Shown here: piece after piece, positions 1-64,000 of the stretch
Numbering within the stretch: position 1 is the stretch's first letter
Layout of the letters: each line of letters begins with the position of its first letter
Source: Clostridiales bacterium DTU072
Lineage (GTDB): Bacteria > Bacillota > Clostridia > Christensenellales > DTU072
DNA: 64,000 bases
NCBI GenBank assembly: GCA_001512685.1
Contig: LFSG01000046.1
Coordinates: 17,707-81,706, forward strand
Direction of reading: 5' to 3'
Translations under genes and position numbers: made by a program
Notes under the pieces: model-generated
What the model saw: the letters and a program-made list of their open reading frames with translations, nothing else
Told to the model about the DNA's origin: nothing
The model's database searches: none

Positions 1-415
1 TGTTGTCATAGATTTTGGTTTCCACATGATAATCCCTGTATTTGATGTCGTCGACGGTGTGATAGAAAGCGCAAAACTCATTTTGAGCGGGGTCGGGGAA
101 AAGCCCGATTTTTTGGTAGGTTTCGGGGTGGATGGATATCGTGATGTCGTTTACGAATTGCCCGAAAGCCGAAGTGGTGGAGGTATAAGCGAAAGAAGAG
201 CCTTGCTCTTTGACAAGCGCCGCGAACAAATCGGACACAAAGTTCAATTCAAGCTCCCTTTCATATACGGCAAGCGTTTGTTCTTCCTTGCCCACAATTA
301 TCAGAGTAACGCTTTTTGCGGACGGCTGTCCGTCGGGCTGTCGGCAGGCGCAAAAGCAAAGGGAAACAACGCATAAAAGCAGCAGGGCAAATATTATTTT
401 GATTGTTTTTTTCAT
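1..415 (-). CDS. Lipoprotein, N-terminal part only (runs off the left edge). Possibly a DUF4430/transcobalamin-like B12-binding protein.
   Basis: Absent from the ORF track because there is no stop in the window. The reverse-strand ATG at 415 is preceded by AAGGAG (rc of ~421-426). The translation MKKTIKIIFALLLLCVVSLCFCACRQPDGQPSAKSVTLIIVGKEEQ... shows a signal peptide plus a lipobox Cys. The gene lies directly downstream of a cobalamin riboswitch on the same strand. The family assignment rests only on weak by-eye resemblance. Confidence 0.7.
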   Translation of the reverse strand, partial: MKKTIKIIFALLLLCVVSLCFCACRQPDGQPSAKSVTLIIVGKEEQTLAVYERELELNFVSDLFAALVKEQGSSFAYTSTTSAFGQFVNDITISIHPETYQKIGLFPDPAQNEFCAFYHTVDDIKYRDYHVETKIYDN

Positions 416-429
416 AAATATATCTCCTT

Positions 430-665
430 AAAATTAAAAATTCGCTTTTCCGTCATGGAGAAAGCGAAAAGAAATAAATCCCTCCCGTCTCCCTCCGAAA
501 CGATGGTTATTTTGAATTTTCGCGGCAGGTCTCCTGACTCCGAAAAGGAAACAATGTTTCCCGGCAAAGCCTTCCCTCCAAACGGAAGTGGCGTTAATTC
601 TGCCTTAATCGTACAGTAGCGGGGGCTGTCAGCTCTGTGGCTTGTTCCCTATTAAGCATTGAATG
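430..665 (-). promoter_or_regulatory. Cobalamin (B12) riboswitch, aptamer plus terminator-type expression platform
   Basis: The reverse strand reads AAUAGGGAACAAGCCACAGAGCUGACAGCCCCCGCUACUGUA ... GCCACUUCCGUUUGGAGGGAAGGC ... then the B12 box AGUCAGGAGACCUGCC (rc of 524-539). These are the conserved cores of the RF00174-type cobalamin riboswitch. A hairpin plus U-run follows, just before the RBS of the downstream lipoprotein gene. Confidence 0.9.
436..468 (-). terminator. Intrinsic terminator forming the riboswitch OFF-state expression platform
   Basis: On the reverse strand, the TTCGCTTT / AAAGCGAA stem (41-48 pairs with 61-68 of this 100-nt block, i.e. 441-448/461-468) is followed by UUUUU. 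Confidence 0.6.
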
Positions 666-765
666 CGCCGCGAAAATTATTAAGTTGATTTAATTATAAT
701 AATACCCCGTTAAAAAAGCAAATCAATTCATTGAAATATTTGTTTGGGGCGGGTATAATAACAGC

Positions 766-1812
766 ATGAACAAATTATATGTCAACGGCAAAGAAATTTA
801 TACGGATAAAACAAAGCTCAAAGATATTCTGATTGAGCATGGCCTGCATTTTCCCTGCGGCGGCAAGGGCATTTGCGGCAAATGCAGAATAAAGAGCAAG
901 CAATTGCCCGTTACCGACTTGGACACACGCTTTTTGTCTTCGGATATGGTGGAGCAAGGCTATAGGCTGGCCTGCGACAAGGACGCGGCGCAAGGGCTTA
1001 CAATTGATTTTGAAAAAAGCTTGTTCTCGCCCGTCGCGAGAAAACTGGAGTATTGCAATATAATCGTGGTTATGGATATCCAAAAGATTGCCATAGGGAT
1101 ATCAGACGACGAAATAGCCGAAGTCAGGGTTTTTGAGAACGATATTATAAAAGGGGAGAACGCTACCGTCAATTTGCGTTCTTTCATTGCCAAAGAAAGC
1201 ATAGAGCTTTTTGAAAAATACTCTATGGCAAAAGCCGACACCGTGGCCGTGGCCGCCGACAAAAAAATGGCGGAAACGCTGCTGGGCAAAAGCGATGACG
1301 GATACGGCGACATGTTGGAGGCTTGGGAATTGTTGCTGCCCGCCGAAGCGGTATATATGCTTCCTTTCGCTGAAGAAAATATCAGCGCGGAGTTTTTATG
1401 CTTTTTGGTCAAGCATCAAGCGCCCGCCTTGGTTATCAAGGCCGACAAAAATTTCGCGGGGGGCTTGGTTATGGAAAAAGACATCTTTTGTTTGTCCCTT
1501 AATAATTTAAGCTATTCGGCGGAGGAGAGGGCGGCGTTAAAAGCTTCCGTCAAATATTTGCTATCAAAAACCGACCGTCCGCCCGTAATTTATGTTTACG
1601 GCAGCTTCGCAAACGCCTTTGAGTTTTTGAGCAAAGAGCACAGCGTGGCGATTATGGATGAAACGGCCTATGAAACGGCGGCGCAAACCATATTTGACAA
1701 CAGGCTGAAAAGCTTGCTGCTCAAATGCCGCAAGCGGATTTCGCTCTTGCCGGGAGCGGAAAGCGACCAATGGCAGGAATTTTTTATTTTATCTGCAAAT
1801 GACCGCGATTAA
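766..1812 (+). CDS. 2Fe-2S ferredoxin-domain protein. The N-terminus resembles corrinoid reductive-activase (RACo)/DUF4445-type proteins, but the protein is only 348 aa.
   Basis: The N-terminal motif HFPCGGKGICGKCRIK ... YRLAC is a plant-type 2Fe-2S Cys pattern. The rest is unassigned. Confidence 0.55.
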   Translation: MNKLYVNGKEIYTDKTKLKDILIEHGLHFPCGGKGICGKCRIKSKQLPVTDLDTRFLSSDMVEQGYRLACDKDAAQGLTIDFEKSLFSPVARKLEYCNIIVVMDIQKIAIGISDDEIAEVRVFENDIIKGENATVNLRSFIAKESIELFEKYSMAKADTVAVAADKKMAETLLGKSDDGYGDMLEAWELLLPAEAVYMLPFAEENISAEFLCFLVKHQAPALVIKADKNFAGGLVMEKDIFCLSLNNLSYSAEERAALKASVKYLLSKTDRPPVIYVYGSFANAFEFLSKEHSVAIMDETAYETAAQTIFDNRLKSLLLKCRKRISLLPGAESDQWQEFFILSANDRD

Positions 1813-2229
1813 AGCCATGGCGCGGTTTTCCAAAATAAGGATATTTGTCAAATTTTCCTTTATCAAAGACAGCCTATCCAGCAATATGAATATGTCGATT
1901 TGTATGTCCACAAGCCGATGGAAGGCGTTTTGACAATCCCTTATTCTGTCCGGGTTGCGGTAAAGCGGTATGTATTCTCCCCGATTCAGCAGCCTGTTCA
2001 AAGCGATAATCGAAGCTTTTTTTAAGTTTTTGAGATAATTCAAAATCTTTCTGCAATGTCTGGATTGAGGGCAGCAAAGAAGGCAGTCTATGATGTCAAG
2101 CTGGTTTTCGATTAGCAAAATGATTTTTTCGATTAAGTTGGCGGCGGAATCGGATATTCTGTTGTAGTCGGCAAGCGAACGGTTGTACTCCCTTGCCATC
2201 CTTTCAACGGTGTCTGGGTCCAACTGCAT
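1789..2229 (-). CDS. Hypothetical 146-aa protein, last gene of the ATPase operon
   Basis: AAGGAGG lies 5 nt upstream of the ATG at 2229. The gene is on the same strand as, and 33 nt downstream of, the ATPase gene. I recognised no family. Confidence 0.6.
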   Translation of the reverse strand: MQLDPDTVERMAREYNRSLADYNRISDSAANLIEKIILLIENQLDIIDCLLCCPQSRHCRKILNYLKNLKKASIIALNRLLNRGEYIPLYRNPDRIRDCQNAFHRLVDIQIDIFILLDRLSLIKENLTNILILENRAMALIAVICR

Positions 2230-2262
2230 AAGTCCTCCTTATTCAATTTACTATATGCAGTT

Positions 2263-4242
2263 TTATTTTAAGGTGTTCTTGCCGCGGGATTTTTGGGTCA
2301 AAAGCAGCGCCGAACTCAAGGCCACCAGCACGGAGGAAAGGTTGTGAAGCAGCGCTCCCCAAACGGCGTTCAAAAATCCCGCCGCCGATAAAGCCACCGT
2401 TATGGCGTTTATTGCCAGCGCCAGCGCTATATTGAATTTTATGGCGAATATTCCTCTTTTGGCCAGCCGCATGAGCTGAGGAAGACGGGAAAGGTCGTCG
2501 TTAAAAAGGCTGATGTCCGATGTTTCCACCGCTATTTCGCTGCCTATCTTGGCCATGGCAAGCGATACTCCGCTTTTTGCGAAGGCGGGGGCGTCGTTTA
2601 CGCCGTCGCCTATCATAAGCGTAATCCTGCCTTGGGCCTTCATTTGTTCTATTAAGTCTGCCTTGTCTTGGGGCATAAGCTCGTAATGGTATTCCTCTAT
2701 GCCCAAGCTCTCGGCCACGGCTTGGGCGCTTTCTTTATTGTCGCCCGTAAGCAAGACAATTTCGTATCCCATGGACTTAAGCTCTTCTATGGCGGGAAGG
2801 GCCTCTTTTTTAAGGGTATCTTTCAAAGATATTATGCCAGCGGGCTTGTCGTCGACTATTACGGCGATAAGCGTGGCTCCCTCAGGTTTTGACAAAGATT
2901 TTTTCAAATCGTCAAAAGCTTGCGGGCACTCGTTTTCGGCTTGACTCAATTTCATTACCTTGACGATTTTGTCTTCCACAACCGCTTCCACTCCTATTCC
3001 CGAACGGATGGCCGTCTTTTCGGGGTAGGGGGGAGTTTGACCGTAATATCTTATGACGGCTTTGGCGATGGGATGTTCGCTTTGCATTTCGCTTGCGGCG
3101 GCAAGGCGGGTCAATTCCCGCTTGTCCATGCCTTGGCTGACAACCTCGTCCACTTCGAGGTTGCCGCTTGTCAATGTGCCAGTTTTATCAAAAACCATTG
3201 TGTTTACCGACGGCAAAAGCTCCAAAACGCCGCCGTTTTTTATCAGTATTCCTTTTTTGGAAGCGTTGCCCACGGACGCCGCTATGGCTATGGGCGTGGC
3301 CAAAACCAGCGCGCAGGGACAAAATACCACCAAAACGGCCATGCCTCTGCCCAGCCCTTCGGTTACGCTTATCGTACCCGCGGTCAGACAAAATACCAAT
3401 AACGCCGTCAACAGCGCTATGGGCACAAGCTTTGAGGAAAGCTTGTCGGCCACGCCGGCTATGGGCGCTTTATGCCGCACCGCTTCTTTATAATATTCGA
3501 TAAGCTTGGAAATTACCGTTTCTTCAGATTTTTTGGTGGCTTGTATTTCAACGGGAGAAAGCAAATTGACGTTGGAAGCAAGCACCGCTTGGCCTTTGAC
3601 AAGGTCTTTGGGCTGCCATTCTCCCGTCAAGGACGCTTGGTCAAAAGAGCCGCTTTCCGAAAGCAATATCCCGTCCACTGGAACCGTTTCATTGGGCCTT
3701 ACCAAAACCGTTTGGCCGATTTCTATGTCCTCAATGTTGATTTCCTTGTAGCCGTTTTCGGTTTTAAGCGTGGCTTTAGTGGGCTTTAAGGCGATAAGCT
3801 TTTGTATGGCGAAGCGGGATTTATTCATGGTGATGTCTTCTATCAATTCCCCCAGCGCCATTAAAAAGGCGATTTCGCCCGCCACAAAAAAGTAGTTTTC
3901 GTGGGAGCGGTAGGAAGGGGCGAACACACCGTAAAAGCCCATGGCTACGCTTGCGACAAGGGCTATGGCGATAAGAACGGAGCTGTTGATTTTTTTATTC
4001 TTCAAGCTTTCAAAAGATTCTTTTAGTATGGGAAAGCCGCAAAGGGCTATGGCTATCCAAGCAAAGTCCAAAAAGGCGTAGGGCGTATGGGAATATAAAT
4101 CCAACGCGTAAAATATATAGCTCAGCGCCGTGGAAACCAGAGATACGCCGAGGATTATCCATCGCTTGGCGTATCTTTCTTTATGGTCGTGGTTTTCATG
4201 CGCGGAATGAGACAAGCAGCACCCGTTAGTTTCTTTGTTCAT
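2263..4242 (-). CDS. Heavy-metal-translocating P1B-type ATPase
   Basis: Motifs present: CPC (VFCPCALVLATP), DKTGTLT, SEHP, TGDN and GDGVNDAP. The N-terminus is His/Cys-rich (NGCCLSHSAHENHDHKE) rather than a CxxC HMA domain. The metal specificity could not be determined. Confidence 0.9.
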   Translation of the reverse strand: MNKETNGCCLSHSAHENHDHKERYAKRWIILGVSLVSTALSYIFYALDLYSHTPYAFLDFAWIAIALCGFPILKESFESLKNKKINSSVLIAIALVASVAMGFYGVFAPSYRSHENYFFVAGEIAFLMALGELIEDITMNKSRFAIQKLIALKPTKATLKTENGYKEINIEDIEIGQTVLVRPNETVPVDGILLSESGSFDQASLTGEWQPKDLVKGQAVLASNVNLLSPVEIQATKKSEETVISKLIEYYKEAVRHKAPIAGVADKLSSKLVPIALLTALLVFCLTAGTISVTEGLGRGMAVLVVFCPCALVLATPIAIAASVGNASKKGILIKNGGVLELLPSVNTMVFDKTGTLTSGNLEVDEVVSQGMDKRELTRLAAASEMQSEHPIAKAVIRYYGQTPPYPEKTAIRSGIGVEAVVEDKIVKVMKLSQAENECPQAFDDLKKSLSKPEGATLIAVIVDDKPAGIISLKDTLKKEALPAIEELKSMGYEIVLLTGDNKESAQAVAESLGIEEYHYELMPQDKADLIEQMKAQGRITLMIGDGVNDAPAFAKSGVSLAMAKIGSEIAVETSDISLFNDDLSRLPQLMRLAKRGIFAIKFNIALALAINAITVALSAAGFLNAVWGALLHNLSSVLVALSSALLLTQKSRGKNTLK

Positions 4243-4250
4243 CGCAACCC

Positions 4251-4931
4251 TTATTCAACAGCTTTATTCTTTTTTTGACGCAATTTATACATAATAAAAG
4301 CCGAAATGACGGATATTCCCATTCCTATGGGTATCATGGTGGATTGCCCTATGTCGATTTTTAACGCGAATGTTACGCAGGCGATGGCCAGGCATATTAT
4401 GAAGGGGGCTATGGTCAGCTTAAAATAACGGCTGAGCAGCACCACTCCCAAGCCTCCGAAAATGGCGGGTATGACATAAGGGGAAACGGGAGACAGCGCC
4501 TTTACTATGCCTTCGGAGAATAAAGACAAGGGGATAAGCCCTATTACGATTATCAGCGTGGTAACTATGGTGGAAACCGATACCGATATGGTGGTTACTA
4601 TCTCCTCTTCTTCGCTGCCTTGTTTGGTGTTCAATATGGTTTGGGCGTTGACGGCGCAGGGAAGCTTAAGGTTAGCGATATTTCCCGTAATGAACGCTTG
4701 ATATTGTCCGCCGCTTCCCAGCAGCGGCCCGTAGCTTACCGCTTCCACCAGCCCTATGGCCCAATAGCCCAGAATAAAGGCAAAGGCCTTCAATATCGCT
4801 TTCCAGTCGGGAGAGGTTTTTGTTATCAAACAAAAAACCACTGGCGCCAACGCTATTACGGCGATGGATATGGCGCTGAACAGCCTGCCCAATTTGTGTA
4901 TCTCATTGTTGAAATTCTGTCTGTCGTTCAT
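4251..4931 (-). CDS. Integral membrane protein (226 aa), unknown function
   Basis: Multiple hydrophobic helices. AAGGAGG lies upstream of the ATG. The gene is tightly packed between the upstream membrane protein gene and the ATPase gene. Confidence 0.75.
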   Translation of the reverse strand: MNDRQNFNNEIHKLGRLFSAISIAVIALAPVVFCLITKTSPDWKAILKAFAFILGYWAIGLVEAVSYGPLLGSGGQYQAFITGNIANLKLPCAVNAQTILNTKQGSEEEEIVTTISVSVSTIVTTLIIVIGLIPLSLFSEGIVKALSPVSPYVIPAIFGGLGVVLLSRYFKLTIAPFIICLAIACVTFALKIDIGQSTMIPIGMGISVISAFIMYKLRQKKNKAVE

Positions 4932-4943
4932 GATTATGCCTCC

Positions 4944-5684
4944 TTAAAACAGCGGTATAAACGCGAATGCACAACCCAAAGCGCCCAATATGGTAATGGG
5001 CAAGGCGTAATTTTCCAGCCATTTCCATTTAAGCAGTTTGATTAAAACGCCGCATATAAGCATAATCAAAGCGCTTGCGGCCAAGGTCAATAAGGTTACC
5101 GTGCCGCTCACCGTTATGTTGTCGCTGCCCGTGGATTGTATGTTGAAGATTCCGCTGGCGATAATATAGGAAGCCAGCCCAGCCAAAATGCCACCCAACA
5201 AAGCGCCCGTTATGGTATCCAATAAAGGCTGATTGTTTTCTCTTAAATCGTTGAGCTTGGATTGATATTTTTTATAAAAAATAGCGTTAAAAACGGGGCC
5301 CGATAAAATGCTTAGCGTCATTATCACAAAAGCCGTGGCTATGACCGTGGCCGTCATGCCCGCAGGCGAAGTAACGCCGATTGCCGCCGTGGCTTGGTTC
5401 ATGGCTATTATTTCATATTGCAGCGCCCCTATTACCGACAGCCTTATCCAAGGTATGGCCAGCCCCAGCCAAGGCATCATTATGCCTATGCCTATGACAA
5501 TGGGAATAGAAGGCACTATCGAAAATATGGCGCTGCTGAAAACGGCTTTGCGCACCACCTCTTTTTTCATTCCTATCTGCTTGGCGCGCTTGACGGCTTT
5601 GAATAAAAACATAAACGACATAGCCAAAATGGCCGTCACTATCAAGCCTCCCAGCAAAAAAATCACCCATTCGTTTTTGTACAC
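4944..5684 (-). CDS. Integral membrane protein (246 aa), unknown function, first gene of the operon
   Basis: GTG start with GGAGG 5 nt upstream. The protein is polytopic and hydrophobic. It is possibly DUF5058-like, but I cannot verify that. Confidence 0.75.
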   Translation of the reverse strand: MYKNEWVIFLLGGLIVTAILAMSFMFLFKAVKRAKQIGMKKEVVRKAVFSSAIFSIVPSIPIVIGIGIMMPWLGLAIPWIRLSVIGALQYEIIAMNQATAAIGVTSPAGMTATVIATAFVIMTLSILSGPVFNAIFYKKYQSKLNDLRENNQPLLDTITGALLGGILAGLASYIIASGIFNIQSTGSDNITVSGTVTLLTLAASALIMLICGVLIKLLKWKWLENYALPITILGALGCAFAFIPLF

Positions 5685-5778
5685 TTAAACCTCCGTTTTA
5701 ACACCGTTTGCGTTAATGGAATAATTATATTATAGAACGGCCGCTTAAGTCAACTTCGGCCAAAAATCGGAGGAGGGA

Positions 5779-5970
5779 ATGAGAAAATATTACAGAAACT
5801 GGATAACCTATGACCAAGCTTTCGGCAGGAACGTGTGCCAGCCCCACAAATTTTGCCAAAAGCCTTTTTGCCGTCCGCATTGCCGCAGAGAAGACATTTG
5901 CCGCGATATGCTGTGTTTTATGTGCAAAAGGTTTATGGATTGCCATGAACGCAAAAAGGGGACATTTTAA
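5779..5970 (+). CDS. Small Cys/His-rich protein (63 aa)
   Basis: GGAGGAGGG lies immediately upstream of the ATG. The protein has 8 Cys and several His in 63 aa (…NVCQPHKFCQKPFCRPHCRREDICRDMLCFMCKRFMDCH…). It is transcribed divergently from the ATPase operon. Confidence 0.4.
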   Translation: MRKYYRNWITYDQAFGRNVCQPHKFCQKPFCRPHCRREDICRDMLCFMCKRFMDCHERKKGTF

Positions 5971-6049
5971 CGGATTTTAAGTCGTTGGTTGTTAAAGATG
6001 TTCTTTTTATGATATACTTTTTATAATTAACGGTATAAATGAGGTATTT

Positions 6050-6925
6050 ATGAAAAAATGCTTATTGCTGATCAATAAAAACAGCGGAAATGTTTATCGC
6101 GCGTTGAACAACCCCGACATTTATAACGCCTTGAAAAACGATTACGACATTATCGACACCCTTTATATAGAACAAGACATCCACATCGACATAAGAAAAG
6201 TAAGCCAAGGCTATGCCGGTCTTGCCGTATGCGGCGGGGACGGCACTTTTAACAGCGCCGTCAACGCCACCAGGGGGCTTAACCTTGAGATTACCTATAT
6301 TCCCTGCGGCACCCTCAACGATACCGCAAAAACCTTGCGCCTTACCTCCAAGCTTAAAACCGACCAAAGAAAAATCAGAAGGGTGGATATAGGCGAAATA
6401 GGCGGCACGCTTTTTACCTATGTCGCCGCCGCGGGCACTTTTACCGCCATAGGCTACAGCGCCTGCAACCGCCTTAAGAGAAAAATCAAGTTTTTGGCTT
6501 ATCTGTGGCAAGTGCTCAAGGAATATAAGGTCCACCACATCAAAGCCAAAATAAAAATCAACGACAAGGTTTTTGACGATACCTATACCTTGATTATGGC
6601 CATTAATTCCCAAAGATGCTTCGGCTTCAACTTCAACCATTTATACAGCCACAACAGCGGCAAAGCGCATTTATTGCTTATCCGCTCCCCAAAAGGTAAG
6701 GGGCTTTTGTCCAAAATAAAGATTTTCTTTCCCTTTTTCAGAGCATTTTTCATTGGCTTCAAAAAGGAGCATTGGGGACGGGTCATCAATTTCGTGGAAT
6801 TCAGCAAAGCCGAAATAGAACTGGGGCAAAAACAAGACTTTACCGTGGACGGCGAAAAGATAACCCTTGAAGGCAAAGCCGATATCGCCATACATCACCG
6901 CAGAATGAAATTATATGTGTATTGA
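6050..6925 (+). CDS. Diacylglycerol kinase-family lipid kinase (DagK/YegS-like)
   Basis: GGDGT motif (AVCGGDGTFNSAVNA), with the typical length and architecture for the family. Confidence 0.85.
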   Translation: MKKCLLLINKNSGNVYRALNNPDIYNALKNDYDIIDTLYIEQDIHIDIRKVSQGYAGLAVCGGDGTFNSAVNATRGLNLEITYIPCGTLNDTAKTLRLTSKLKTDQRKIRRVDIGEIGGTLFTYVAAAGTFTAIGYSACNRLKRKIKFLAYLWQVLKEYKVHHIKAKIKINDKVFDDTYTLIMAINSQRCFGFNFNHLYSHNSGKAHLLLIRSPKGKGLLSKIKIFFPFFRAFFIGFKKEHWGRVINFVEFSKAEIELGQKQDFTVDGEKITLEGKADIAIHHRRMKLYVY

Positions 6926-7037
6926 TTTTTTTGCTAATTTATCAAGACAAGGATTGAGCCGCCCTTTATGGGCCTTTTATGAAGCCGTCCTTTTTATTTA
7001 ATTGATTTAATCGCGCATTTGTTGTAAACTAAAGTAA

Positions 7038-8333
<1,296 letters not shown>

Positions 8334-8867
8334 GTGAAGATGAGCAAAAAACAAGGCTGTATGGCGGGAGTGATGCTGGGCTCCTTAATCAAGTTTTTTC
8401 TTACCGGTTTTTGGATGCTGATTAAGGTTATCGCAAGCCTTATATGGTTTTTCGGCTTGTGGCTGCCCGCCGCGTATGCGCTGTTCGGTTTAATACTTTA
8501 TTGGGTCTTCGGCTTCAATCCTCTTAAGTTGGAGCTGGAGGGACAGCTGTATATTTCGGGATTCATCGCTTGCTGCTTATGCAGCATTGTTATTTCCATA
8601 AGGAATTTGATTGTCAAGCCCGCTAAATCCATATTGTACGGCTATAAAAAGCCCGTTTGGAAAAAAAGCGGCCCCAAGCAAGCGCCCGATGCCGCTAAGC
8701 CGCAAACGGACGAGCTTAATTCCTTTCAGGTCAGACCCAGCATTTATTATTCCACATTGGAAGAAAACACCCTTATTCACGAATACCCCGACCGTTTTGA
8801 AATTTATCGCATAGCGGATAACAAAGCCCGTTTGGAAAGAGTGGAGTATAAGAATGAAGAAGATTAA
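8334..8867 (+). CDS. Hypothetical membrane protein (177 aa)
   Basis: Three or four hydrophobic segments. The start codon is uncertain (GTG 8334 or ATG 8340). The gene overlaps the next gene by 14 nt. Confidence 0.55.
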   Translation: MKMSKKQGCMAGVMLGSLIKFFLTGFWMLIKVIASLIWFFGLWLPAAYALFGLILYWVFGFNPLKLELEGQLYISGFIACCLCSIVISIRNLIVKPAKSILYGYKKPVWKKSGPKQAPDAAKPQTDELNSFQVRPSIYYSTLEENTLIHEYPDRFEIYRIADNKARLERVEYKNEED

Positions 8868-9720
8868 AAAAGCCAGGATATGGGAGGCGGACTTCTTCAG
8901 AGGGCTTGCCATTTTGCTGGTGGTGTGGGATCATACCATGGTGGACCTTGCCATGTTCTACCCCGTATGGAAAGAAGCGGGAGTGTCTTGGCTTATCGAA
9001 TGGGGGGAATTTGGCTTTGAGTATTTAAGCTCCTTCGCGCGTTATTTTTGGCAGCCTGTTTTTTTGTTTGTGTTTTTTACTATTTCGGGGCTGTCCACCG
9101 CTTTTTCCAAAAATAATTTTCTCAGAGGCATAAAGCTGGCGGCGGTGGCTTTATTGGTGTCGGTTGTAACCTATTTATTGGAGTTCTATACCGGCGATCA
9201 GTATTTTATACTTTTCGGCGTTTTGCATTGCATCTCGGCAAACATTTTAATATATTCGCTGGTGGCGTTTTTAATCGATTTTTTTGTACGGATTATGTCT
9301 AAGCTGTTAAAATCGCCATATAACCGGAGGCTTTCTCAAATAATTACGGCTTTTGCGTGCTTGGCGCTCAGCGCGGTATTTTATTGGATACACCATAAAT
9401 TCAATGTCAGCTTTTACGAAGACTATTATTTGACCACCGATTCAAAAATATTGGGAATGTTTTTCTATGCCCAAAATTGGGCTACCGCCGATTATTTTCC
9501 GCTGTTTCCGTTTATCAGCTTCTTTTTCTTGGGCGCGGGGCTGTCTTGTTTCCTTTATCCGCAAAAAAAATCCCTGCTGCCTTCTTTGGACGGCGGGTGG
9601 CATAAAGCCGTTACTTTCGCGGGAAGATATTCTTTGATTATTTACTTGGCCTTGCAGGTGGTGTTGTTTTCGGCATTCGCGCTGATAACCTATTGCGCGG
9701 CGGGAGTGTTTTTGCTGTAA
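8854..9720 (+). CDS. DUF1624 / heparan-alpha-glucosaminide N-acetyltransferase-like membrane acyltransferase
   Basis: The N-terminal RIWEADFFRGLAILLVVWDHTM motif is typical of DUF1624. The protein is polytopic. Confidence 0.65.
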   Translation: MKKIKKARIWEADFFRGLAILLVVWDHTMVDLAMFYPVWKEAGVSWLIEWGEFGFEYLSSFARYFWQPVFLFVFFTISGLSTAFSKNNFLRGIKLAAVALLVSVVTYLLEFYTGDQYFILFGVLHCISANILIYSLVAFLIDFFVRIMSKLLKSPYNRRLSQIITAFACLALSAVFYWIHHKFNVSFYEDYYLTTDSKILGMFFYAQNWATADYFPLFPFISFFFLGAGLSCFLYPQKKSLLPSLDGGWHKAVTFAGRYSLIIYLALQVVLFSAFALITYCAAGVFLL

Positions 9721-9726
9721 GGATTG

Positions 9727-11073
9727 CTATTTTTCGCTGAAATCATAAATATGATTTTCAAATTCTTTCCAAGCGGCGTTAAAGGTTTTGTAGAGTTCGC
9801 TTTTGCCGTCGGGCACATAGATTCTTACGCTCGACTTGGACATGGAAGTCTGCCGTATGGCGGGCGGGGTGTCCGAATAAAAAACAATTTCCGAAACGTC
9901 CGCGTACAGAGAGTATTCGCCTATCTTCAAAAGGGTGAAGGGAAGCTCGATTTCGTTAAGATTGTTGGCGGCGAAAAAGGCGTAATCGGCTATTTCGACA
10001 ATGCCTTCGTTGACGCGGAAAAATACTTCGGTTTTGGCGGGGGCGTATGCGATCAGGGTGTCTCCGGCTTTGTTGTAGAGATTGCCCACTATGTCTTGAT
10101 AATTGGCGTTGTTGTCGTCCACGTCGATATTGAACAAGGACACGCAATTTTCAAAAATCGCCTTGCCCAATTTGGTTACCGTGGATGAAATAAAAATTTC
10201 CTCCAAGCCGCTGTCGTAAAAAGCGCCCTCCTTTATTTCAATCAAGCCGTTTTGAGTTACCAATTTTTTCAGTTTTACCGAAGCGAAGGCATATTCGCTT
10301 ATCACGGTTATATTTTGGGGCAAAGTATATTCTTCTTGGGGCTCTTTGCTTGCGGGGTGGCAAAAAAGCGTTTTGCCATCGTCGGCGTAAAGCAGACCGT
10401 CTTCGTCGGCAGTAAAGACGGCGTTTTGAGCGTCCACCTCAAATTTTTCAATAGATGAAGAGGCAAAAGCCATTTTGTTTATTTTTTTCAATTGGGCGGG
10501 CAAAACCACCGTCTTTAGCGCGTGCGCTTTGTAAAAAGCCTTTTCGTCGATGGTTTCCACGCTTTGGGGCAGGGCAAAGGTGTCTTGGTATTTTCCTATG
10601 GCGTAATAAAGCAAAACCTTGCCTTCTTTGTCGTAAAGGTTGCCGTCAACGCTCTTGAATTTGACGTTGTCTTTGTCCACCGTTATTTCCGTCAAGGCAA
10701 AGCATTCGGTAAAAACATTCTCTCCGATAGTGTTTACGCTTTTTGAAATAAACACCTTGAGCAGGCCGTAGCACCGATGAAAGGCGTTGTCGGAAATAAT
10801 CTTTATGCTTTCGCTTAAGGTTACCTCGCTTACGTTGCTACCTGAAAAAGCGTATTCGGCGATGGAAGTTACGGGTAAGCCGTTATATTCGGAGGGCAAA
10901 GTTATTTTTGAGTATGTTCCGTCATAGCTCGTTATGGCGTATTCGTTCCCCCTTCTGGAAAAAGAATAGTCGCTTAAGGCGTCGTCGCCGTCTTTGTCGT
11001 TTTGGCAGGCGGCGAATATAAACAGCAGAAGGGCAAGCAGTATTAATATCGGTAAAAGCTTTTTTACGGACAT
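9727..11073 (-). CDS. BspA-type leucine-rich-repeat lipoprotein
   Basis: Signal peptide plus lipobox (LLLFIFAAC). There are repeated units of the form …AF..C..L..I.I..SV..IG..AF…. I prefer the ATG at 11073 (GGGAGA upstream) over the track's TTG at 11085. Confidence 0.85.
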   Translation of the reverse strand: MSVKKLLPILILLALLLFIFAACQNDKDGDDALSDYSFSRRGNEYAITSYDGTYSKITLPSEYNGLPVTSIAEYAFSGSNVSEVTLSESIKIISDNAFHRCYGLLKVFISKSVNTIGENVFTECFALTEITVDKDNVKFKSVDGNLYDKEGKVLLYYAIGKYQDTFALPQSVETIDEKAFYKAHALKTVVLPAQLKKINKMAFASSSIEKFEVDAQNAVFTADEDGLLYADDGKTLFCHPASKEPQEEYTLPQNITVISEYAFASVKLKKLVTQNGLIEIKEGAFYDSGLEEIFISSTVTKLGKAIFENCVSLFNIDVDDNNANYQDIVGNLYNKAGDTLIAYAPAKTEVFFRVNEGIVEIADYAFFAANNLNEIELPFTLLKIGEYSLYADVSEIVFYSDTPPAIRQTSMSKSSVRIYVPDGKSELYKTFNAAWKEFENHIYDFSEK

Positions 11074-11168
11074 TTTTTCTCCCAAAGTTTATTTTGTGTA
11101 ATTATTTTAATTTATCTATCTTTATAAGTCAAATACGGGCAAGGGCTGAAAGGCAAAATTTGACCATT

Positions 11169-11204
11169 AAAAAACCGATTGTCAACGGGCTGACAATCGG
11201 TTTT
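11169..11204 (-). terminator. Intrinsic terminator after rpsR (bidirectional hairpin)
   Basis: A 10-bp stem CCGATTGTCA / TGACAATCGG (11175-11184 / 11191-11200) is flanked by an A-run on one side and a T-run on the other. Confidence 0.65.
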
Positions 11205-11225
11205 GGCTTGCGATAAAAGGGTTGA

Positions 11226-11516
11226 TTATTCGCCTTTGAAGGGCAAAAGCGCCATTATGCGGGCTCTTTTTATGGCTTGGGACAAAGAGCGCTGATGCTT
11301 GACGCAAACGCCGCTGGTCCTTCTGGGGATAATCTTGCCGTTTTCGGCGATGTATCTGGTTTTTCTTTCGCCGTTTTTGTCGGTATTTTTTTCGTTTTTT
11401 TCGATTTCCTTGACCAATGCGATATAATCGATTTCGTCCACTTTATTTACGCAAAAAGAACATACTTTCCGTCTGGGCATGCGCCTGAATCCGCGATTTT
11501 CTTTATTATCTTTCAT
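11226..11516 (-). CDS. rpsR: 30S ribosomal protein S18, with a ~15-aa internal insertion
   Basis: RRKVCSFC … [34 protein letters not shown]. The gene position after ssb also fits. Confidence 0.9.
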
Positions 11517-11540
11517 AGCTCACTCCTTATAAATTTTTTC

Positions 11541-11963
11541 TTAAAAGGGAAGATCTTCGTCTTCCAAGGGCTTGAGATCGGATAATTTGTCTTTTTTGGC
11601 GTTGGCCTCCGTTACTTCGGGAAGTTCCTCGGCGTTATCCCAATCTCCGCGAGAACTTAAAAACTGCACTTCGTCGGCGTTGATTTCGGTAACATACCTT
11701 CTTGTGCCGTCGCTGGCTTCATAGCTTCTTGTTTGAATGGAACCGCAAATCCCCACCTTGCTTCCTTTTTTGAGGTACCTGCCGCAATTTTCCGCTTGGC
11801 CCCGCCAGCATACCACGGGCAGAAAATCGGTTTCCCTGGTTCCGTCCGCGTTGGCGAAGCGCCTTGTTACGGCTACGGTAAACTTGCACACGCTTATATT
11901 GTTTGCGGTGGTGTTAAGCTCGGGGTCTCTGGTTAAATTTCCTATCAAAAAAACCTTATTCAT
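11541..11963 (-). CDS. ssb: Single-stranded DNA-binding protein
   Basis: MNKVFLIGNLTRDPEL… OB fold, with the acidic C-terminal tip DEDLPF. Confidence 0.95.
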   Translation of the reverse strand: MNKVFLIGNLTRDPELNTTANNISVCKFTVAVTRRFANADGTRETDFLPVVCWRGQAENCGRYLKKGSKVGICGSIQTRSYEASDGTRRYVTEINADEVQFLSSRGDWDNAEELPEVTEANAKKDKLSDLKPLEDEDLPF

Positions 11964-11973
11964 AATTTTCTCC

Positions 11974-12255
11974 TTATGCCTTTGTAATCATTTGACGCAC
12001 TATGTTTTCGTTAATTCTCATTTGTCTGTCCACTTCGGCGGGAACGTCGGCGGGCGCTGAGAACTTAATCAAAACATAGTAGCCTTCTTTTTTATAATTG
12101 ATGGAATAGGCGAACTTCTTCACGCCCCACTTGTCAATGGCGGAAACCTCTCCTCCCATATCCGCGATAAGCTGAGAAAACTTGTCCACAAGCTCGCTTC
12201 TGACTTCCTCAGTCGTATCGATGTCAATTATAAACAATAGCTGATACTTGTTCAT
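11974..12255 (-). CDS. rpsF: 30S ribosomal protein S6
   Basis: MNKYQLLFII… …KWGVKKFAYSINYKKEGYY…, in the conserved rpsF-ssb-rpsR order. Confidence 0.9.
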   Translation of the reverse strand: MNKYQLLFIIDIDTTEEVRSELVDKFSQLIADMGGEVSAIDKWGVKKFAYSINYKKEGYYVLIKFSAPADVPAEVDRQMRINENIVRQMITKA

Positions 12256-12338
12256 TGATACCTCCTTATGGTCGAATTTTTTCGGCTCTTATAAAAAGAG
12301 CAAGGATTTATAGCATATTATATCTATAAAGTTAGATA

Positions 12339-12367
12339 ATTATAAGATATTTTATCAGGGTTGTAAA
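12339..12367 (-). promoter_or_regulatory. Predicted sigma-A-type promoter of rpsF-ssb-rpsR
   Basis: The reverse strand reads TTTACA, a 17-nt spacer, then TATAAT (rc of 12362-12367 and 12339-12344). A leader follows containing the hairpin GCTCTT…AAGAGC. Confidence 0.45.
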
Positions 12368-12419
12368 GCGATTTTAAGGGGGAGGGGATTTTTGGAGAGA
12401 AAATACAATAGGAATATAT

Positions 12420-12590
12420 TTAAAGGCATAATAAATCCAATATTTTCCGCATTTTATCGGTTAGAACCTTTCCCTTTAATTCGCATTCCCATATTCTTAT
12501 TACCATTCAGCCCTTTTCTTCAATAGTTTTTGTGACTATTTTGTCTCTTTCTTTATTGTTTTCTATTTTTTTACTCCAACATGTTTCAAT
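12420..12590 (-). pseudogene. vsr: Remnant of a very-short-patch-repair endonuclease (Vsr), C-terminal part only
   Basis: Reverse-strand translation gives …TCWSKKIENNKERDKIVTKTIEEKG*MVIRIWECELKGKVLTDKMRKILDLLCL*. This matches the Vsr C-terminal pattern FW..KI..N..RD…L…GW.V..VWEC.L.G..LTD. The conserved Trp codon is replaced by in-frame TGA, and the catalytic N-terminal half is absent. Confidence 0.6.
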
Positions 12591-12903
12591 ATGAGATAAG
12601 GAAAATCTATTTGGTTAAAGCTCATTTAGTCCTCCTTAAAATTAACTTGTAATTTTTGAAAAAGCGTTTGAGGACGATTCTAATACAATATGCCCTAACG
12701 ATTGAAAATATTTAACGGCGATTAAAAGCTTATGGCGTGCGTTTATATCTTATATCAATATATTGATGTATTTTGCGCCAATAAGAGTGACGAAATTTTT
12801 GGCGCCCTCAAAATATAAAACGGATATCTTACGGCATTATAGAGCTCTCAAAGAGCGGTGGGAGCAATATTATTTTACGGGTTAATTTTTTTAGCCGTTA
12901 TAT

Positions 12904-12932
12904 TTGCTTATTTTCAAGTATTAGTATATAAT
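12904..12932 (+). promoter_or_regulatory. Predicted promoter for tRNA-Arg
   Basis: TTGCTT (12904-12909), a 17-nt spacer, then TATAAT (12927-12932), about 20 nt upstream of the tRNA. Confidence 0.45.
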
Positions 12933-12952
12933 AGCAAATATAAAACTTTTGT

Positions 12953-13029
12953 GTTCCTGTAGCTCAGCCGGATAGAGCACCGCCCTCCTAAGGCGGGTGT
13001 CGGACGTTCGAATCGTCTCAGGAACGCCA
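12953..13029 (+). tRNA. tRNA-Arg (anticodon CCT), CCA encoded
   Basis: A cloverleaf can be drawn by hand: acceptor GTTCCTG/CAGGAAC, D arm GCTC…GAGC, anticodon stem CCGCC/GGCGG with loop CTCCTAA, T arm GGACG-TTCGAAT-CGTCT, and a 3' GCCA. Confidence 0.9.
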
Positions 13030-13052
13030 AAAGAAAAAACACCTTTAACTAT

Positions 13053-13095
13053 ATGCGCCTCATAAGCCGAACGCTTTTGGAGGGGCATTTTTTTA
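13053..13095 (+). terminator. Probable intrinsic terminator after the tRNA
   Basis: The stem ATGCGCCTC / GAGGGGCAT has one mismatch, with an inner AAGC/GCTT stem, and is followed by TTTTTTT. Confidence 0.45.
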
Positions 13096-13145
13096 TGGGA
13101 AAAGGGGAGGGAAAATGTAAAGTATGGCGGGGTTTATTTTAGTGT

Positions 13146-13694
13146 TTATTTTTCGCTGCTTTGTTTGGACGCTTGCTCGGGCATAAAGATGAGGAATTTT
13201 CTCAAGGTGAAGACCACCAGATAGCTTATGCATATTCGAACTATGAAAGCAAAGGTGTAGGACAAAATTTTGGACAGCGCCAAGGCCAGCAGCACATTGA
13301 AGCCGTAAGCGAAAACCTCCACGCTTATGTATATCAATATTCCTTTGAGGGTTTTGCCTTTTTTATTGTGCTTGTAGACAAAAAACACCGAGAACAGATA
13401 ACTTGCCACAAAACCCATAAAATAGCCTACCGCCGTGCCCGCGGCGCTGATAGAGGATTTTACGGCGTCTTTTTCAATGAAAAAGGTGTCAAAAAAGGAG
13501 TGCCCCATATTTTTAAGCGCGAATAAATAAATAATAAGCGCGCTGAACAGGTAATCCAAAGCCACGGGAACAATGCCTATAAGAAGACTGCGTAAAAATT
13601 CTTGAAAGGTTTCTTTGAGCAAAACCTTCTTTTCGCCGTTATCGTTGTTGTCGCCGCCATCTTTGGCGAGGCTGGCTTTTGTTTGTTCCGCCAT
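13146..13694 (-). CDS. GtrA-like small membrane protein (182 aa)
   Basis: Four hydrophobic helices and a C-terminal …RKFLIF motif reminiscent of the GtrA family. I prefer the ATG at 13694 (GGAGG 4 nt upstream) over the track start at 13775. Confidence 0.5.
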   Translation of the reverse strand: MAEQTKASLAKDGGDNNDNGEKKVLLKETFQEFLRSLLIGIVPVALDYLFSALIIYLFALKNMGHSFFDTFFIEKDAVKSSISAAGTAVGYFMGFVASYLFSVFFVYKHNKKGKTLKGILIYISVEVFAYGFNVLLALALSKILSYTFAFIVRICISYLVVFTLRKFLIFMPEQASKQSSEK

Positions 13695-13854
13695 TTTTCC
13701 TCCGCAATCAAAAAGAGTTTTTATTATAACATAAACAAGCAGCTTTTGGCAAAAATTTTTCGCGCGCTTGCCCAATTAATCGCCTTACCTTTTCTTTTAT
13801 TTATTCATATATTGTTATAAAGAAAAATAATTCTTTCGCGAAGGAGAAAATGTT

Positions 13855-14103
13855 ATGACAAAGGATAAATTAATCGCTCTGAACAAATTGTCCTTGGGAC
13901 AATCGGGAAAAGTGCATTCGCTTTCGGCCATCGGCCAGCAAAGGCGGAGAATGCTGGATTTGGGCTTAGTCAGCGGCACGGTGGTAAAGGCGCTGCAAAT
14001 AAGCCCGTCGGGAGATCCTACCGCATATATGATAAGGGGCGCGGTAATCGCGCTGAGATCAGAGGAGGCGTCGAAAATTATGATACTGGCCTTGGAGGGA
14101 TAA
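13855..14103 (+). CDS. feoA: Ferrous iron transport protein A
   Basis: SH3-like FeoA pattern (GQSGKVHSLSA…RRRMLDLGLVSGTVVKAL). AAGGAG RBS. The TAATG junction overlaps the feoB start. Confidence 0.85.
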   Translation: MTKDKLIALNKLSLGQSGKVHSLSAIGQQRRRMLDLGLVSGTVVKALQISPSGDPTAYMIRGAVIALRSEEASKIMILALEG

Positions 14104-16253
14104 TGGGGCTTACAAAAAAGAATATCGGCATAAGCGTTTTGGGCGACGGTTTTAAAATTGACAAAATCGAGGACAGCGATAAAATAATAGCTTTGGGCGG
14201 CAACCCCAATGTGGGCAAAAGCACGGTGTTCAACAGCCTTACGGGCTTAAAACAACATACAGGCAATTGGCCGGGCAAAACCGTCGCCAACGCGCGGGGG
14301 GAGTATAAATATAAAGACAACCGCTTTATCGTGGTGGATCTTCCCGGAGCCTATTCCCTTATGTCAAGCTCATTGGAAGAGGAAATAGCAAGAGATTTCA
14401 TTTGTTTTGCCCGTCCCGACGCCACGGTGATTGTGGCCGACGCCACTTGTTTGGAAAGGAACTTGAATTTTATTCTGCAAACCATGGAAATAACGGATAA
14501 AGTAATAGTATGCGTAAACTTAATAGACGAGGCAAAACGGAAAAAAATAAACATCGATACGGCCAAGCTGTCCCAAATATTGAAAATTCCCGTCATAGCC
14601 ACCGTGGCGCGCAAAAAACGGGGGCTGAACAATTTGCCGCAAACGGTATATGATGTGTGCAACAATCAAATACATAACACTCCTTATCAAGTTCGATATG
14701 ACCAAGCGTTGGAGGGGGCGCTGGAAAAGCTGCTTCCCGCCGTCAAAGAAACCGCTTTGAATAAGCTGAATTCCAGATGGATTGCGCTTAAACTGCTTGA
14801 AAATGACGAAAAGCTGATAAAATCGTTAAATACATATTTGGGCGTAGATATAGCCAACAACAAAAAATTACAACAAGCTGTCAATCAAGCGCTTGATTAT
14901 CTTGAATCTCAAGGCGTGGGAAGGGAAAACATACGCGATAAAATAGTGGCCGGGCTTTTTGCCGCCGCCGAAGAAATTTACGCTCAAACTGTCCAAACCA
15001 AAAATAAAGAATATAACTTGATGGACAGAAAAATAGATAAAATACTGACCTCCAAAAAATTCGGCATCCCAGTAATGCTGGCGCTTTTGGGTTTTATTTT
15101 ATGGCTGACCATAGCGGGCGCCAATTTCCCCTCCAATATGCTGTCCCGCTTTTTTGCTTTTTTGGAAACAAAATTACTCTATTTGTTTGAATTGATGAAT
15201 TCGCCCGATTGGGTAACCGGAATTGTGGTGTTGGGAGTATACAGGACGCTTTCTTGGGTGGTTTCGGTGATGCTGCCGCCCATGGCGATTTTCTTTCCGT
15301 TGTTCACCCTTTTGGAAGATTTGGGATATTTGCCCAGAGTGGCCTTTAATTTAGATAATTTCTTCAAAAAATCCAAAGCGCACGGCAAGCAGGCGCTCAC
15401 CATGTGCATGGGCTTCGGCTGTAACGCCGCTGGAGTCATCGGGTGCAGAATAATTGAATCTCCCAGAGAAAGGCTTATAGCCATACTCACCAATAATTTC
15501 GTTCCCTGCAACGGCAGATTTCCCATATTGACGGCGGTTATTTCCATGTTTTTTGCCGGTGTGTTTGTTCCCGCCCTGCAATCGCTTATATCGGCGCTTA
15601 TTTTGACGGCGGTAATTCTGCTGGGCGTTTTTATGACGCTGCTGGTGTCTCGGCTGCTGTCCGCAACCGTTCTTAAAGGCATGCCGTCTAATTTTACCTT
15701 GGAGCTGCCCCCGTATCGCAAGCCGCAAATAGGGCGCATTATCGTGAGGTCGATATTTGACCGCACGCTGTTTGTTTTGGGAAGGGCGGTGGCGGTGGCT
15801 ATCCCCGCGGGCATGGTAATTTGGCTTATGGCCAATATCAATGTGGACGGCATAAGCTTGCTCAAGCATTGCGCCGATTTTTTGCAGCCTTTCGCGTACT
15901 GGCTGGGAATGGACGGATATATACTTATGGCGTTTGTTTTGGGGTTTCCCGCCAACGAAATAGTAATACCCATTATCATCATGAGCTACCTTTCCGCGGG
16001 AACCTTGACCGAGGCGGCGGGGCTTGAGCAATTAAGGGCGCTGCTGGTGTCCAACGGCTGGACTTGGATAACCGCGGTGTGCGTAATGCTGTTTACTTTG
16101 ATGCATTGGCCTTGCGGCACCACATGCTTAACCGTCAAAAAAGAAACGCAAAGCGCCAAATGGACATTGGCGGCCTTTCTTATCCCCACTGTTACGGGTA
16201 TGCTTTGCTGTTTTGTTTTCGCAAATGTGGCAAGATTGTTTACGGCGATTTGA
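14103..16253 (+). CDS. feoB: Ferrous iron transporter B
   Basis: N-terminal G-domain (GNPNVGKSTVFNSLTG, DLPG) followed by a large polytopic permease domain. Confidence 0.95.
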   Translation: MGLTKKNIGISVLGDGFKIDKIEDSDKIIALGGNPNVGKSTVFNSLTGLKQHTGNWPGKTVANARGEYKYKDNRFIVVDLPGAYSLMSSSLEEEIARDFICFARPDATVIVADATCLERNLNFILQTMEITDKVIVCVNLIDEAKRKKINIDTAKLSQILKIPVIATVARKKRGLNNLPQTVYDVCNNQIHNTPYQVRYDQALEGALEKLLPAVKETALNKLNSRWIALKLLENDEKLIKSLNTYLGVDIANNKKLQQAVNQALDYLESQGVGRENIRDKIVAGLFAAAEEIYAQTVQTKNKEYNLMDRKIDKILTSKKFGIPVMLALLGFILWLTIAGANFPSNMLSRFFAFLETKLLYLFELMNSPDWVTGIVVLGVYRTLSWVVSVMLPPMAIFFPLFTLLEDLGYLPRVAFNLDNFFKKSKAHGKQALTMCMGFGCNAAGVIGCRIIESPRERLIAILTNNFVPCNGRFPILTAVISMFFAGVFVPALQSLISALILTAVILLGVFMTLLVSRLLSATVLKGMPSNFTLELPPYRKPQIGRIIVRSIFDRTLFVLGRAVAVAIPAGMVIWLMANINVDGISLLKHCADFLQPFAYWLGMDGYILMAFVLGFPANEIVIPIIIMSYLSAGTLTEAAGLEQLRALLVSNGWTWITAVCVMLFTLMHWPCGTTCLTVKKETQSAKWTLAAFLIPTVTGMLCCFVFANVARLFTAI

Positions 16254-16415
16254 GAATTTTTTCTTTTACATTTTTTATTGTTTTCGGACAAAACAGCGTA
16301 TAAAATTTTTGCGCCGCCGTCATAAAATGCTTTTTTTGCCGCCGCCAAAGAGTTATAATTAATATGAAAAGGGCAGAGATTGTTTTGACAGCGATATTAA
16401 ATGACGGAGACGATT

Positions 16416-16673
16416 ATGAAAATTGTTGTTTACGGCGCCGCGGGGTGCGCCGATTGCGCCGCTCTGCACTCAAGGGTTAAAGCCGTTATTGAAAAGAACG
16501 GCATAAAAGCCGAGCTTATCTACAATACCGATTTTGAGGACGCTTTGCAAAAAGAAATTATACAAATGCCCGCGCTTGAAATTGACGGCAAGCTTATTTT
16601 CGCGGGAAAAATTCCCAAAGAAAAACAAATCTTGAGAATACTGGAGCAAAATGATAACCATATACGGGCATAA
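16416..16673 (+). CDS. Small thioredoxin-fold protein (MTH895/redox-active disulfide protein 2-like)
   Basis: KIVVYGAAGCADC active-site CxxC near the N-terminus, ~85 aa. I prefer the ATG at 16416 (GGAG upstream) over 16401. Confidence 0.7.
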   Translation: MKIVVYGAAGCADCAALHSRVKAVIEKNGIKAELIYNTDFEDALQKEIIQMPALEIDGKLIFAGKIPKEKQILRILEQNDNHIRA

Positions 16674-16813
16674 AAATTCAAATGCGGTCAATAATTACGC
16701 GCAAAGCTTTGTTTTGTTTTTATTATAAATTCTTCCGCAAATTCTTGACAAAACATTGCGGGCGGCGTAATTTATGGTTTAGAAGCGAATAATTTTTTCA
16801 AAAGGCGTGAGAA

Positions 16814-17521
16814 ATGGAAGGATTGCTTCAAAAAATGGGAGACATAATTGCCCAAAACTTTTTGTTGGGCGCTTTGATAGCTTTCGGGGCGGGTTTTTTG
16901 ACCGTCTTTACGCCCTGTTCGCTTACCAGCATACCTCTGATTGTGAATTATATGAGCGGAAAAGAAAAAACGGCAAAAAAAGCCGCCGCGTATTCTATTT
17001 TTATATGCTTGGGACAGGCCATAGTTTTTGTGGCGCTGGGCATGGTTGCCGCTTCTTTGGGAAGGCTTATCCACAATACCGGCTTTGATAAGGCGTGGCA
17101 TATCATTTTGGCTTTGCTTACTTTATGGATGGCGCTGGAAATGTTGGGCGTAACCAATGTGCTGCATCGAAAAACCCTTCCTATCAATAAGTCCGCAAAA
17201 AAAGGAATACTCGGAGCGTTGGGCGTGGGCATGCTGACCGCGGTTTTCGCTTCCCCTTGCTCGGTTCCCGTTTTTACCGCCATGCTGGCTCTGGTCGCCG
17301 CCTCGCATATGAAGATAATATCGGGCGTCATACTCTTGCTGAGTTATTCTTTGGGGCACAGCATACCTCTTGTGGCGGCGGGCAGCTCCATCAGTTTCGC
17401 GCAGTCTTTAAGCCAATCCCCAAAGTTCGCTCGAATCGGCAAAGCGGTTAAGATAATTTTCGGAATTTTGTTGCTGGCTTTATCGGCCTTCCTTGTAATC
17501 AGCGCTTTTCATGCTCATTGA
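16814..17521 (+). CDS. ccdA: CcdA/DsbD-family transmembrane thiol-disulfide electron transporter
   Basis: Conserved TPC (…VFTPCSL…) and …SPCSVP… motifs in a six-helix membrane protein. Confidence 0.8.
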   Translation: MEGLLQKMGDIIAQNFLLGALIAFGAGFLTVFTPCSLTSIPLIVNYMSGKEKTAKKAAAYSIFICLGQAIVFVALGMVAASLGRLIHNTGFDKAWHIILALLTLWMALEMLGVTNVLHRKTLPINKSAKKGILGALGVGMLTAVFASPCSVPVFTAMLALVAASHMKIISGVILLLSYSLGHSIPLVAAGSSISFAQSLSQSPKFARIGKAVKIIFGILLLALSAFLVISAFHAH

Positions 17522-19572
17522 ACGGGAATCAATTCAAACGCGAAATAGGCGTTTTCAGAATACCAAAGCGGGAAATTGGTACCCCAAACATTATTATACA
17601 GCACAAAAGACAAGCCTTCGGCAATGTCGGGGTATTTATTGTCAAACTTCAATATCTTGCCTTTGCCCATAGCCGCAAGCGGGGAATGGAAGTTTTTCAA
17701 AATAAATTTTTCTCCGCCTATGTCGAAGTTGATTTCTTCCACCGCCGAAAGATTGCGGTTGCCGTTGACGACTATATCGTAAGGGTTTATGGTTTCGCCC
17801 ATTTTTTTGTATCTCAAGCTGCCTTGGTCAATATTATGGTTAAAATGAATAAACAGCGCTTCGGGCAATCTTGAGGCGTCTTTATCCATCCATATGATTT
17901 TTTGCTTATATCCTATTTTGTTTTTGTAAAATGTATAGAGCGTTTCCAGTTTTCTGGGCGCTCCCAAAGCGTCGCTGAATTCGCTGTCAATGTCAAGCTG
18001 AATGTGAGCGCGCACAAAATCGCCCTCTTCCTTTACCGTTAATCTGTTAAGGAAATAAGCGAATCGACCCTGCGGGTATTTTTTGTCAAACAGATGCAAA
18101 AGAGGACGGGCAAAGTCGGGAATAACCCAGATTTTGTGTTCTTTCACATTGCGGGAATAATTGCTCAGCCAAAAATCGTAATCCTTTGAGCCGTATGAGC
18201 GGTAGTCGATTAAACTGTTATGGTTGCCGCTTATTACGGCCTTATCGCCCGCCGTAAAATTTTTTATTGCGCCGTATTTATTGAATTCCACCGTTATGTC
18301 GTTGAATTTTATCGTTCGGTTTTCCACATCTTCAAAGCCGTTTGTGCCAAAGCCTTTTTGTGGCCTAAGTTTTTTTAATGCCGCCAAAGCTTGGGCTTTC
18401 AGCTTGTCGTCCAATTTTTCCAGCGCTTTGTCTATATACTCCCGCTGTTCCGCCCAGCTTTTTTCTATGGCCGAGTAGCTGCCTTTATTATAAACGCCTT
18501 TTTTCCGCAAAAGGTCGGTTTTTATTTTCCAGCCCCAGCCCCTTAAACTTTTATAGTTTAATTTTACGATATCTTTTTGACGGGCGGCGTTAAAATCTTT
18601 TTTCAAATATATTCCGATGTCGGACAAATGCTTTTTTACATCCATTCCCCAGGTATGTTCGGCAAGCATTAAAATATGATTGGTCAAGTTTTCATAAGCG
18701 TTGGTGTTTCTTTTCAGCTCGCCGCTGCTCAGCCATTTATTTTTCAGCGATATAAGCTCCTTTATGGCCGCCGATTTGTAAGGGTCGCTGGCCGCGCCGT
18801 GTATCCAGCTGTCCCCGATTTCCGATGTTATTACGGGAAGCTTGTCTTTTACCCGCCACAGCGCCGAGGCGTATTCGTCGAGGGTGGACGCCTCCACCGT
18901 ATAATCGGGATAGCGCTTTTCCAGTTCGGCGTATATCCGCAACAAGCTGTCTTTGGCGTTGGGGCCGTGGTTGTCCATTGAATGGGCAAAAAATAAAATA
19001 TCGTCAATATGTTCGTTTTTGTATAAGCCGCCGTAGCTGTCTTCGTACAATACGATTATTTCATCTTCGTTGTGCTTCCATACGAAAGCTTGAGGCAGCT
19101 TGGGCGCCGCGGAGCTGTCGTTTACGCCTATGTGAAGCAGTTTAATGCCGTATTTCTTAAGCAAGGGGATTATAGCTTTTGTATGCCCGGGAACATCGGT
19201 CATTTTGGCGGCGCAAAGGTTGAGGCCGTATTTCTTTTTCAGCTTGGCTGCTATTTCCAGCCCGTATTCAAAGGTGTCTTTATCCAAAAGCTCGGTATGC
19301 GTGGTAAAGGGGAGGGCGTGAGGAGCGATATCGCCTCTTTCCAGCGCTTCTTCAAGCTGCTTTTTTATTTCGGGGCAAGCCTTTTTGAGGGCGTTTTCGA
19401 TAATCCATGAGCCCGTTGTCCATATAAATCTTTTTTTGTCGGTGTTGAGTTCTTTTGCCAATTTTATGGCGGCGGGGAAAAATTTTTCGATATAAAGCTT
19501 TTCGATTTCGGCCGCGTAATCGGTAAAACCTAAGTCCAAATGCGTTTTTGCTATAATATGGATTTTTTTCAT
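17515..19572 (-). CDS. Glycoside hydrolase, GH38 N-terminal-like (DUF5054-like)
   Basis: The start MKKIHIIAKTHLDLGFTDYAAE resembles the metal-binding N-terminus of the GH38/DUF5054 family. 685 aa with no signal peptide. The family call is from memory of the motif only. Confidence 0.55.
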   Translation of the reverse strand: MKKIHIIAKTHLDLGFTDYAAEIEKLYIEKFFPAAIKLAKELNTDKKRFIWTTGSWIIENALKKACPEIKKQLEEALERGDIAPHALPFTTHTELLDKDTFEYGLEIAAKLKKKYGLNLCAAKMTDVPGHTKAIIPLLKKYGIKLLHIGVNDSSAAPKLPQAFVWKHNEDEIIVLYEDSYGGLYKNEHIDDILFFAHSMDNHGPNAKDSLLRIYAELEKRYPDYTVEASTLDEYASALWRVKDKLPVITSEIGDSWIHGAASDPYKSAAIKELISLKNKWLSSGELKRNTNAYENLTNHILMLAEHTWGMDVKKHLSDIGIYLKKDFNAARQKDIVKLNYKSLRGWGWKIKTDLLRKKGVYNKGSYSAIEKSWAEQREYIDKALEKLDDKLKAQALAALKKLRPQKGFGTNGFEDVENRTIKFNDITVEFNKYGAIKNFTAGDKAVISGNHNSLIDYRSYGSKDYDFWLSNYSRNVKEHKIWVIPDFARPLLHLFDKKYPQGRFAYFLNRLTVKEEGDFVRAHIQLDIDSEFSDALGAPRKLETLYTFYKNKIGYKQKIIWMDKDASRLPEALFIHFNHNIDQGSLRYKKMGETINPYDIVVNGNRNLSAVEEINFDIGGEKFILKNFHSPLAAMGKGKILKFDNKYPDIAEGLSFVLYNNVWGTNFPLWYSENAYFAFELIPVQ

Positions 19573-19756
19573 ATATACCTCTACTTTGCGATTATATCAT
19601 ATATATTGAATCTGTAAAACAATCCGCCAAAGATTTTTAAGGTACAATTTAAGAGGCTTTGGTCCAATATGCAACATAAAACGACCTTGCTAATATAGTA
19701 TAATAGGTTCCTGCGTATATCCAAAACAATAATTCTTCTTTATGGGGAGGCAAAAA

Positions 19757-20218
19757 ATGATAACCAGAGCTAAAGCGACAATCAGCGGAGGACCCCATTA
19801 TCCTAATATAAACGGGGAGATATACTTTACGCAAATCAATTATTATGTGGAAATAGTGGTCAGAATTTACAGGCTCCCTTCTTTTTCGAGGGAAGACGGA
19901 AAAACGGTGGGCCCTTTCGGGTTTCACCTGCATACCGGCCAAAGCTGTGAAAAAGGCACAAAGGAAAATCCCTTTCCCCAAGCGGGAGAGCATTATAATC
20001 CGCACAATCAGCCGCATGGCAACCACGCCGGCGATTTTCCTATCCTAATGCCCTTAAAGGACGGAACCGTGGTAATGAGATTTCTTACCGACAAATTTAA
20101 GCTCGACGATGTGGTGGGAAGGGCGGTGGTTATACATGAATCTCCCGACGACTACCGCACTCAGCCTGCCGGCGGCAGCGGCATCAAGATAGCCTGCGGA
20201 ATAATTAAGCCGTTATAA
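19757..20218 (+). CDS. sodC: Cu/Zn superoxide dismutase family protein without a signal peptide
   Basis: All metal-ligand blocks are visible: GFHLH, GEHYNP, PHGNHAGD, VVIHE. I prefer the ATG at 19757 (GGGGAGG 6 nt upstream). Confidence 0.85.
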   Translation: MITRAKATISGGPHYPNINGEIYFTQINYYVEIVVRIYRLPSFSREDGKTVGPFGFHLHTGQSCEKGTKENPFPQAGEHYNPHNQPHGNHAGDFPILMPLKDGTVVMRFLTDKFKLDDVVGRAVVIHESPDDYRTQPAGGSGIKIACGIIKPL

Positions 20219-20251
20219 TTATTCATATCTTACAAGCAGACAAGCAAAATT

Positions 20252-20273
20252 ACGGAAGCGTGAGCGCTTCCGT
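20252..20273 (+). terminator. Probable terminator after the SOD gene
   Basis: A 9-bp stem ACGGAAGCG / CGCTTCCGT with a 4-nt loop, followed by a short T-run. Confidence 0.45.
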
Positions 20274-20506
20274 TTAGCCATGCCGTTTAACTTGAGGCAA
20301 AAATATCATAACCTCCATATAATATAGCGTAACTGAGAACGCCGCATAGGGCCCATGCTTAAGTTTGGATTAAGAATAATGTGCAAAAATAAGGGCGTGA
20401 ACGCGCTTGGGTTGCCTTTGAAGAAAAAATTAGTAAAATAGGACAAAACACGCGACGGATAAGCAAGTAGCCAAAAATACCCAGCTTGCCAAAAAAATAT
20501 TAAATG

Positions 20507-20535
20507 TTGACATCGCAAAATTAATACCTTATAAT
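20507..20535 (+). promoter_or_regulatory. Near-consensus promoter of the first giant-locus gene
   Basis: TTGACA (20507-20512), a 17-nt spacer, then TATAAT (20530-20535), ~30 nt upstream of the start codon. Confidence 0.6.
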
Positions 20536-20565
20536 TTATTCACAAAATCTTGTATGGAGGGTTAT

Positions 20566-22725
20566 ATGAAGAAAAACATTTTCACTAAGGTCATGCTTGT
20601 CCTGCTGATTGTTTTGCTTTCATTGTGCGTTGTGGCTTGTAAAAAACCAAAAGGCAACGACGGCGGTAATGGCGGAAACGGCGGTAACGGCGGTAACAAC
20701 GAAGAAGACAATGTCGCGACCGTATCTGACATTTTTACCATGATCGAAGCGCTTAAGCCTTTGGGAAAAGGCATTGACCTTGTCGATGACACATTAAATG
20801 CCGATATTTCTTTGGCGATCGAAATGGGAGATACCCAATATGTATTGAACGTCAAGGGAAATATTTACGAACAAACGCCCGAAAACAATCAAGCGCTTGT
20901 TGAGCTTAAAAACGAGGATGGCGTAGTGCTGGGCGTTTATTTGAAGGACGGAGAAGTTTATCTTAATCAAGAATTCACCAGAAGCACTCCTTACGCGAAG
21001 TTCTCCCGGCTTGACGGCACGGAATTCAACAAAGAGCTGAGCAAGCTTCCCGGAATCATCAAAGATCTTGATTTGAATCTTGAAGACGCGTTAGGCGAAT
21101 TAAGGAACTCGGATATTGCCGATTTGCTTGAACTGCTGGATATGATTCTTGAAGACAATCCTTTCCTTACTTACAAAGAAGAAGGCAATACCCATACCCT
21201 TAAAATAGTGTCCGAAGAATTGGGTAAAGCCATAAGCTCGCTATTGAGCACCATAGGAGACAAGTTAGGAGATTTTGAGGGCCTTATCGATACGGCCAGC
21301 AATTTCCTTTTTGGCGTAGGTATCGACGGACTTGAGACCGCTACCGATTTCCCCGAAATATCCATTCAGGTAACCTCAGAAGATGACGGAACCTGCGGAC
21401 TGAAACTCCATTATATCGGCGACTTGGATAAAGAAAAAGCCGGCAATGAGACCTTGAGGGTAGAAATCAGCGCATTTGTGGACAACGATACCAATGTCAG
21501 CATTAATTTCCCCAATTTTGCTTCATACAAAGAGGCCGCGTTAAAAGCTTCGGTAACCATTGATTTGGGATTAAAGGATATTTATCTTAAAGCCGATATT
21601 TTTGCCGATCCCGACTTTACGAGCGACTCCATAAGGCCCACCGCTTATTTGAAGGCCTATGACCAAAGCCATTACGAGATAGCCGATTTGGATGCCGTGT
21701 ATGACGGAGAAAAATTGTACTTTGACATAGCCGGCCTTTATGATTTGGTAGGCTTGGAAGCGCCTGAAAAAGAAAACACAATGTATTATGTGGAGTATAA
21801 ATTCTTTGACAACTCTGATGAACCCGGCGATCCCACGCCCGTTGATCCTCAACCCGACGAGGACGAAGAAGAATCAGAACCAAGCTATTTGCCTTTTGAG
21901 CTTAGCGGCGATTTCTTGGGACAATTGGTAGGCAAAATTACCGACATAATCGATTTGCTTAAGGATACGGTCAGCAATAAGGCGCTCGTCATCGATGTGG
22001 ATACCGCGCTTAAGCTTGTAGACGGTTTCTTGGTAAAATATGACGGCCCGGTATACTCCAAAAATACCACATTAGAAGAATATGAAGAGCTCCTTGCCGC
22101 GAAGTCTTCCGATTATAAAGAAGACGAAGAGTATACTGCAGCGCAAATAACCGCTATGGCCAAAAAAGTGCTGAAGGAAAACTTAGAGGAAGATAAGACC
22201 CTGGCGGACTTCCTTGATGAGTTTGAAAATGAAGCCGAGGGCTACAAGGTTATTCAAGCGCTTCTTGACGATTTGTACAGAAGCACCGAAAAATATGACA
22301 GGAACGCCATGATAGCGGACATCGAGGAAGCGCTCGCCAAATTCGCGACCGATGAATTTATCAGCAAAAAGCCTGATGCCACGGTGGCGGATAAAGCTCA
22401 ATCCGTTATATACGAAATCACCGGTTTGAACATTTCGGTTGAAGAGCTTGTGGAAGCCAAAGGCGACGACAATGTGGATATCTACCTTGGCCTTCTTGAG
22501 GAGGGTCTGGGAATAGAGCTTAACCTGTCCGCCGGCGACAATGAAATTTTGAATTTCGTAGTCGAAATCGATTTGGTGGAAGCTTCAGAGATTGGCGAGG
22601 AAGATACAGAGAAATATGAGAGCGCTGTGGAAGTAGGCTCCAAGAATGAGAATGACGAATATATCATTCTTAATCAATTGCAAGAATTATTGGACGCTTA
22701 CAGAGACAGAGCCCTTGCCAACTAA
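20566..22725 (+). CDS. Acidic lipoprotein (719 aa), a stand-alone copy of the giant-protein head module
   Basis: GGAGGG RBS, then MKKNIFTKVMLVLLIVLLSLCVVAC (lipobox), then a Gly/Asn linker. There is by-eye collinear similarity to the N-termini of the next two genes. Confidence 0.85.
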   Translation: MKKNIFTKVMLVLLIVLLSLCVVACKKPKGNDGGNGGNGGNGGNNEEDNVATVSDIFTMIEALKPLGKGIDLVDDTLNADISLAIEMGDTQYVLNVKGNIYEQTPENNQALVELKNEDGVVLGVYLKDGEVYLNQEFTRSTPYAKFSRLDGTEFNKELSKLPGIIKDLDLNLEDALGELRNSDIADLLELLDMILEDNPFLTYKEEGNTHTLKIVSEELGKAISSLLSTIGDKLGDFEGLIDTASNFLFGVGIDGLETATDFPEISIQVTSEDDGTCGLKLHYIGDLDKEKAGNETLRVEISAFVDNDTNVSINFPNFASYKEAALKASVTIDLGLKDIYLKADIFADPDFTSDSIRPTAYLKAYDQSHYEIADLDAVYDGEKLYFDIAGLYDLVGLEAPEKENTMYYVEYKFFDNSDEPGDPTPVDPQPDEDEEESEPSYLPFELSGDFLGQLVGKITDIIDLLKDTVSNKALVIDVDTALKLVDGFLVKYDGPVYSKNTTLEEYEELLAAKSSDYKEDEEYTAAQITAMAKKVLKENLEEDKTLADFLDEFENEAEGYKVIQALLDDLYRSTEKYDRNAMIADIEEALAKFATDEFISKKPDATVADKAQSVIYEITGLNISVEELVEAKGDDNVDIYLGLLEEGLGIELNLSAGDNEILNFVVEIDLVEASEIGEEDTEKYESAVEVGSKNENDEYIILNQLQELLDAYRDRALAN
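20662..20697 (+). repeat. Four tandem 9-bp units (GGCGGWAAY) encoding a GNG-repeat linker
   Basis: GGCGGTAAT GGCGGAAAC GGCGGTAAC GGCGGTAAC. The last two units are identical. Confidence 0.8.
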
Positions 22726-22769
22726 GCTTTAACCTGATTCGATTAACAAGCGGTCAAAACCGCGGTAAA

Positions 22770-22801
22770 CCAAAAGCCATCCCGTACGGGTTGGCTTTTG
22801 G
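22770..22801 (+). terminator. Intrinsic terminator after the 719-aa lipoprotein gene
   Basis: CCAAAAGCCA…TGGCTTTTGG 10-bp stem with an inner CCC/GGG, followed by a T-rich tail. Confidence 0.65.
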
Positions 22802-22882
22802 TGATTGTTTTATAATTTAACTTTTTCACTTATTTTACACAAAATATATACTCTATTTACTTTATTTTATATTCAATTAATA

Positions 22883-22911
22883 TTGACACTTTGATATATT
22901 TATATTAAAAT
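22883..22911 (+). promoter_or_regulatory. Predicted promoter of the two giant genes
   Basis: TTGACA (22883-22888), a 17-nt spacer, then TAAAAT (22906-22911). A 7-bp hairpin AAGGGCG/CGCCCTT (22933-22951) lies in the predicted leader. Confidence 0.55.
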
Positions 22912-22988
22912 AGATTTGCATATTTTTAATATAAGGGCGTATAGCGCCCTTTGACCGTCTTTACCTAACAGGCGATTGGAGGTCTTAG

Positions 22989-25900
22989 GTGTTACATAAA
23001 ATAAATTTGCGGAGAGTCATACTGGTTGTGCTGCTTGTGTTATTGTCGTTGAGCATTGTGGCATGCAAAGAGCTTCCTCCCGACGACAGTCCCACATACA
23101 GCATAAACGACGACGAGAAAAACCAAGCCAATAAAGACCAGAACACCAAAGAAACGGCCATAGAGAAAGTAACCACCTCCATTACCAACCTAAAAGAGCG
23201 TTTGAACAGCGAAAAAGTAGGAGAAGGCGGCTACTATTTAGGTTTTGACTTTTTTATCAATACCGCCAAAAACGATAATTTTATTTTGAAGCTGCAGGCC
23301 CATCTGTTTACTTACCCGTATATGAACGAATTCGGCGTCATCAGGGAAGATGATTTGGCAAAGCACAACGAGTTAATCAAAAAAAGCACCATATTGCTGG
23401 AATGGTATGACGGCCGAACAAACACAATGCTTATTGGCTTTTATTTTGACGGCGTAAAATCCAATCCCCACGACCCTGGCAACATACTTTACCTCAATTT
23501 GCAGGGCGAAAAGAGATGGTTCCCCGATTTTGGCGACACCGTGCTTTTCCAACAAATGATAAGGCTGATAACTTCTTTCAGCATAGACGATTTGCTGAAT
23601 AAGGCCGGCATAGGCGAAGACGGCGGCGTAAGCGCCATAGAAACCTTGCTGGACATGGCCATTACCAATAACTATAAAGTCGTCGTTAACCACGACGAAG
23701 AAAGCAACAAGGACATCACTTCCATTCGATTCGACAATGTGTCCTTGGATATGATTAGCGAGGATTTGACAGAAATTCTGCAAAGCATTTTTTCCCCGTT
23801 CAGCAATAAGATAGACCCTCTTACCAAAAAGTATTTGGGTTTCAGATTTTCCACGCTGGGGCGCACTTCGATAAGAAAGCTCAACACCAATCTGCAATTC
23901 TTTACCGAGCCCGACACCGACGGCTTGGAGGACATTCTTACGGGCGCTTATGTGGAGATGGACGGCACGGCCTATGTAGACAGCCAATCGGTGCCTTTTA
24001 CTTCCGTTGTCAACATATATTACGGCGTGGCCCCTCCCGAACCCATTCAGTTGGATAGGGAGTATTATAAATATTTCGATTACGGAAAATATGAGTTTAC
24101 GGGCAATTTGTATTTGCCCACCATGAACCTTCAAATGGACGCTTTGATACGAATGAAAATCAATGAGTTCGATAATACCACCAACCATGTTTTTTCCGAA
24201 TTCAGAGATATAGCCAACGGGGATTTGCTCATAGGCGCTTATTACAAAAATGAGCTGGCCTATTTTGACATCGAAGGGCTGCAGCATTTGTACGGCGGCA
24301 TAAAAATCGACGATATCGGTTTTCCCAAGGTATTTATTGAGGACTGGGATTTGGCCAAAATGCTGGGAAGCTTTAAGGATATGGTGGACAAAGCCATTAT
24401 CAGCATAGTGGACAACATTTTAGACCCTCTGGACAGACCTAAAAACAATATGCTTCAGGTAATAATGGCCAAGATGGAGTCTACCGAAAGAAAAGACGGC
24501 GATCCTTTGACGGTCCGGAATACCGTCATGATAAGAATAGACCATGAACTGTTGAAAGACGTTTTGCGTGAAGGCGGCTACGGCACATACACCACACGCG
24601 ACATCATTAATATCATTAACGCGCAATTGCCCATTACGCTGGACGAATTGTGCACCATTTTGGGAATAACCAGCGCCGAAATTCTGTTGGAGAAGACATG
24701 GATTAAGCTTACTTTGGATGTGGACACCAATATGCTTACCATTCAATTGTATTCCGACATAGGCATCAATGTGGGCGAACAGCCCAGCAAGCTGCTCATG
24801 CAATTGGACCTTATTCCCGTAAAAATCGGCGAAGACATGATAATAGCCGAAATCAGCTTTGACAATTTTAAGGAATTGCTGCCCATATATACTTATTCCG
24901 CCGAAATGGGCGGACAGTTTATTTTCTCCAATGCCGAAGTGGTTGATTTGTCGGAATTGCTGAGCTCTTTCATGGACGATATTTCGGGCTTGAACACTCC
25001 GTATATCCTGCCCGCCGAGGCCAAGCTTGATTTTACCTTGGTATACGACCAATACATCAAAGAGCAATATCTGCAAACGGTGCCGGGAGGGCCGCGGGAC
25101 GGCAGATGGACGAAAGCGTCGCGCAACGCCTTTATTTTGAACGTGTTCATTAAAGGCACCACGCCCGAGGACAATATCACTCTGTTCAATATATACGCAA
25201 ACGACGTTTCTTTCAAAACCAACGCTCCCGAAGAAGATTTGGGGTATATTTGGGTGGATTTGGTGTGCTTGAGAAGCAATCCCGACGTGCCCACCATTCC
25301 CAAATTCAAGATAAGGGAAGACTATTGGCTGCAATCGGTAAACAGGTATTTGAACAGCACTAAAGCCAGCGACAACGTGCAGCCCATCCTCAATCCCGAT
25401 ATCAGCCTTTCGATTACCACCATTATTTCCGCGCTTATGGAAGACTCGTATGTCGTTTTCCAACCCGAACAAATAGAAATAACCACATCCAATGAAACGG
25501 TGCAGAGTATTTTTGGGGTGGAAAGCCTTATAGGCACCATAAACGCCCAAATAGGATTGGTGCAAAGGGTGTTCGGCGTGGATCAAATAGAGGACGAATT
25601 CGCCGAATATTCGGTAGGATACTTTGAGGATATATACGCCGACGGGCCTTACACCACCAAGCTTCATGAAACCATAGACGTAACCTTTACTTTTAACCAG
25701 AACGGAAGAATTTGGTCAGAAACTTTGCCTTTGAGATTCAAATACGAGCCTAAGTCCGTGGAGGTAAAAGAAGACCCCACCATAAGGGAATACCATCCCA
25801 TTATCTACGGTCCCATACTCGTAAGCGAAACCTCTCCCCTTATCCATAGGTTCATGGGCGTTCAAAGAGGGTATACCATTTATATGACGGGCGGACAAAA

Positions 25901-28900
25901 CAGCCGTTTGAAATTGAGAGAGCTTGCCAACGACGATTGGTACGATCCCGAAGAAAAAAGGATTATAACAAAAGAAGAAATAGCCAATTATTCCGAAAGC
26001 GAAAAAGCTTATTTTGAAAGCATAAAGCATAAATTGCTGCCCCATTATAGATTGGAGCCCAGACTGCCCAAGCCTACCGAAATGGAGCTGTACGCCGGCG
26101 GCACGGGCAGCTCGGTCATAGTTACCTACGAAGCCAATATTTTGATAGATTGGGAATCGGTAACGCTTGCGGGAGGAGAATACTTTACCGAAGTAATCAT
26201 CGCCGAAGGCATGATGGGCGAAACCGTATTCCCGTTGCATATCGTGGTTACCAACAGAGTGGTGGACACCTCCAACATGAATCCCCAATATGTCAATGTT
26301 ACCGCAAATCCCGACAGCGACGAGCTTACAGAAGCTCCCGTAGTGGACAGGATAAGCATAGATCCGTATGATTATTTGTGGCAAAAGGCCATTTATTTTG
26401 AACAATACTTCAACCACAGGGTGTTCGATACCCCCCAATCCAAAGAGATAGCCAGACAGCAAACCAATATCGCTTTTATTCAATATTATTTCCGTAATTT
26501 CGATATCGCCATCCGCTTTGTGGATTTTGACGTGGATGTGGAAGATTACAGAGACACCCCCGCGCATAGGGTCAATGACCTTGTATGGTATTTCGACAGA
26601 TACGAGCCTACAAAATATTACAAAGAAACCGATATCGTGTTGTCGGGCGGCTCCACATATCTTCACGCCGATTTCAAGGGTCAAATCGTGGCTTTGCAGG
26701 TTGTTGTGGAAAGTCGCACCATCAGAGGGGTGTATTTTGACGGGGAAGAGGAAAACAATGTCTATACCGTTGATATGCTGGACAGCGACAGCTATGCCAT
26801 TCCGCTTTTCCCGCTGATAATATTTGAGGAAAAGGATGAAGGCGACAGGCATATTACGAGAAGGCTGATAGACGCCGATAACGGTATAGAAGTTCCCATG
26901 TTATGGTCTCATCCCATTGTGAACAATCCCCGCATAGAAGGCACGGACACGCCTTTCTTGGGTTCGGCAAGCAATCTGACAAGCTCTTATGTGGATTTAT
27001 ATAGAGCTTTGGGCGTGGGAGAATGGATATTCAAGGATTATTCGCCCATCGTGGTAATCAGGGTGGAATGCCCCTCCAAAGAAATAGCCGATTTGGAGCT
27101 TCCCCAACCTGTATACGGGTATAAAAACATAGACGATTGGCACAGCGGAATTACATCGGAGATAAAACCCTCGTATATTAACATCGGGGACGATCCTACT
27201 GGCTTTTATTATGTCGATCCCTTCAATCCGCAAACCGCCAAAATCCCCGGACACATAACCGTTACTTTCAAAGGCAGGCTGGGGCATCATGATTATTATA
27301 CAAAGGATTACAATGTGGTTTGGGATACAAGCTCGGGGCTTGTAAGATATGACAGCCAAGGCGATTATTATATGCTCACCGTCAATTCCGAGGAAGAAAC
27401 CTACCTTCAGCTTACGGCGATGGTAGGCAATGAGCAAGTGGGTTATATCGAAATTGTTTTATGCGTCAAGATATTGACTTCCCATTACACCGACATCAAT
27501 TTCTTTGACGATCAAGGCAATAAAATCGATATCGGGGGAACTCCTGAAGCGGGTTATGTATATTATGTGAATACTTACCAAGGGTTTAAGATACCCCATT
27601 CCTTCGCCGCGCTGTTTGGAGAGTCCGACGTAAGATATTATAACGCCGACTGGAAGGGCAAGAATATTTATGGCGAATATGTCATTGATTTGAAGGACAT
27701 ACAATTCAAGCCGGGCAGCGTGATAGAGCTGAAAACCACTTTGCCGGGAGCCGAAGGCGCCGTGCTTGAAGTAAGGCTGACCATAGACGTCAACAACGTC
27801 AATATAGAGAAAATCATCTTCACCAACATTCCCATGTGGAAAAATCTTCAAGGGCAGTTGGTGAAATTGCCGATTACTTTGAGACTGCAAGACCTTAATG
27901 ATTTAACTTTGGACGGAATAAGGCTGAATACCGAAGGAAAGGTGGAGAATCTGTACTTCGGCAGAGGCTTCTATACATATGAAGAATATGAGCAAGCCGG
28001 AGTGGATGTGCCGTATATAGAGGGCATTAAGGATGAATGGGGCAATTACATACAATTACCCGTTGAGCCCGTTTCCCTTTATCCGTATGAACTGCTGAGT
28101 ATCCTGTTCCTAAATACATGCTTAATCTTTGACGATGGCAGCAAAATGATAAAAGATTACGACATTCATAACCTCAGGGGCATTATGGACACTCAAGACA
28201 TAGTGCAGAAAGTGGGCGATACCGCCAACTTTAATTACGGCGGTGGCAAATATGTGGTAAGATTGGGCCAAGGACAAGGCGCCCATGACCTTACGATAAG
28301 AATAAGATTTACTTACGGTTTGTTCGTGGAAGCGGGCGGCCAGTCCGAAAGCTATGACATAGAACTTTATAATCCTGACGGCACGGCGATTTGGGGACCC
28401 GAAGGCTTTGTGCTTGCCGATAACGTAAGCGCAAGCATAGAGGTTTCGGTGCAAGAGACCGGCAATATGGTAACTTATTTATACGGACCTTTGCACGGCC
28501 AAGACGCCCCCAGACTGGATATATGGTATGTGGAAAACAGCAATGTGCCTTCCATTCCCATAGGCTCGTATATTTCTTACATCCCTCGCGAAATCCTTTA
28601 CGACAGCTCCCAAAACATCGTTTTGGAATTGTCTTTCCTTACCGAAAAGGGATTCAGAATTAAGCGCAGCTTCAATATCGTCAAGGTAAGCTTCTTGAAT
28701 ATGTACAGAAGCATTGATACTTATGACGACATATTTACCATAGAAAACGGCAGAATCGTAATAAAAGACTTGTATAAATTCTATCCGCTTGCTTTATACC
28801 TCAACAACGCCGACAATTTGCCTAAAATCATAAACAGGCATACCAGCTATTACGATATAACCATTTCCGATGTGCAATGGACGATAAGCCAAGAATGGAG

Positions 28901-31900
28901 AGATTTTCTGGCTATATACGACTATAAAGGGGACGCCGCCGATATTTTGCTTGCCACCGCCGAAATTTTGGGCTGGTATGAAGTGGTAACCGTTAACGGC
29001 GTGCCCAGAAGAGTATATCATAACACCGAAAAGATATACCTTTACATACATATCGAGTCCGCCGAAGTAAAATATTTGCCTTTGGAGGAATCTCACAACC
29101 TTAAATCGGGATACAAGGACATTCTTGTTACTTCCCAATCCGAATATGAGCAAAAACTGAGAGTGCAGCAGTTGTTCGGAGTTAACGCCGACAGCGAAGA
29201 TTTTGCTTATCGCGAATTCGTCATATATATGGACGCTTACAGAAATTCCAATTACAAAGGAAGTTTTGTTCCTCCCGCCAACCTTGTGGTAGGCTACGCC
29301 GACCCCGAAACCGTTCATACTTTCTCGGCTTTGAAATACTATTACCAAGGTTATGAAATCACAACCATACCTTATGGCATTACGGGTATTATTTGTCAAA
29401 GCGACCTGAACGGCGATTATCTTGTCATCAATAATAGAAAAGTGTACTTCATATCGGGCGACGACAGGTATAACATGACGCTGAAGGTTGAATTGGGGGC
29501 GGGGCAGACCATTGCGGTGAGAATTCATTTCTTTAACAAAACCGTTAAGGCGGTCAGACCCATAATCGAATACGGCGACGAGGAAATAAGGCAGCAGATA
29601 AGCCAAGCGCTTGCGTCGGAAATGGAAAAGATACAGCTTGCCGCTCAAGAAAACATAAACATTAAGAAGCTTGAGCACGAAATAACCGCCGTTTTAATCA
29701 AAAACCGCGAAATAAAAGAAACCGTAAATAAAAATTATATCTATGCCGAGCTTAAAAAGATAAGCGCGGACAATTTAAATAACGGTTCAGCTCTGGAAAG
29801 AGTAAGGCAGCTTTTGGATATAGCCGTAACTATTTTTGAAAACCCCGGCGTTGACGAAACAGATAAAAGAAATCATAATTACGCCGCGCATATAGTAATC
29901 GAAATGCGCGAAGCTTTATTCGATGACGCCGTCAACGCGGTTTACGGCGCTCTTGAGGCTTATTTGAGAAACCAGGCGGGAGCCACATTCGGCGATATCG
30001 AGCAAGCCGTTACCTCTTATCTTGACGATTTATTCAACAACGCGGGAGTCAAGATTATAAACAACAAGATAATTGACTTTGCCGAGCCTCAAATAAGATA
30101 TCAAATAGAACAAATGGAATTTGAGCAGCGCATTTATGTGGTCAGACTCAAAAACCAAATTCAATACGAGCTTAATGTGCAGAATATCTTAAATCAAATG
30201 CAAAAAATAACATTGAGCCAACTGACTCCGATCAGACTGGCTATCGAGGACATAATAAACGCCGAATTTATCAGAATGATAGAGGCCGTCAAAGAAAAGA
30301 GCGACGACAGCCAAGCTTTCGAAACTGCCGTTGAGAACAAACTTAAAGACAGAATGTTGGTACGCAGCGTGGAGCTTACCGATTTGTGCATTGAGCTGGC
30401 GCGAATACATATCGGAGAAATCACCGACGATCCCGAGAGTTTGATTAAGGCCTTCTTTGAGGAATTTTTCCACTTTATCGAAGACGATATGGACATGATA
30501 ATCATGGCCATAAAAGAACAAATAGAAAAAACAAGCGCCATATTGGTGGCCGAGATGAGAGCCAGCTATGACGCAGGGCTTGCCATAAATACCGGCGGCA
30601 GGCTTACCAGAGCCGTAAATCTCAGCATAGCCGAAACCATCAATAACATTATGCTGGAAGGAAGAATAGTGGACGCCATAAGACGGGCGCAAAATCTTAA
30701 CGAAGCTTATACATCGAACGGCCAGTACGCCATCGATCCTTACGGCGATTATATCTTTGTGCCTACGCGCGCCGAAATAATTTTTGACGAAGAAAACGGC
30801 GGAGAAAGCTATATCGTGAACATTAACTGGACCAAGCCTTCTCATTGGTCTACGCCCAGAAATCCCAACGCCGGAGTAACTTATGCCGGCAATGAGGCCA
30901 AAGAAATAGAAGCTCAAAACGACACATGGGTTTGGTATCAAAACGAGCTGGAGAGAAGAAAACTGGAAGTCTTTGAGACGGGCGGCCATTTGACGATTGA
31001 GGAAGAGCTTTTGGACAACATAATGCAAAGCATACTCAACGCCATATATACCGAGCGCCTGCAGAATGGAGCGCTTACCAAAGATCAGGGCTGGGCGGAG
31101 CTTTGGAATGACGCCGGCATAAGCCACGCCCACTTAAACTCCATTTTGAGCAGCATAGAAAAGCGTTATCCCTCGGACGACCAGACTCAAAAGCATATTT
31201 ATTGCTTTGATATGTGGGTATATATTGAGGCATGGAATCAATTGAGGGGCTATACCGTGCCCGACGATCCCGACACCGCCGCCAACGAATACGAAATATG
31301 GCAGGCGTTGCTGGTTAAGCTGGCGCGCAAGCTGCTGGCTATTCGCAGAGACGAATTTACGGCTAAATTATATACCGAAGGCGTGGGCGAACAAGACCTC
31401 AGCTTAATAGTGCTGGTGCACAAAAGAAGGCTGGACGCCGGCAGTTATATTCTGTATAAAGACGGATATGAATGCTCGCCCACCGATCCGATGTATCATA
31501 TTGAAGACCCCTTCGCGGGCAGAGTGTCCGATTTCCCCAATCTCATATCCGTTGACGACGGCGTAATAGTGGACGGCAAGGTTATCAGCTTCTCCAATTT
31601 GACGGTGGATTGGGATTATACCGACCAAGCCATTACTTACGCCGGAACGCTGGTCAAAAACGAAACCACCGGGCTTATGGGCGTAATAGTGAAAGGCTAT
31701 ATCAAAAACAGCGACGTAGGTCAGGAAGTCAGGTTAAGGCTGGTTGTGAATTCTTGGGAATACAATGACTCCGGCGTCAGCGGATTGCGTCAATATACCG
31801 GTCCTGCTGACGGGGATATTTATGACGAAAACAATTATACGATTATGGACCCCATAAGCTTTGTGTTCTCCAAGCTTGTGGATTATTCGGCTCAGGAGCA

Positions 31901-33881
31901 ATACCAAGTAATGATAAAGGAAACCTGTTATAAGCCAAGCTATGACGACAACGGGAATTTGGTGGAAGAAACCGAAGTGGTATACAGAAACGTGCTGTTC
32001 TACCCCGAAGACAGCCTTAAAGTCCGCGACAGCATTGACGACGCCGAGATGGCCGTAATCAAACAACGCAGAAATTATATTCTTTATTGGGACGCCGAAG
32101 CAAAAAGCTTGGCCTACAATTCGGGCGGAACGCCCGTTCTGGGCAGCTTCTCGCTGGGCAACGCAAGAAAAAATAAATTGACCAGATCGAACAGAGCCTA
32201 TTATCAATACGAGGAATCTTACATAAGCAAAGTCAATCCCATTGACTGTACTTTGGAAGATCTGCGCGATTGGCTATTGGAAAGCGGCAGAGCCGCCGAC
32301 CATACGGAAGCGACGGCGATGGCCGAGCAAAAAATGAAGGAACTGTATAACATTACGGGCGTATCTTCCTTGGTTATCAATCCTTTGAATCCCGTATTGC
32401 CCGCCACCGTCGACGCCAAAGGAATACTTAATCAGGTTAACGACACTCAATTGAACGGAATAAGGGTGCTGTGGAATAAGTCTTATGGCAAAGCCGTACA
32501 GGATTTGACGCAGTTTGTCAAGTATATGTATCCCACCCTCACAAACAATGAAGCCGACAGAAGCGCCAAAGAAATTTTGATGGATATAGGCAGAAGCGCC
32601 GCTCAAGAACAAGAGCTTATCGAAAATCTTATTGCTTGGCTCATGGATACTTGGTCCGCCCAGAATTTGACGCCGCTTACGGATATGGACAACGAAAACT
32701 GGGAGATTTATTATCATCACGCCAGCACCACTTCCGCGATAAGGACAAAAATGTCCAATATCATGGACAGAGTCGTTAACCAAAACGGCAACAGGACCAG
32801 CGTATATGACAAAAACGAAGGCTGGTACAAAATGTATACCTTCCTTGATTTGCTCAACTCCATAGAAATACTTACCGAGGAAGAAAAAGCCATGCTTTGG
32901 GACTTCAGGGTAAGCGGCGCGGCCGATCCCTTGCCTCTGCAAGATATGTATCAGAGAATCGCCCAAGCCAATCAAGGGCTGGATACGCAAAAATTGAAGG
33001 CGCTGGCGTTTGACGAATATGTAAAATGGGAAAATTGGTATACGCTTAAACTGAGATATACCGGATATACAAGATTGATTAACGAAACCAACAGCCTGTA
33101 TGATTATTTTGTCGTCCAATATCCTGGTCTTAACGATTATGAATACGGCGCCAAATGCTGGGATCATTATGTGTCAACATTCGGCAATGAAGACCTGGGA
33201 TACTTGAATACGCTCAGAGATTTGGCTCAAAGCAGGCATCCCGAATACGCGGGCCAAGACGATATGCTTAACGCCATAGCTTGGGACGAATGGATAAAAG
33301 CCACATCCTTCCGCGAATGGATGACAAGGCAGGCCAAAAACACGCTTATGATAGACGAAGAATACGACATTCATTCTTCAACGGGCTACCTTGACGGCGG
33401 CATAGACGGCACCAAGACCGTTACCTTGCTGTTGCAGCTTACGCAAGGCGGATATATCTATGCCCAAACCTTCAAAATCAGACTGATATTCCTTGATTTG
33501 TCGTCTCTTGCGTGTTACGCCGACACCGCGGGCAACAACAGAGTGTCCGCAATGCCCAAAGACAATCCGCTTACGGAAATGACCATAGCCGTTAAAGCCG
33601 ATTATTTCACCGACGACTATGTGGGCAGACTGAATCCTTACAACACCACAAACGCCTTTGTCTTTGATTTGCTGGATTATTTTGCCACGCGAGAATTTAT
33701 GGGCCAAACAGTCAATAAATACATAGACGGAGCGCAAAAGAAGGTTAAGCTCATCAGAATTACAAATATTGTATGGAATATTCCCGCCAACGCCCAAAGC
33801 GGCGATACCGTTTATTCAGATTCGTTTACGGTTGGCGAGATAACATATAAATCGGATTTATTGAAGATGGTATTAAGCTAA
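22989..33881 (+). CDS. Giant lipoprotein, 3630 aa, unknown function
   Basis: An uninterrupted 10.9-kb ORF. GTG start with GGAGG 6 nt upstream. Signal peptide plus lipobox (LLSLSIVAC). The head module is paralogous to those of the neighbouring genes. Beta-rich modules alternate with long helical regions. No enzymatic motif was recognised. Confidence 0.9.
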   Translation: MLHKINLRRVILVVLLVLLSLSIVACKELPPDDSPTYSINDDEKNQANKDQNTKETAIEKVTTSITNLKERLNSEKVGEGGYYLGFDFFINTAKNDNFILKLQAHLFTYPYMNEFGVIREDDLAKHNELIKKSTILLEWYDGRTNTMLIGFYFDGVKSNPHDPGNILYLNLQGEKRWFPDFGDTVLFQQMIRLITSFSIDDLLNKAGIGEDGGVSAIETLLDMAITNNYKVVVNHDEESNKDITSIRFDNVSLDMISEDLTEILQSIFSPFSNKIDPLTKKYLGFRFSTLGRTSIRKLNTNLQFFTEPDTDGLEDILTGAYVEMDGTAYVDSQSVPFTSVVNIYYGVAPPEPIQLDREYYKYFDYGKYEFTGNLYLPTMNLQMDALIRMKINEFDNTTNHVFSEFRDIANGDLLIGAYYKNELAYFDIEGLQHLYGGIKIDDIGFPKVFIEDWDLAKMLGSFKDMVDKAIISIVDNILDPLDRPKNNMLQVIMAKMESTERKDGDPLTVRNTVMIRIDHELLKDVLREGGYGTYTTRDIINIINAQLPITLDELCTILGITSAEILLEKTWIKLTLDVDTNMLTIQLYSDIGINVGEQPSKLLMQLDLIPVKIGEDMIIAEISFDNFKELLPIYTYSAEMGGQFIFSNAEVVDLSELLSSFMDDISGLNTPYILPAEAKLDFTLVYDQYIKEQYLQTVPGGPRDGRWTKASRNAFILNVFIKGTTPEDNITLFNIYANDVSFKTNAPEEDLGYIWVDLVCLRSNPDVPTIPKFKIREDYWLQSVNRYLNSTKASDNVQPILNPDISLSITTIISALMEDSYVVFQPEQIEITTSNETVQSIFGVESLIGTINAQIGLVQRVFGVDQIEDEFAEYSVGYFEDIYADGPYTTKLHETIDVTFTFNQNGRIWSETLPLRFKYEPKSVEVKEDPTIREYHPIIYGPILVSETSPLIHRFMGVQRGYTIYMTGGQNSRLKLRELANDDWYDPEEKRIITKEEIANYSESEKAYFESIKHKLLPHYRLEPRLPKPTEMELYAGGTGSSVIVTYEANILIDWESVTLAGGEYFTEVIIAEGMMGETVFPLHIVVTNRVVDTSNMNPQYVNVTANPDSDELTEAPVVDRISIDPYDYLWQKAIYFEQYFNHRVFDTPQSKEIARQQTNIAFIQYYFRNFDIAIRFVDFDVDVEDYRDTPAHRVNDLVWYFDRYEPTKYYKETDIVLSGGSTYLHADFKGQIVALQVVVESRTIRGVYFDGEEENNVYTVDMLDSDSYAIPLFPLIIFEEKDEGDRHITRRLIDADNGIEVPMLWSHPIVNNPRIEGTDTPFLGSASNLTSSYVDLYRALGVGEWIFKDYSPIVVIRVECPSKEIADLELPQPVYGYKNIDDWHSGITSEIKPSYINIGDDPTGFYYVDPFNPQTAKIPGHITVTFKGRLGHHDYYTKDYNVVWDTSSGLVRYDSQGDYYMLTVNSEEETYLQLTAMVGNEQVGYIEIVLCVKILTSHYTDINFFDDQGNKIDIGGTPEAGYVYYVNTYQGFKIPHSFAALFGESDVRYYNADWKGKNIYGEYVIDLKDIQFKPGSVIELKTTLPGAEGAVLEVRLTIDVNNVNIEKIIFTNIPMWKNLQGQLVKLPITLRLQDLNDLTLDGIRLNTEGKVENLYFGRGFYTYEEYEQAGVDVPYIEGIKDEWGNYIQLPVEPVSLYPYELLSILFLNTCLIFDDGSKMIKDYDIHNLRGIMDTQDIVQKVGDTANFNYGGGKYVVRLGQGQGAHDLTIRIRFTYGLFVEAGGQSESYDIELYNPDGTAIWGPEGFVLADNVSASIEVSVQETGNMVTYLYGPLHGQDAPRLDIWYVENSNVPSIPIGSYISYIPREILYDSSQNIVLELSFLTEKGFRIKRSFNIVKVSFLNMYRSIDTYDDIFTIENGRIVIKDLYKFYPLALYLNNADNLPKIINRHTSYYDITISDVQWTISQEWRDFLAIYDYKGDAADILLATAEILGWYEVVTVNGVPRRVYHNTEKIYLYIHIESAEVKYLPLEESHNLKSGYKDILVTSQSEYEQKLRVQQLFGVNADSEDFAYREFVIYMDAYRNSNYKGSFVPPANLVVGYADPETVHTFSALKYYYQGYEITTIPYGITGIICQSDLNGDYLVINNRKVYFISGDDRYNMTLKVELGAGQTIAVRIHFFNKTVKAVRPIIEYGDEEIRQQISQALASEMEKIQLAAQENINIKKLEHEITAVLIKNREIKETVNKNYIYAELKKISADNLNNGSALERVRQLLDIAVTIFENPGVDETDKRNHNYAAHIVIEMREALFDDAVNAVYGALEAYLRNQAGATFGDIEQAVTSYLDDLFNNAGVKIINNKIIDFAEPQIRYQIEQMEFEQRIYVVRLKNQIQYELNVQNILNQMQKITLSQLTPIRLAIEDIINAEFIRMIEAVKEKSDDSQAFETAVENKLKDRMLVRSVELTDLCIELARIHIGEITDDPESLIKAFFEEFFHFIEDDMDMIIMAIKEQIEKTSAILVAEMRASYDAGLAINTGGRLTRAVNLSIAETINNIMLEGRIVDAIRRAQNLNEAYTSNGQYAIDPYGDYIFVPTRAEIIFDEENGGESYIVNINWTKPSHWSTPRNPNAGVTYAGNEAKEIEAQNDTWVWYQNELERRKLEVFETGGHLTIEEELLDNIMQSILNAIYTERLQNGALTKDQGWAELWNDAGISHAHLNSILSSIEKRYPSDDQTQKHIYCFDMWVYIEAWNQLRGYTVPDDPDTAANEYEIWQALLVKLARKLLAIRRDEFTAKLYTEGVGEQDLSLIVLVHKRRLDAGSYILYKDGYECSPTDPMYHIEDPFAGRVSDFPNLISVDDGVIVDGKVISFSNLTVDWDYTDQAITYAGTLVKNETTGLMGVIVKGYIKNSDVGQEVRLRLVVNSWEYNDSGVSGLRQYTGPADGDIYDENNYTIMDPISFVFSKLVDYSAQEQYQVMIKETCYKPSYDDNGNLVEETEVVYRNVLFYPEDSLKVRDSIDDAEMAVIKQRRNYILYWDAEAKSLAYNSGGTPVLGSFSLGNARKNKLTRSNRAYYQYEESYISKVNPIDCTLEDLRDWLLESGRAADHTEATAMAEQKMKELYNITGVSSLVINPLNPVLPATVDAKGILNQVNDTQLNGIRVLWNKSYGKAVQDLTQFVKYMYPTLTNNEADRSAKEILMDIGRSAAQEQELIENLIAWLMDTWSAQNLTPLTDMDNENWEIYYHHASTTSAIRTKMSNIMDRVVNQNGNRTSVYDKNEGWYKMYTFLDLLNSIEILTEEEKAMLWDFRVSGAADPLPLQDMYQRIAQANQGLDTQKLKALAFDEYVKWENWYTLKLRYTGYTRLINETNSLYDYFVVQYPGLNDYEYGAKCWDHYVSTFGNEDLGYLNTLRDLAQSRHPEYAGQDDMLNAIAWDEWIKATSFREWMTRQAKNTLMIDEEYDIHSSTGYLDGGIDGTKTVTLLLQLTQGGYIYAQTFKIRLIFLDLSSLACYADTAGNNRVSAMPKDNPLTEMTIAVKADYFTDDYVGRLNPYNTTNAFVFDLLDYFATREFMGQTVNKYIDGAQKKVKLIRITNIVWNIPANAQSGDTVYSDSFTVGEITYKSDLLKMVLS

Positions 33882-33898
33882 AATATGGAGGCTGAGCT

Positions 33899-36800
33899 GT
33901 GAAGAGACCCATTCGGATAATCTTACTGGTGATATTGACGGCGATTCTGTCGTTGACTATGATTTCGTGCGCCAAAAACCCCGGCGTAAACGCTCCGCCC
34001 ATTGACAATATGCCGGGAAACCCCTCGCCCATATTCAAGCTTAACAAAAACCAAATGCTGACCAAAATAAGCAACGGTATCGATTTAGGCGCGAAAATAC
34101 TGGAGGAAAGCGAACGCTCCTATGTAAGCACCGTCTATACCGTGCTTGTCAAGCATATCAATTATACCATTACCTATAAAGCCAATTATGCGCCCAAGCG
34201 TCAGGACAGCGAAATTTACGCCAAAATTTTTGACAATAACGAAAACATGAACAGAGTTTTCGTTTATTACAATAAAGGCGAATTGTTTTATCAATTGGAA
34301 GGGCAAAGACACAGCATACCCGATTTCGGCATTACCAGCTCTTTTGATTTATTCTTTGAGCTGATTACCATGCTCGATATGTCTTATACTTTGATGAGCG
34401 AAAACATAGCCGCCATATTCGACCCAAACAATATGGGCGGGAACATAGGTCCGCTTATCGATCAAAGCAGAATGCAGCATATACAGCTTTCCGAGGGCGA
34501 AGAAGTAAGAGAATCCATTGAAATGAGGGATGTAAACCTTAACTATGAGGATGTCAAGAAAACCATCAATACTTTGATTCAAGACGTATTCGGAAAGTTT
34601 GAAAGGAAACTGGACTTGTTGACGCTCAAATATTTGGGCTTTAGATTAAGCGACCTTTCCACCATTGAGCTTAATGATTTGAACGGCGACTTTATTAATG
34701 TCAGGCTGAGGAATAACGCGGCCGAGACAATTATTTTTGAAGCCAGCGGAAACTTGACGGACAGGATAAATACTTTTTACGGCGAACTTGAATTGGAGGC
34801 CAGGGAAGGGAAGGGCGAAATAGTTTTGCAGGATGATGAAAACCCTTATCTTGTCAATTATCCCGAAATGCTTATGGGAAGGTTTAATTACGGCGGAACT
34901 TTGTTCGTGCCTTTCTTGGATATGACTTATGACGCTACCTTCAGAACAATTTTGTCCTCCTCCGACAACACCATAAATCAAGTGCTCTTTACTTTGAACA
35001 GCAGGCATGAAGAAATAGGCGGCCTTTTCTATAAAGACCAAATGCTTTATGTGGATATTACCGGAATCAATCGACAGCTTAACGGCGCCATTGAATTGGA
35101 AAAGCTCAATTTGCCCAAGGTCAAATTTGACGGGCTGGATTTGGCTCTTGAAATTTCTTTATTGATAAATGATTTGGTCAGAATCGTAAAAGGCTTTACG
35201 GGGGATGACGAGTACGGAGAGAATGAAGAATTAACCCGTCTTTTGCTTGAAAATATCGTATCCGACGAGGATACAAGCACTATTACCGTTACCGTTACCA
35301 AAGAATTGATACAGCAGCTTTACGGCGAAGATGTGGACCTTCTTCAGCTTATCGCCGATAAATTGGAAGTGCCCAGAGAGCTTATAACGCAAATATTGGG
35401 CGACCAAGCGCTGGAAAACGCCAAGCTGGTAATTTTGTATAATGTGGAAAGCGGCGCCATAGGCCTTGATTTATATGACGGCGACTATCTTGTTTTTGAA
35501 TTGAGGATGGAAAAAATAGATCCTCTTCCCGGCGACACCATTACCTATCCTCAATCCTTTAATCCCGATACCTTCACTTGGCTGGAAATACCCGACAATA
35601 CCATATTGTCGCTGCAGGGCACGCTGTCCATGCAGGAAGTATCCAAAATTGACTTTAATTGCCTGTTCGGCGCCCTTTTGGGCGACATTTCAGGCGTGAA
35701 TACGCCATACACCCTTTACAGTAACGAACAATTGCATTTTTTCCTCGACATAATGCAGATATATAAATATATCGAGGGCGTAGACGGGGAGCTTTATCGC
35801 GAAATCGAAAAGGTGATGAAATTTGAAATCTACAAAAATGATATTTTACAAATAGGGGTTTATTCCTCAAAAGACCCCAATTATTTGCTTGTGGATTTCA
35901 ATGTGCCTGTAGGGCCTTTGGGCTCTGACAGGAACGGCGTTCCTTATATTCAAAAAACGCTTAAATACAAAATTGAAAGAATAAAAGTCAAAGAAGCGTT
36001 TGCCGAACTGTTGGGCGATGACAACATTTTCGGCATGGAAAATGTCATGGATATGTTCACCAGGCTTTTGCGCTCCATAAGGGAAAGCGTAAGCATGCGT
36101 TTGAGGTTCGTGGATTCCTCTTTCGCGTTTAACCTTGTGTCGGATACCGTAAAGGAATTAATCGGACTTGACAACCTTAACGCCCTTATTAAAACGCGCA
36201 TAAGGTTTGCCATGACTCCCCAGCAATATCTTAATATCAACATTGTGGAAGACGATTTTGTCACGCCCAGCATCAGTTTCCTCGATAATTTGGATTTTGA
36301 AAGCATTTATCAAATGCAATGGCATGAATTCGCCTATACGCATTTCGGAAACGATGTAATGCGCTTCAAGCTGACTTACATAGAGGATTCGGTAAGGATA
36401 ATATCGGGGAAATATCTTTATCAGCCGCAGGCCAAGCTGCTCGATAAGATTGTATCGTATTATGTTACCTTGTACGACAGCGTCAACGGCATAAAAGTGG
36501 TGAAGAACACTCTTGACCCCGAAACGCCGCACAACAAAGACGCCGTTCTCAATACCGAAAGACCATTGCAAATCGATCCGTCGCTAACGGAAGACCTTCC
36601 CGAAAAGATTCCCGTATTGTATGACGACGGCACTTTCGGGGAAGTAAATTATACGATTGAAGGCTTTGATGTCAGCAATATTACCGTGTCCGGCATGCCC
36701 AGGGCGGAATATTGGCTGGTTATCGGCAAAGGAAGCGTGGCCGAAATCAAGTTCTACATAGCTGTGGAAGTGCTGGGCAGAGTCATTGTGCCCATAAAAG

Positions 36801-39800
36801 AAATAGTCAACGGCGTGCCTTCCAATATGAGAAGCCCGGATTTAGGCGCTCCCGTTGTGGACGAAGTTACCATTGACCCGTATACTTACGCCATCAGAAA
36901 AGCCGAAAATGCTTTCTGGAATCCTCTTAAGACCTCTCTTACCTTAAAATTTGAGCCCGTCGAAGGCGAAGACATCGGCGATACCGTGAATATCAGCAAT
37001 ATCGAATGGGATTTTGACTTCAGCAATATACAATTTAACGGCGGCGTGTTCTTTACGCACGCGTACTACAATAAGCTGCTGATAGCTCTGAAGGTCAATG
37101 TAAAGTCAAAAATAGTGGCGTATTTAAGGTTTGTGGATATCGTCAACATCCATCTGCCCATGGACTCAAGGCCTTATACCGAGGCTCCGGCGCAGTATAC
37201 CGTGGATGTGCTGGATACCTCCACATATGCTTTCCCAACGGGCTCTACCGCCGAAAGACAGCTCAGGCTTTATTTTGAGGACGGCACTTACAGGATTATC
37301 GGAACAAGAGACCATACCTCTGACGACACAGAATACTTTAAGAATTATTTGCCTATTGTTTTGGAATGGAAGCATGCCACCGTAGATTACGCTTCCATAA
37401 GGCTGGTGGGCACAAAAGCGCCTTTAGGTCCCGTGGACAAGAATATCAATAGCGCCATTATCGGCAACGAAAGCTTTACCATAGGCGTTCAGCCCATTAC
37501 TTTGACTATTCTTATGCCTTCAAGGGCGGAAGCCACCATAGGAAACGCGGGCACCATTTATGCCATAACGGGATTCAACAGAAGGTTGGACGACAGCTAT
37601 AATTTTGAAGACCCCATAAGGGAGCATGTTACTTATACCAACGCAAGCTTTGCCCCCAATTTGCCTTTGGGAAGCTTCTTTGAATACAATCCTTACAATC
37701 AGCTGCCCCTACCCGATATTATCTATCTTGATGTGGAGCAGGGCGGCGAAAACAGGATACAACGCAAGGGCTATAAAGTGGAATGGCTGGAGTCTGACGT
37801 GTTAATGCCCAGAGATGTTTATGACGATTCCGGCAACAAAATAAAAACCGAATATGTGTTAAGAAATGTATATATCGACGAAGAATATTTTCTTGTAAGG
37901 GGTTTGGTGGGCAACGGCAACCATAAAATAGTGGTAAAAATGATTGTCAAGAACCTTGAAGCCGTTTATCAAAGCATTACTTTTGAGGGAATGAGCCCCA
38001 ATGTTACCCAAAAAACCATAGACCCTTATTTGCCGTATACCCTTCCCGCGCATTATACCCTTTTGCTTAAGAACGGAAACGAAATAAGAATAGACGCCGT
38101 GGAATGGTTTATTGTGCTGCAGCCAAATCAGAAATGGATGATGCAGCTTAACGGCAAAAGCTATCATTGGATATATGATTATATCGAATATTTGGACGCC
38201 ATAGCTCAAGGCTTGCCGCATGAAGACCTTGAAGACATAATTCCTCCCGGCTTCAGCGAGCCTACTCAAAGCGAGCTTGAGTATTTTCTGCTGCTGATAG
38301 AAAAAGGCGAAATACCGCTGGATAACAGATATGTCTTTTCCCATACCGGGGGAACATATGTATTGAAAAGCTATGTGGAGGCCTCGGAATCCATAATAGC
38401 TCAAGAAGTGTTTTTGACGCTTAACGTCATTCCCCGCACCGTATTGATTAAAGAGGACGAAAACGGCTATACCCAAATAGATATATTTAACAGCGGCTCT
38501 TCCCAGCCTTCTGAAAGGTTTACTTTGGACACCTACCATGTCAGCAGCGACACCATGCTTAAGAGGCTGGAGTATTTGCTGAGCATGAACGGCGAATATG
38601 AGCGTACCCTTAAGTTATTCAACAACATTTATATGGACAACAGAAAGGAATATCCGGAATTGGATTATATGCTTTTGTACGCTCAATGTTATGACGATTA
38701 TTACGCCGCGGTTAACCAAAGCGAAAAGAATGTTCTTACTTCGTATTATTATCAAACCATAAATATGATGCCCGACGCCATGCCCGAGGAGATTAAATAT
38801 TACGCTTTGCAGAATTATCTGGAAGATAAAAACGCCGAGCTGGCCAAAGCGACCGTGGGCATTTATTTCGGAGATTTTGAAGAAATCTCTATGAACAAAT
38901 ATGAATTGCATGTGCGGTGGATTAATATAGGGGAGATTATTGCCGCCTTAACTTCAAGCGAAGGGGCCATGAGCGGTATTGTGCTGGAAGGTTATATAGG
39001 ATATGGGCAAGTAAACCAGCAATTAATCCGCATTCCCTTCAATATTTCCAGAAGAAAAATAGTGAACTTCAATTTCAACAGAATGACGGGCTACGACCCG
39101 TCCATAATGAGCGTGGATTACCGCTTTGTTTATATCGGGAACGAAACTGAAGCGACGGCTTTGATTGACGACATTACCGACGCGGTATTGCTGGATAACA
39201 CCATTCCTCAGCACGAAAAATCATATACCATATTCACCAGACTTTACAATTATATTTCGGTTACCGATTATGACCGCGCCATAATGGACAGCGTGGAAGA
39301 AAGCATTTATCATGAAGACACCGAAATGCGGTACGCGTTGATTTTGCAGGAAATAAGAAGATTAAGGCTGGAGAACATAAGGACCGTGCTTATTGAAATG
39401 CATAAGCCCATGGGCTTGACGCAGCTTGACGACGACGGCGACAGGATATTCATGGCTCCCGCCGATTATTTCCTTAATTTATTTTCGCAGGTAAGCCTTA
39501 TGTTCGCCGACGGCACGGAAGGCTATTATGCCCCCCGTTTTGTGATGGGGAACGGCGCCACTCTTGAGGAGCAAAAAACCGATTTCAATCATAAACTGCT
39601 GGCGGTCAATCCCGAAAATGTGGAGCTTGATCCCGTTACAGGCAGAAGATACGCTTATGTCAATGTGTTGCTTACGCATTTGAGCCAAGGCAGCTGCGAA
39701 TATCCGGTTACCATAAAATTCAAAGCCATAGTGGACCAAAAGGGCGTGGTGGACGGCTATCCCACCGAGAGCGAATTGGATCCCTATGACGAATTCGGCA

Positions 39801-42800
39801 ATCCGCGCTTCTTGCAAGGCTACGCTTTGCCCAAAAAGATTACGGTAAATTACGATTATTCAGGCCCGGTAACTTTTGGCAATATTCCGTATTGGATATT
39901 GTCAAGCCCGCTGCAGGGCTATAACGAAGGCGATTTTCTTACCGTCATTCCCGTAACCAGCATTAATTTGCTGAACCCTTCCATTATTGATTTCCGCATA
40001 AATCTTCCTTGCTCGCAGGGAGAATATACATATCACATAAACTTCCCCCGCAAATACATAGGCAAGGTAATGTACAACGCCCAGGCGGAGGACAGCAATT
40101 TTGCCCAGCTCAATATCGAAAACGGCATTATTGAAATCAACAATTTATATCAAATATACGATCCCACAAAGCCTTTGGGTTTTGACATCGCCAAGCTTCC
40201 TACAAAAATAAATCCTTACAGCTATGAGTTCGGCGATGTGCAGTTTGATTTGGGCAACATGGTCATCGACACATATTTCACGGTTACTTCCAATAATTCT
40301 TATACTGTGGAATGGCGCTTGACCGACGAATGGGCGAGCGGCAGAAAGATTGACCACAACGGCACAGCCGTTAATGTCAACGGCGAAATAGTCATTGAGC
40401 CCGTATTGTTCGCCACCGCCAAGCTGTATTCCTATTATTATGTCAACCCCGATTATCCCGACCAGCCCATATTCCTTGAACAAGAAATCGAGCTTTACAT
40501 AAAGGTCAAGCCCATGACCAATCCCGTTATCGAGTATGACGGATTGGTGGAATACGCCGACAATAACTATATTACCTTTGACCCGTATGACGATCCCAAT
40601 GATTACGGCGGCAATCTTATCCTTCCCAAAGACGGATTAAAGGTTTATTTCAACGGCAGCAAGGAAGACATGCATATATTTGATTCAAGGGCGGCGCTCA
40701 GTTACGAGCTGCTTATGGCCGATGCCGACGAAAAAGTAAAGAGCTTGCTTTTTGACGCCTTGATGGCAAGGAGCGCGACGGGGAACATCGAGAAGCAAAA
40801 TTACCAAAAATTACTTATTAACGGCATAATAGACAGCTACGCTTTCGGAATGGGCGTTACCCGCCAGCAAGCAAGTCAAACTTTATTGTCAATCGCCTAC
40901 GATTTCCTGCTTGAAGGCAGCGGATACACAATGAGCGAACGCACCAATCGCAGGAGATTTCTTTTGGATTATTCCGTCAAGCTGTTTTCGGAAAATTACG
41001 GCCTGTCCTCTTATCAGGCATGGCTTAATTTGATGAGCCAAAATGTGGATTTGCAGTCAAGAGCCACTATAATCGACGATTATATGCGCTCTTTGGATAT
41101 CTTGACCGAGCAACAAATAATTGAAGATATCGATGTTTTGTATTTGGGCTATGACAATTTCTTAAACGAAATGACCTCTCAAAACCAAGAAAGTATTATG
41201 GCGCTGTATACCGCGGATTTTGATACCGCTTATAAGGCTTGGATAATCGATTTGCTTGCCCAAAGACAAGCTTATGAGATTGAACGAAACAACGCGCTTG
41301 AAGCCATTAATCAAGAAGGCGGCATAGCCGATCCCGTCCTGCTCAGGGCGGAAATATTCAACAGGGTTATGGTGGCAGTAAGCGCTCAAAGCAAGTTGGA
41401 TATTTTGCGGATAGCGGTAGAGAATGAACAATTTACTCAATTGATTCAAATAATAACCGGAAAAACTTTGGAGCAAGCGGCGGGGGCTTTATTGTACAGA
41501 AAGCTTGTTATCGCCGCCTACGCCAGAACCGAATTGCTGGCTATTCTCAATACGGCTTTGGCTTCCACCATAGAAGATTGGGACAATCAATTGACCGCAT
41601 CAAGGGCGTGGGAAACCCATCTTCAAAAAACCGTGGAAAGAGGCAGCTATGACAGCATAAAGAATTTGATTGAGCTTTATATGTCCGCTTCCGAAGATTA
41701 CTCCGTCGCAAGGCTTAAAGAAATCGTGATGAACCAATTGATAAACATTTATCAATATCGCGACGAGGATGTGGCTGAATACTTTAATAAGGAAGGCGCC
41801 GCCGTAGCCGTTGAGATATTTGCCACAGTTATCACAGGCTCTTCCGGTCAATTGCAGAATTGGCAGAACCAAAAAGCCAAAGCTGAGGTTTGGGATTATA
41901 TATCCAAAAGATTTGAAAACGACGGTATTTTGACAAGGATACTGCTGGGCGAAAACGATATTAACCAAAGCGGCAGGTTGGACACCGTTCCCATAAGGGC
42001 GTTGTCTTACGAACGGCTCAAGCAAAGCGAGATACTCTATATATTCTCCGCCAGACTTACCGCGCTTGAGCAGGAAGTTTCCGATCCCGATCCCCAAGCC
42101 AGAAGGGCGGAAATATTCGGCAGGCTTTATTCCATAGCCACTCTTGAAGAAAAGGTTATGCTTATAGAAATTATGATGGGGGCGGCCGAAAGAGTTACGG
42201 ACACGCAGGAAAGCGTTACCGTTATCGCCTATACTCAAGCGGGGCACAGCATCATAAGAATTGACGGAAACATACTTAAATTGTATTTGTACCTGCCCGA
42301 CGGCCAAAGAATTGATTTGATATTGGATATCTTCAGCAGGGAAATAAAAGAGACGCTGGTGCCCAATATCATTACCAATACCGAAGACGGCCAATTGATT
42401 TCCCAAGAGGTACAATTGCCCAACATATATTACATAGACCCCTACAATACCGAAACATTCAGATTGCCGCTGCAAGCCGAATTCGTGTTTGAATCGGGCT
42501 ATAACCTTATTCTTGACATTCCCGAATGGACGGATTTTGACGGCGATATATTCTATACCCGCAGCAGCGATTTCCCCAAGATATACTATTACAGATTTAC
42601 GGAAAACAGCTATAGGGGCGGCGTTTATACGCTCACTTCTTATCTTACTTACGGAAGGGGCGCCAATGCCGAAAAGCAATATTTTACTATTACGGTCATT
42701 GTGCTTAATCGCACGCTGAAAGAGGAATACGATGAAAAATTCCATTTTGACAATCCCATTTCGGGCAGAGAGGAAGATATCCCCCGTCAGCTTTCCGCCG

Positions 42801-45800
42801 ATATGTTCGTGGATATAGATTTATATTACAGAGGCTTGATTCCCGCGGAATATTACTATACCAATTTCGGCTCCCCCGTAGTGCCCGAAATAAATTGGAG
42901 CAAAACGGCGCTCAATGACCAAGGCATAACCGATTCGGATATTTCCGTTTCGGGAGGCTTTACCAAGCAGGTTAAGGGATACCTATATTATGACAACTTG
43001 CTTTTGACAAAGACCTATGACAAGCTTTGGAACGAGATATACCATCAATATGCCTCTCAAACTAAGCCCATGGCTTGGGAGAGCTTGTTTGAAATTACTT
43101 TTGAGGGGGAAAGAATAGTCAAAACCGTATTTGCCGGCGAAGCCGCCACGCAAATAAAGGCGCTTGACGATATGATATTTAACGAGCTTTATATAGACGC
43201 TTATTGGAGAACTTATGAAGAAGGCGACAGCAATCTGCAAAGCAAAATAGACAACTTGCTGATTACGCTGAAGAACAACAATATGGGACTGTATCCTTAC
43301 GATTCCCCGCAATGGTATGTGCTGCTTTTCAAGGATTTGTCCGCGAAAGCGAAGACCGATACTCTGCTGCCCATTGAAAGAGATGTTTGGACGGAGTTTT
43401 ACGCCAAATACGTAGAAGAAGAAACCTTTACCATCAAAGCGAGGCGGGAAGAAAAATGGAACCAGCTGTTCGCCATGCAGGGAGTATTAACCGATAACCA
43501 GAGAAAGATTGCCGAAGGTTATTTGAACGACGCGTATAAGCAATTCAGAAATTCCATGCTGGTAACCGTTTGGGATGGTCTTGAAAGACTGGCCAACGAA
43601 AGGGAAGCCGCCGTAATGGCCCAATTAATTGACACATTGAGGTATTTGTACGGAAGCACCGAACAGGCCAAAGTCAGGGCGTGGGATTTCCTTAAGAATG
43701 ACGACAGGGTAAAAGGCATAATCGGAGAATCGGCAAAGGTTACCATTACCGCCAAAAAATGGAGTCTTGTTGATTTGCGCAATCAAGCTCAGGAAATAAT
43801 AAACGAAATAATCTTCAACGCCTTTACCAAAACTACCAACGAGGAATATTTCCTGGCTGATTTCGAGGTAGTTAACAGCTTGCTTATTGACAGGTTGAAC
43901 GAATTGCTGGATCAAACCGTTCTTGAATACATTGACGAATATAAAGACGACGCTTTGCAAATCCTTAAGGATTATATTTATAACCTTATATTAAAAGAAA
44001 TGCTTAATATTGACAACGCCAATGCCGCCCTTGAGCCGCAACCCAGAAAAGCCAAAAACTGGACGGACATTATGGCGGTAAAAATAAATGAAGCCGTTGC
44101 TCCCATAGACGACACCAGACAAGATGTGGAAAACACGCACCCGGGCATTGACCAATATCAAAGAGATGAGATTGTTTGGACAAGACTGTTTGAAGGCAGC
44201 GGAGAGTGGCGTCCGATTATGGAGCAAATATACGGCCAAGTGCTTGAGGATTCTTCCATAAGCCCCGAACATTGTTATTATGAGGCGACGGAGAGATACA
44301 GACAAGCGCGCATAGACAGTTATACCCAAGAAATGAATGATATTTACGAAGACATATATTATCAACAAAGTCTTCAAGCTTGGGAAGCTGTGGAAAGCGA
44401 TCCGCATGCTTACGGCGAAACCCCGATTACAGTCGACGAGATTTTATACAGACAGATAAAAAGGGACGCGTGGATAAAGCTTTACGCCATATCCACCGAG
44501 CAAGAACAGATTACCATGAACAACAGGCTGAATGACGCCAACGAAGTTTATGCCAGAGCGTGGAACAATTATTTCAACGAAGTTCTTGATCCCAACCGCA
44601 AACAGCTTATGAGTTATTTGCTGGCGTACTATAAGAGCTACGGCTTTGCCTATGATTATATACGCCAAAACCCCTCCATATTAAACGAAACCGAGCAAAG
44701 TCTTGACGAATTGCAAAACCATATAGCGGCGATTTATCCTCAAGCTTGTCAAGAATTTGTGATCGCCGAAGCGGTAACCAGATTGCTTGCTTGCTATCCT
44801 CAGCAAGTAGGCCAAATAATAGCTTCGCGCGAAAACGCGCTTAAGCGCGAAGCTTGGTATTATCTTGTTTACATAAGAGATAACGCTTCGGTATTGACGG
44901 CGCTTATGCCCGAAGAAGAGCTTAAAGCGCTGAGCTGGGAGAGGCTGTATTCCCATAGGGAACAAGATGTTCAGGCCGAATATGACATAATTGAGGGTAT
45001 TTTTGACGATATCGCGCTTGAAATGATAGACAAGCAATACGCCGTGGCATATGAATATTTGGAAGACACGCTTGATGGGGAAAATAAAGACAAGCTGTTG
45101 CAATTCCATGCCCAAAGCGACCTTGACCAAATAAGGGCGGTTTTGTGGGACAGATTATATGCCCAATCCGACGATAAGATTTCAATGGACGCCGTTTATA
45201 ACATAATCCTTAACGAAGGAGTGGCGCCGGGCTCAGCCGCCAAGTCCAGAAGCTGGGAACGCTATATGGGCAAAAATGAAACCAGTGACGACATTAAAGC
45301 TTTGATGGAAGAAATGTTTGACACTTACCTTAAAGCGAGAGTGTTTGAGCAATTCCGCGATTGGTATCTCCAAAACAGCGTTTCCGAAGCGGATATTATT
45401 TATCAATATTATGTTGATTGCTTCAAGAAGTTTGAGGTATGGAACCAGCTTTATCAATTCGCGATAAGCAATGAAGACGAAGAATTGCAATTGCTTATGG
45501 ACGACATTCTTGCCGATGTCGCGTTCGGCGGCGAATACGAAGGCAGCAGCGAAAAAGAGATTTATGCCGCCGCCTTTGATATCCTGATAACGCAGTTAGA
45601 CCCCTTTATGGCCGATTACGCGGAGGTTTTGTTAAGTCAAGCTCAGCCTCGATATAAAGACGAGGCCGCCATTAACGCGCTTAAAGCCGACGAATGGGAC
45701 AATTTCCTTCAAAACGCGGACAGCGCCCGCTTGATTGAAATGAACAGAATCTATGATAAGTATTCAAGTATCCTCAACACCGTATACAGAAAAGCTTATT

Positions 45801-48800
45801 CGCTTGACGATCCCGAATTTACCGATATAATTTTGTCTTTACAGGAAAAACAGGATTTGGCAGAAAGGCTGCAATCCAAGATAGAGCAATTGCTTGATTT
45901 GCTGTTCATGGAATTTACCTTCCACGACCTTGCCCAAGTTCATAATGAAATATCAGATATATATGATACGCTGCTTAACAGAAAGGACAGCTTGTATTTT
46001 GACAAGGACATCCCCCTTTCGATACTTAAAAGACAAGCGGTGATACTGTATAAAGAATTGAGATATCTTCAAGCCCAAGATTATTTGGAGAGCGTATTCG
46101 TCGGCGCTTTGGCGGATTTTGAAAAAGAATTTAACATTGAAACCTGGAACAGATATTATCAATTTTGTTTGTCGCACAATGCCGCGCGCGCCCAAAAGAT
46201 GCAGGATATTCTCGCCCAAGCCACCGACAATCAAATAGACGGCATAAAGGTTGCGGCTTTGGATTATTTATACGCGGAGTTTATCGAACAGGCGGTATGG
46301 AAGATTGACTTAACCTCGGACGGCTTTACCGATGTCCTTAAAAAAGATTTATTGTGGCGGCAGCTGTTCGGCGAGGACACTTCTTCGCTTAAAGAAATCC
46401 TTAACGAAATATTGCCTATTGACGACAATCAAATGAGCGTTAAGGATATGGCGTGGCGGGATATGCTGGGGCATGTTCAAGCCCGAAGCGCGTATCTTGA
46501 GGATATGGTTCAATTGAGAAGCGATCTCAGACAGCTTTATCCTTATTACAGCGACAATCAGATTGACGAATTGGCTTTTGAGGAAGCCTATGCTTGGAAT
46601 ATAGACGAGCTTTGCCAATTGATGGACAGCGCCCTTGCCCAATACGGCGAAGCGGCAAGCGCAAGCAAACATCTTGCTTGGAGAGATTTAACGGAAAGCT
46701 TTGAGCTTGATAAAGCTTGTTATGACATTATGGTAAATGTCAGAAATATCGTATATTCAGAAAATACGCATTTGAGCGACGCCCAAATCAATATGCTGGC
46801 TTTTGAAAGAACGACAGCAAATTATCCCCAAGTGGGAGACAGGCTGGTCAAAGAATTTGTTTACGACTTAAAGAGCGCCGCTTTTGATCGGATAAACGAG
46901 ATTTATGCCCAGAATGCTGTTTTGCAGACGTTGTTTACCGAAATGTTCCATATGGAAATGCTTTATCACAATAACGACGAAATGGAAAGCAAGGCGGTTT
47001 GTTGGGATCGCTTGACGGGAATGACGGCTTACATAGAAAATACGCTTGCCGGCATCGACCCCAGATTTACCGAACAGGAATTGAGGGCTTTCGCCGTCAA
47101 TTGTTTGCTGGATATGCTGAGCGGCTCCGAGAGAACGGCGCTGTCAAATGCCGTCAACAATGTAAGCATACCGTATGCTCCCGAAGAAATAGACGCAATG
47201 ATTTATGACCTTATTTATGAAAAGATCATACCTTCCGAAAAAGCCATATTGAGAGAATTCTATGAGCAAAGTTCTCAGCCCCAGCACCTTAAGAAATCGC
47301 ACGCGCTGAGCTTGTACAGGGAATATAAATCCGATATCGCCGTAAAGGACATTAACGACATAGCTTTTGAACGTTATCAGAAATATTATGAAGAGCTGAG
47401 CGATCAGCAAAAGCTTGAGCTTTATACGCTTTTGCAACAGCCTCAAGCTGTGGGGCCCATGATTGTTTATACTTTCGATACCGCCATGAAATATTGGCAA
47501 GACGGCAGCGTGGACACCGAATACGCTCGAATGAATATTTTCTGGGACACCCAAGTGTTGGACGCCGGCGGCGACATAGCCTCAATATATATCGGCAACG
47601 CCTATAAAGCTTTTGACAACGAAGAAGGTCAATTCAATTACGCCGTCAATACGCTTGAGGGATATAATTATCTTTACAAAAACAGACAAATAGAAATAGA
47701 ATATTTGGACTTTTACGGCCGTTTGAATATATACGCGGGCGATGAAATTATTGACGTAAGGAATTATTACAACGAGCTGGTGATAGATCCCTTAAACGCC
47801 TTCATTCCCGACACCGTAGACGCTTACGGCAGAATAACCGGCGTTGAGCCCGATGTGGAAATAAACGGACAATTATATACCTATATAGGAAAGGTCAATA
47901 TCAGCTTTGAGAGCAGGATTTATGACTTCCTTTATGACGAAGAAGGCTCTTTGGGCGAAGATATTACGGCAACCGTTACTCCGGGCTTGGGGGCGGAGGA
48001 CCAGTTCCTAAACATCAAGGTATATTATTTGAACAGAGTCCCCGTAATGTATTATGTCAACAGCGAGCATTACACCAATGAGCTTATAGACGAAACGCTT
48101 ATGCTGTATCCGCTGTCCTACGACAATCTTACCGGCAACAAGATTCTGCGCATAGACCCGTTAAACGAAAGTATTTATAATAAATTCGCCCAAGAATATA
48201 TTTTGCCCAATTCGCTTGTGATTATGTTCACCGACGCTTATGCCGACGGTATTATCTCCACGCTGTTTATGAACGGCATATTCGATAAAAGATTGGATAT
48301 TACCGACATTCAATGGGATTTGGCGGGCAACGAAATAACGCTTAAAGGAGTCAACGCCAATATCCGCATAGGCGCTTACTCCGTGGACGGCGTGGCGCAA
48401 AGCTCCACCTCTTCGATGAACGAAGACTTCTGGGGAATTCAATTGATAGCGCCCGAATGCCGCCCTGAAAGAATACTTGAAGTCAATCAGCAAGGACACG
48501 GCAGCCAAACCTTGGCGTCCTTGACGGGAGACACTTTGAGGGCGATAGAAAAGATAGACCCGTATAACCCCATGGATTCTTTCCCCTCCAACGTAAGAGT
48601 GGAATTCGCGGGAGCCATAGATTCCAAGCTTATTACGGGCATTACTTGGCAATTTGTGGAGGGCAGAGATCTTGATTATCTTAAAATACCCGATGTAATA
48701 ACGGGCAAGAGAGGGGAAGAAGCCATGTATATCATAGGCGGATTCACTTGCGTGAGCGAAGTGATTTGGATTAACTTCCCCATAAAGAAAAGGCATATAG

Positions 48801-51800
48801 ATATCAGCGTGGAAGGTTCGGACGGAGAAATAAGATATATCGAAGGCGGCACCATCTATCTTATCAAAGATATGGACTTGAATACGCAATTGAGCAGAAT
48901 ATCTTATTTGTGCTATAATTTCGCGGAATTTGATCAGGACAGCGATTGGTCGGAAGTTCCGCTTGAGTTCTTGGCCAATGACCTGCTGCAGATAGATATC
49001 AATAAAGTGGGCGTTTATAGAGTGAGAGGGATTTTGGGGCCCATTAACGATCCCAATATAGTCTTTGATGTGGTGGTAATAGATCCCAAGCTCTATACCC
49101 TTGACGTTAACAATAATTTGAACGAGAAAGTTTATTATGACATGCTTTCGGTGGCCGTCAACAACCATGGGGTGAGGATTGAGGGCAAAGAAGGGGAAGA
49201 GGGCTTTTTGCCTCAGCATATGCTGCAGCTTAATGTTTACGATTCCAATAATAATATTATAATAGGATATAAAGAATTTAATATTATTAATACCGTATAT
49301 GATATAGCCAACAAGCAAGTTATATTTACATGCAATTATGTTTTTCTTGATGAAAACGACGATATCGACAGAATAGCCGGCAATCTTAGCGGCGGTCAGG
49401 AGTTGACCTTCACCGTTTCCATACCTCTTGAGACTTATTTGTATACCGCTATCGACGACAGCATGACTCTTGACACCGAAAAAGCCGAAGGCGTTAACAT
49501 ATTAAGGCATCAGCTGGGAGCGCCTCTTGTAATGTCCGACCTTCCCAAAGCTGTTATGAACAAAGGCAAGCCCAATGAATTTGAAGTAACGCTACTTTGG
49601 GATTTAAGCGGAATAAATGTCAACAGAGCGGGTTCTTATAACCTTTACGGTTATTACCGCGACTATACTTCTTCGTATATTACCAAGAGCAAGAGCTTGG
49701 TAGTGATTATCGACAAAATCGACATTTCTAACAATATAAGCGTTGAGGAGTCCACGATAAGGACTTATAACGGCTTATATATAAGGATGACTCCGGTATT
49801 GCCCGATGTGCTCAGAGAAAACGGGAGTTATGCCCAGCTGAGACTAGGAAGGGAAATAATAGTGGAGTACATAACCGAAGAAAAATATCTTCTCGGCGAA
49901 TTCGGCGATTTCAGGACTACGCCGTTTAAGGACGCGGGGAGTTATTATGTAAGGATTACCGTAGATGATTATAACGTTGTGGGACAATATGACTTTAAGC
50001 TTATAATCAATCCCATTGAAATCGATCCCGAAGATATTGGATTTGATTACGGCGCGGGCTCTTCCACGGTGTCGGTGCCCATACCCAATTGGCCGCAAAC
50101 AGCGGAAGAGAAAAACAGACTGTACTATACGCAATTCCGTCAGCTTGCCGACCAAGAGTTCGGACCCAATGTGGCCAACAGAGCGAAAGCGAACGCTTAT
50201 GATAAATTGTATGTCAAGGTCAATAATATAGCTCAAGATTTATTGAACAACAGATACATTGCTTTGCTGCAAGCCACTTATCCCGAATATGAAGACAGCG
50301 AAGAAGATGTTAAAGCGAATATAGAAATCGCGGTTAAGGCGATGGTATGGGATGAGATTGTTCCTTACGGCCTTGTCAGTCAAAGAATGGTCCCCGGCTG
50401 GCCAATAAACGAAGCCGAAAAGATACTCTTGCTTGAAGCGGCCGAAGACCAAGTGGCCCAAGAAGGCGAAGACTATACCGACAATGTGGTTAAAGCTCAA
50501 GCCTACGACAATTTGTATAACGGCGTAATCGCGCTGGGACAGATTTTGCTCAGCGAAAGATTGAATGAGATTATTCTAAATGAATATCCCGGCTATGACC
50601 AAGCCCCCGAATCCATAAAAACCGCAATGCTTATTGAAGCCAAGGCCAAGGTTTGGGACGAGATAGTTCCTACCGGGCTTATTAATAATCCCTTGGTGGC
50701 CAATTGGCCCTTGAAAGCCGAAGAAAAAGAACAATTGCTGGACGCGGAATACGAATTCTTGTTCGATCTTATATACGCAGGCAGCGAAAAGGAATATTTC
50801 ATTCAGCGAGTAAGGGCAAAAGCTTACGATATATTGTACGCCAATGTATATTCCACCGCTCAGCTTAAGCTTGAACAAATGGTAAGGACATTGATTGTGC
50901 GGCATTATCCGTTGTTCGATACCTATACCGAAGAGCAGCAAGCCTTGATTCTTGTAGAAATAAAAGGCTTGGCATGGCAGGAAATAATCCCCGGAGATAC
51001 CGTGGAAGAAAGAAGCTATATATATGACGGCCGCGAGCATATGCCCATTGTGTCGGGCTTGCCGCAAGCTTATATTCTGGGTTGGCCGCAGACGCAGGAA
51101 GAAAAAGACGCGCTGCTTAATCTTGCCCAAAACGAGAATATCAACTTTACTCTTGAGCAAGCAAAGGCAAGAGCCTTCGACAACCTTATGCAAACCGTTT
51201 ATTCCAATATTTACGCCTTAGAAAAGCTTAACAAAATATTAAGCGACGTAATTGACGAATATTATCCTCATTATTATAATCCCGCTTTGTCTTATGAAGA
51301 AAAGCAAGAAATCCTTATCGCCGCCAAGGCCGGAGCGTGGGATAACAGAGTTTTGCCGGGAGACACCGTGCAAGAAGTTAATTATACTTTCAATTTCTGG
51401 TATTCCGACATGGAAAACAACGGAATGATTGTCTATACGCGTCCCAAAGCCGCGGGCACATATGAATTGACCTTGATTATCGACCCTGAACTTAACAGGA
51501 ATTACAGGCTGAAGGGCGTTACGGGCATAGTAACCACTATCAGCATAAGAAGAGCGGTAATAGATCAAACCTTCGCCAATTACATGGTTTATCAAGGCAA
51601 GAATATTCTGCCCATATGCCAAGGCCTGCATGACGAAAACGGCGACCTGCCCGAGGGGGTCAGCATTGAGTACAGCTTTATGAAGGACGGACAGAAGGTT
51701 AACTATATAAGGGATGTGGGGCAGTATACCTTTACCGCTGTGGTAAACGGCGGCAACAATTATCCTTCATGGACGGTGGAGGACCAAATAATCAATATCG

Positions 51801-52927
51801 TAAAGAAAGAATTGACAATAGAAGTGGGAGTTGTGGAAAGCGGTTATCTTGAACCTCTTAAAGAATTAAACAGCTCTATTAAATTCAACGGAATAGTAGG
51901 AAACGACAGGGCTTCCATGTTCGGGTATCTTGTGTGTGAAAGCAATGTTACAAGCAAACACATGGTAGGCGAATATCCCATTAATTTTGTAGGCTTCAAA
52001 AAATCATACGACAGCGAAAAGATTTATTACCTCGACACTTCCGTTCCTTCAGACCATGTTACCGCCTTTGACCCCGTGCTTTTCAACAATTACGAAATAA
52101 CGGTAACGGACGGCGTTTACAGCATTAAAAAGGCCAATGAGCAAGCCATAATGATTCATTCTCAAGAAGAATTGATAATAAGATATCAGCAATTGAAAGA
52201 CGGAGATACCGAAATGTGGTATTTGACTCCGGGCAATTACGGCGATTTGACCATCGATAAAAATATCGGGCTTACCATTATCGGCTGTTATGACACCGCT
52301 ATAGAGGAAAACGATTACAGCCATATCAATGACGCGCACGACAAGACAATGGCCGAAGTCAAAGACGACGCGCTTAAGATTGTAACCGTTTTTGATTCCA
52401 TTACCGTTAACAGAGGAGCTTTGACCTTGGATATTGTAAGAATAAACGGTGAGATTAATCAAACCGTGGTATATATGGGCAAGAATGCGTCTTCGTTGAC
52501 GATTAACAGAAGCTTGTTCAAGCATACCCAAGTATCGGGCGAGGGCGGCGCGTCCATACCGCAAAACGCCAACGCGATAAGCGTCAACCCCAGCTTTAGC
52601 GGTATGGTAAGAATTGAAAGGTCTTATATCGAAGGTTTTACTTCCGGCGTTTATATGAGAGGAGGCAGCAAGCTTGAGATAATCAACAGCAGATTCAATA
52701 AAAACACCGTGGGCGTAAAGAGCTCTGATGCCGACATCCACATTGAAGGCAGCAGATTTGAATTTACGCTCAACGAGGCCGTATATCTTGAAATGATGGA
52801 TTTCACCATAATAAACAGCTCCTTCTACAGCAACGGAGTGGGAATAAAGTCTTTGAGAACGAATACCTATGATTTATTGCTGGAAAACCGCTTTGGCTTA
52901 AATGTAACCGACATAGCGAATTTATAA
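33899..52927 (+). CDS. Giant lipoprotein, 6342 aa, with a C-terminal MBG-like domain and a right-handed beta-helix
   Basis: An uninterrupted 19.0-kb ORF starting 17 nt after the previous stop. GTG start with GGAGG 8 nt upstream. Lipobox LTMISC. Contents: head module, many beta modules, two helical regions (~40.7-42.2 kb and ~43.0-47.6 kb), four tandem ~100-aa repeats, and C-terminal parallel beta-helix-like repeats (…NSRFNKNTVGVKSSD…, …NSSFYSNGVGIKS…). Confidence 0.9.
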   Translation: MKRPIRIILLVILTAILSLTMISCAKNPGVNAPPIDNMPGNPSPIFKLNKNQMLTKISNGIDLGAKILEESERSYVSTVYTVLVKHINYTITYKANYAPKRQDSEIYAKIFDNNENMNRVFVYYNKGELFYQLEGQRHSIPDFGITSSFDLFFELITMLDMSYTLMSENIAAIFDPNNMGGNIGPLIDQSRMQHIQLSEGEEVRESIEMRDVNLNYEDVKKTINTLIQDVFGKFERKLDLLTLKYLGFRLSDLSTIELNDLNGDFINVRLRNNAAETIIFEASGNLTDRINTFYGELELEAREGKGEIVLQDDENPYLVNYPEMLMGRFNYGGTLFVPFLDMTYDATFRTILSSSDNTINQVLFTLNSRHEEIGGLFYKDQMLYVDITGINRQLNGAIELEKLNLPKVKFDGLDLALEISLLINDLVRIVKGFTGDDEYGENEELTRLLLENIVSDEDTSTITVTVTKELIQQLYGEDVDLLQLIADKLEVPRELITQILGDQALENAKLVILYNVESGAIGLDLYDGDYLVFELRMEKIDPLPGDTITYPQSFNPDTFTWLEIPDNTILSLQGTLSMQEVSKIDFNCLFGALLGDISGVNTPYTLYSNEQLHFFLDIMQIYKYIEGVDGELYREIEKVMKFEIYKNDILQIGVYSSKDPNYLLVDFNVPVGPLGSDRNGVPYIQKTLKYKIERIKVKEAFAELLGDDNIFGMENVMDMFTRLLRSIRESVSMRLRFVDSSFAFNLVSDTVKELIGLDNLNALIKTRIRFAMTPQQYLNINIVEDDFVTPSISFLDNLDFESIYQMQWHEFAYTHFGNDVMRFKLTYIEDSVRIISGKYLYQPQAKLLDKIVSYYVTLYDSVNGIKVVKNTLDPETPHNKDAVLNTERPLQIDPSLTEDLPEKIPVLYDDGTFGEVNYTIEGFDVSNITVSGMPRAEYWLVIGKGSVAEIKFYIAVEVLGRVIVPIKEIVNGVPSNMRSPDLGAPVVDEVTIDPYTYAIRKAENAFWNPLKTSLTLKFEPVEGEDIGDTVNISNIEWDFDFSNIQFNGGVFFTHAYYNKLLIALKVNVKSKIVAYLRFVDIVNIHLPMDSRPYTEAPAQYTVDVLDTSTYAFPTGSTAERQLRLYFEDGTYRIIGTRDHTSDDTEYFKNYLPIVLEWKHATVDYASIRLVGTKAPLGPVDKNINSAIIGNESFTIGVQPITLTILMPSRAEATIGNAGTIYAITGFNRRLDDSYNFEDPIREHVTYTNASFAPNLPLGSFFEYNPYNQLPLPDIIYLDVEQGGENRIQRKGYKVEWLESDVLMPRDVYDDSGNKIKTEYVLRNVYIDEEYFLVRGLVGNGNHKIVVKMIVKNLEAVYQSITFEGMSPNVTQKTIDPYLPYTLPAHYTLLLKNGNEIRIDAVEWFIVLQPNQKWMMQLNGKSYHWIYDYIEYLDAIAQGLPHEDLEDIIPPGFSEPTQSELEYFLLLIEKGEIPLDNRYVFSHTGGTYVLKSYVEASESIIAQEVFLTLNVIPRTVLIKEDENGYTQIDIFNSGSSQPSERFTLDTYHVSSDTMLKRLEYLLSMNGEYERTLKLFNNIYMDNRKEYPELDYMLLYAQCYDDYYAAVNQSEKNVLTSYYYQTINMMPDAMPEEIKYYALQNYLEDKNAELAKATVGIYFGDFEEISMNKYELHVRWINIGEIIAALTSSEGAMSGIVLEGYIGYGQVNQQLIRIPFNISRRKIVNFNFNRMTGYDPSIMSVDYRFVYIGNETEATALIDDITDAVLLDNTIPQHEKSYTIFTRLYNYISVTDYDRAIMDSVEESIYHEDTEMRYALILQEIRRLRLENIRTVLIEMHKPMGLTQLDDDGDRIFMAPADYFLNLFSQVSLMFADGTEGYYAPRFVMGNGATLEEQKTDFNHKLLAVNPENVELDPVTGRRYAYVNVLLTHLSQGSCEYPVTIKFKAIVDQKGVVDGYPTESELDPYDEFGNPRFLQGYALPKKITVNYDYSGPVTFGNIPYWILSSPLQGYNEGDFLTVIPVTSINLLNPSIIDFRINLPCSQGEYTYHINFPRKYIGKVMYNAQAEDSNFAQLNIENGIIEINNLYQIYDPTKPLGFDIAKLPTKINPYSYEFGDVQFDLGNMVIDTYFTVTSNNSYTVEWRLTDEWASGRKIDHNGTAVNVNGEIVIEPVLFATAKLYSYYYVNPDYPDQPIFLEQEIELYIKVKPMTNPVIEYDGLVEYADNNYITFDPYDDPNDYGGNLILPKDGLKVYFNGSKEDMHIFDSRAALSYELLMADADEKVKSLLFDALMARSATGNIEKQNYQKLLINGIIDSYAFGMGVTRQQASQTLLSIAYDFLLEGSGYTMSERTNRRRFLLDYSVKLFSENYGLSSYQAWLNLMSQNVDLQSRATIIDDYMRSLDILTEQQIIEDIDVLYLGYDNFLNEMTSQNQESIMALYTADFDTAYKAWIIDLLAQRQAYEIERNNALEAINQEGGIADPVLLRAEIFNRVMVAVSAQSKLDILRIAVENEQFTQLIQIITGKTLEQAAGALLYRKLVIAAYARTELLAILNTALASTIEDWDNQLTASRAWETHLQKTVERGSYDSIKNLIELYMSASEDYSVARLKEIVMNQLINIYQYRDEDVAEYFNKEGAAVAVEIFATVITGSSGQLQNWQNQKAKAEVWDYISKRFENDGILTRILLGENDINQSGRLDTVPIRALSYERLKQSEILYIFSARLTALEQEVSDPDPQARRAEIFGRLYSIATLEEKVMLIEIMMGAAERVTDTQESVTVIAYTQAGHSIIRIDGNILKLYLYLPDGQRIDLILDIFSREIKETLVPNIITNTEDGQLISQEVQLPNIYYIDPYNTETFRLPLQAEFVFESGYNLILDIPEWTDFDGDIFYTRSSDFPKIYYYRFTENSYRGGVYTLTSYLTYGRGANAEKQYFTITVIVLNRTLKEEYDEKFHFDNPISGREEDIPRQLSADMFVDIDLYYRGLIPAEYYYTNFGSPVVPEINWSKTALNDQGITDSDISVSGGFTKQVKGYLYYDNLLLTKTYDKLWNEIYHQYASQTKPMAWESLFEITFEGERIVKTVFAGEAATQIKALDDMIFNELYIDAYWRTYEEGDSNLQSKIDNLLITLKNNNMGLYPYDSPQWYVLLFKDLSAKAKTDTLLPIERDVWTEFYAKYVEEETFTIKARREEKWNQLFAMQGVLTDNQRKIAEGYLNDAYKQFRNSMLVTVWDGLERLANEREAAVMAQLIDTLRYLYGSTEQAKVRAWDFLKNDDRVKGIIGESAKVTITAKKWSLVDLRNQAQEIINEIIFNAFTKTTNEEYFLADFEVVNSLLIDRLNELLDQTVLEYIDEYKDDALQILKDYIYNLILKEMLNIDNANAALEPQPRKAKNWTDIMAVKINEAVAPIDDTRQDVENTHPGIDQYQRDEIVWTRLFEGSGEWRPIMEQIYGQVLEDSSISPEHCYYEATERYRQARIDSYTQEMNDIYEDIYYQQSLQAWEAVESDPHAYGETPITVDEILYRQIKRDAWIKLYAISTEQEQITMNNRLNDANEVYARAWNNYFNEVLDPNRKQLMSYLLAYYKSYGFAYDYIRQNPSILNETEQSLDELQNHIAAIYPQACQEFVIAEAVTRLLACYPQQVGQIIASRENALKREAWYYLVYIRDNASVLTALMPEEELKALSWERLYSHREQDVQAEYDIIEGIFDDIALEMIDKQYAVAYEYLEDTLDGENKDKLLQFHAQSDLDQIRAVLWDRLYAQSDDKISMDAVYNIILNEGVAPGSAAKSRSWERYMGKNETSDDIKALMEEMFDTYLKARVFEQFRDWYLQNSVSEADIIYQYYVDCFKKFEVWNQLYQFAISNEDEELQLLMDDILADVAFGGEYEGSSEKEIYAAAFDILITQLDPFMADYAEVLLSQAQPRYKDEAAINALKADEWDNFLQNADSARLIEMNRIYDKYSSILNTVYRKAYSLDDPEFTDIILSLQEKQDLAERLQSKIEQLLDLLFMEFTFHDLAQVHNEISDIYDTLLNRKDSLYFDKDIPLSILKRQAVILYKELRYLQAQDYLESVFVGALADFEKEFNIETWNRYYQFCLSHNAARAQKMQDILAQATDNQIDGIKVAALDYLYAEFIEQAVWKIDLTSDGFTDVLKKDLLWRQLFGEDTSSLKEILNEILPIDDNQMSVKDMAWRDMLGHVQARSAYLEDMVQLRSDLRQLYPYYSDNQIDELAFEEAYAWNIDELCQLMDSALAQYGEAASASKHLAWRDLTESFELDKACYDIMVNVRNIVYSENTHLSDAQINMLAFERTTANYPQVGDRLVKEFVYDLKSAAFDRINEIYAQNAVLQTLFTEMFHMEMLYHNNDEMESKAVCWDRLTGMTAYIENTLAGIDPRFTEQELRAFAVNCLLDMLSGSERTALSNAVNNVSIPYAPEEIDAMIYDLIYEKIIPSEKAILREFYEQSSQPQHLKKSHALSLYREYKSDIAVKDINDIAFERYQKYYEELSDQQKLELYTLLQQPQAVGPMIVYTFDTAMKYWQDGSVDTEYARMNIFWDTQVLDAGGDIASIYIGNAYKAFDNEEGQFNYAVNTLEGYNYLYKNRQIEIEYLDFYGRLNIYAGDEIIDVRNYYNELVIDPLNAFIPDTVDAYGRITGVEPDVEINGQLYTYIGKVNISFESRIYDFLYDEEGSLGEDITATVTPGLGAEDQFLNIKVYYLNRVPVMYYVNSEHYTNELIDETLMLYPLSYDNLTGNKILRIDPLNESIYNKFAQEYILPNSLVIMFTDAYADGIISTLFMNGIFDKRLDITDIQWDLAGNEITLKGVNANIRIGAYSVDGVAQSSTSSMNEDFWGIQLIAPECRPERILEVNQQGHGSQTLASLTGDTLRAIEKIDPYNPMDSFPSNVRVEFAGAIDSKLITGITWQFVEGRDLDYLKIPDVITGKRGEEAMYIIGGFTCVSEVIWINFPIKKRHIDISVEGSDGEIRYIEGGTIYLIKDMDLNTQLSRISYLCYNFAEFDQDSDWSEVPLEFLANDLLQIDINKVGVYRVRGILGPINDPNIVFDVVVIDPKLYTLDVNNNLNEKVYYDMLSVAVNNHGVRIEGKEGEEGFLPQHMLQLNVYDSNNNIIIGYKEFNIINTVYDIANKQVIFTCNYVFLDENDDIDRIAGNLSGGQELTFTVSIPLETYLYTAIDDSMTLDTEKAEGVNILRHQLGAPLVMSDLPKAVMNKGKPNEFEVTLLWDLSGINVNRAGSYNLYGYYRDYTSSYITKSKSLVVIIDKIDISNNISVEESTIRTYNGLYIRMTPVLPDVLRENGSYAQLRLGREIIVEYITEEKYLLGEFGDFRTTPFKDAGSYYVRITVDDYNVVGQYDFKLIINPIEIDPEDIGFDYGAGSSTVSVPIPNWPQTAEEKNRLYYTQFRQLADQEFGPNVANRAKANAYDKLYVKVNNIAQDLLNNRYIALLQATYPEYEDSEEDVKANIEIAVKAMVWDEIVPYGLVSQRMVPGWPINEAEKILLLEAAEDQVAQEGEDYTDNVVKAQAYDNLYNGVIALGQILLSERLNEIILNEYPGYDQAPESIKTAMLIEAKAKVWDEIVPTGLINNPLVANWPLKAEEKEQLLDAEYEFLFDLIYAGSEKEYFIQRVRAKAYDILYANVYSTAQLKLEQMVRTLIVRHYPLFDTYTEEQQALILVEIKGLAWQEIIPGDTVEERSYIYDGREHMPIVSGLPQAYILGWPQTQEEKDALLNLAQNENINFTLEQAKARAFDNLMQTVYSNIYALEKLNKILSDVIDEYYPHYYNPALSYEEKQEILIAAKAGAWDNRVLPGDTVQEVNYTFNFWYSDMENNGMIVYTRPKAAGTYELTLIIDPELNRNYRLKGVTGIVTTISIRRAVIDQTFANYMVYQGKNILPICQGLHDENGDLPEGVSIEYSFMKDGQKVNYIRDVGQYTFTAVVNGGNNYPSWTVEDQIINIVKKELTIEVGVVESGYLEPLKELNSSIKFNGIVGNDRASMFGYLVCESNVTSKHMVGEYPINFVGFKKSYDSEKIYYLDTSVPSDHVTAFDPVLFNNYEITVTDGVYSIKKANEQAIMIHSQEELIIRYQQLKDGDTEMWYLTPGNYGDLTIDKNIGLTIIGCYDTAIEENDYSHINDAHDKTMAEVKDDALKIVTVFDSITVNRGALTLDIVRINGEINQTVVYMGKNASSLTINRSLFKHTQVSGEGGASIPQNANAISVNPSFSGMVRIERSYIEGFTSGVYMRGGSKLEIINSRFNKNTVGVKSSDADIHIEGSRFEFTLNEAVYLEMMDFTIINSSFYSNGVGIKSLRTNTYDLLLENRFGLNVTDIANL
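43018..47570 (+). repeat. ~1500-aa degenerate helical repeat region with a recurring W-(D/E)-x-(L)-(Y/F) motif
   Basis: Examples read from the translation: KVRAWDFLKN, IVWTRLFEG, RDAWIKLYAI, ARAWNNYFNE, KREAWYYLVY, ALSWERLYSH, AVLWDRLYAQ, SRSWERYMGK, FEVWNQLYQF, ADEWDNFLQN, IETWNRYYQF, DLLWRQLFGE, DMAWRDMLGH, HLAWRDLTES, AVCWDRLTGM. Confidence 0.7.
50087..51375 (+). repeat. Four tandem ~100-126-aa protein repeats inside the 6342-aa gene
   Basis: Units start in-frame at 50087 (NWPQTAEEK), 50396 (GWPINEAEK), 50702 (NWPLKAEEK) and 51080 (GWPQTQEEK). Each contains …KA.AYD.LY… and …YP.Y… then …AKA.VWDEI(V/I)P…. They are diverged at the nucleotide level. Confidence 0.75.
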
Positions 52928-53024
52928 TAAAAAACGGATTGGCGCTTAAAGGGCGTTGCCCGCGCGCATAGTACTGAAAATCGATAAAAACGCAATCCGA
53001 TAAAGCGGCTCAAAGGGCGTTATA

Positions 53025-53054
53025 TTGACTTAAATCTTTATATTATATTATAAT
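53025..53054 (+). promoter_or_regulatory. Predicted promoter of the protease/cohesin transcription unit
   Basis: TTGACT (53025-53030), an 18-nt spacer, then TATAAT (53049-53054), ~35 nt upstream of the ATG at 53091. Confidence 0.5.
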
Positions 53055-53090
53055 ATTTATGCGATTGCACAATGAAAAGGCGATAAAAAT

Positions 53091-56000
53091 ATGAAAAAGA
53101 AAGCAAAAATTACATATATCGCGATATTAACCTTATTTATATTGGCCCTTGCTTTTTTTGCCATGGAAGGGTTTGAAGACCGCCGTTTAAGTCCGCAAGG
53201 GGAGATTGTGGGCAAGAACACCTTCAGGCAAACAATGGTGCAGGCCGATGGCGTTACTGTGGAATTTTTTGCTTCAGGCGACCAATATTTCAATTATTTG
53301 CACGATAAAGACGGATATATATTATTAAGACACAACGGATACCTTGTATACGCCAAAGAAAAAAACGGGCGTCCCATGCCCTCAAGCGTAAAGTATACCG
53401 ACAGCAGGGAAAAAATTGACGCCCTTGACAAAATGGTGTATTCGGATATAGATTTTTCCTTGAATCCCGATTTGATAACCGAATATCCCGAGCAGCAAAG
53501 TTCGGCTCTTTATCAAAGCGCTCAATCTCATCAGCCCATAATCAATATTGTTATTTTTATATGCTTCGCGGGAGAAACGGTTAATCTTGACCGGCAGCTT
53601 ATAGACGGCTATTTGAACGGCTCGGAAAACTCCCTTGCCGATTATTATTACAAGCTGTCCTACGGCAAGATTAATGTGGAAAGCGTTTATCCTCAAACAA
53701 GCGGCGACAATATATATGTTTATCAAGACAGCAATCCCCGAAGCTATTATCAATTGAAGGAAGGCGCTTCCAACAGAGCCAGACGGGAAAGCCAGCTTCT
53801 CAATAGCGCCGTGGCCGCCAGCCGATATTATTTTGATTTGCAGGGGCTTGATATCGATACCGACAATGACGGCTTTGTGGATTCGGTGAATTTTTTAATT
53901 TCCGGAACGCCGTACAGCTCATGGGGAGGGATGCTATGGCCTCATTCTTGGGATTTATACGATATATCCAATGGCAATTCCCAAACAATAAACGGCTTAA
54001 GGGTAAGAAAATATTCCTTCAATTTCTTGGAGCAGCTTACGGTGGGCTTGCTTGCGCACGAATTCGCGCATGTTTTGGGCGTGCCCGATTTATATCATTA
54101 TAACGACAGCCACGCCGCTGTGGGGAATTGGGATTTAATGCATTATGAAGCCGATATTCCGCAATTCATGACCACGCATTTGAGATACAAATATTTGAAC
54201 GTCGTTAATGACTGCCAGATAGGCATAGTGGAGTATAACGGCGTATATTCGCTTAAACCCGTAACGGCGGCTTCGCCGCATGATATAGTCGCTTATCGCA
54301 TAAATACCGACAAAAGCGACGAATATTTTATGGTGGAATTCCGAAATAACAACATAGCGGGATATGACGCTTCGCTGCCTGGGGCGGGTCTTATCATATA
54401 CAGAATAAAACAGGGCGTTTACGGCAACAGCGAAGCGCTGAAGCATAACGCCCAAAAACCCGACGAGGTATATATTTTCCGTCCCAATGTGGTTACTACG
54501 GGGAGCGAAGCCACAAAATCGCTGGGCAATTTGAACAAAGCGTATTTGTCGCCGCATAATCCCGATTTTTATAAAGTGGGCAGCAGCTTACAGCAAAAAC
54601 CCAACTCTTATTTCGACAGCGACACTTTGTATTATACAAACGGGCGCAACAGCGGTATAAGCATTGAAGCCATAGCTATTAACGACGACCAAATTATTTT
54701 TGAAGTAAAACTTTCGGGCGTGGACAATGTGGATAATAATTATTTTTTGAATAAATTGTCCATAGAAAACGCCAAATTAAATAACGACTCGCAATTTAGC
54801 GGAGTATATGCCGACTTAAATGTAAGCGATATAAATTTATCGTATCTGAAAAGCTTGTACGCCACCCTTAAATCCCAAAGCGGGAATGAAATCACCGTCG
54901 TTCACCTTGACAGGAATAAGTTTGTGGAAGCGTATCAAAGCGGCTTAAGGTCGTTTGCGGTAAGGTTTGTCGTTAACCGAAAAGGAAGCTCTCTCATAAG
55001 CGTATTCTATGACGCTCAGTGGAACAATTTCAACGAACCCGCAACAATGGAATTGTATGCAGTGGACAGCGATAACGACAACATTAAAATAGGCGAATAC
55101 GATATTAATAAATCTTACGCTTCCTGGGCGTCCATTGAGATGACCGGCATGGCGTATAAGCCTTCCGTCGACGCTTCCATGACAAGCACGGTAATCGTCA
55201 AAAAGGACGGAAGGGCTGTAGTGAGCAGCGTTAATCCTTCTTTGGACAGATTGTCTATTGAAGGCGTGATTTCGGCAAGCATAGGCGCTTATCATTTGCT
55301 TTGCGTCAAAAGCGATTTGAAAGTATGGGCGTACGGCAATATGAATCAAGGGGAAAACAATGTGGGAGATTGGACAAATATAATAAAAGCGGTGGCGGGC
55401 GAACACACCTCCTATGGCCTTGATTACAAAGGAAATGTATATTGCGCGGGCCAAAACACTTTGACAGGCGTAAACGAATGGCGAGATATTATAGATATAT
55501 CCGCGGGCGAAAAGCATATTGTGGGATTGCAAGCCAACGGCAGAGTGCTGGCGCTTGGAAATAACGAATATCAGCAGTGTCAGGTAAGCGAATGGACGGA
55601 TATTGTGGCCATAGCCGCAGGGCATAAGTTTACCGCGGGCTTAAAGAAAAACGGCAAAGTGGTAATTGCAGGAGAGCTGTCGGACGCTTACTTGGCGCAA
55701 GGCTGGAGCGATATTAAGAAAATCGCGGCGGGCGAAAACCATTTGCTTGCCATTGACGGCGGCGGAAAGGTCTATGCGGCGGGGGAAAACTTCCACGGGC
55801 AATGCAATGTGCAAGACATATACGACATTATTCAAATAGCCGCCGGCAAGGACCATTCAGTAATGCTGCGCGAGGACGGCGAGATAATTTACGCGGGACA
55901 TATCGAGCATGATTTATTGGATGACAACCTTATTTATATTAATGACGACTATGTGGAAGTAACCTCAATAACAAGTCCTTTCGATAAAAAGATATTGAAA

Positions 56001-59000
56001 ATCGGGCAAACCTATCAATTGAACCCCACTGTTTTACCGTATAACGCCACTTACAAGAAAATGACATACAGCTCCGGCAATCCCGAAAAAGTAAGCGTTA
56101 CGGCGGACGGATTGATTACCGCGCTTCAAGTGGGAACAGCCGTTATTACCGGCCGGCACAGGGGCTCGGAATTGAAAATAACCGTAGAGATAACCGTTCA
56201 AGAGCCTATAAATACAAAAGCAATGATAGCCGCGGGGGATAAACACAGCGTCATACTTGACAACAGCGGAACGGTATACTCAAGCGGCTCCAATGATTAC
56301 GGACAATTGGATGTGAATATGTGGGGGAATGTGGTGTTCGTCGCCGCAGGAGGCAATACCACTATAGGCATTACCCCCGAAAACAAATTGCTTGTGGCAG
56401 GCGAAATGGCGGGCATGGGAGCCGAACAATGGACGGATATCGTTTTTGCGGCTACAAGCGGCAACGCCATTGTAGGCATTACCCAATCGGGCATATGCAA
56501 AGCCATAGGCGACGACGATTACAAACAAGTTACTACCTACATTAGCGAACGGACCGATATAAAGGCCGTTGCCTTAAGCTCCACGCATATTGTGGCGCTT
56601 AAAAAAAACGGCACGGTTATCGCTTTCGGCAACAATTCAAGCGGACAAACAGAAGTAGGGCATTGGCGAAAGGTAGCGCAAATAGCGGCAGGAGAAGGCT
56701 TCAGCCTGGGGCTTACCGAGGAAGGCGAAGTGCTGTACGCGGGCGCTTCCCCTTATGTTCAAGACATGACAATAATAGAAGGCTGGAAGGACATCGTATA
56801 CATAGCCGCAGGCCCGTATCATATAGCCGCTGTGGATTTTGACGGCAATGTATACGCCGTGGGCAATAACTCGCACGGACAAACGGACGCGGGCGGCTTG
56901 GAAAATATAGGGTTGATAGCTTGCGGCGGAGCGCATACCGTGGGTATTGATTTTTACGGCGTGACGGCGGGCATAGGGCGGAATTATGACGGCAGGCTTC
57001 ATCTTCCCGATGTCAACGAATTGCCTTATATTGAACTTAACGATATTACTTTTGAAGAAGAGTCCTATTCCGACGATGTCATCTTCGGGGTTAAAATAGG
57101 CGAAAAAAGAAAATTAAACCCTGTTTTCAATCCGTTTAACGCCACAGACAGAAAGAGTCAAAACATTACTTATATAAGCAGCGCCCCGGCGATAGCTTCG
57201 GTAGACCAGCGCGGCTTTATAACCGGAATGAGCGCGGGAAGCGCCGTGGTTACCATGACCGTAAGAGGCAACGGCGAACAAAAGACCGCTTCCATTCAAG
57301 TGCGGGTATATTCCAACGCCATAAGCGTCAGCATAGCGCAACAGCCTTTTAAGACGGTGTACAGATACGGGGAAAGGTTGAGCTTGCTGGGAGGAAGAGC
57401 CATTGTTAGGATTTCGTCGGAAACAAGCTACAGCAAAAAAATCACCAAAGATATGATTGAAAATTATGACACCGTAACCAACGCTTACGGAAATGTAATG
57501 GTGAAGGTGCGCGACGGCCAGGCTTTCGCCAAATATGAGATAACCGTCGTCAATGTAACTCAATCGATAGAAATTACCGATATCTCCAACCTGAAAACAA
57601 TATATTATTATGGCGAAGAAATTGACCTTGGCGGCGGCTGGGTAACCCGCACGCTTGCGGACGGCTCTAAGTTGGACGCTCAAACAATGCAAAGCCTTGA
57701 CGATGGAAAAGGCTCTTTGGAAATAATCGCAGACACCCATATTTTGGCATCCACCTTCGTTACGCTCAAGTACACCGATCCCGATCCCATAGCCCTTAAA
57801 GCGGGGATTGTCAATGTCATATATATTTCATTTGAGATTGCCGTGTTTGATAAGGTTATAGGGATAACCCCCAATTTATCGAAATCGGTTTTTGCTTACG
57901 GCGAGGAAATTTTCGGCAACGGCGAATTGATAATAAAGATGCAGTCGGGCGCCGATATCATCGAACCCATAATACGGAAGACGGATATTGAGGACGGAGA
58001 GGATTCGGTTATCGTCATTGAAGGTTATGATAAATATGTTTTGGGCGCCCAAAATGTGAAGTTCAGATACTATAATCCCGATTTTGACATACCTTTGAGC
58101 TTGTATCCGCAAGTCTCCGTAACGGTGGAAGACAGCGTAAGCCATTTGATAGTTACTTCAATGATGCTAAACGACGCCGCGGTGTATGATTCCAATAAGC
58201 ATTACGACCAAAGCATATTGGCGAGAGTGTCTTTTTACGGTGGAGCGGTAATAGATGTGGGCAATGTGGACGGCCAACCCTTGTTTGAGAATATCCATTT
58301 AGGCTTTGACGACTACCAGCAAGGGGACGGCTTTGAAAACATCAACATGCATGTTTGGGTAAAAAACACCTTGGGCGGATACAGTAAACTTTATACGGTG
58401 GTGCAAAAGGTTTTCGGGTTGTCTTCGGTTGAGGAACTGCAGTTAATCGGCCAAAGCAGCTTCAAATACGGCGAGGAAACCGATTTAAGGCTGTGGATAA
58501 AAGTCGGAAACGATACCGAGTACACAATTGAGATAGACGATTGGGTGCTGGGCGTGGACAATACCTTGCTCACGCCGCAGACGATATCTTTCACGCTTAT
58601 GGGGAAAACCGCTCAAAAAACTATACAATTTTTTGATTATGTTACGGGAATTTATACAAGACAGCTTAATATTACGGTAATCGTCGGGCAAGAATACAAC
58701 CAAATTCCTTTGGATGTTTATTGCGTAATGGCAAGCGGCGCCGAACAAACCGTCCAAAACTGGACTATGTCCAACTATGATAAAAACAAGCTGGGGACAC
58801 AATATGTTACCGTCAATTATACCTTCAATTATGAACAATTTCATTATAATATTACCGTAAATGTTATTGATGTCATAGACGAGATAAGGGTGCTTTCTTC
58901 GCCCAAAACGCTTTATGAGGTATATCAGGACTTGGATTTAAGCGATTTCAGCATACGACTGATATTCCGGCAAAGCACGCCTCAAGACATACATTATAAC

Positions 59001-64000: not shown

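Follow-up and report, generated by a model that had tools for sequence, protein, structure and literature searches.

A predicted membrane-proximal base domain common to three neighbouring lipoproteins, two of them giant, in Christensenellales

Results

Gene layout and signals

The window analysed here, a 64,000-nucleotide stretch of one contig of Clostridiales bacterium DTU072, an uncultured gut bacterium resembling Christensenella, carries three consecutive genes, which we call A, B and C. Their features are as follows.

20507..20535, + strand: sigma-70-type promoter of A (TTGACA, 17 nt spacer, TATAAT; 12/12 match)
20566..22725, + strand: gene A, 719-aa lipoprotein; the mechanical ORF start is 20554
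20566..20640, + strand: signal peptide and lipobox of A (…LCVVAC), read from the sequence
20728..21747, + strand: base domain of gene A's product (ORF residues 59-398), homologous to B57-434 and C~54-395
21748..22722, + strand: C-terminal half peculiar to A, with a low-complexity acidic linker (~residues 420-447) and then a mostly helical region
22770..22801, + strand: stem-loop AAAAGCCA…TGGCTTTT just 3' of the A stop, terminator-like, seen by eye
22883..22911, + strand: promoter-like site of B (TTGACA, 17 nt spacer, TAAAAT; 11/12 match)
22989..33881, + strand: gene B, 3630-aa lipoprotein; GTG start after GGAGG; lipobox IVAC, Cys26
23157..24290, + strand: base domain in B, residues 57-434, the portion common to A
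23007..27503, + strand: full B head common to C, residues 7-1505 (BLASTP, E=3e-36)
33899..52927, + strand: gene C, 6342-aa lipoprotein; GTG start after GGAGG; lipobox MISC, Cys24
34058..35083, + strand: base domain in C, residues ~54-395 (hhalign, A family against C-type heads, E=4.8e-6)
33911..37984, + strand: full C head common to B, residues 5-1362 (BLASTP, profile-profile)

The start of A was placed at 20566 rather than 20554 because of the position of its ribosome-binding site, a GGAGG 5 nt 5' of the ATG at 20566; the cysteine predicted to be lipidated is Cys29 of the ORF and Cys25 counted from 20566. A appears to be a separate transcription unit, with a perfect sigma-70 promoter of its own and with the hairpin and a second promoter between it and B, so that fixed stoichiometry via co-transcription is not implied. 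A consensus scan called no + strand terminator at 22770..22801. The B stop and the C start are 17 nt apart, and C has its own ribosome-binding site.

All three proteins begin with a signal peptide and lipobox (MKKNIF…LCVVAC in A, …LSLSIVAC in B, …LSLTMISC in C), defined here as [LVI][ASTVI][GAS]C after a positively charged start and a hydrophobic stretch, the -3 Met of C fitting only a looser form of this pattern. The signal peptide is the one hydrophobic segment in each. These are the sequence features of bacterial lipoproteins processed by signal peptidase II, and lipidation of all three is predicted.

No Pfam or NCBIfam family matched A, B or C. The Ig-like repeat families (Big_2/3/4, MBG, Flg_new) gave no Pfam match in either giant at a cutoff as loose as E<=10, and neither B nor C has an LPXTG motif or an internal repeat significant by BLASTP. 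The C-terminal sequence of C contains N/G-rich repeats of ~22 residues; Pfam Beta_helix (PF13229) did not match C at E<=0.01, and weak precomputed PF13229 matches occur in its orthologues P0115 and P0145. Precomputed Ig-like matches are isolated among the orthologues: P0003 has PF07532, which we take to be Big_4, and the L004 protein of C type has MBG_2.

The head shared by B and C

A sequence-only reading of this DNA had proposed that the three lipoproteins share an N-terminal head of ~400-700 aa, quoting nine peptides as collinear blocks aligned by eye. All nine were found, at B166/C128, B278/C241, B415/C373/A380 and B661/C593, and BLASTP paired B166-C129, B278-C241, B415-C374 and B661-C593, placing the by-eye register within one residue. 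A single BLASTP segment joins B7-1505 to C5-1362 at 22% identity (E=1.5e-36 to 3e-36, 142 bits), so formal alignment of B with C is significant far beyond the signal peptide; the best of 30 shuffles of the C head reached 26.6 bits. Profiles of B-type and C-type heads matched each other at E=4.8e-69. The proposed homology is real, but its extent was misjudged: the region common to B and C spans ~1,400-1,500 aa, and that common to A and the giants only ~340 aa.

The giant family falls into two clearly separate sets of clusters, ~45 of B type and ~50 of C type, and in 6/6 contexts from different lineages a C-type gene is directly preceded by a B-type gene. This supports the gene duplication that had been suggested as the origin of the giants, B and C being old paralogues. 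Among B orthologues the head is better conserved (~40% identity) than the body (~26%), as would fit a constant foot carrying variable distal parts.

The base domain common to A, B and C

The relationship of A to the giants is more remote, and formal alignment gave a divided answer. BLASTP of A against B and against C aligned no more than the signal peptides, with E values of 1.7 and 1.3, and the quoted block at A380 is insignificant taken alone. When profiles were compared with signal peptides and lipoboxes removed, hhalign aligned the A family with 76 giant heads at E=3.1e-8 and 95% probability, pairing A59-398 with B57-434 over 320 collinear columns and recovering the A380/B415 pairing read by eye. 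Could this similarity be an artefact of composition, or of a shared signal peptide or linker, with only B and C truly related? The silence of BLASTP would agree with such a view, as would the first small profiles without the signal peptide, whose hhalign probability fell to 30% (E 5e-4), and an exhaustive HMM search with the head profile, which retrieved no A-type protein at E<=1e-3. We nevertheless regard an artefact as very improbable. Controls for the 76-head comparison stayed at E 0.34 (reversed alignment), E 0.3-0.8 (column shuffles) and E>=0.02 (block shuffles), and the match was repeated separately with B-type heads (E=8.9e-7) and C-type heads (E=4.8e-6). Independently predicted secondary structures of A and B agree at 72.5% in the aligned register as against 33+-6% in slid registers, with the same state at 189/190 aligned positions that are structured in both models. 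Moreover, the aligned region coincides exactly with the core that A-type proteins keep throughout the clade. An extended A alignment of 28 sequences gave a weaker E of 2.8e-5, and the giant-head HMM matched A-family proteins at E=2.4e-9.

Profile methods thus support the homology of A with B and C at their membrane-proximal ends. The collinear profile match and the matching order of secondary structures suggest that the base domain is a new family common to the A, B and C types.

The idea that A is a free copy of the giants' head did not hold, because A has in common with them just the first ~340-aa domain (A59-398/B57-434) of a head that B and C share over more than 1,400 aa. To this A adds its acidic linker and a helical tail of ~300 aa that is absent from the giants and differs in length among A-type proteins (680-1,230 aa); A residues 400-723 gave no profile match to giant residues ~406-1626 (E 0.46). 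BLASTP of A723 against more distant upstream lipoproteins likewise gave matches confined to ~residues 55-420 of A. We found 54 homologues of A, of 610-688 aa, in Christensenellales metagenome-assembled genomes.

Structural comparison of the head

The shared head, base domain included, matches no sequence in Pfam, NCBIfam or PDB. AlphaFold gave an unusable model for A (pLDDT 40) and a confident one for B45-960 (pLDDT 83.8, pTM 0.74), which was submitted to Foldseek. Its sole matches at probability 0.75-0.85 were open or double beta-barrel proteins: BFA1 (5yvf, E 8.8e-4), AttH (2ich), S. aureus SAOUHSC_02783 (4egd), LolA (9azz) and DUF1329 (4z48). Several LolA/LprG/AttH/BFA1-type proteins are lipoproteins or lipid carriers beside the membrane, and the head adjoins a lipid anchor. 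It could therefore be argued that the head is a module of this kind that binds lipids or glycolipids, attaching the protein to membrane glycolipids or lipoteichoic acid or carrying envelope lipids, and that the giants serve envelope maintenance rather than adhesion. This seems improbable to us. TM-scores normalised to the small targets were just 0.19-0.33 (LolA 9azz 0.29, 4egd 0.29, AttH 0.19) with rmsd of 11-24 A, values from a whole multi-domain query that may understate single-domain matches, and the resemblance may be one of long antiparallel hairpins only. The head has no sequence similarity to such families in Pfam, NCBIfam or PDB, and they are single-function carriers of 150-350 aa, whereas the head is the foot of a 3,600-6,300-aa protein whose thousands of extra residues would be left unexplained. 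A LolA/LprG-like fold is an unclosed antiparallel beta-barrel with a helical lid and a hydrophobic cavity; we looked for it by a TM-score above 0.5 or a Pfam LolA-clan match, and the whole-model search of the head showed neither.

Distribution and gene order

An exhaustive search with a head profile of 945 positions recovered 113 clusters among 1.84 billion proteins; the family is rare. The long hits (about 2,500-6,800 aa) match from ~residue 1, and the remaining hits are shorter sequences or fragments. With its N-terminal match directly after the lipobox, the B/C-type head appears to define a new family of giant lipoproteins in Christensenellales.

Gene order in the cassette is conserved across >=47 species-level genomes. 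Of the 26 species-representative loci whose upstream sequence is long enough, 21 encode a lipoprotein of 680-1,230 aa immediately before the B-type gene, and single-linkage BLAST (E<1e-6) joined 19 of these 21 to the A family. The full order (a 774- or 916-aa protein, then B-type, then C-type) is found in L056 and L057, where the downstream genes are unrelated. That A-type genes recur right before B-type genes throughout the clade fits a functional link. So far, the cassette has been seen in Christensenellales-type Clostridia only.

A rival account treats the three as paralogous surface lipoproteins that act independently. Each would use the common module on its own as an anchor or spacer, perhaps spanning or binding the cell wall, and the genes would be adjacent only through tandem duplication, without co-assembly. 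The strong promoter of A and the hairpin before B are compatible with this account, as are the unrelated parts beyond the shared region and the downstream genes, which differ among genomes; in L004/L005 and in ~5/26 loci the sequence before the B-type gene yielded no A-type gene. Such independence would, however, sit poorly with the persistence of the A, B, C order across lineages whose proteins have diverged to 20-40% identity and whose flanking genes change. Tandem paralogues also usually differ in copy number or order, whereas here just two giant types occur, in similar numbers. We hold this account to be possible, but doubtful.

Discussion

Christensenellales are heritable gut bacteria that are linked to host health and difficult to culture, and to our knowledge almost nothing is known of their cell surface. 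We tentatively favour, with somewhat less than even confidence, the reading that the three genes make up a conserved cassette whose products are lipid-anchored surface proteins with a common membrane-proximal foot and a mixed base; the recurrence of the same three-gene set across the group suggests a surface structure as yet unknown.

Each protein has, in order, a signal peptide and lipobox, a short linker and a mixed alpha/beta base domain of ~340 aa. In the giants these are followed by ~1,000 more residues of common head and then by long, lineage-variable bodies (2,500-6,800 aa in the family), that of C probably terminating in beta-helix-like repeats; in A, by the acidic linker and the variable helical tail. 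Under our reading, the base domain would lie against the cytoplasmic membrane on its outer side, beside the lipid anchor, as the foot of the structure, and three paralogous feet might pack next to one another to form a mixed A-B-C base. The giant bodies could then project from this base as fibres that serve adhesion or touch a substrate or host, with A as a short subunit that organises or caps the structure. Co-assembly, suggested in the sequence-only reading, is plausible, and the base or adaptor role suggested there may hold; surface exposure, fibre shape, hetero-assembly and adhesion are inferred. As no known adhesin or Ig-like Pfam family occurs in the bodies of B and C, an adhesive role is suggested by analogy only.

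B and C invite comparison with the giant adhesins of Gram-positive bacteria (Ebh of Staphylococcus aureus, Bap-type), which have a C-terminal LPXTG or transmembrane anchor and FIVAR, GA or Ig-like repeats. Like these, B and C are very large secreted proteins with a conserved anchoring end and a long lineage-variable body, encoded on the chromosomes of gut- or host-associated Bacillota. Unlike these, they would be anchored by an N-terminal lipobox, without LPXTG, have neither significant internal repeats nor Pfam/NCBIfam families, and come as a fixed pair with a short paralogue.

Just downstream of the cassette lie genes D (53091-60026), whose product has a dockerin-like segment at its end, and E (60033-60770), which encodes a lipoprotein containing a cohesin-like domain; both hits score below the Pfam gathering score. 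This pair appears to anchor in the cohesin-dockerin (cellulosome-type) manner, which suggests that lipoproteins serve this organism as anchors for the display of large proteins; A, B and C themselves differ in having no cohesin or dockerin, and the D/E pair is not conserved beside the cassette in the other genomes examined.

A metagenome survey of giant genes has described very large predicted proteins of uncultured bacteria, among them giants of gut Clostridia with RCC1, dockerin and leucine-rich repeats (bioRxiv 10.1101/2023.11.21.568195). The words lipoprotein and Christensenell- are absent from that preprint, and the giants in its passages on Clostridia are built from known repeat domains, whereas A, B and C are smaller, predicted to be lipid-anchored, and without known domains.

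A stronger version of our reading is that A, B and C build a heteromeric, Christensenellales-specific surface organelle, of a kind not seen before, in which three paralogous feet of a new fold interlock on the membrane and two fibres of 3,000-6,000 residues, without known domains, project from them. We think this unlikely, although, if true, it would be a new mounting of giant surface structures in single-membrane bacteria, distinct from sortase, S-layer-homology and cohesin-dockerin anchoring.

In summary, the base domain common to these three neighbouring surface proteins is previously undescribed. The cassette comprises ~32 kb and ~10,700 residues without a Pfam, NCBIfam or PDB match, and its gene order is nevertheless conserved, which points to a major uncharacterised envelope or adhesion structure. 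The base domain provides an experimental handle, as an HMM marker of the clade, a construct for structure determination and a target for pull-down or antibodies, and it allows a direct test of whether paralogous feet with lipid anchors can organise giant proteins at the membrane.

Results

Gene organization and transcription signals

Four large genes, A to D, are arranged head to tail on the + strand of the window, the first three encoding consecutive lipoproteins. Residue numbers of A are those of the open reading frame beginning at 20554 (A723).

Large genes and predicted transcription signals
20507-20535, +, predicted sigma-70 promoter of A (12/12 consensus positions; consensus match only)
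20554-22725, +, gene A reading frame; the ATG at 20566, 5 nt past a GGAGG, is the probable start and gives 719 aa
22770-22801, +, stem-loop in the A-B gap, not called by the terminator scan
22883-22911, +, near-consensus promoter in the A-B gap (11/12 positions; consensus match only)
22989-33881, +, gene B (3630 aa)
33899-52927, +, gene C (6342 aa)
53091-60026, +, gene D (2311 aa)

Each of A, B and C opens with a signal peptide and a lipobox (VVAC, IVAC and MISC, respectively), and none has a second hydrophobic segment or an LPXTG motif. Neither Pfam nor NCBIfam matched any of the three; for B and the N-terminal half of C, Pfam was negative even at E<=10. The A-B gap is 263 nt long (22726-22988) and the B-C gap only 17 nt, including a ribosome-binding site. 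Judging from the sequence, B and C are probably co-transcribed; the stem-loop and near-consensus promoter in the A-B gap suggest that A and B may be separate transcription units, with A probably forming one by itself.

The neighbours are ordinary chromosomal genes (FeoB, a DsbD-like protein, a glycoside hydrolase, a Cu/Zn superoxide dismutase, seryl-tRNA synthetase and a P-type ATPase), and GC content is even across the window at ~44%. The superoxide dismutase gene (19742-20218, +) lies directly upstream of A; such a gene also adjoins the A-type gene in GCA_900198705.1 (L001, 9215-9676; L002, 2334-2795), and none occupies this position in L003. Many long antisense reading frames (157-415 aa, - strand) lie within B and C (23373-33167 and 37859-52741). 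They probably reflect codon and AT-skew bias rather than real genes; AT skew in these long genes is +0.06 to +0.18. Elsewhere in the window are a cobalamin riboswitch (507-687, -, 84 bits), a single tRNA gene (12953-13026, +) in a lower-GC stretch (12001-14000, GC 0.385), and a reading frame (9727-11085, -) whose 452-aa product has leucine-rich repeats of the BspA type (LRR_5, E 2e-46) and is likely another surface protein.

B and C share a large head

The sequence-only reading had proposed that A, B and C have in common an N-terminal module of ~400-700 aa. All the peptides it quoted were found at their places in the proteins, and the four block pairs that it had aligned by eye between B and C lie in register, within one residue, in one BLASTP segment. 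This segment joins B7-1505 with C5-1362 at 22% identity (142 bits, E ~3e-36), and shuffled C heads reached at most 26.6 bits against B. Identity is 14-32% in each 100-residue window over the entire segment. The homology proposed for B and C therefore stands, but the shared region measures ~1,400-1,500 residues, two to three times the earlier estimate. Among orthologues of B, identity is ~40% in the head and ~26% in the body.

Beyond the head, the bodies of B and C are unrelated or only locally related. A second module of ~100 residues, distant from the head, is apparently common to both:

~31350-31710, +, second module in B (residues ~2789-2906), by hhalign
~42630-42990, +, second module in C (residues ~2911-3030), by hhalign

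Its hhalign E-value of 1.4e-9 is optimistic because the alignments used may mix B and C types; it also gave cross-type BLASTP matches (E 5e-6 to 3e-5).

A carries the base of the head

In BLASTP comparisons with the heads of B and C, A matched at the signal peptide only, so relatives were gathered for a profile comparison: 54 A-type proteins of 610-688 aa and 9 relatives of the giants (B- and C-type proteins). A first hhalign run with small profiles gave a probability of 96%, which was inflated by the signal peptide and fell to 30% without it; it was superseded by a comparison with 76 giant heads, from which signal peptides and lipoboxes had been removed on both sides. Here A59-398 aligned with B57-434 over 320 collinear columns (E=3.1e-8, probability 95%). 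Controls gave E 0.34 for the reversed alignment, 0.3-0.8 for column shuffles and >=0.02 for block shuffles, and the A family matched B-type heads alone at E=8.9e-7 and C-type heads alone at E=4.8e-6. A plain HMM of the heads also matches A-family proteins (E=2.4e-9), and the similarity lies in a helix-hairpin-hairpin stretch rather than in the low-complexity linker; the A-family HMM had no consistent match among all giants except a beta-hairpin motif. The block quoted earlier for A is not significant alone, but its pairing of A380 with B415 falls inside the family-profile alignment.

Predicted structure agrees with this register. When A and B45-960 were modelled separately with AlphaFold, their secondary structures agreed at 72.5% of the 320 positions of the sequence-only alignment, with the same state at 189 of the 190 positions structured in both; slid registers averaged 33+-6%, with a maximum of 52%.

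All three proteins begin alike, with a lipid anchor, a linker of ~25-30 residues and a base domain of ~340 aa. The latter is made up of a pair of helices at its N-terminus, long beta-hairpins, an inserted helical segment, a larger sheet and a strand bearing the motif YY..E..Y.DI.GL. In B and C, ~1,000 more shared residues follow, and the best-conserved motifs, such as GD.SG.NTPY at B661, lie among these. In A, residues 400-723 form an acidic linker and helices, and profile comparison of this C-terminal half with giant residues 406-1626 found no counterpart. A second hhalign register places the first unit of A (A89-336) on B376-638 (E=2.5e-6, 68% secondary-structure agreement), and the giant heads contain a self-match of ~65 residues (E 3.5e-5 to 9.5e-5). 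From these two matches, the head may have originated when a single unit was duplicated in tandem. Support for internal duplication is weak, and a two-unit architecture is likely but not settled.

Fold comparisons

The AlphaFold model of A (11 sequences) had a pLDDT of 40 and was not taken into the fold search; that of the B head (B45-960) had a mean pLDDT of 83.8 and a pTM of 0.74. Foldseek with the latter found no close structural relative in the PDB and nothing useful among viral structures, and PDB sequence searches with the A-family and head profiles returned nothing. The best PDB matches were BFA1 (5yvf, E 8.8e-4), AttH (2ich), S. aureus SAOUHSC_02783 (4egd), LolA (9azz), DUF1329 (4z48) and the Fsa2/Phm7 pericyclases, all open or double beta-barrel proteins with TM-scores <=0.33. 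Such weak matches suggest that the head might bind lipid in the manner of LolA/LprG, yet they fall short of LolA/LprG membership.

A regex scan for Big_4-like 'LPxxVxVxFxDG' repeats gave just a handful of scattered matches. The final ~120 residues of C (52500-52927) read like right-handed beta-helix repeats (…NSRFNKNTVGVKS…GSRFEF…NSSFYSNGVGIKS…). Two C-type orthologues, P0115 and P0145 (L056 10001-21349; L057 10001-21637), have precomputed weak Pfam Beta_helix matches; C itself has none at E<=0.01, and a metagenome scan with its C-terminus found no relatives.

Distribution and conservation of gene order

An exhaustive HMM search with a 945-position head profile retrieved 113 clusters among 1.84 billion representative proteins. 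The long matches (about 2,500-6,800 aa) aligned at about residue 1, the others being shorter sequences and fragments. The weakest (E about 1e-4), P0171 (281 aa) and P0172 (469 aa), are lipoproteins with a pattern (…LLVEL…LSLYYVNEQIVIDLGGL…) that resembles the base domain, and could represent further short or intermediate lineages. The giants divide cleanly into ~45 B-type and ~50 C-type clusters, whose head profiles match at E=4.8e-69.

When one genome per species was scanned with a B-type-only head alignment, 47 genomes proved to carry B-type heads. Almost all of them belong to uncultured Christensenella, Christensenellaceae, Candidatus Stercoripulliclostridium or unnamed Clostridia, with guts of animals and digesters as their sources. 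Among the 26 loci with >=3 kb of upstream sequence, 21 have a lipoprotein gene of 680-1,230 aa ending just before the giant gene, and single-linkage BLASTP joined 19 of these 21 proteins to the A family. The matches of A723 to more distant upstream lipoproteins all fall within about residues 55-420, the region containing the base domain. In all six contexts seen (the window, L004/L005, L006/L007, L055, L056 and L057), the gene immediately before the C-type gene is of B type. L001-L003 have A then B with different flanking genes, L056 and L057 have the full order (a 774- or 916-aa protein, B-type, C-type, then unrelated genes), and L004/L005 has no A-type gene before the B-type gene.

Gene D encodes a secreted protein that combines an M6 peptidase domain of the immune inhibitor A-like kind with RCC1 beta-propeller repeats and Big_2/Big_3 domains, and a segment at its C-terminus resembles a dockerin (E 0.003, below gathering score). 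The product of the next gene, E (60033-60770, +), is a lipoprotein of 245 aa containing a cohesin-like domain (E 2e-4, also below gathering score). By these domain matches, D and E look like a dockerin-cohesin pair tethering a giant protease to the membrane. The C-type genes of L055-L057 are not followed by such a pair, and we rejected it as part of the cassette, since unrelated genes follow C-type genes elsewhere. In L056 (28437-31349) and L057 (28329-31637), from two distant genomes, another large gene (1945 and 2055 aa up to the edge of the locus; no Pfam match) starts ~7 kb downstream of the cassette, with the same gene order between.

Discussion

Our results establish a conserved cassette, restricted to one clade, that encodes a short lipoprotein and two giant ones with a common new membrane-proximal domain. 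Giant bacterial surface proteins and families of lipoprotein paralogues are known kinds. Our literature searches found no description of the A/B/C family, and what is new is the family formed by the head and base domain, a gene order fixed as A-B-C, the predicted N-terminal lipid anchoring of proteins this large and the complete absence of known domains over ~10,700 residues of A, B and C.

The clean split between B and C types, together with the match between their head profiles, indicates that the duplication is old and that both copies have been kept. Duplication followed by C-terminal extension, as the sequence-only reading proposed, is a reasonable origin for B and C; A may be either a truncated giant or the giants extended forms of an A-like ancestor.

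The cassette most likely specifies a surface structure. We propose that the base domains would form a foot beside the lipid anchors, from which the long, lineage-variable bodies would project outward; the higher identity of head than body among B orthologues would be expected if the foot stays constant while the distal parts vary. Because the three paralogous feet persistently adjoin one another, they may pack together, A serving as a short organising subunit, although A is predicted to have a promoter of its own. According to the main rival, A, B and C act independently and share only their anchoring module; a further rival is the LolA/LprG-like lipid binding by the head that the weak fold matches suggest.

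Follow-up and report, generated by a model that had tools for sequence, protein, structure and literature searches.

Organization of the locus

The stretch of DNA analysed here (the window, 64,000 nucleotides) comes from an uncultured Christensenellales bacterium and includes, at positions 33899–52927, a gene that starts with GTG and encodes a 6342-residue lipoprotein (P0001) of 0.7 MDa; this gene and all the other features described below are on the forward (+) strand. The N-terminus of P0001 has a signal peptide with a lipobox (MIS|C) and, judging from the sequence, P0001 is a membrane-anchored, predicted surface protein. Its frame is intact across 6.3k residues in at least three genomes of the genus. 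Orthologues in Christensenellales MAGs bear the name "right-handed parallel beta-helix repeat-containing protein" and these NCBI names, together with a PF13229 match on the orthologue P0006, indicate a C-terminal beta-helix in P0001. A 3630-residue lipoprotein (P0002) adjoins P0001 and is encoded in the same orientation. The whole genome measures 1.6 Mb, and about 9% of its DNA codes for open frames of more than 2800 residues.

About 2000 residues of P0001 are alpha-helix, 1500 of these being degenerate helix-turn-helix modules, and the helical module represents about one third of the protein. The original prediction had located two long helical stretches in P0001, and both their coordinates and their helical character were borne out by AlphaFold2 (AF2), which was read here for secondary structure and pLDDT/pTM. 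The first and last helices of the first stretch (R1) delimit residues 2263–2768 (40685–42202); the helices of the second (R2) run from residue 3034 to about 4556, R2 as a whole extending to about residue 4558 (42998–47572). Between R1 and R2 lies a beta-rich domain (residues 2769–3033; 42203–42997), modelled as strands at low pLDDT, which is found within giant open frames in 74 of the 81 genomes and all 17 genera of the bacterial family.

Two helical stretches of different kind

The AF2 model of R2 is approximately 82% helix (pLDDT 80.7) and contains about 54 helices across residues 3400–4558, with highly uneven lengths of 4–63 residues. The pTM of the models, 0.40–0.42, is compatible with a non-globular chain or with a rod of connected triple-helix bundles, although the alignment used for R2 consisted of eight sequences and its pTM of 0.40 may merely mirror the resulting uncertainty. 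R1 is also all-helical (model mee9f76dd5e6e), with 29 mostly short helices (median 13 residues) linked through loops of 2–5 residues and a pLDDT of 80–94 across residues 2290–2650 or so. Relative to the rest of P0001, R1 and R2 together are enriched in Trp (2.8-fold), Ala (2.3-fold) and Gln (2.0-fold). They had been described as rich in Ala, Glu, Leu, Gln and Tyr, which holds for Ala and Gln, amounts to a slight rise for Glu (1.24-fold) and Leu (1.18-fold), and does not hold for Tyr (0.93-fold). Coiled-coil and membrane-helix readings were set aside, as the region is highly charged and AF2 predicts intramolecular hairpins.

A recurrent Trp motif had been proposed for both stretches. In R2, the relaxed form W[DENQRKTS]x[LIMVFY][LIMVFY] occurs 16 times, as opposed to 1.8 times in shuffles that preserve the composition of R2, and none of 2000 shuffles reaches 16; the Trp motif is thus well above the frequency expected from composition. 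Its density in R2 is about 30 times that in the genome's open frames of 150 residues or more, all taken together, and 6 of the 11 extended motifs found genome-wide are in P0001. Exact copies are rare: the strict core W[DE]x[LI][YF] is represented in R2 by only three copies, and the half-motif [KR][AS]x[AVLI]W by one. In R1, the proposal did not stand. This stretch has only six Trp residues and no match to the relaxed motif, and a W/Y variant of the motif reaches p ~0.03.

A spacing of about 35–60 residues had been proposed. In R2, gaps between conserved Trp residues have a median of 38.5 and a mean of 54 residues, and 14 of the 28 fall within 23–41 residues where 5.7 would be expected (p = 0.0004), but they range from 10 to 164 residues and a Fourier test on the 29 conserved Trp positions revealed no global period (p = 0.99).

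A proposed Trp-hairpin module

The conserved element in R2 is longer than the motif described earlier: a short helix leads, through a turn of 2–3 residues, to a second helix in which a Met is conserved. Helix 1 (13–15 residues) follows the pattern x-x-x-K-A-x-A-W-(D/N/E)-x-L-(Y/F), and the Met of helix 2 is found about 15 residues past the Trp, often with Asp or Glu after it, so that the core module is a helix-turn-helix of approximately 30–35 residues. A canonical example, LDQIRAVLWDRLYAQ - SDD - KISMDAVYNIILN, is encoded at 45122–45214. In a Trp-centred logo (29 anchors, 10 orthologues), the enriched positions are K-4 (8.3-fold), A-1 (3.6-fold), D+1 (3.9-fold), L+3 (4.4-fold), Y+4 (5.0-fold) and M+15 (7.0-fold). 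In the AF2 model, the Trp is 7–8 residues from the start of short helices, which lead into the turns of 2–3 residues. Assignment of R2 to this Trp-hairpin module relies on the logo, the position of the Trp in the modelled helices, and the enrichment over both shuffles and genome. On a helical wheel, K-4, A-3, A-1, W0, L+3 and Y+4 share one face; therefore, the Trp is probably buried in the core, packed against helix 2.

Internal homology and related segments

Profile–profile comparison (hhalign) aligned 45 of 378 pairs of R2 windows with each other at a probability of at least 50%. R1 was used as a helical control of similar composition and gave none of 261 pairs with R2 at this level; R2 against beta windows gave none of 319. 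The R2 stretch is thus repetitive beyond its composition, as had been suggested, whereas the suggestion of one common unit for both stretches has to be abandoned. A single profile–profile network joins 24 of the 29 R2 windows, and its alignments cover 1195 of the 1525 R2 residues. The clearest duplication inside R2 consists of two adjacent units of about 75 residues (residues 4182–4232 and 4257–4307; 46442–46819; BLASTP E 9e-5, hhalign 93.8%), with a W-helix, a long helix, YPxY or similar, and a LAFE helix. The internal repeat of R1 is weak (best R1 versus R1 hhalign probability, 70%), and the profile of the C-terminal tandem units described below scores at most 12% against R1 over unit-length matches. 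On the motif count, hhalign and this unit profile, R1 falls outside the module; most likely, it is a separate domain of short helices within the same stalk as R2.

The network also includes R3 (residues 5397–5832; 50087–51394), four tandem units of approximately 100 residues with the signatures NWP..EEK, AKAxAYDxLY, YPxY and AKAxVWDEIxP. Kinship of these repeats with the helical stretches had been raised earlier, and for R2 it is plausible: among the relatives of the R2 module, the R3 units are plausibly the best conserved. Their profile best matches residues 3855–3947 of R2 (45461–45739; hhalign 79–85%), and positions 749–907 of an R2 HMM match P0001 residues 5420–5590 (i-E 0.01). These matches place R3 in the module with moderate support, below genome-wide significance in HMMER. 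An HMM of the four R3 units had no significant match to R1 or R2 in the giant proteins (best i-E 0.15), and an HMM of the 33-residue Trp motif gave only weak matches (4–11 bits), all of them within R2. Alignment against the whole region with hhalign -alt lost power.

Similar stretches had also been reported in P0002. Two segments appear to belong to the Trp-hairpin module, with moderate strength and, again, without genome-wide significance in HMMER: residues 2675–2741 (31011–31211), which match P0001 4239–4303 (hhalign 93.3%), and residues 3236–3434 (32694–33290), which match P0001 4284–4373 (95.3%) and the R3 unit profile (59.8%). The latter has a Trp each 41–44 residues, invariant in five orthologues. 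The stretch at 29.6–30.7 kb, which had been listed with them, contains no Trp, gave no match and is unrelated.

Conservation and distribution

R2 is the fastest-evolving part of P0001. Identity between orthologues is mostly 20–40% over R1 and R2, as opposed to 50–69% elsewhere among the closer orthologues, and just 17.6% of the R2 columns reach a conservation of 80% or more, compared to 35.6% in the flanking beta domains. Across 10 orthologues, 25 of the 31 R2 Trp residues are conserved at this level. Met and Tyr are the most conserved residues after Trp; the conserved positions are enriched in Trp, Met, Tyr and Leu, with charged residues in the minority. Orthologues also differ by whole units: the two adjacent 75-residue units are missing from some of them (deletions of 70 and 141 residues in P0007 and P0009), and a 70-residue duplication is seen as well. 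R2 offers a clean case of repeat-array decay, with gain and loss of units and 20–40% identity around a retained Trp/Met/Leu core.

These data bear on the view that no true repeat family exists and that composition, or amphipathic helices of a generic sort, would suffice to produce the motif. The scarcity of the strict consensus (1–3 exact copies), the lack of periodicity and the poor yield of HMMER searches with the R3 unit or the 33-residue motif (at most one weak match in R2) would all be in keeping with it. We nevertheless disfavour it as very improbable, given the motif count in composition-preserving shuffles, the failure of R1, alike in composition and helicity, to align with R2, the invariance of Trp at 20–40% identity and the unit-sized indels.

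Judged on its sequence, R2 is confined to one genus. With R2 as query, matches in 81 genomes of the family were limited to the six genomes of the genus, and the R3-unit profile found nothing outside the genus in 301 genomes of the order. An R2 HMM did not match the giant orthologues of two other genera, in which the corresponding position is taken by a stretch poor in Pro and Gly, and no relatives were found among the genome contigs. Among 1.84 billion protein representatives, the module was detected in only five other proteins, four of which are giants of 6.2–6.8k residues.

Searches for known families and folds

The repeat had not been recognised as a named family, and the searches agree: neither the sequence-profile libraries (Pfam, NCBIfam and PDB) nor Foldseek, run against PDB and viral structures, yielded a significant relative. 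Profile matches to Elongin_A, SLT_beta and the PP2A activator in the Pfam, NCBIfam and PDB searches were at chance level, and a toxin reading was set aside because the toxin-like family lines were chance matches far under the cut-offs. Pfam gave no match in P0001 to the spectrin repeat (PF00435), and neither FIVAR (PF07554) nor GA (PF01468) was found in Pfam at E<=0.1 or among PDB sequence profiles. Foldseek matches to the PDB had E>=0.056 and TM<=0.08, and nothing in the PDB and BFVD together fell under E 0.016.

R1, R2 or both could be a very divergent alpha-solenoid (TPR/Sel1-like or HEAT/ARM-like) that serves as a scaffold for protein–protein interactions. The 29 short helices of R1 and their short loops are typical of solenoids, and helices of the type A-W-x-x-L-x-x-x-Y are reminiscent of TPR helix A. 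HEAT proteins (Utp10/20, exportins, importin-4) are among the top Foldseek matches of R2, at non-significant values (E 0.08–1.7, TM<=0.07). However, in Pfam no TPR, Sel1, HEAT, ARM or PPR domain was detected at E<=0.1 in P0001 or in any of 8 and 7 orthologues, nor TPR/Sel1 in P0002 at this level, and the 8 and 7 orthologous segments had no TPR/Sel1 at E<=0.05; helices of 45–63 residues, as in R2, are not solenoid-like; and a period of 34 or 40 residues is absent. We regard a solenoid as quite unlikely.

A proposed stalk and its alternatives

The explanation towards which we lean, with restrained confidence, is that R2, R3 and the two P0002 segments are an array built from a helical module that is specific to the lineage and has no detected relatives, most likely a stalk or spacer. 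The hairpins would be set in helical units of approximately 70–130 residues, which would have been duplicated, deleted and diverged to give an array that has more than 60 helices and no regular period. With a lipid anchor at the N-terminus and a beta-helix domain at the far end of P0001, such an array could act as a long and rather stiff stalk, tens of nanometres in length, that keeps the distal domains off the cell. The analysis establishes the helicity, the motif, the invariance of Trp, the internal homology, the unit-sized indels, the fast divergence and the lack of known relatives; the elongated shape, the burial of Trp and the spacer role are inferred. The uneven helix lengths are unlike those of classical one-unit rods, and fast divergence around a retained core also fits diversifying selection, for binding or evasion, on the surface.

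In a 1.6-Mb genome, a spacer of 1500 residues is costly, and this cost suggests a role beyond passive spacing. Alternatively, R2 might be a multivalent binding array in which each Trp hairpin or helical unit binds a polysaccharide, a surface protein of a host or prey, or P0002. The occurrence of the module in the adjacent, co-oriented P0002, the rapid change of surface positions on a retained scaffold and the cost just mentioned would suit such a role, as would the precedent of Embp, whose helical-bundle rods themselves bind ligand and are thus both rod and adhesin (PMC7587433). In contrast, the conserved Trp, Met, Tyr and Leu and the motif residues on one helical face are what a core would require, no conserved polar patch recurs among the units, and orthologues have lost or duplicated entire units freely. 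We consider a binding array unlikely. Also unlikely is the more ambitious proposal that the array, far from being a passive spacer, is an extracellular alpha-helical repeat of a new class and plays an active part, either as an extensible or force-bearing element or as a multivalent recognition surface. It would be common to two co-encoded giant lipoproteins that, in Christensenellales with small genomes, assemble into a surface apparatus not described so far.

The favoured stalk role is conventional and overturns nothing. The module does provide an annotation handle for the blank giant proteins of the Christensenellales, a gut- and digester-associated order, and its compact units of 70–100 residues could be expressed for structural work.

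Comparison with known systems

Like R2, TPR/Sel1 and HEAT/ARM repeats are built of helix-turn-helix modules, the small and aromatic residues of helix A recall the W-L-G-Y of TPR, and their regular short helices resemble those of R1. They differ from R1 and R2 in that no model, no period of 34–47 residues and no significant fold match connects them; in particular, the period of about 34 residues of the TPR/Sel1 kind is not seen in R2 (Fourier p = 0.99). Phage tape-measure proteins are long and nearly purely helical, as is R2, and were the top matches in the viral Foldseek library, at non-significant values (E 0.016–0.07, TM 0.06–0.08); however, they are located inside tail tubes, whereas P0001 is lipid-anchored and predicted to be on the surface.

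Spectrin repeats and the talin rod are elongated eukaryotic chains of 3–5-helix bundles, each of approximately 100–130 residues, with conserved aromatic core residues that include Trp in spectrin repeats. R2 would share with them the chain of bundles, the conserved aromatic core and, by inference, the elongated shape. The spectrin repeat has about 106 residues and three helices, whereas R2 has helices of 4–63 residues, is bacterial and predicted to be extracellular, and has no structural match to it.

A few pathogens provide the known examples of helical rods in giant surface proteins of bacteria (Embp, Ebh). Embp, a giant surface protein of about 1 MDa, consists for the most part of alpha-helical bundles, which together make up a rod that is rigid and elongated (PMC7587433). 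The staphylococcal Embp/Ebh proteins, which have FIVAR, FIVAR-GA or "F"/"FG" repeats, have no sequence relation to R2, and no PDB chain, Embp/Ebh entries included, matched it better than E 0.08 in Foldseek. The repeats of Embp are near-regular and tandem, whereas R2 has no period and has diverged strongly, and Embp/Ebh are anchored to the wall or membrane at the C-terminus, as opposed to the N-terminal lipid of P0001. Nevertheless, like P0001, they are Gram-positive, cell-anchored giants that combine other domains with a helical region of thousands of residues.

Genomic context

The host genome (1.6 Mb, 97% complete) carries three relevant genes in the same orientation in the window, which encode the 3630-aa lipoprotein P0002 (window 22989-33881), the 6342-aa lipoprotein P0001 (window 33899-52927, forward strand) and an M6 protease with a dockerin. 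P0001 has an N-terminal lipid anchor and a C-terminal β-helix, and includes two helical stretches, R1 (residues 2264-2768) and R2 (residues 3034-4558), as well as a set of tandem repeats, R3 (residues 5397-5832). No Pfam or NCBIfam model matches the region of interest in P0001 or P0002. Orthologous proteins are labelled by NCBI as belonging to Christensenellales, Clostridia or Bacillota MAGs.

Twelve open frames of more than 2800 aa (7750, 6343, 4383, 3908, 3783, 3630, 3363, 3322, 3228, 3197, 2890 and 2838 aa) occupy ~146 kb, or ~9% of the genome, and three of them lie within window 22989-60026. Another surface-type protein, of 452 aa with BspA-type leucine-rich repeats (LRR_5, E 1.7e-46), is encoded upstream on the reverse strand (window 9727-11085).

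Extent and fold of the helical regions

Two AlphaFold2 models, whose underlying alignments comprised 8 and 7 orthologues, cover residues 3400-4558 (mean pLDDT 80.7, pTM 0.40) and 2250-3449 (mean pLDDT 65.5, yet 80-94 across most of R1). In these models, R1 extends from residue 2263 to 2768 with 79% helix and is directly followed by a β domain (residues 2769-3033, window 42203-42997) that is predicted with low confidence, after which R2 runs from residue 3034 to ~4556 with 82% helix. The boundaries agree with the original prediction, whose coordinates were precise and whose assignment of helical structure is borne out. The predicted richness in Ala, Gln and Tyr holds for Ala (2.3x) and Gln (2.0x) but not for Tyr, which is not enriched; Trp is enriched 2.8x, and Gly and Pro are depleted.

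The region had not been recognised as a named repeat family, and none was detected. Models of TPR, Sel1, HEAT, ARM, PPR, spectrin, FIVAR and GA repeats matched neither P0001 nor any orthologue, and PDB sequence profiles found nothing. Foldseek searches with both models gave no hit better than E 0.056 (TM at most 0.08) in PDB or E 0.016 in BFVD, whose highest-ranked entries were phage tape-measure proteins. Because helical repeats are difficult for Foldseek and the structure search covered PDB and BFVD, a remote structural relative may still exist.

The Trp hairpin

R2 contains 16 copies of the relaxed motif W-[polar]-x-[hydrophobic]-[hydrophobic], as against 1.8 in composition-preserving shuffles, none of which (0/2000) reached 16, so that its frequency is not that expected from composition. 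Its density per 1000 residues is 10.5 in R2 and 0.35 genome-wide (counted over all open frames ≥150 aa). For the extended motif [KR][AS]x[AVLIS]W[polar]x[hydrophobic], 6 of the 11 copies in the genome are in P0001. The recurring Trp motif of the original prediction therefore stands in its relaxed form and for R2; the strict consensus is rare there (three copies of the W[DE]x[LI][YF] core, one of the [KR][AS]x[AVLI]W half), and R1 lacks even the relaxed form. Of the giant proteins of the genome, only P0001 and, to a lesser degree, P0002 carry the motif.

Ten orthologues (from six genomes of the genus and four metagenomic giants) were aligned. Over R1 and R2 their identity to P0001 is mostly 20-40%, and the rest of P0001 retains ~50-69% among the closer orthologues. 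Despite this divergence, approximately 25 Trp columns of R2 show little or no variation, and conservation of at least 80% is seen at 81% of Trp, 32% of Met and 30% of Tyr positions versus 17.6% of all columns. A logo built on 29 conserved Trp residues shows K-4, A-3, A-1, W, D/N/Q+1, R+2, L+3 and Y/F+4, followed by an unexpected Met at +15 (7x enriched) and then Asp. In the models, a short helix (13-15 residues) usually carries the Trp 7-8 residues from its start and is followed by a turn of 2-3 residues and a second helix bearing the Met, as in LDQIRAVLWDRLYAQ-SDD-KISMDAVYNIILN. On a helical wheel, positions -4, -3, -1, 0, +3 and +4 span ~160 degrees, that is, one face, and D+1 and R+2 face away from it; this geometry suggests that the conserved Trp is a core residue packing against the next helix. 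We consider the helical module a real feature of P0001.

R2 as a decayed modular array

The check for internal repeats gave a divided answer: R2 has no fixed period (Fourier test on conserved Trp, p = 0.99), but internal homology was detected by both hhalign and BLASTP. Gaps between conserved Trp residues range from 10 to 164 residues (median 38.5), and half of them fall within 23-41 residues (expected 5.7, p = 0.0004). In profile-profile comparisons of 100-residue alignment windows, 45 of 378 R2 pairs reached an hhalign probability of at least 50%, 14 of these at least 80% (best 94.9%), versus 0/261 pairs of R2 with R1, which is helical and of similar composition, and 0/319 with β windows. 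A single connected network includes 24 of the 29 R2 windows and all R3 windows, and its alignments cover 1195 of 1525 R2 residues. BLASTP found two significant internal pairs, 4182-4232 with 4257-4307 (E 9e-5) and 3054-3182 with 3421-3543 (E 4e-4). Orthologues also differ by whole units (window 46448-46870, P0001 residues ~4184-4324, and ~45600): P0007 lacks 70 aa of R2, a unit-sized loss, and in P0009, 141 aa are missing and the unit around Trp3933 is duplicated in tandem (70 aa). Given this internal homology, the unit-sized events and the lack of a fixed period, R2 is a modular array in decay, made of helical units that measure ~70-130 residues, each with one or two Trp hairpins.

The tandem units at 50.1-51.4 kb were proposed to be related to this array. 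A profile built from 28 R3 units matches R2 at residues 3855-3947 (79-85% by hhalign) and 4407-4456 (61%), more weakly at 4097-4161 and 4291-4371, and in control windows always below 1.5%; conversely, the R2 HMM matches P0001 residues 5420-5590 (i-E 0.01). Units of both regions share AKAxA(Y/W)DxLY, a helix, YPxY and another helix, at whose end lies a second K-A-x-x-W-D motif. These profiles lend moderate support to the proposal, with R3 as a putative well-kept version of the R2 module. The most distant orthologues, P0010 and P0011 (6752 and 6803 aa), have ~150 extra residues within the first R3 unit (equivalent of window 50087-50395), which look like additional copies of the R3 unit.

R1 had been ascribed to the same unit as R2. 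It has no profile match to R2 or R3 and consists of 29 short helices in the model, among which a weak internal repeat (70%) was detected; R1 is a separate domain. The similar stretches claimed for P0002 were recovered in part: two segments, residues 2675-2741 and 3236-3434, align with R2 units at 93-95%, and in the second a Trp that is invariant in five orthologues recurs every 41-44 residues, but the stretch at 29.6-30.7 kb has neither Trp nor a match. Two small Ala/Glu/Tyr-rich inserts are present in the N-terminal β-rich half of P0001 (residues 1594-1654 and 1745-1837, window 38678-38860 and 39131-39409); their similarity to the R2 profile is weak (i-E 0.15-0.17), and they may represent single, isolated module copies.

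Phylogenetic distribution

At the sequence level, R2 was detected in all six genomes of the genus, and the family's 75 remaining genomes gave no match. When 1.84 billion representatives were scanned exhaustively with HMMER, six proteins were returned: four giants (6.2-6.8k aa) and two fragments, of 1273 aa and 55 aa. The R3 unit is limited to the genus among 301 genomes from 150 genera of the order, and P0001 is the sole match to the R1, R2, R3 and motif HMMs in its own genome. The β domain that separates R1 from R2 occurs in all 17 genera of the family (74/81 genomes), in each case as part of a giant frame (3.6-6.7k aa). In two giants of another genus, a Pro/Gly-poor and presumably helical stretch of 1.2-1.7k aa (residues ~700-2400 of the fetched frames) lies behind the β domain, at the position of R2; it does not match the R2 HMM but contains isolated W-D-x-x-Y...M motifs such as RDVWDSIYAIGSIVERTKMESIL. 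A 3911-aa orthologue in a third genus has no such stretch. Since the other genus combines this stretch and its isolated motifs with the lack of an HMM match, R2 may be old and diverged past recognition, or may have been replaced. The R2 module is a helical module without detected relatives, which was found in a narrow lineage only.

Predicted role

Trp, Met, Tyr and Leu are over-represented at the conserved R2 positions, and R2 diverges ~2x as fast as the rest of P0001. These conserved residues, the rapid evolution, the gain and loss of units, the lipid anchor and the β-helix lead us to interpret R1 together with R2 as a structural stalk, which would space the distal domains from the cell. Spectrin bundles stacked end to end span ~5 nm per 106 residues; R2 would be an estimated ~70 nm long if its bundles stack in the same way, or ~40 nm if it forms a solenoid. 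R2 may also have a binding role, as in Embp. Functionally, staphylococcal Embp/Ebh with its helical-bundle rod is the closest analogue (PMC7587433). A conventional, structural role is the most likely one for R2.
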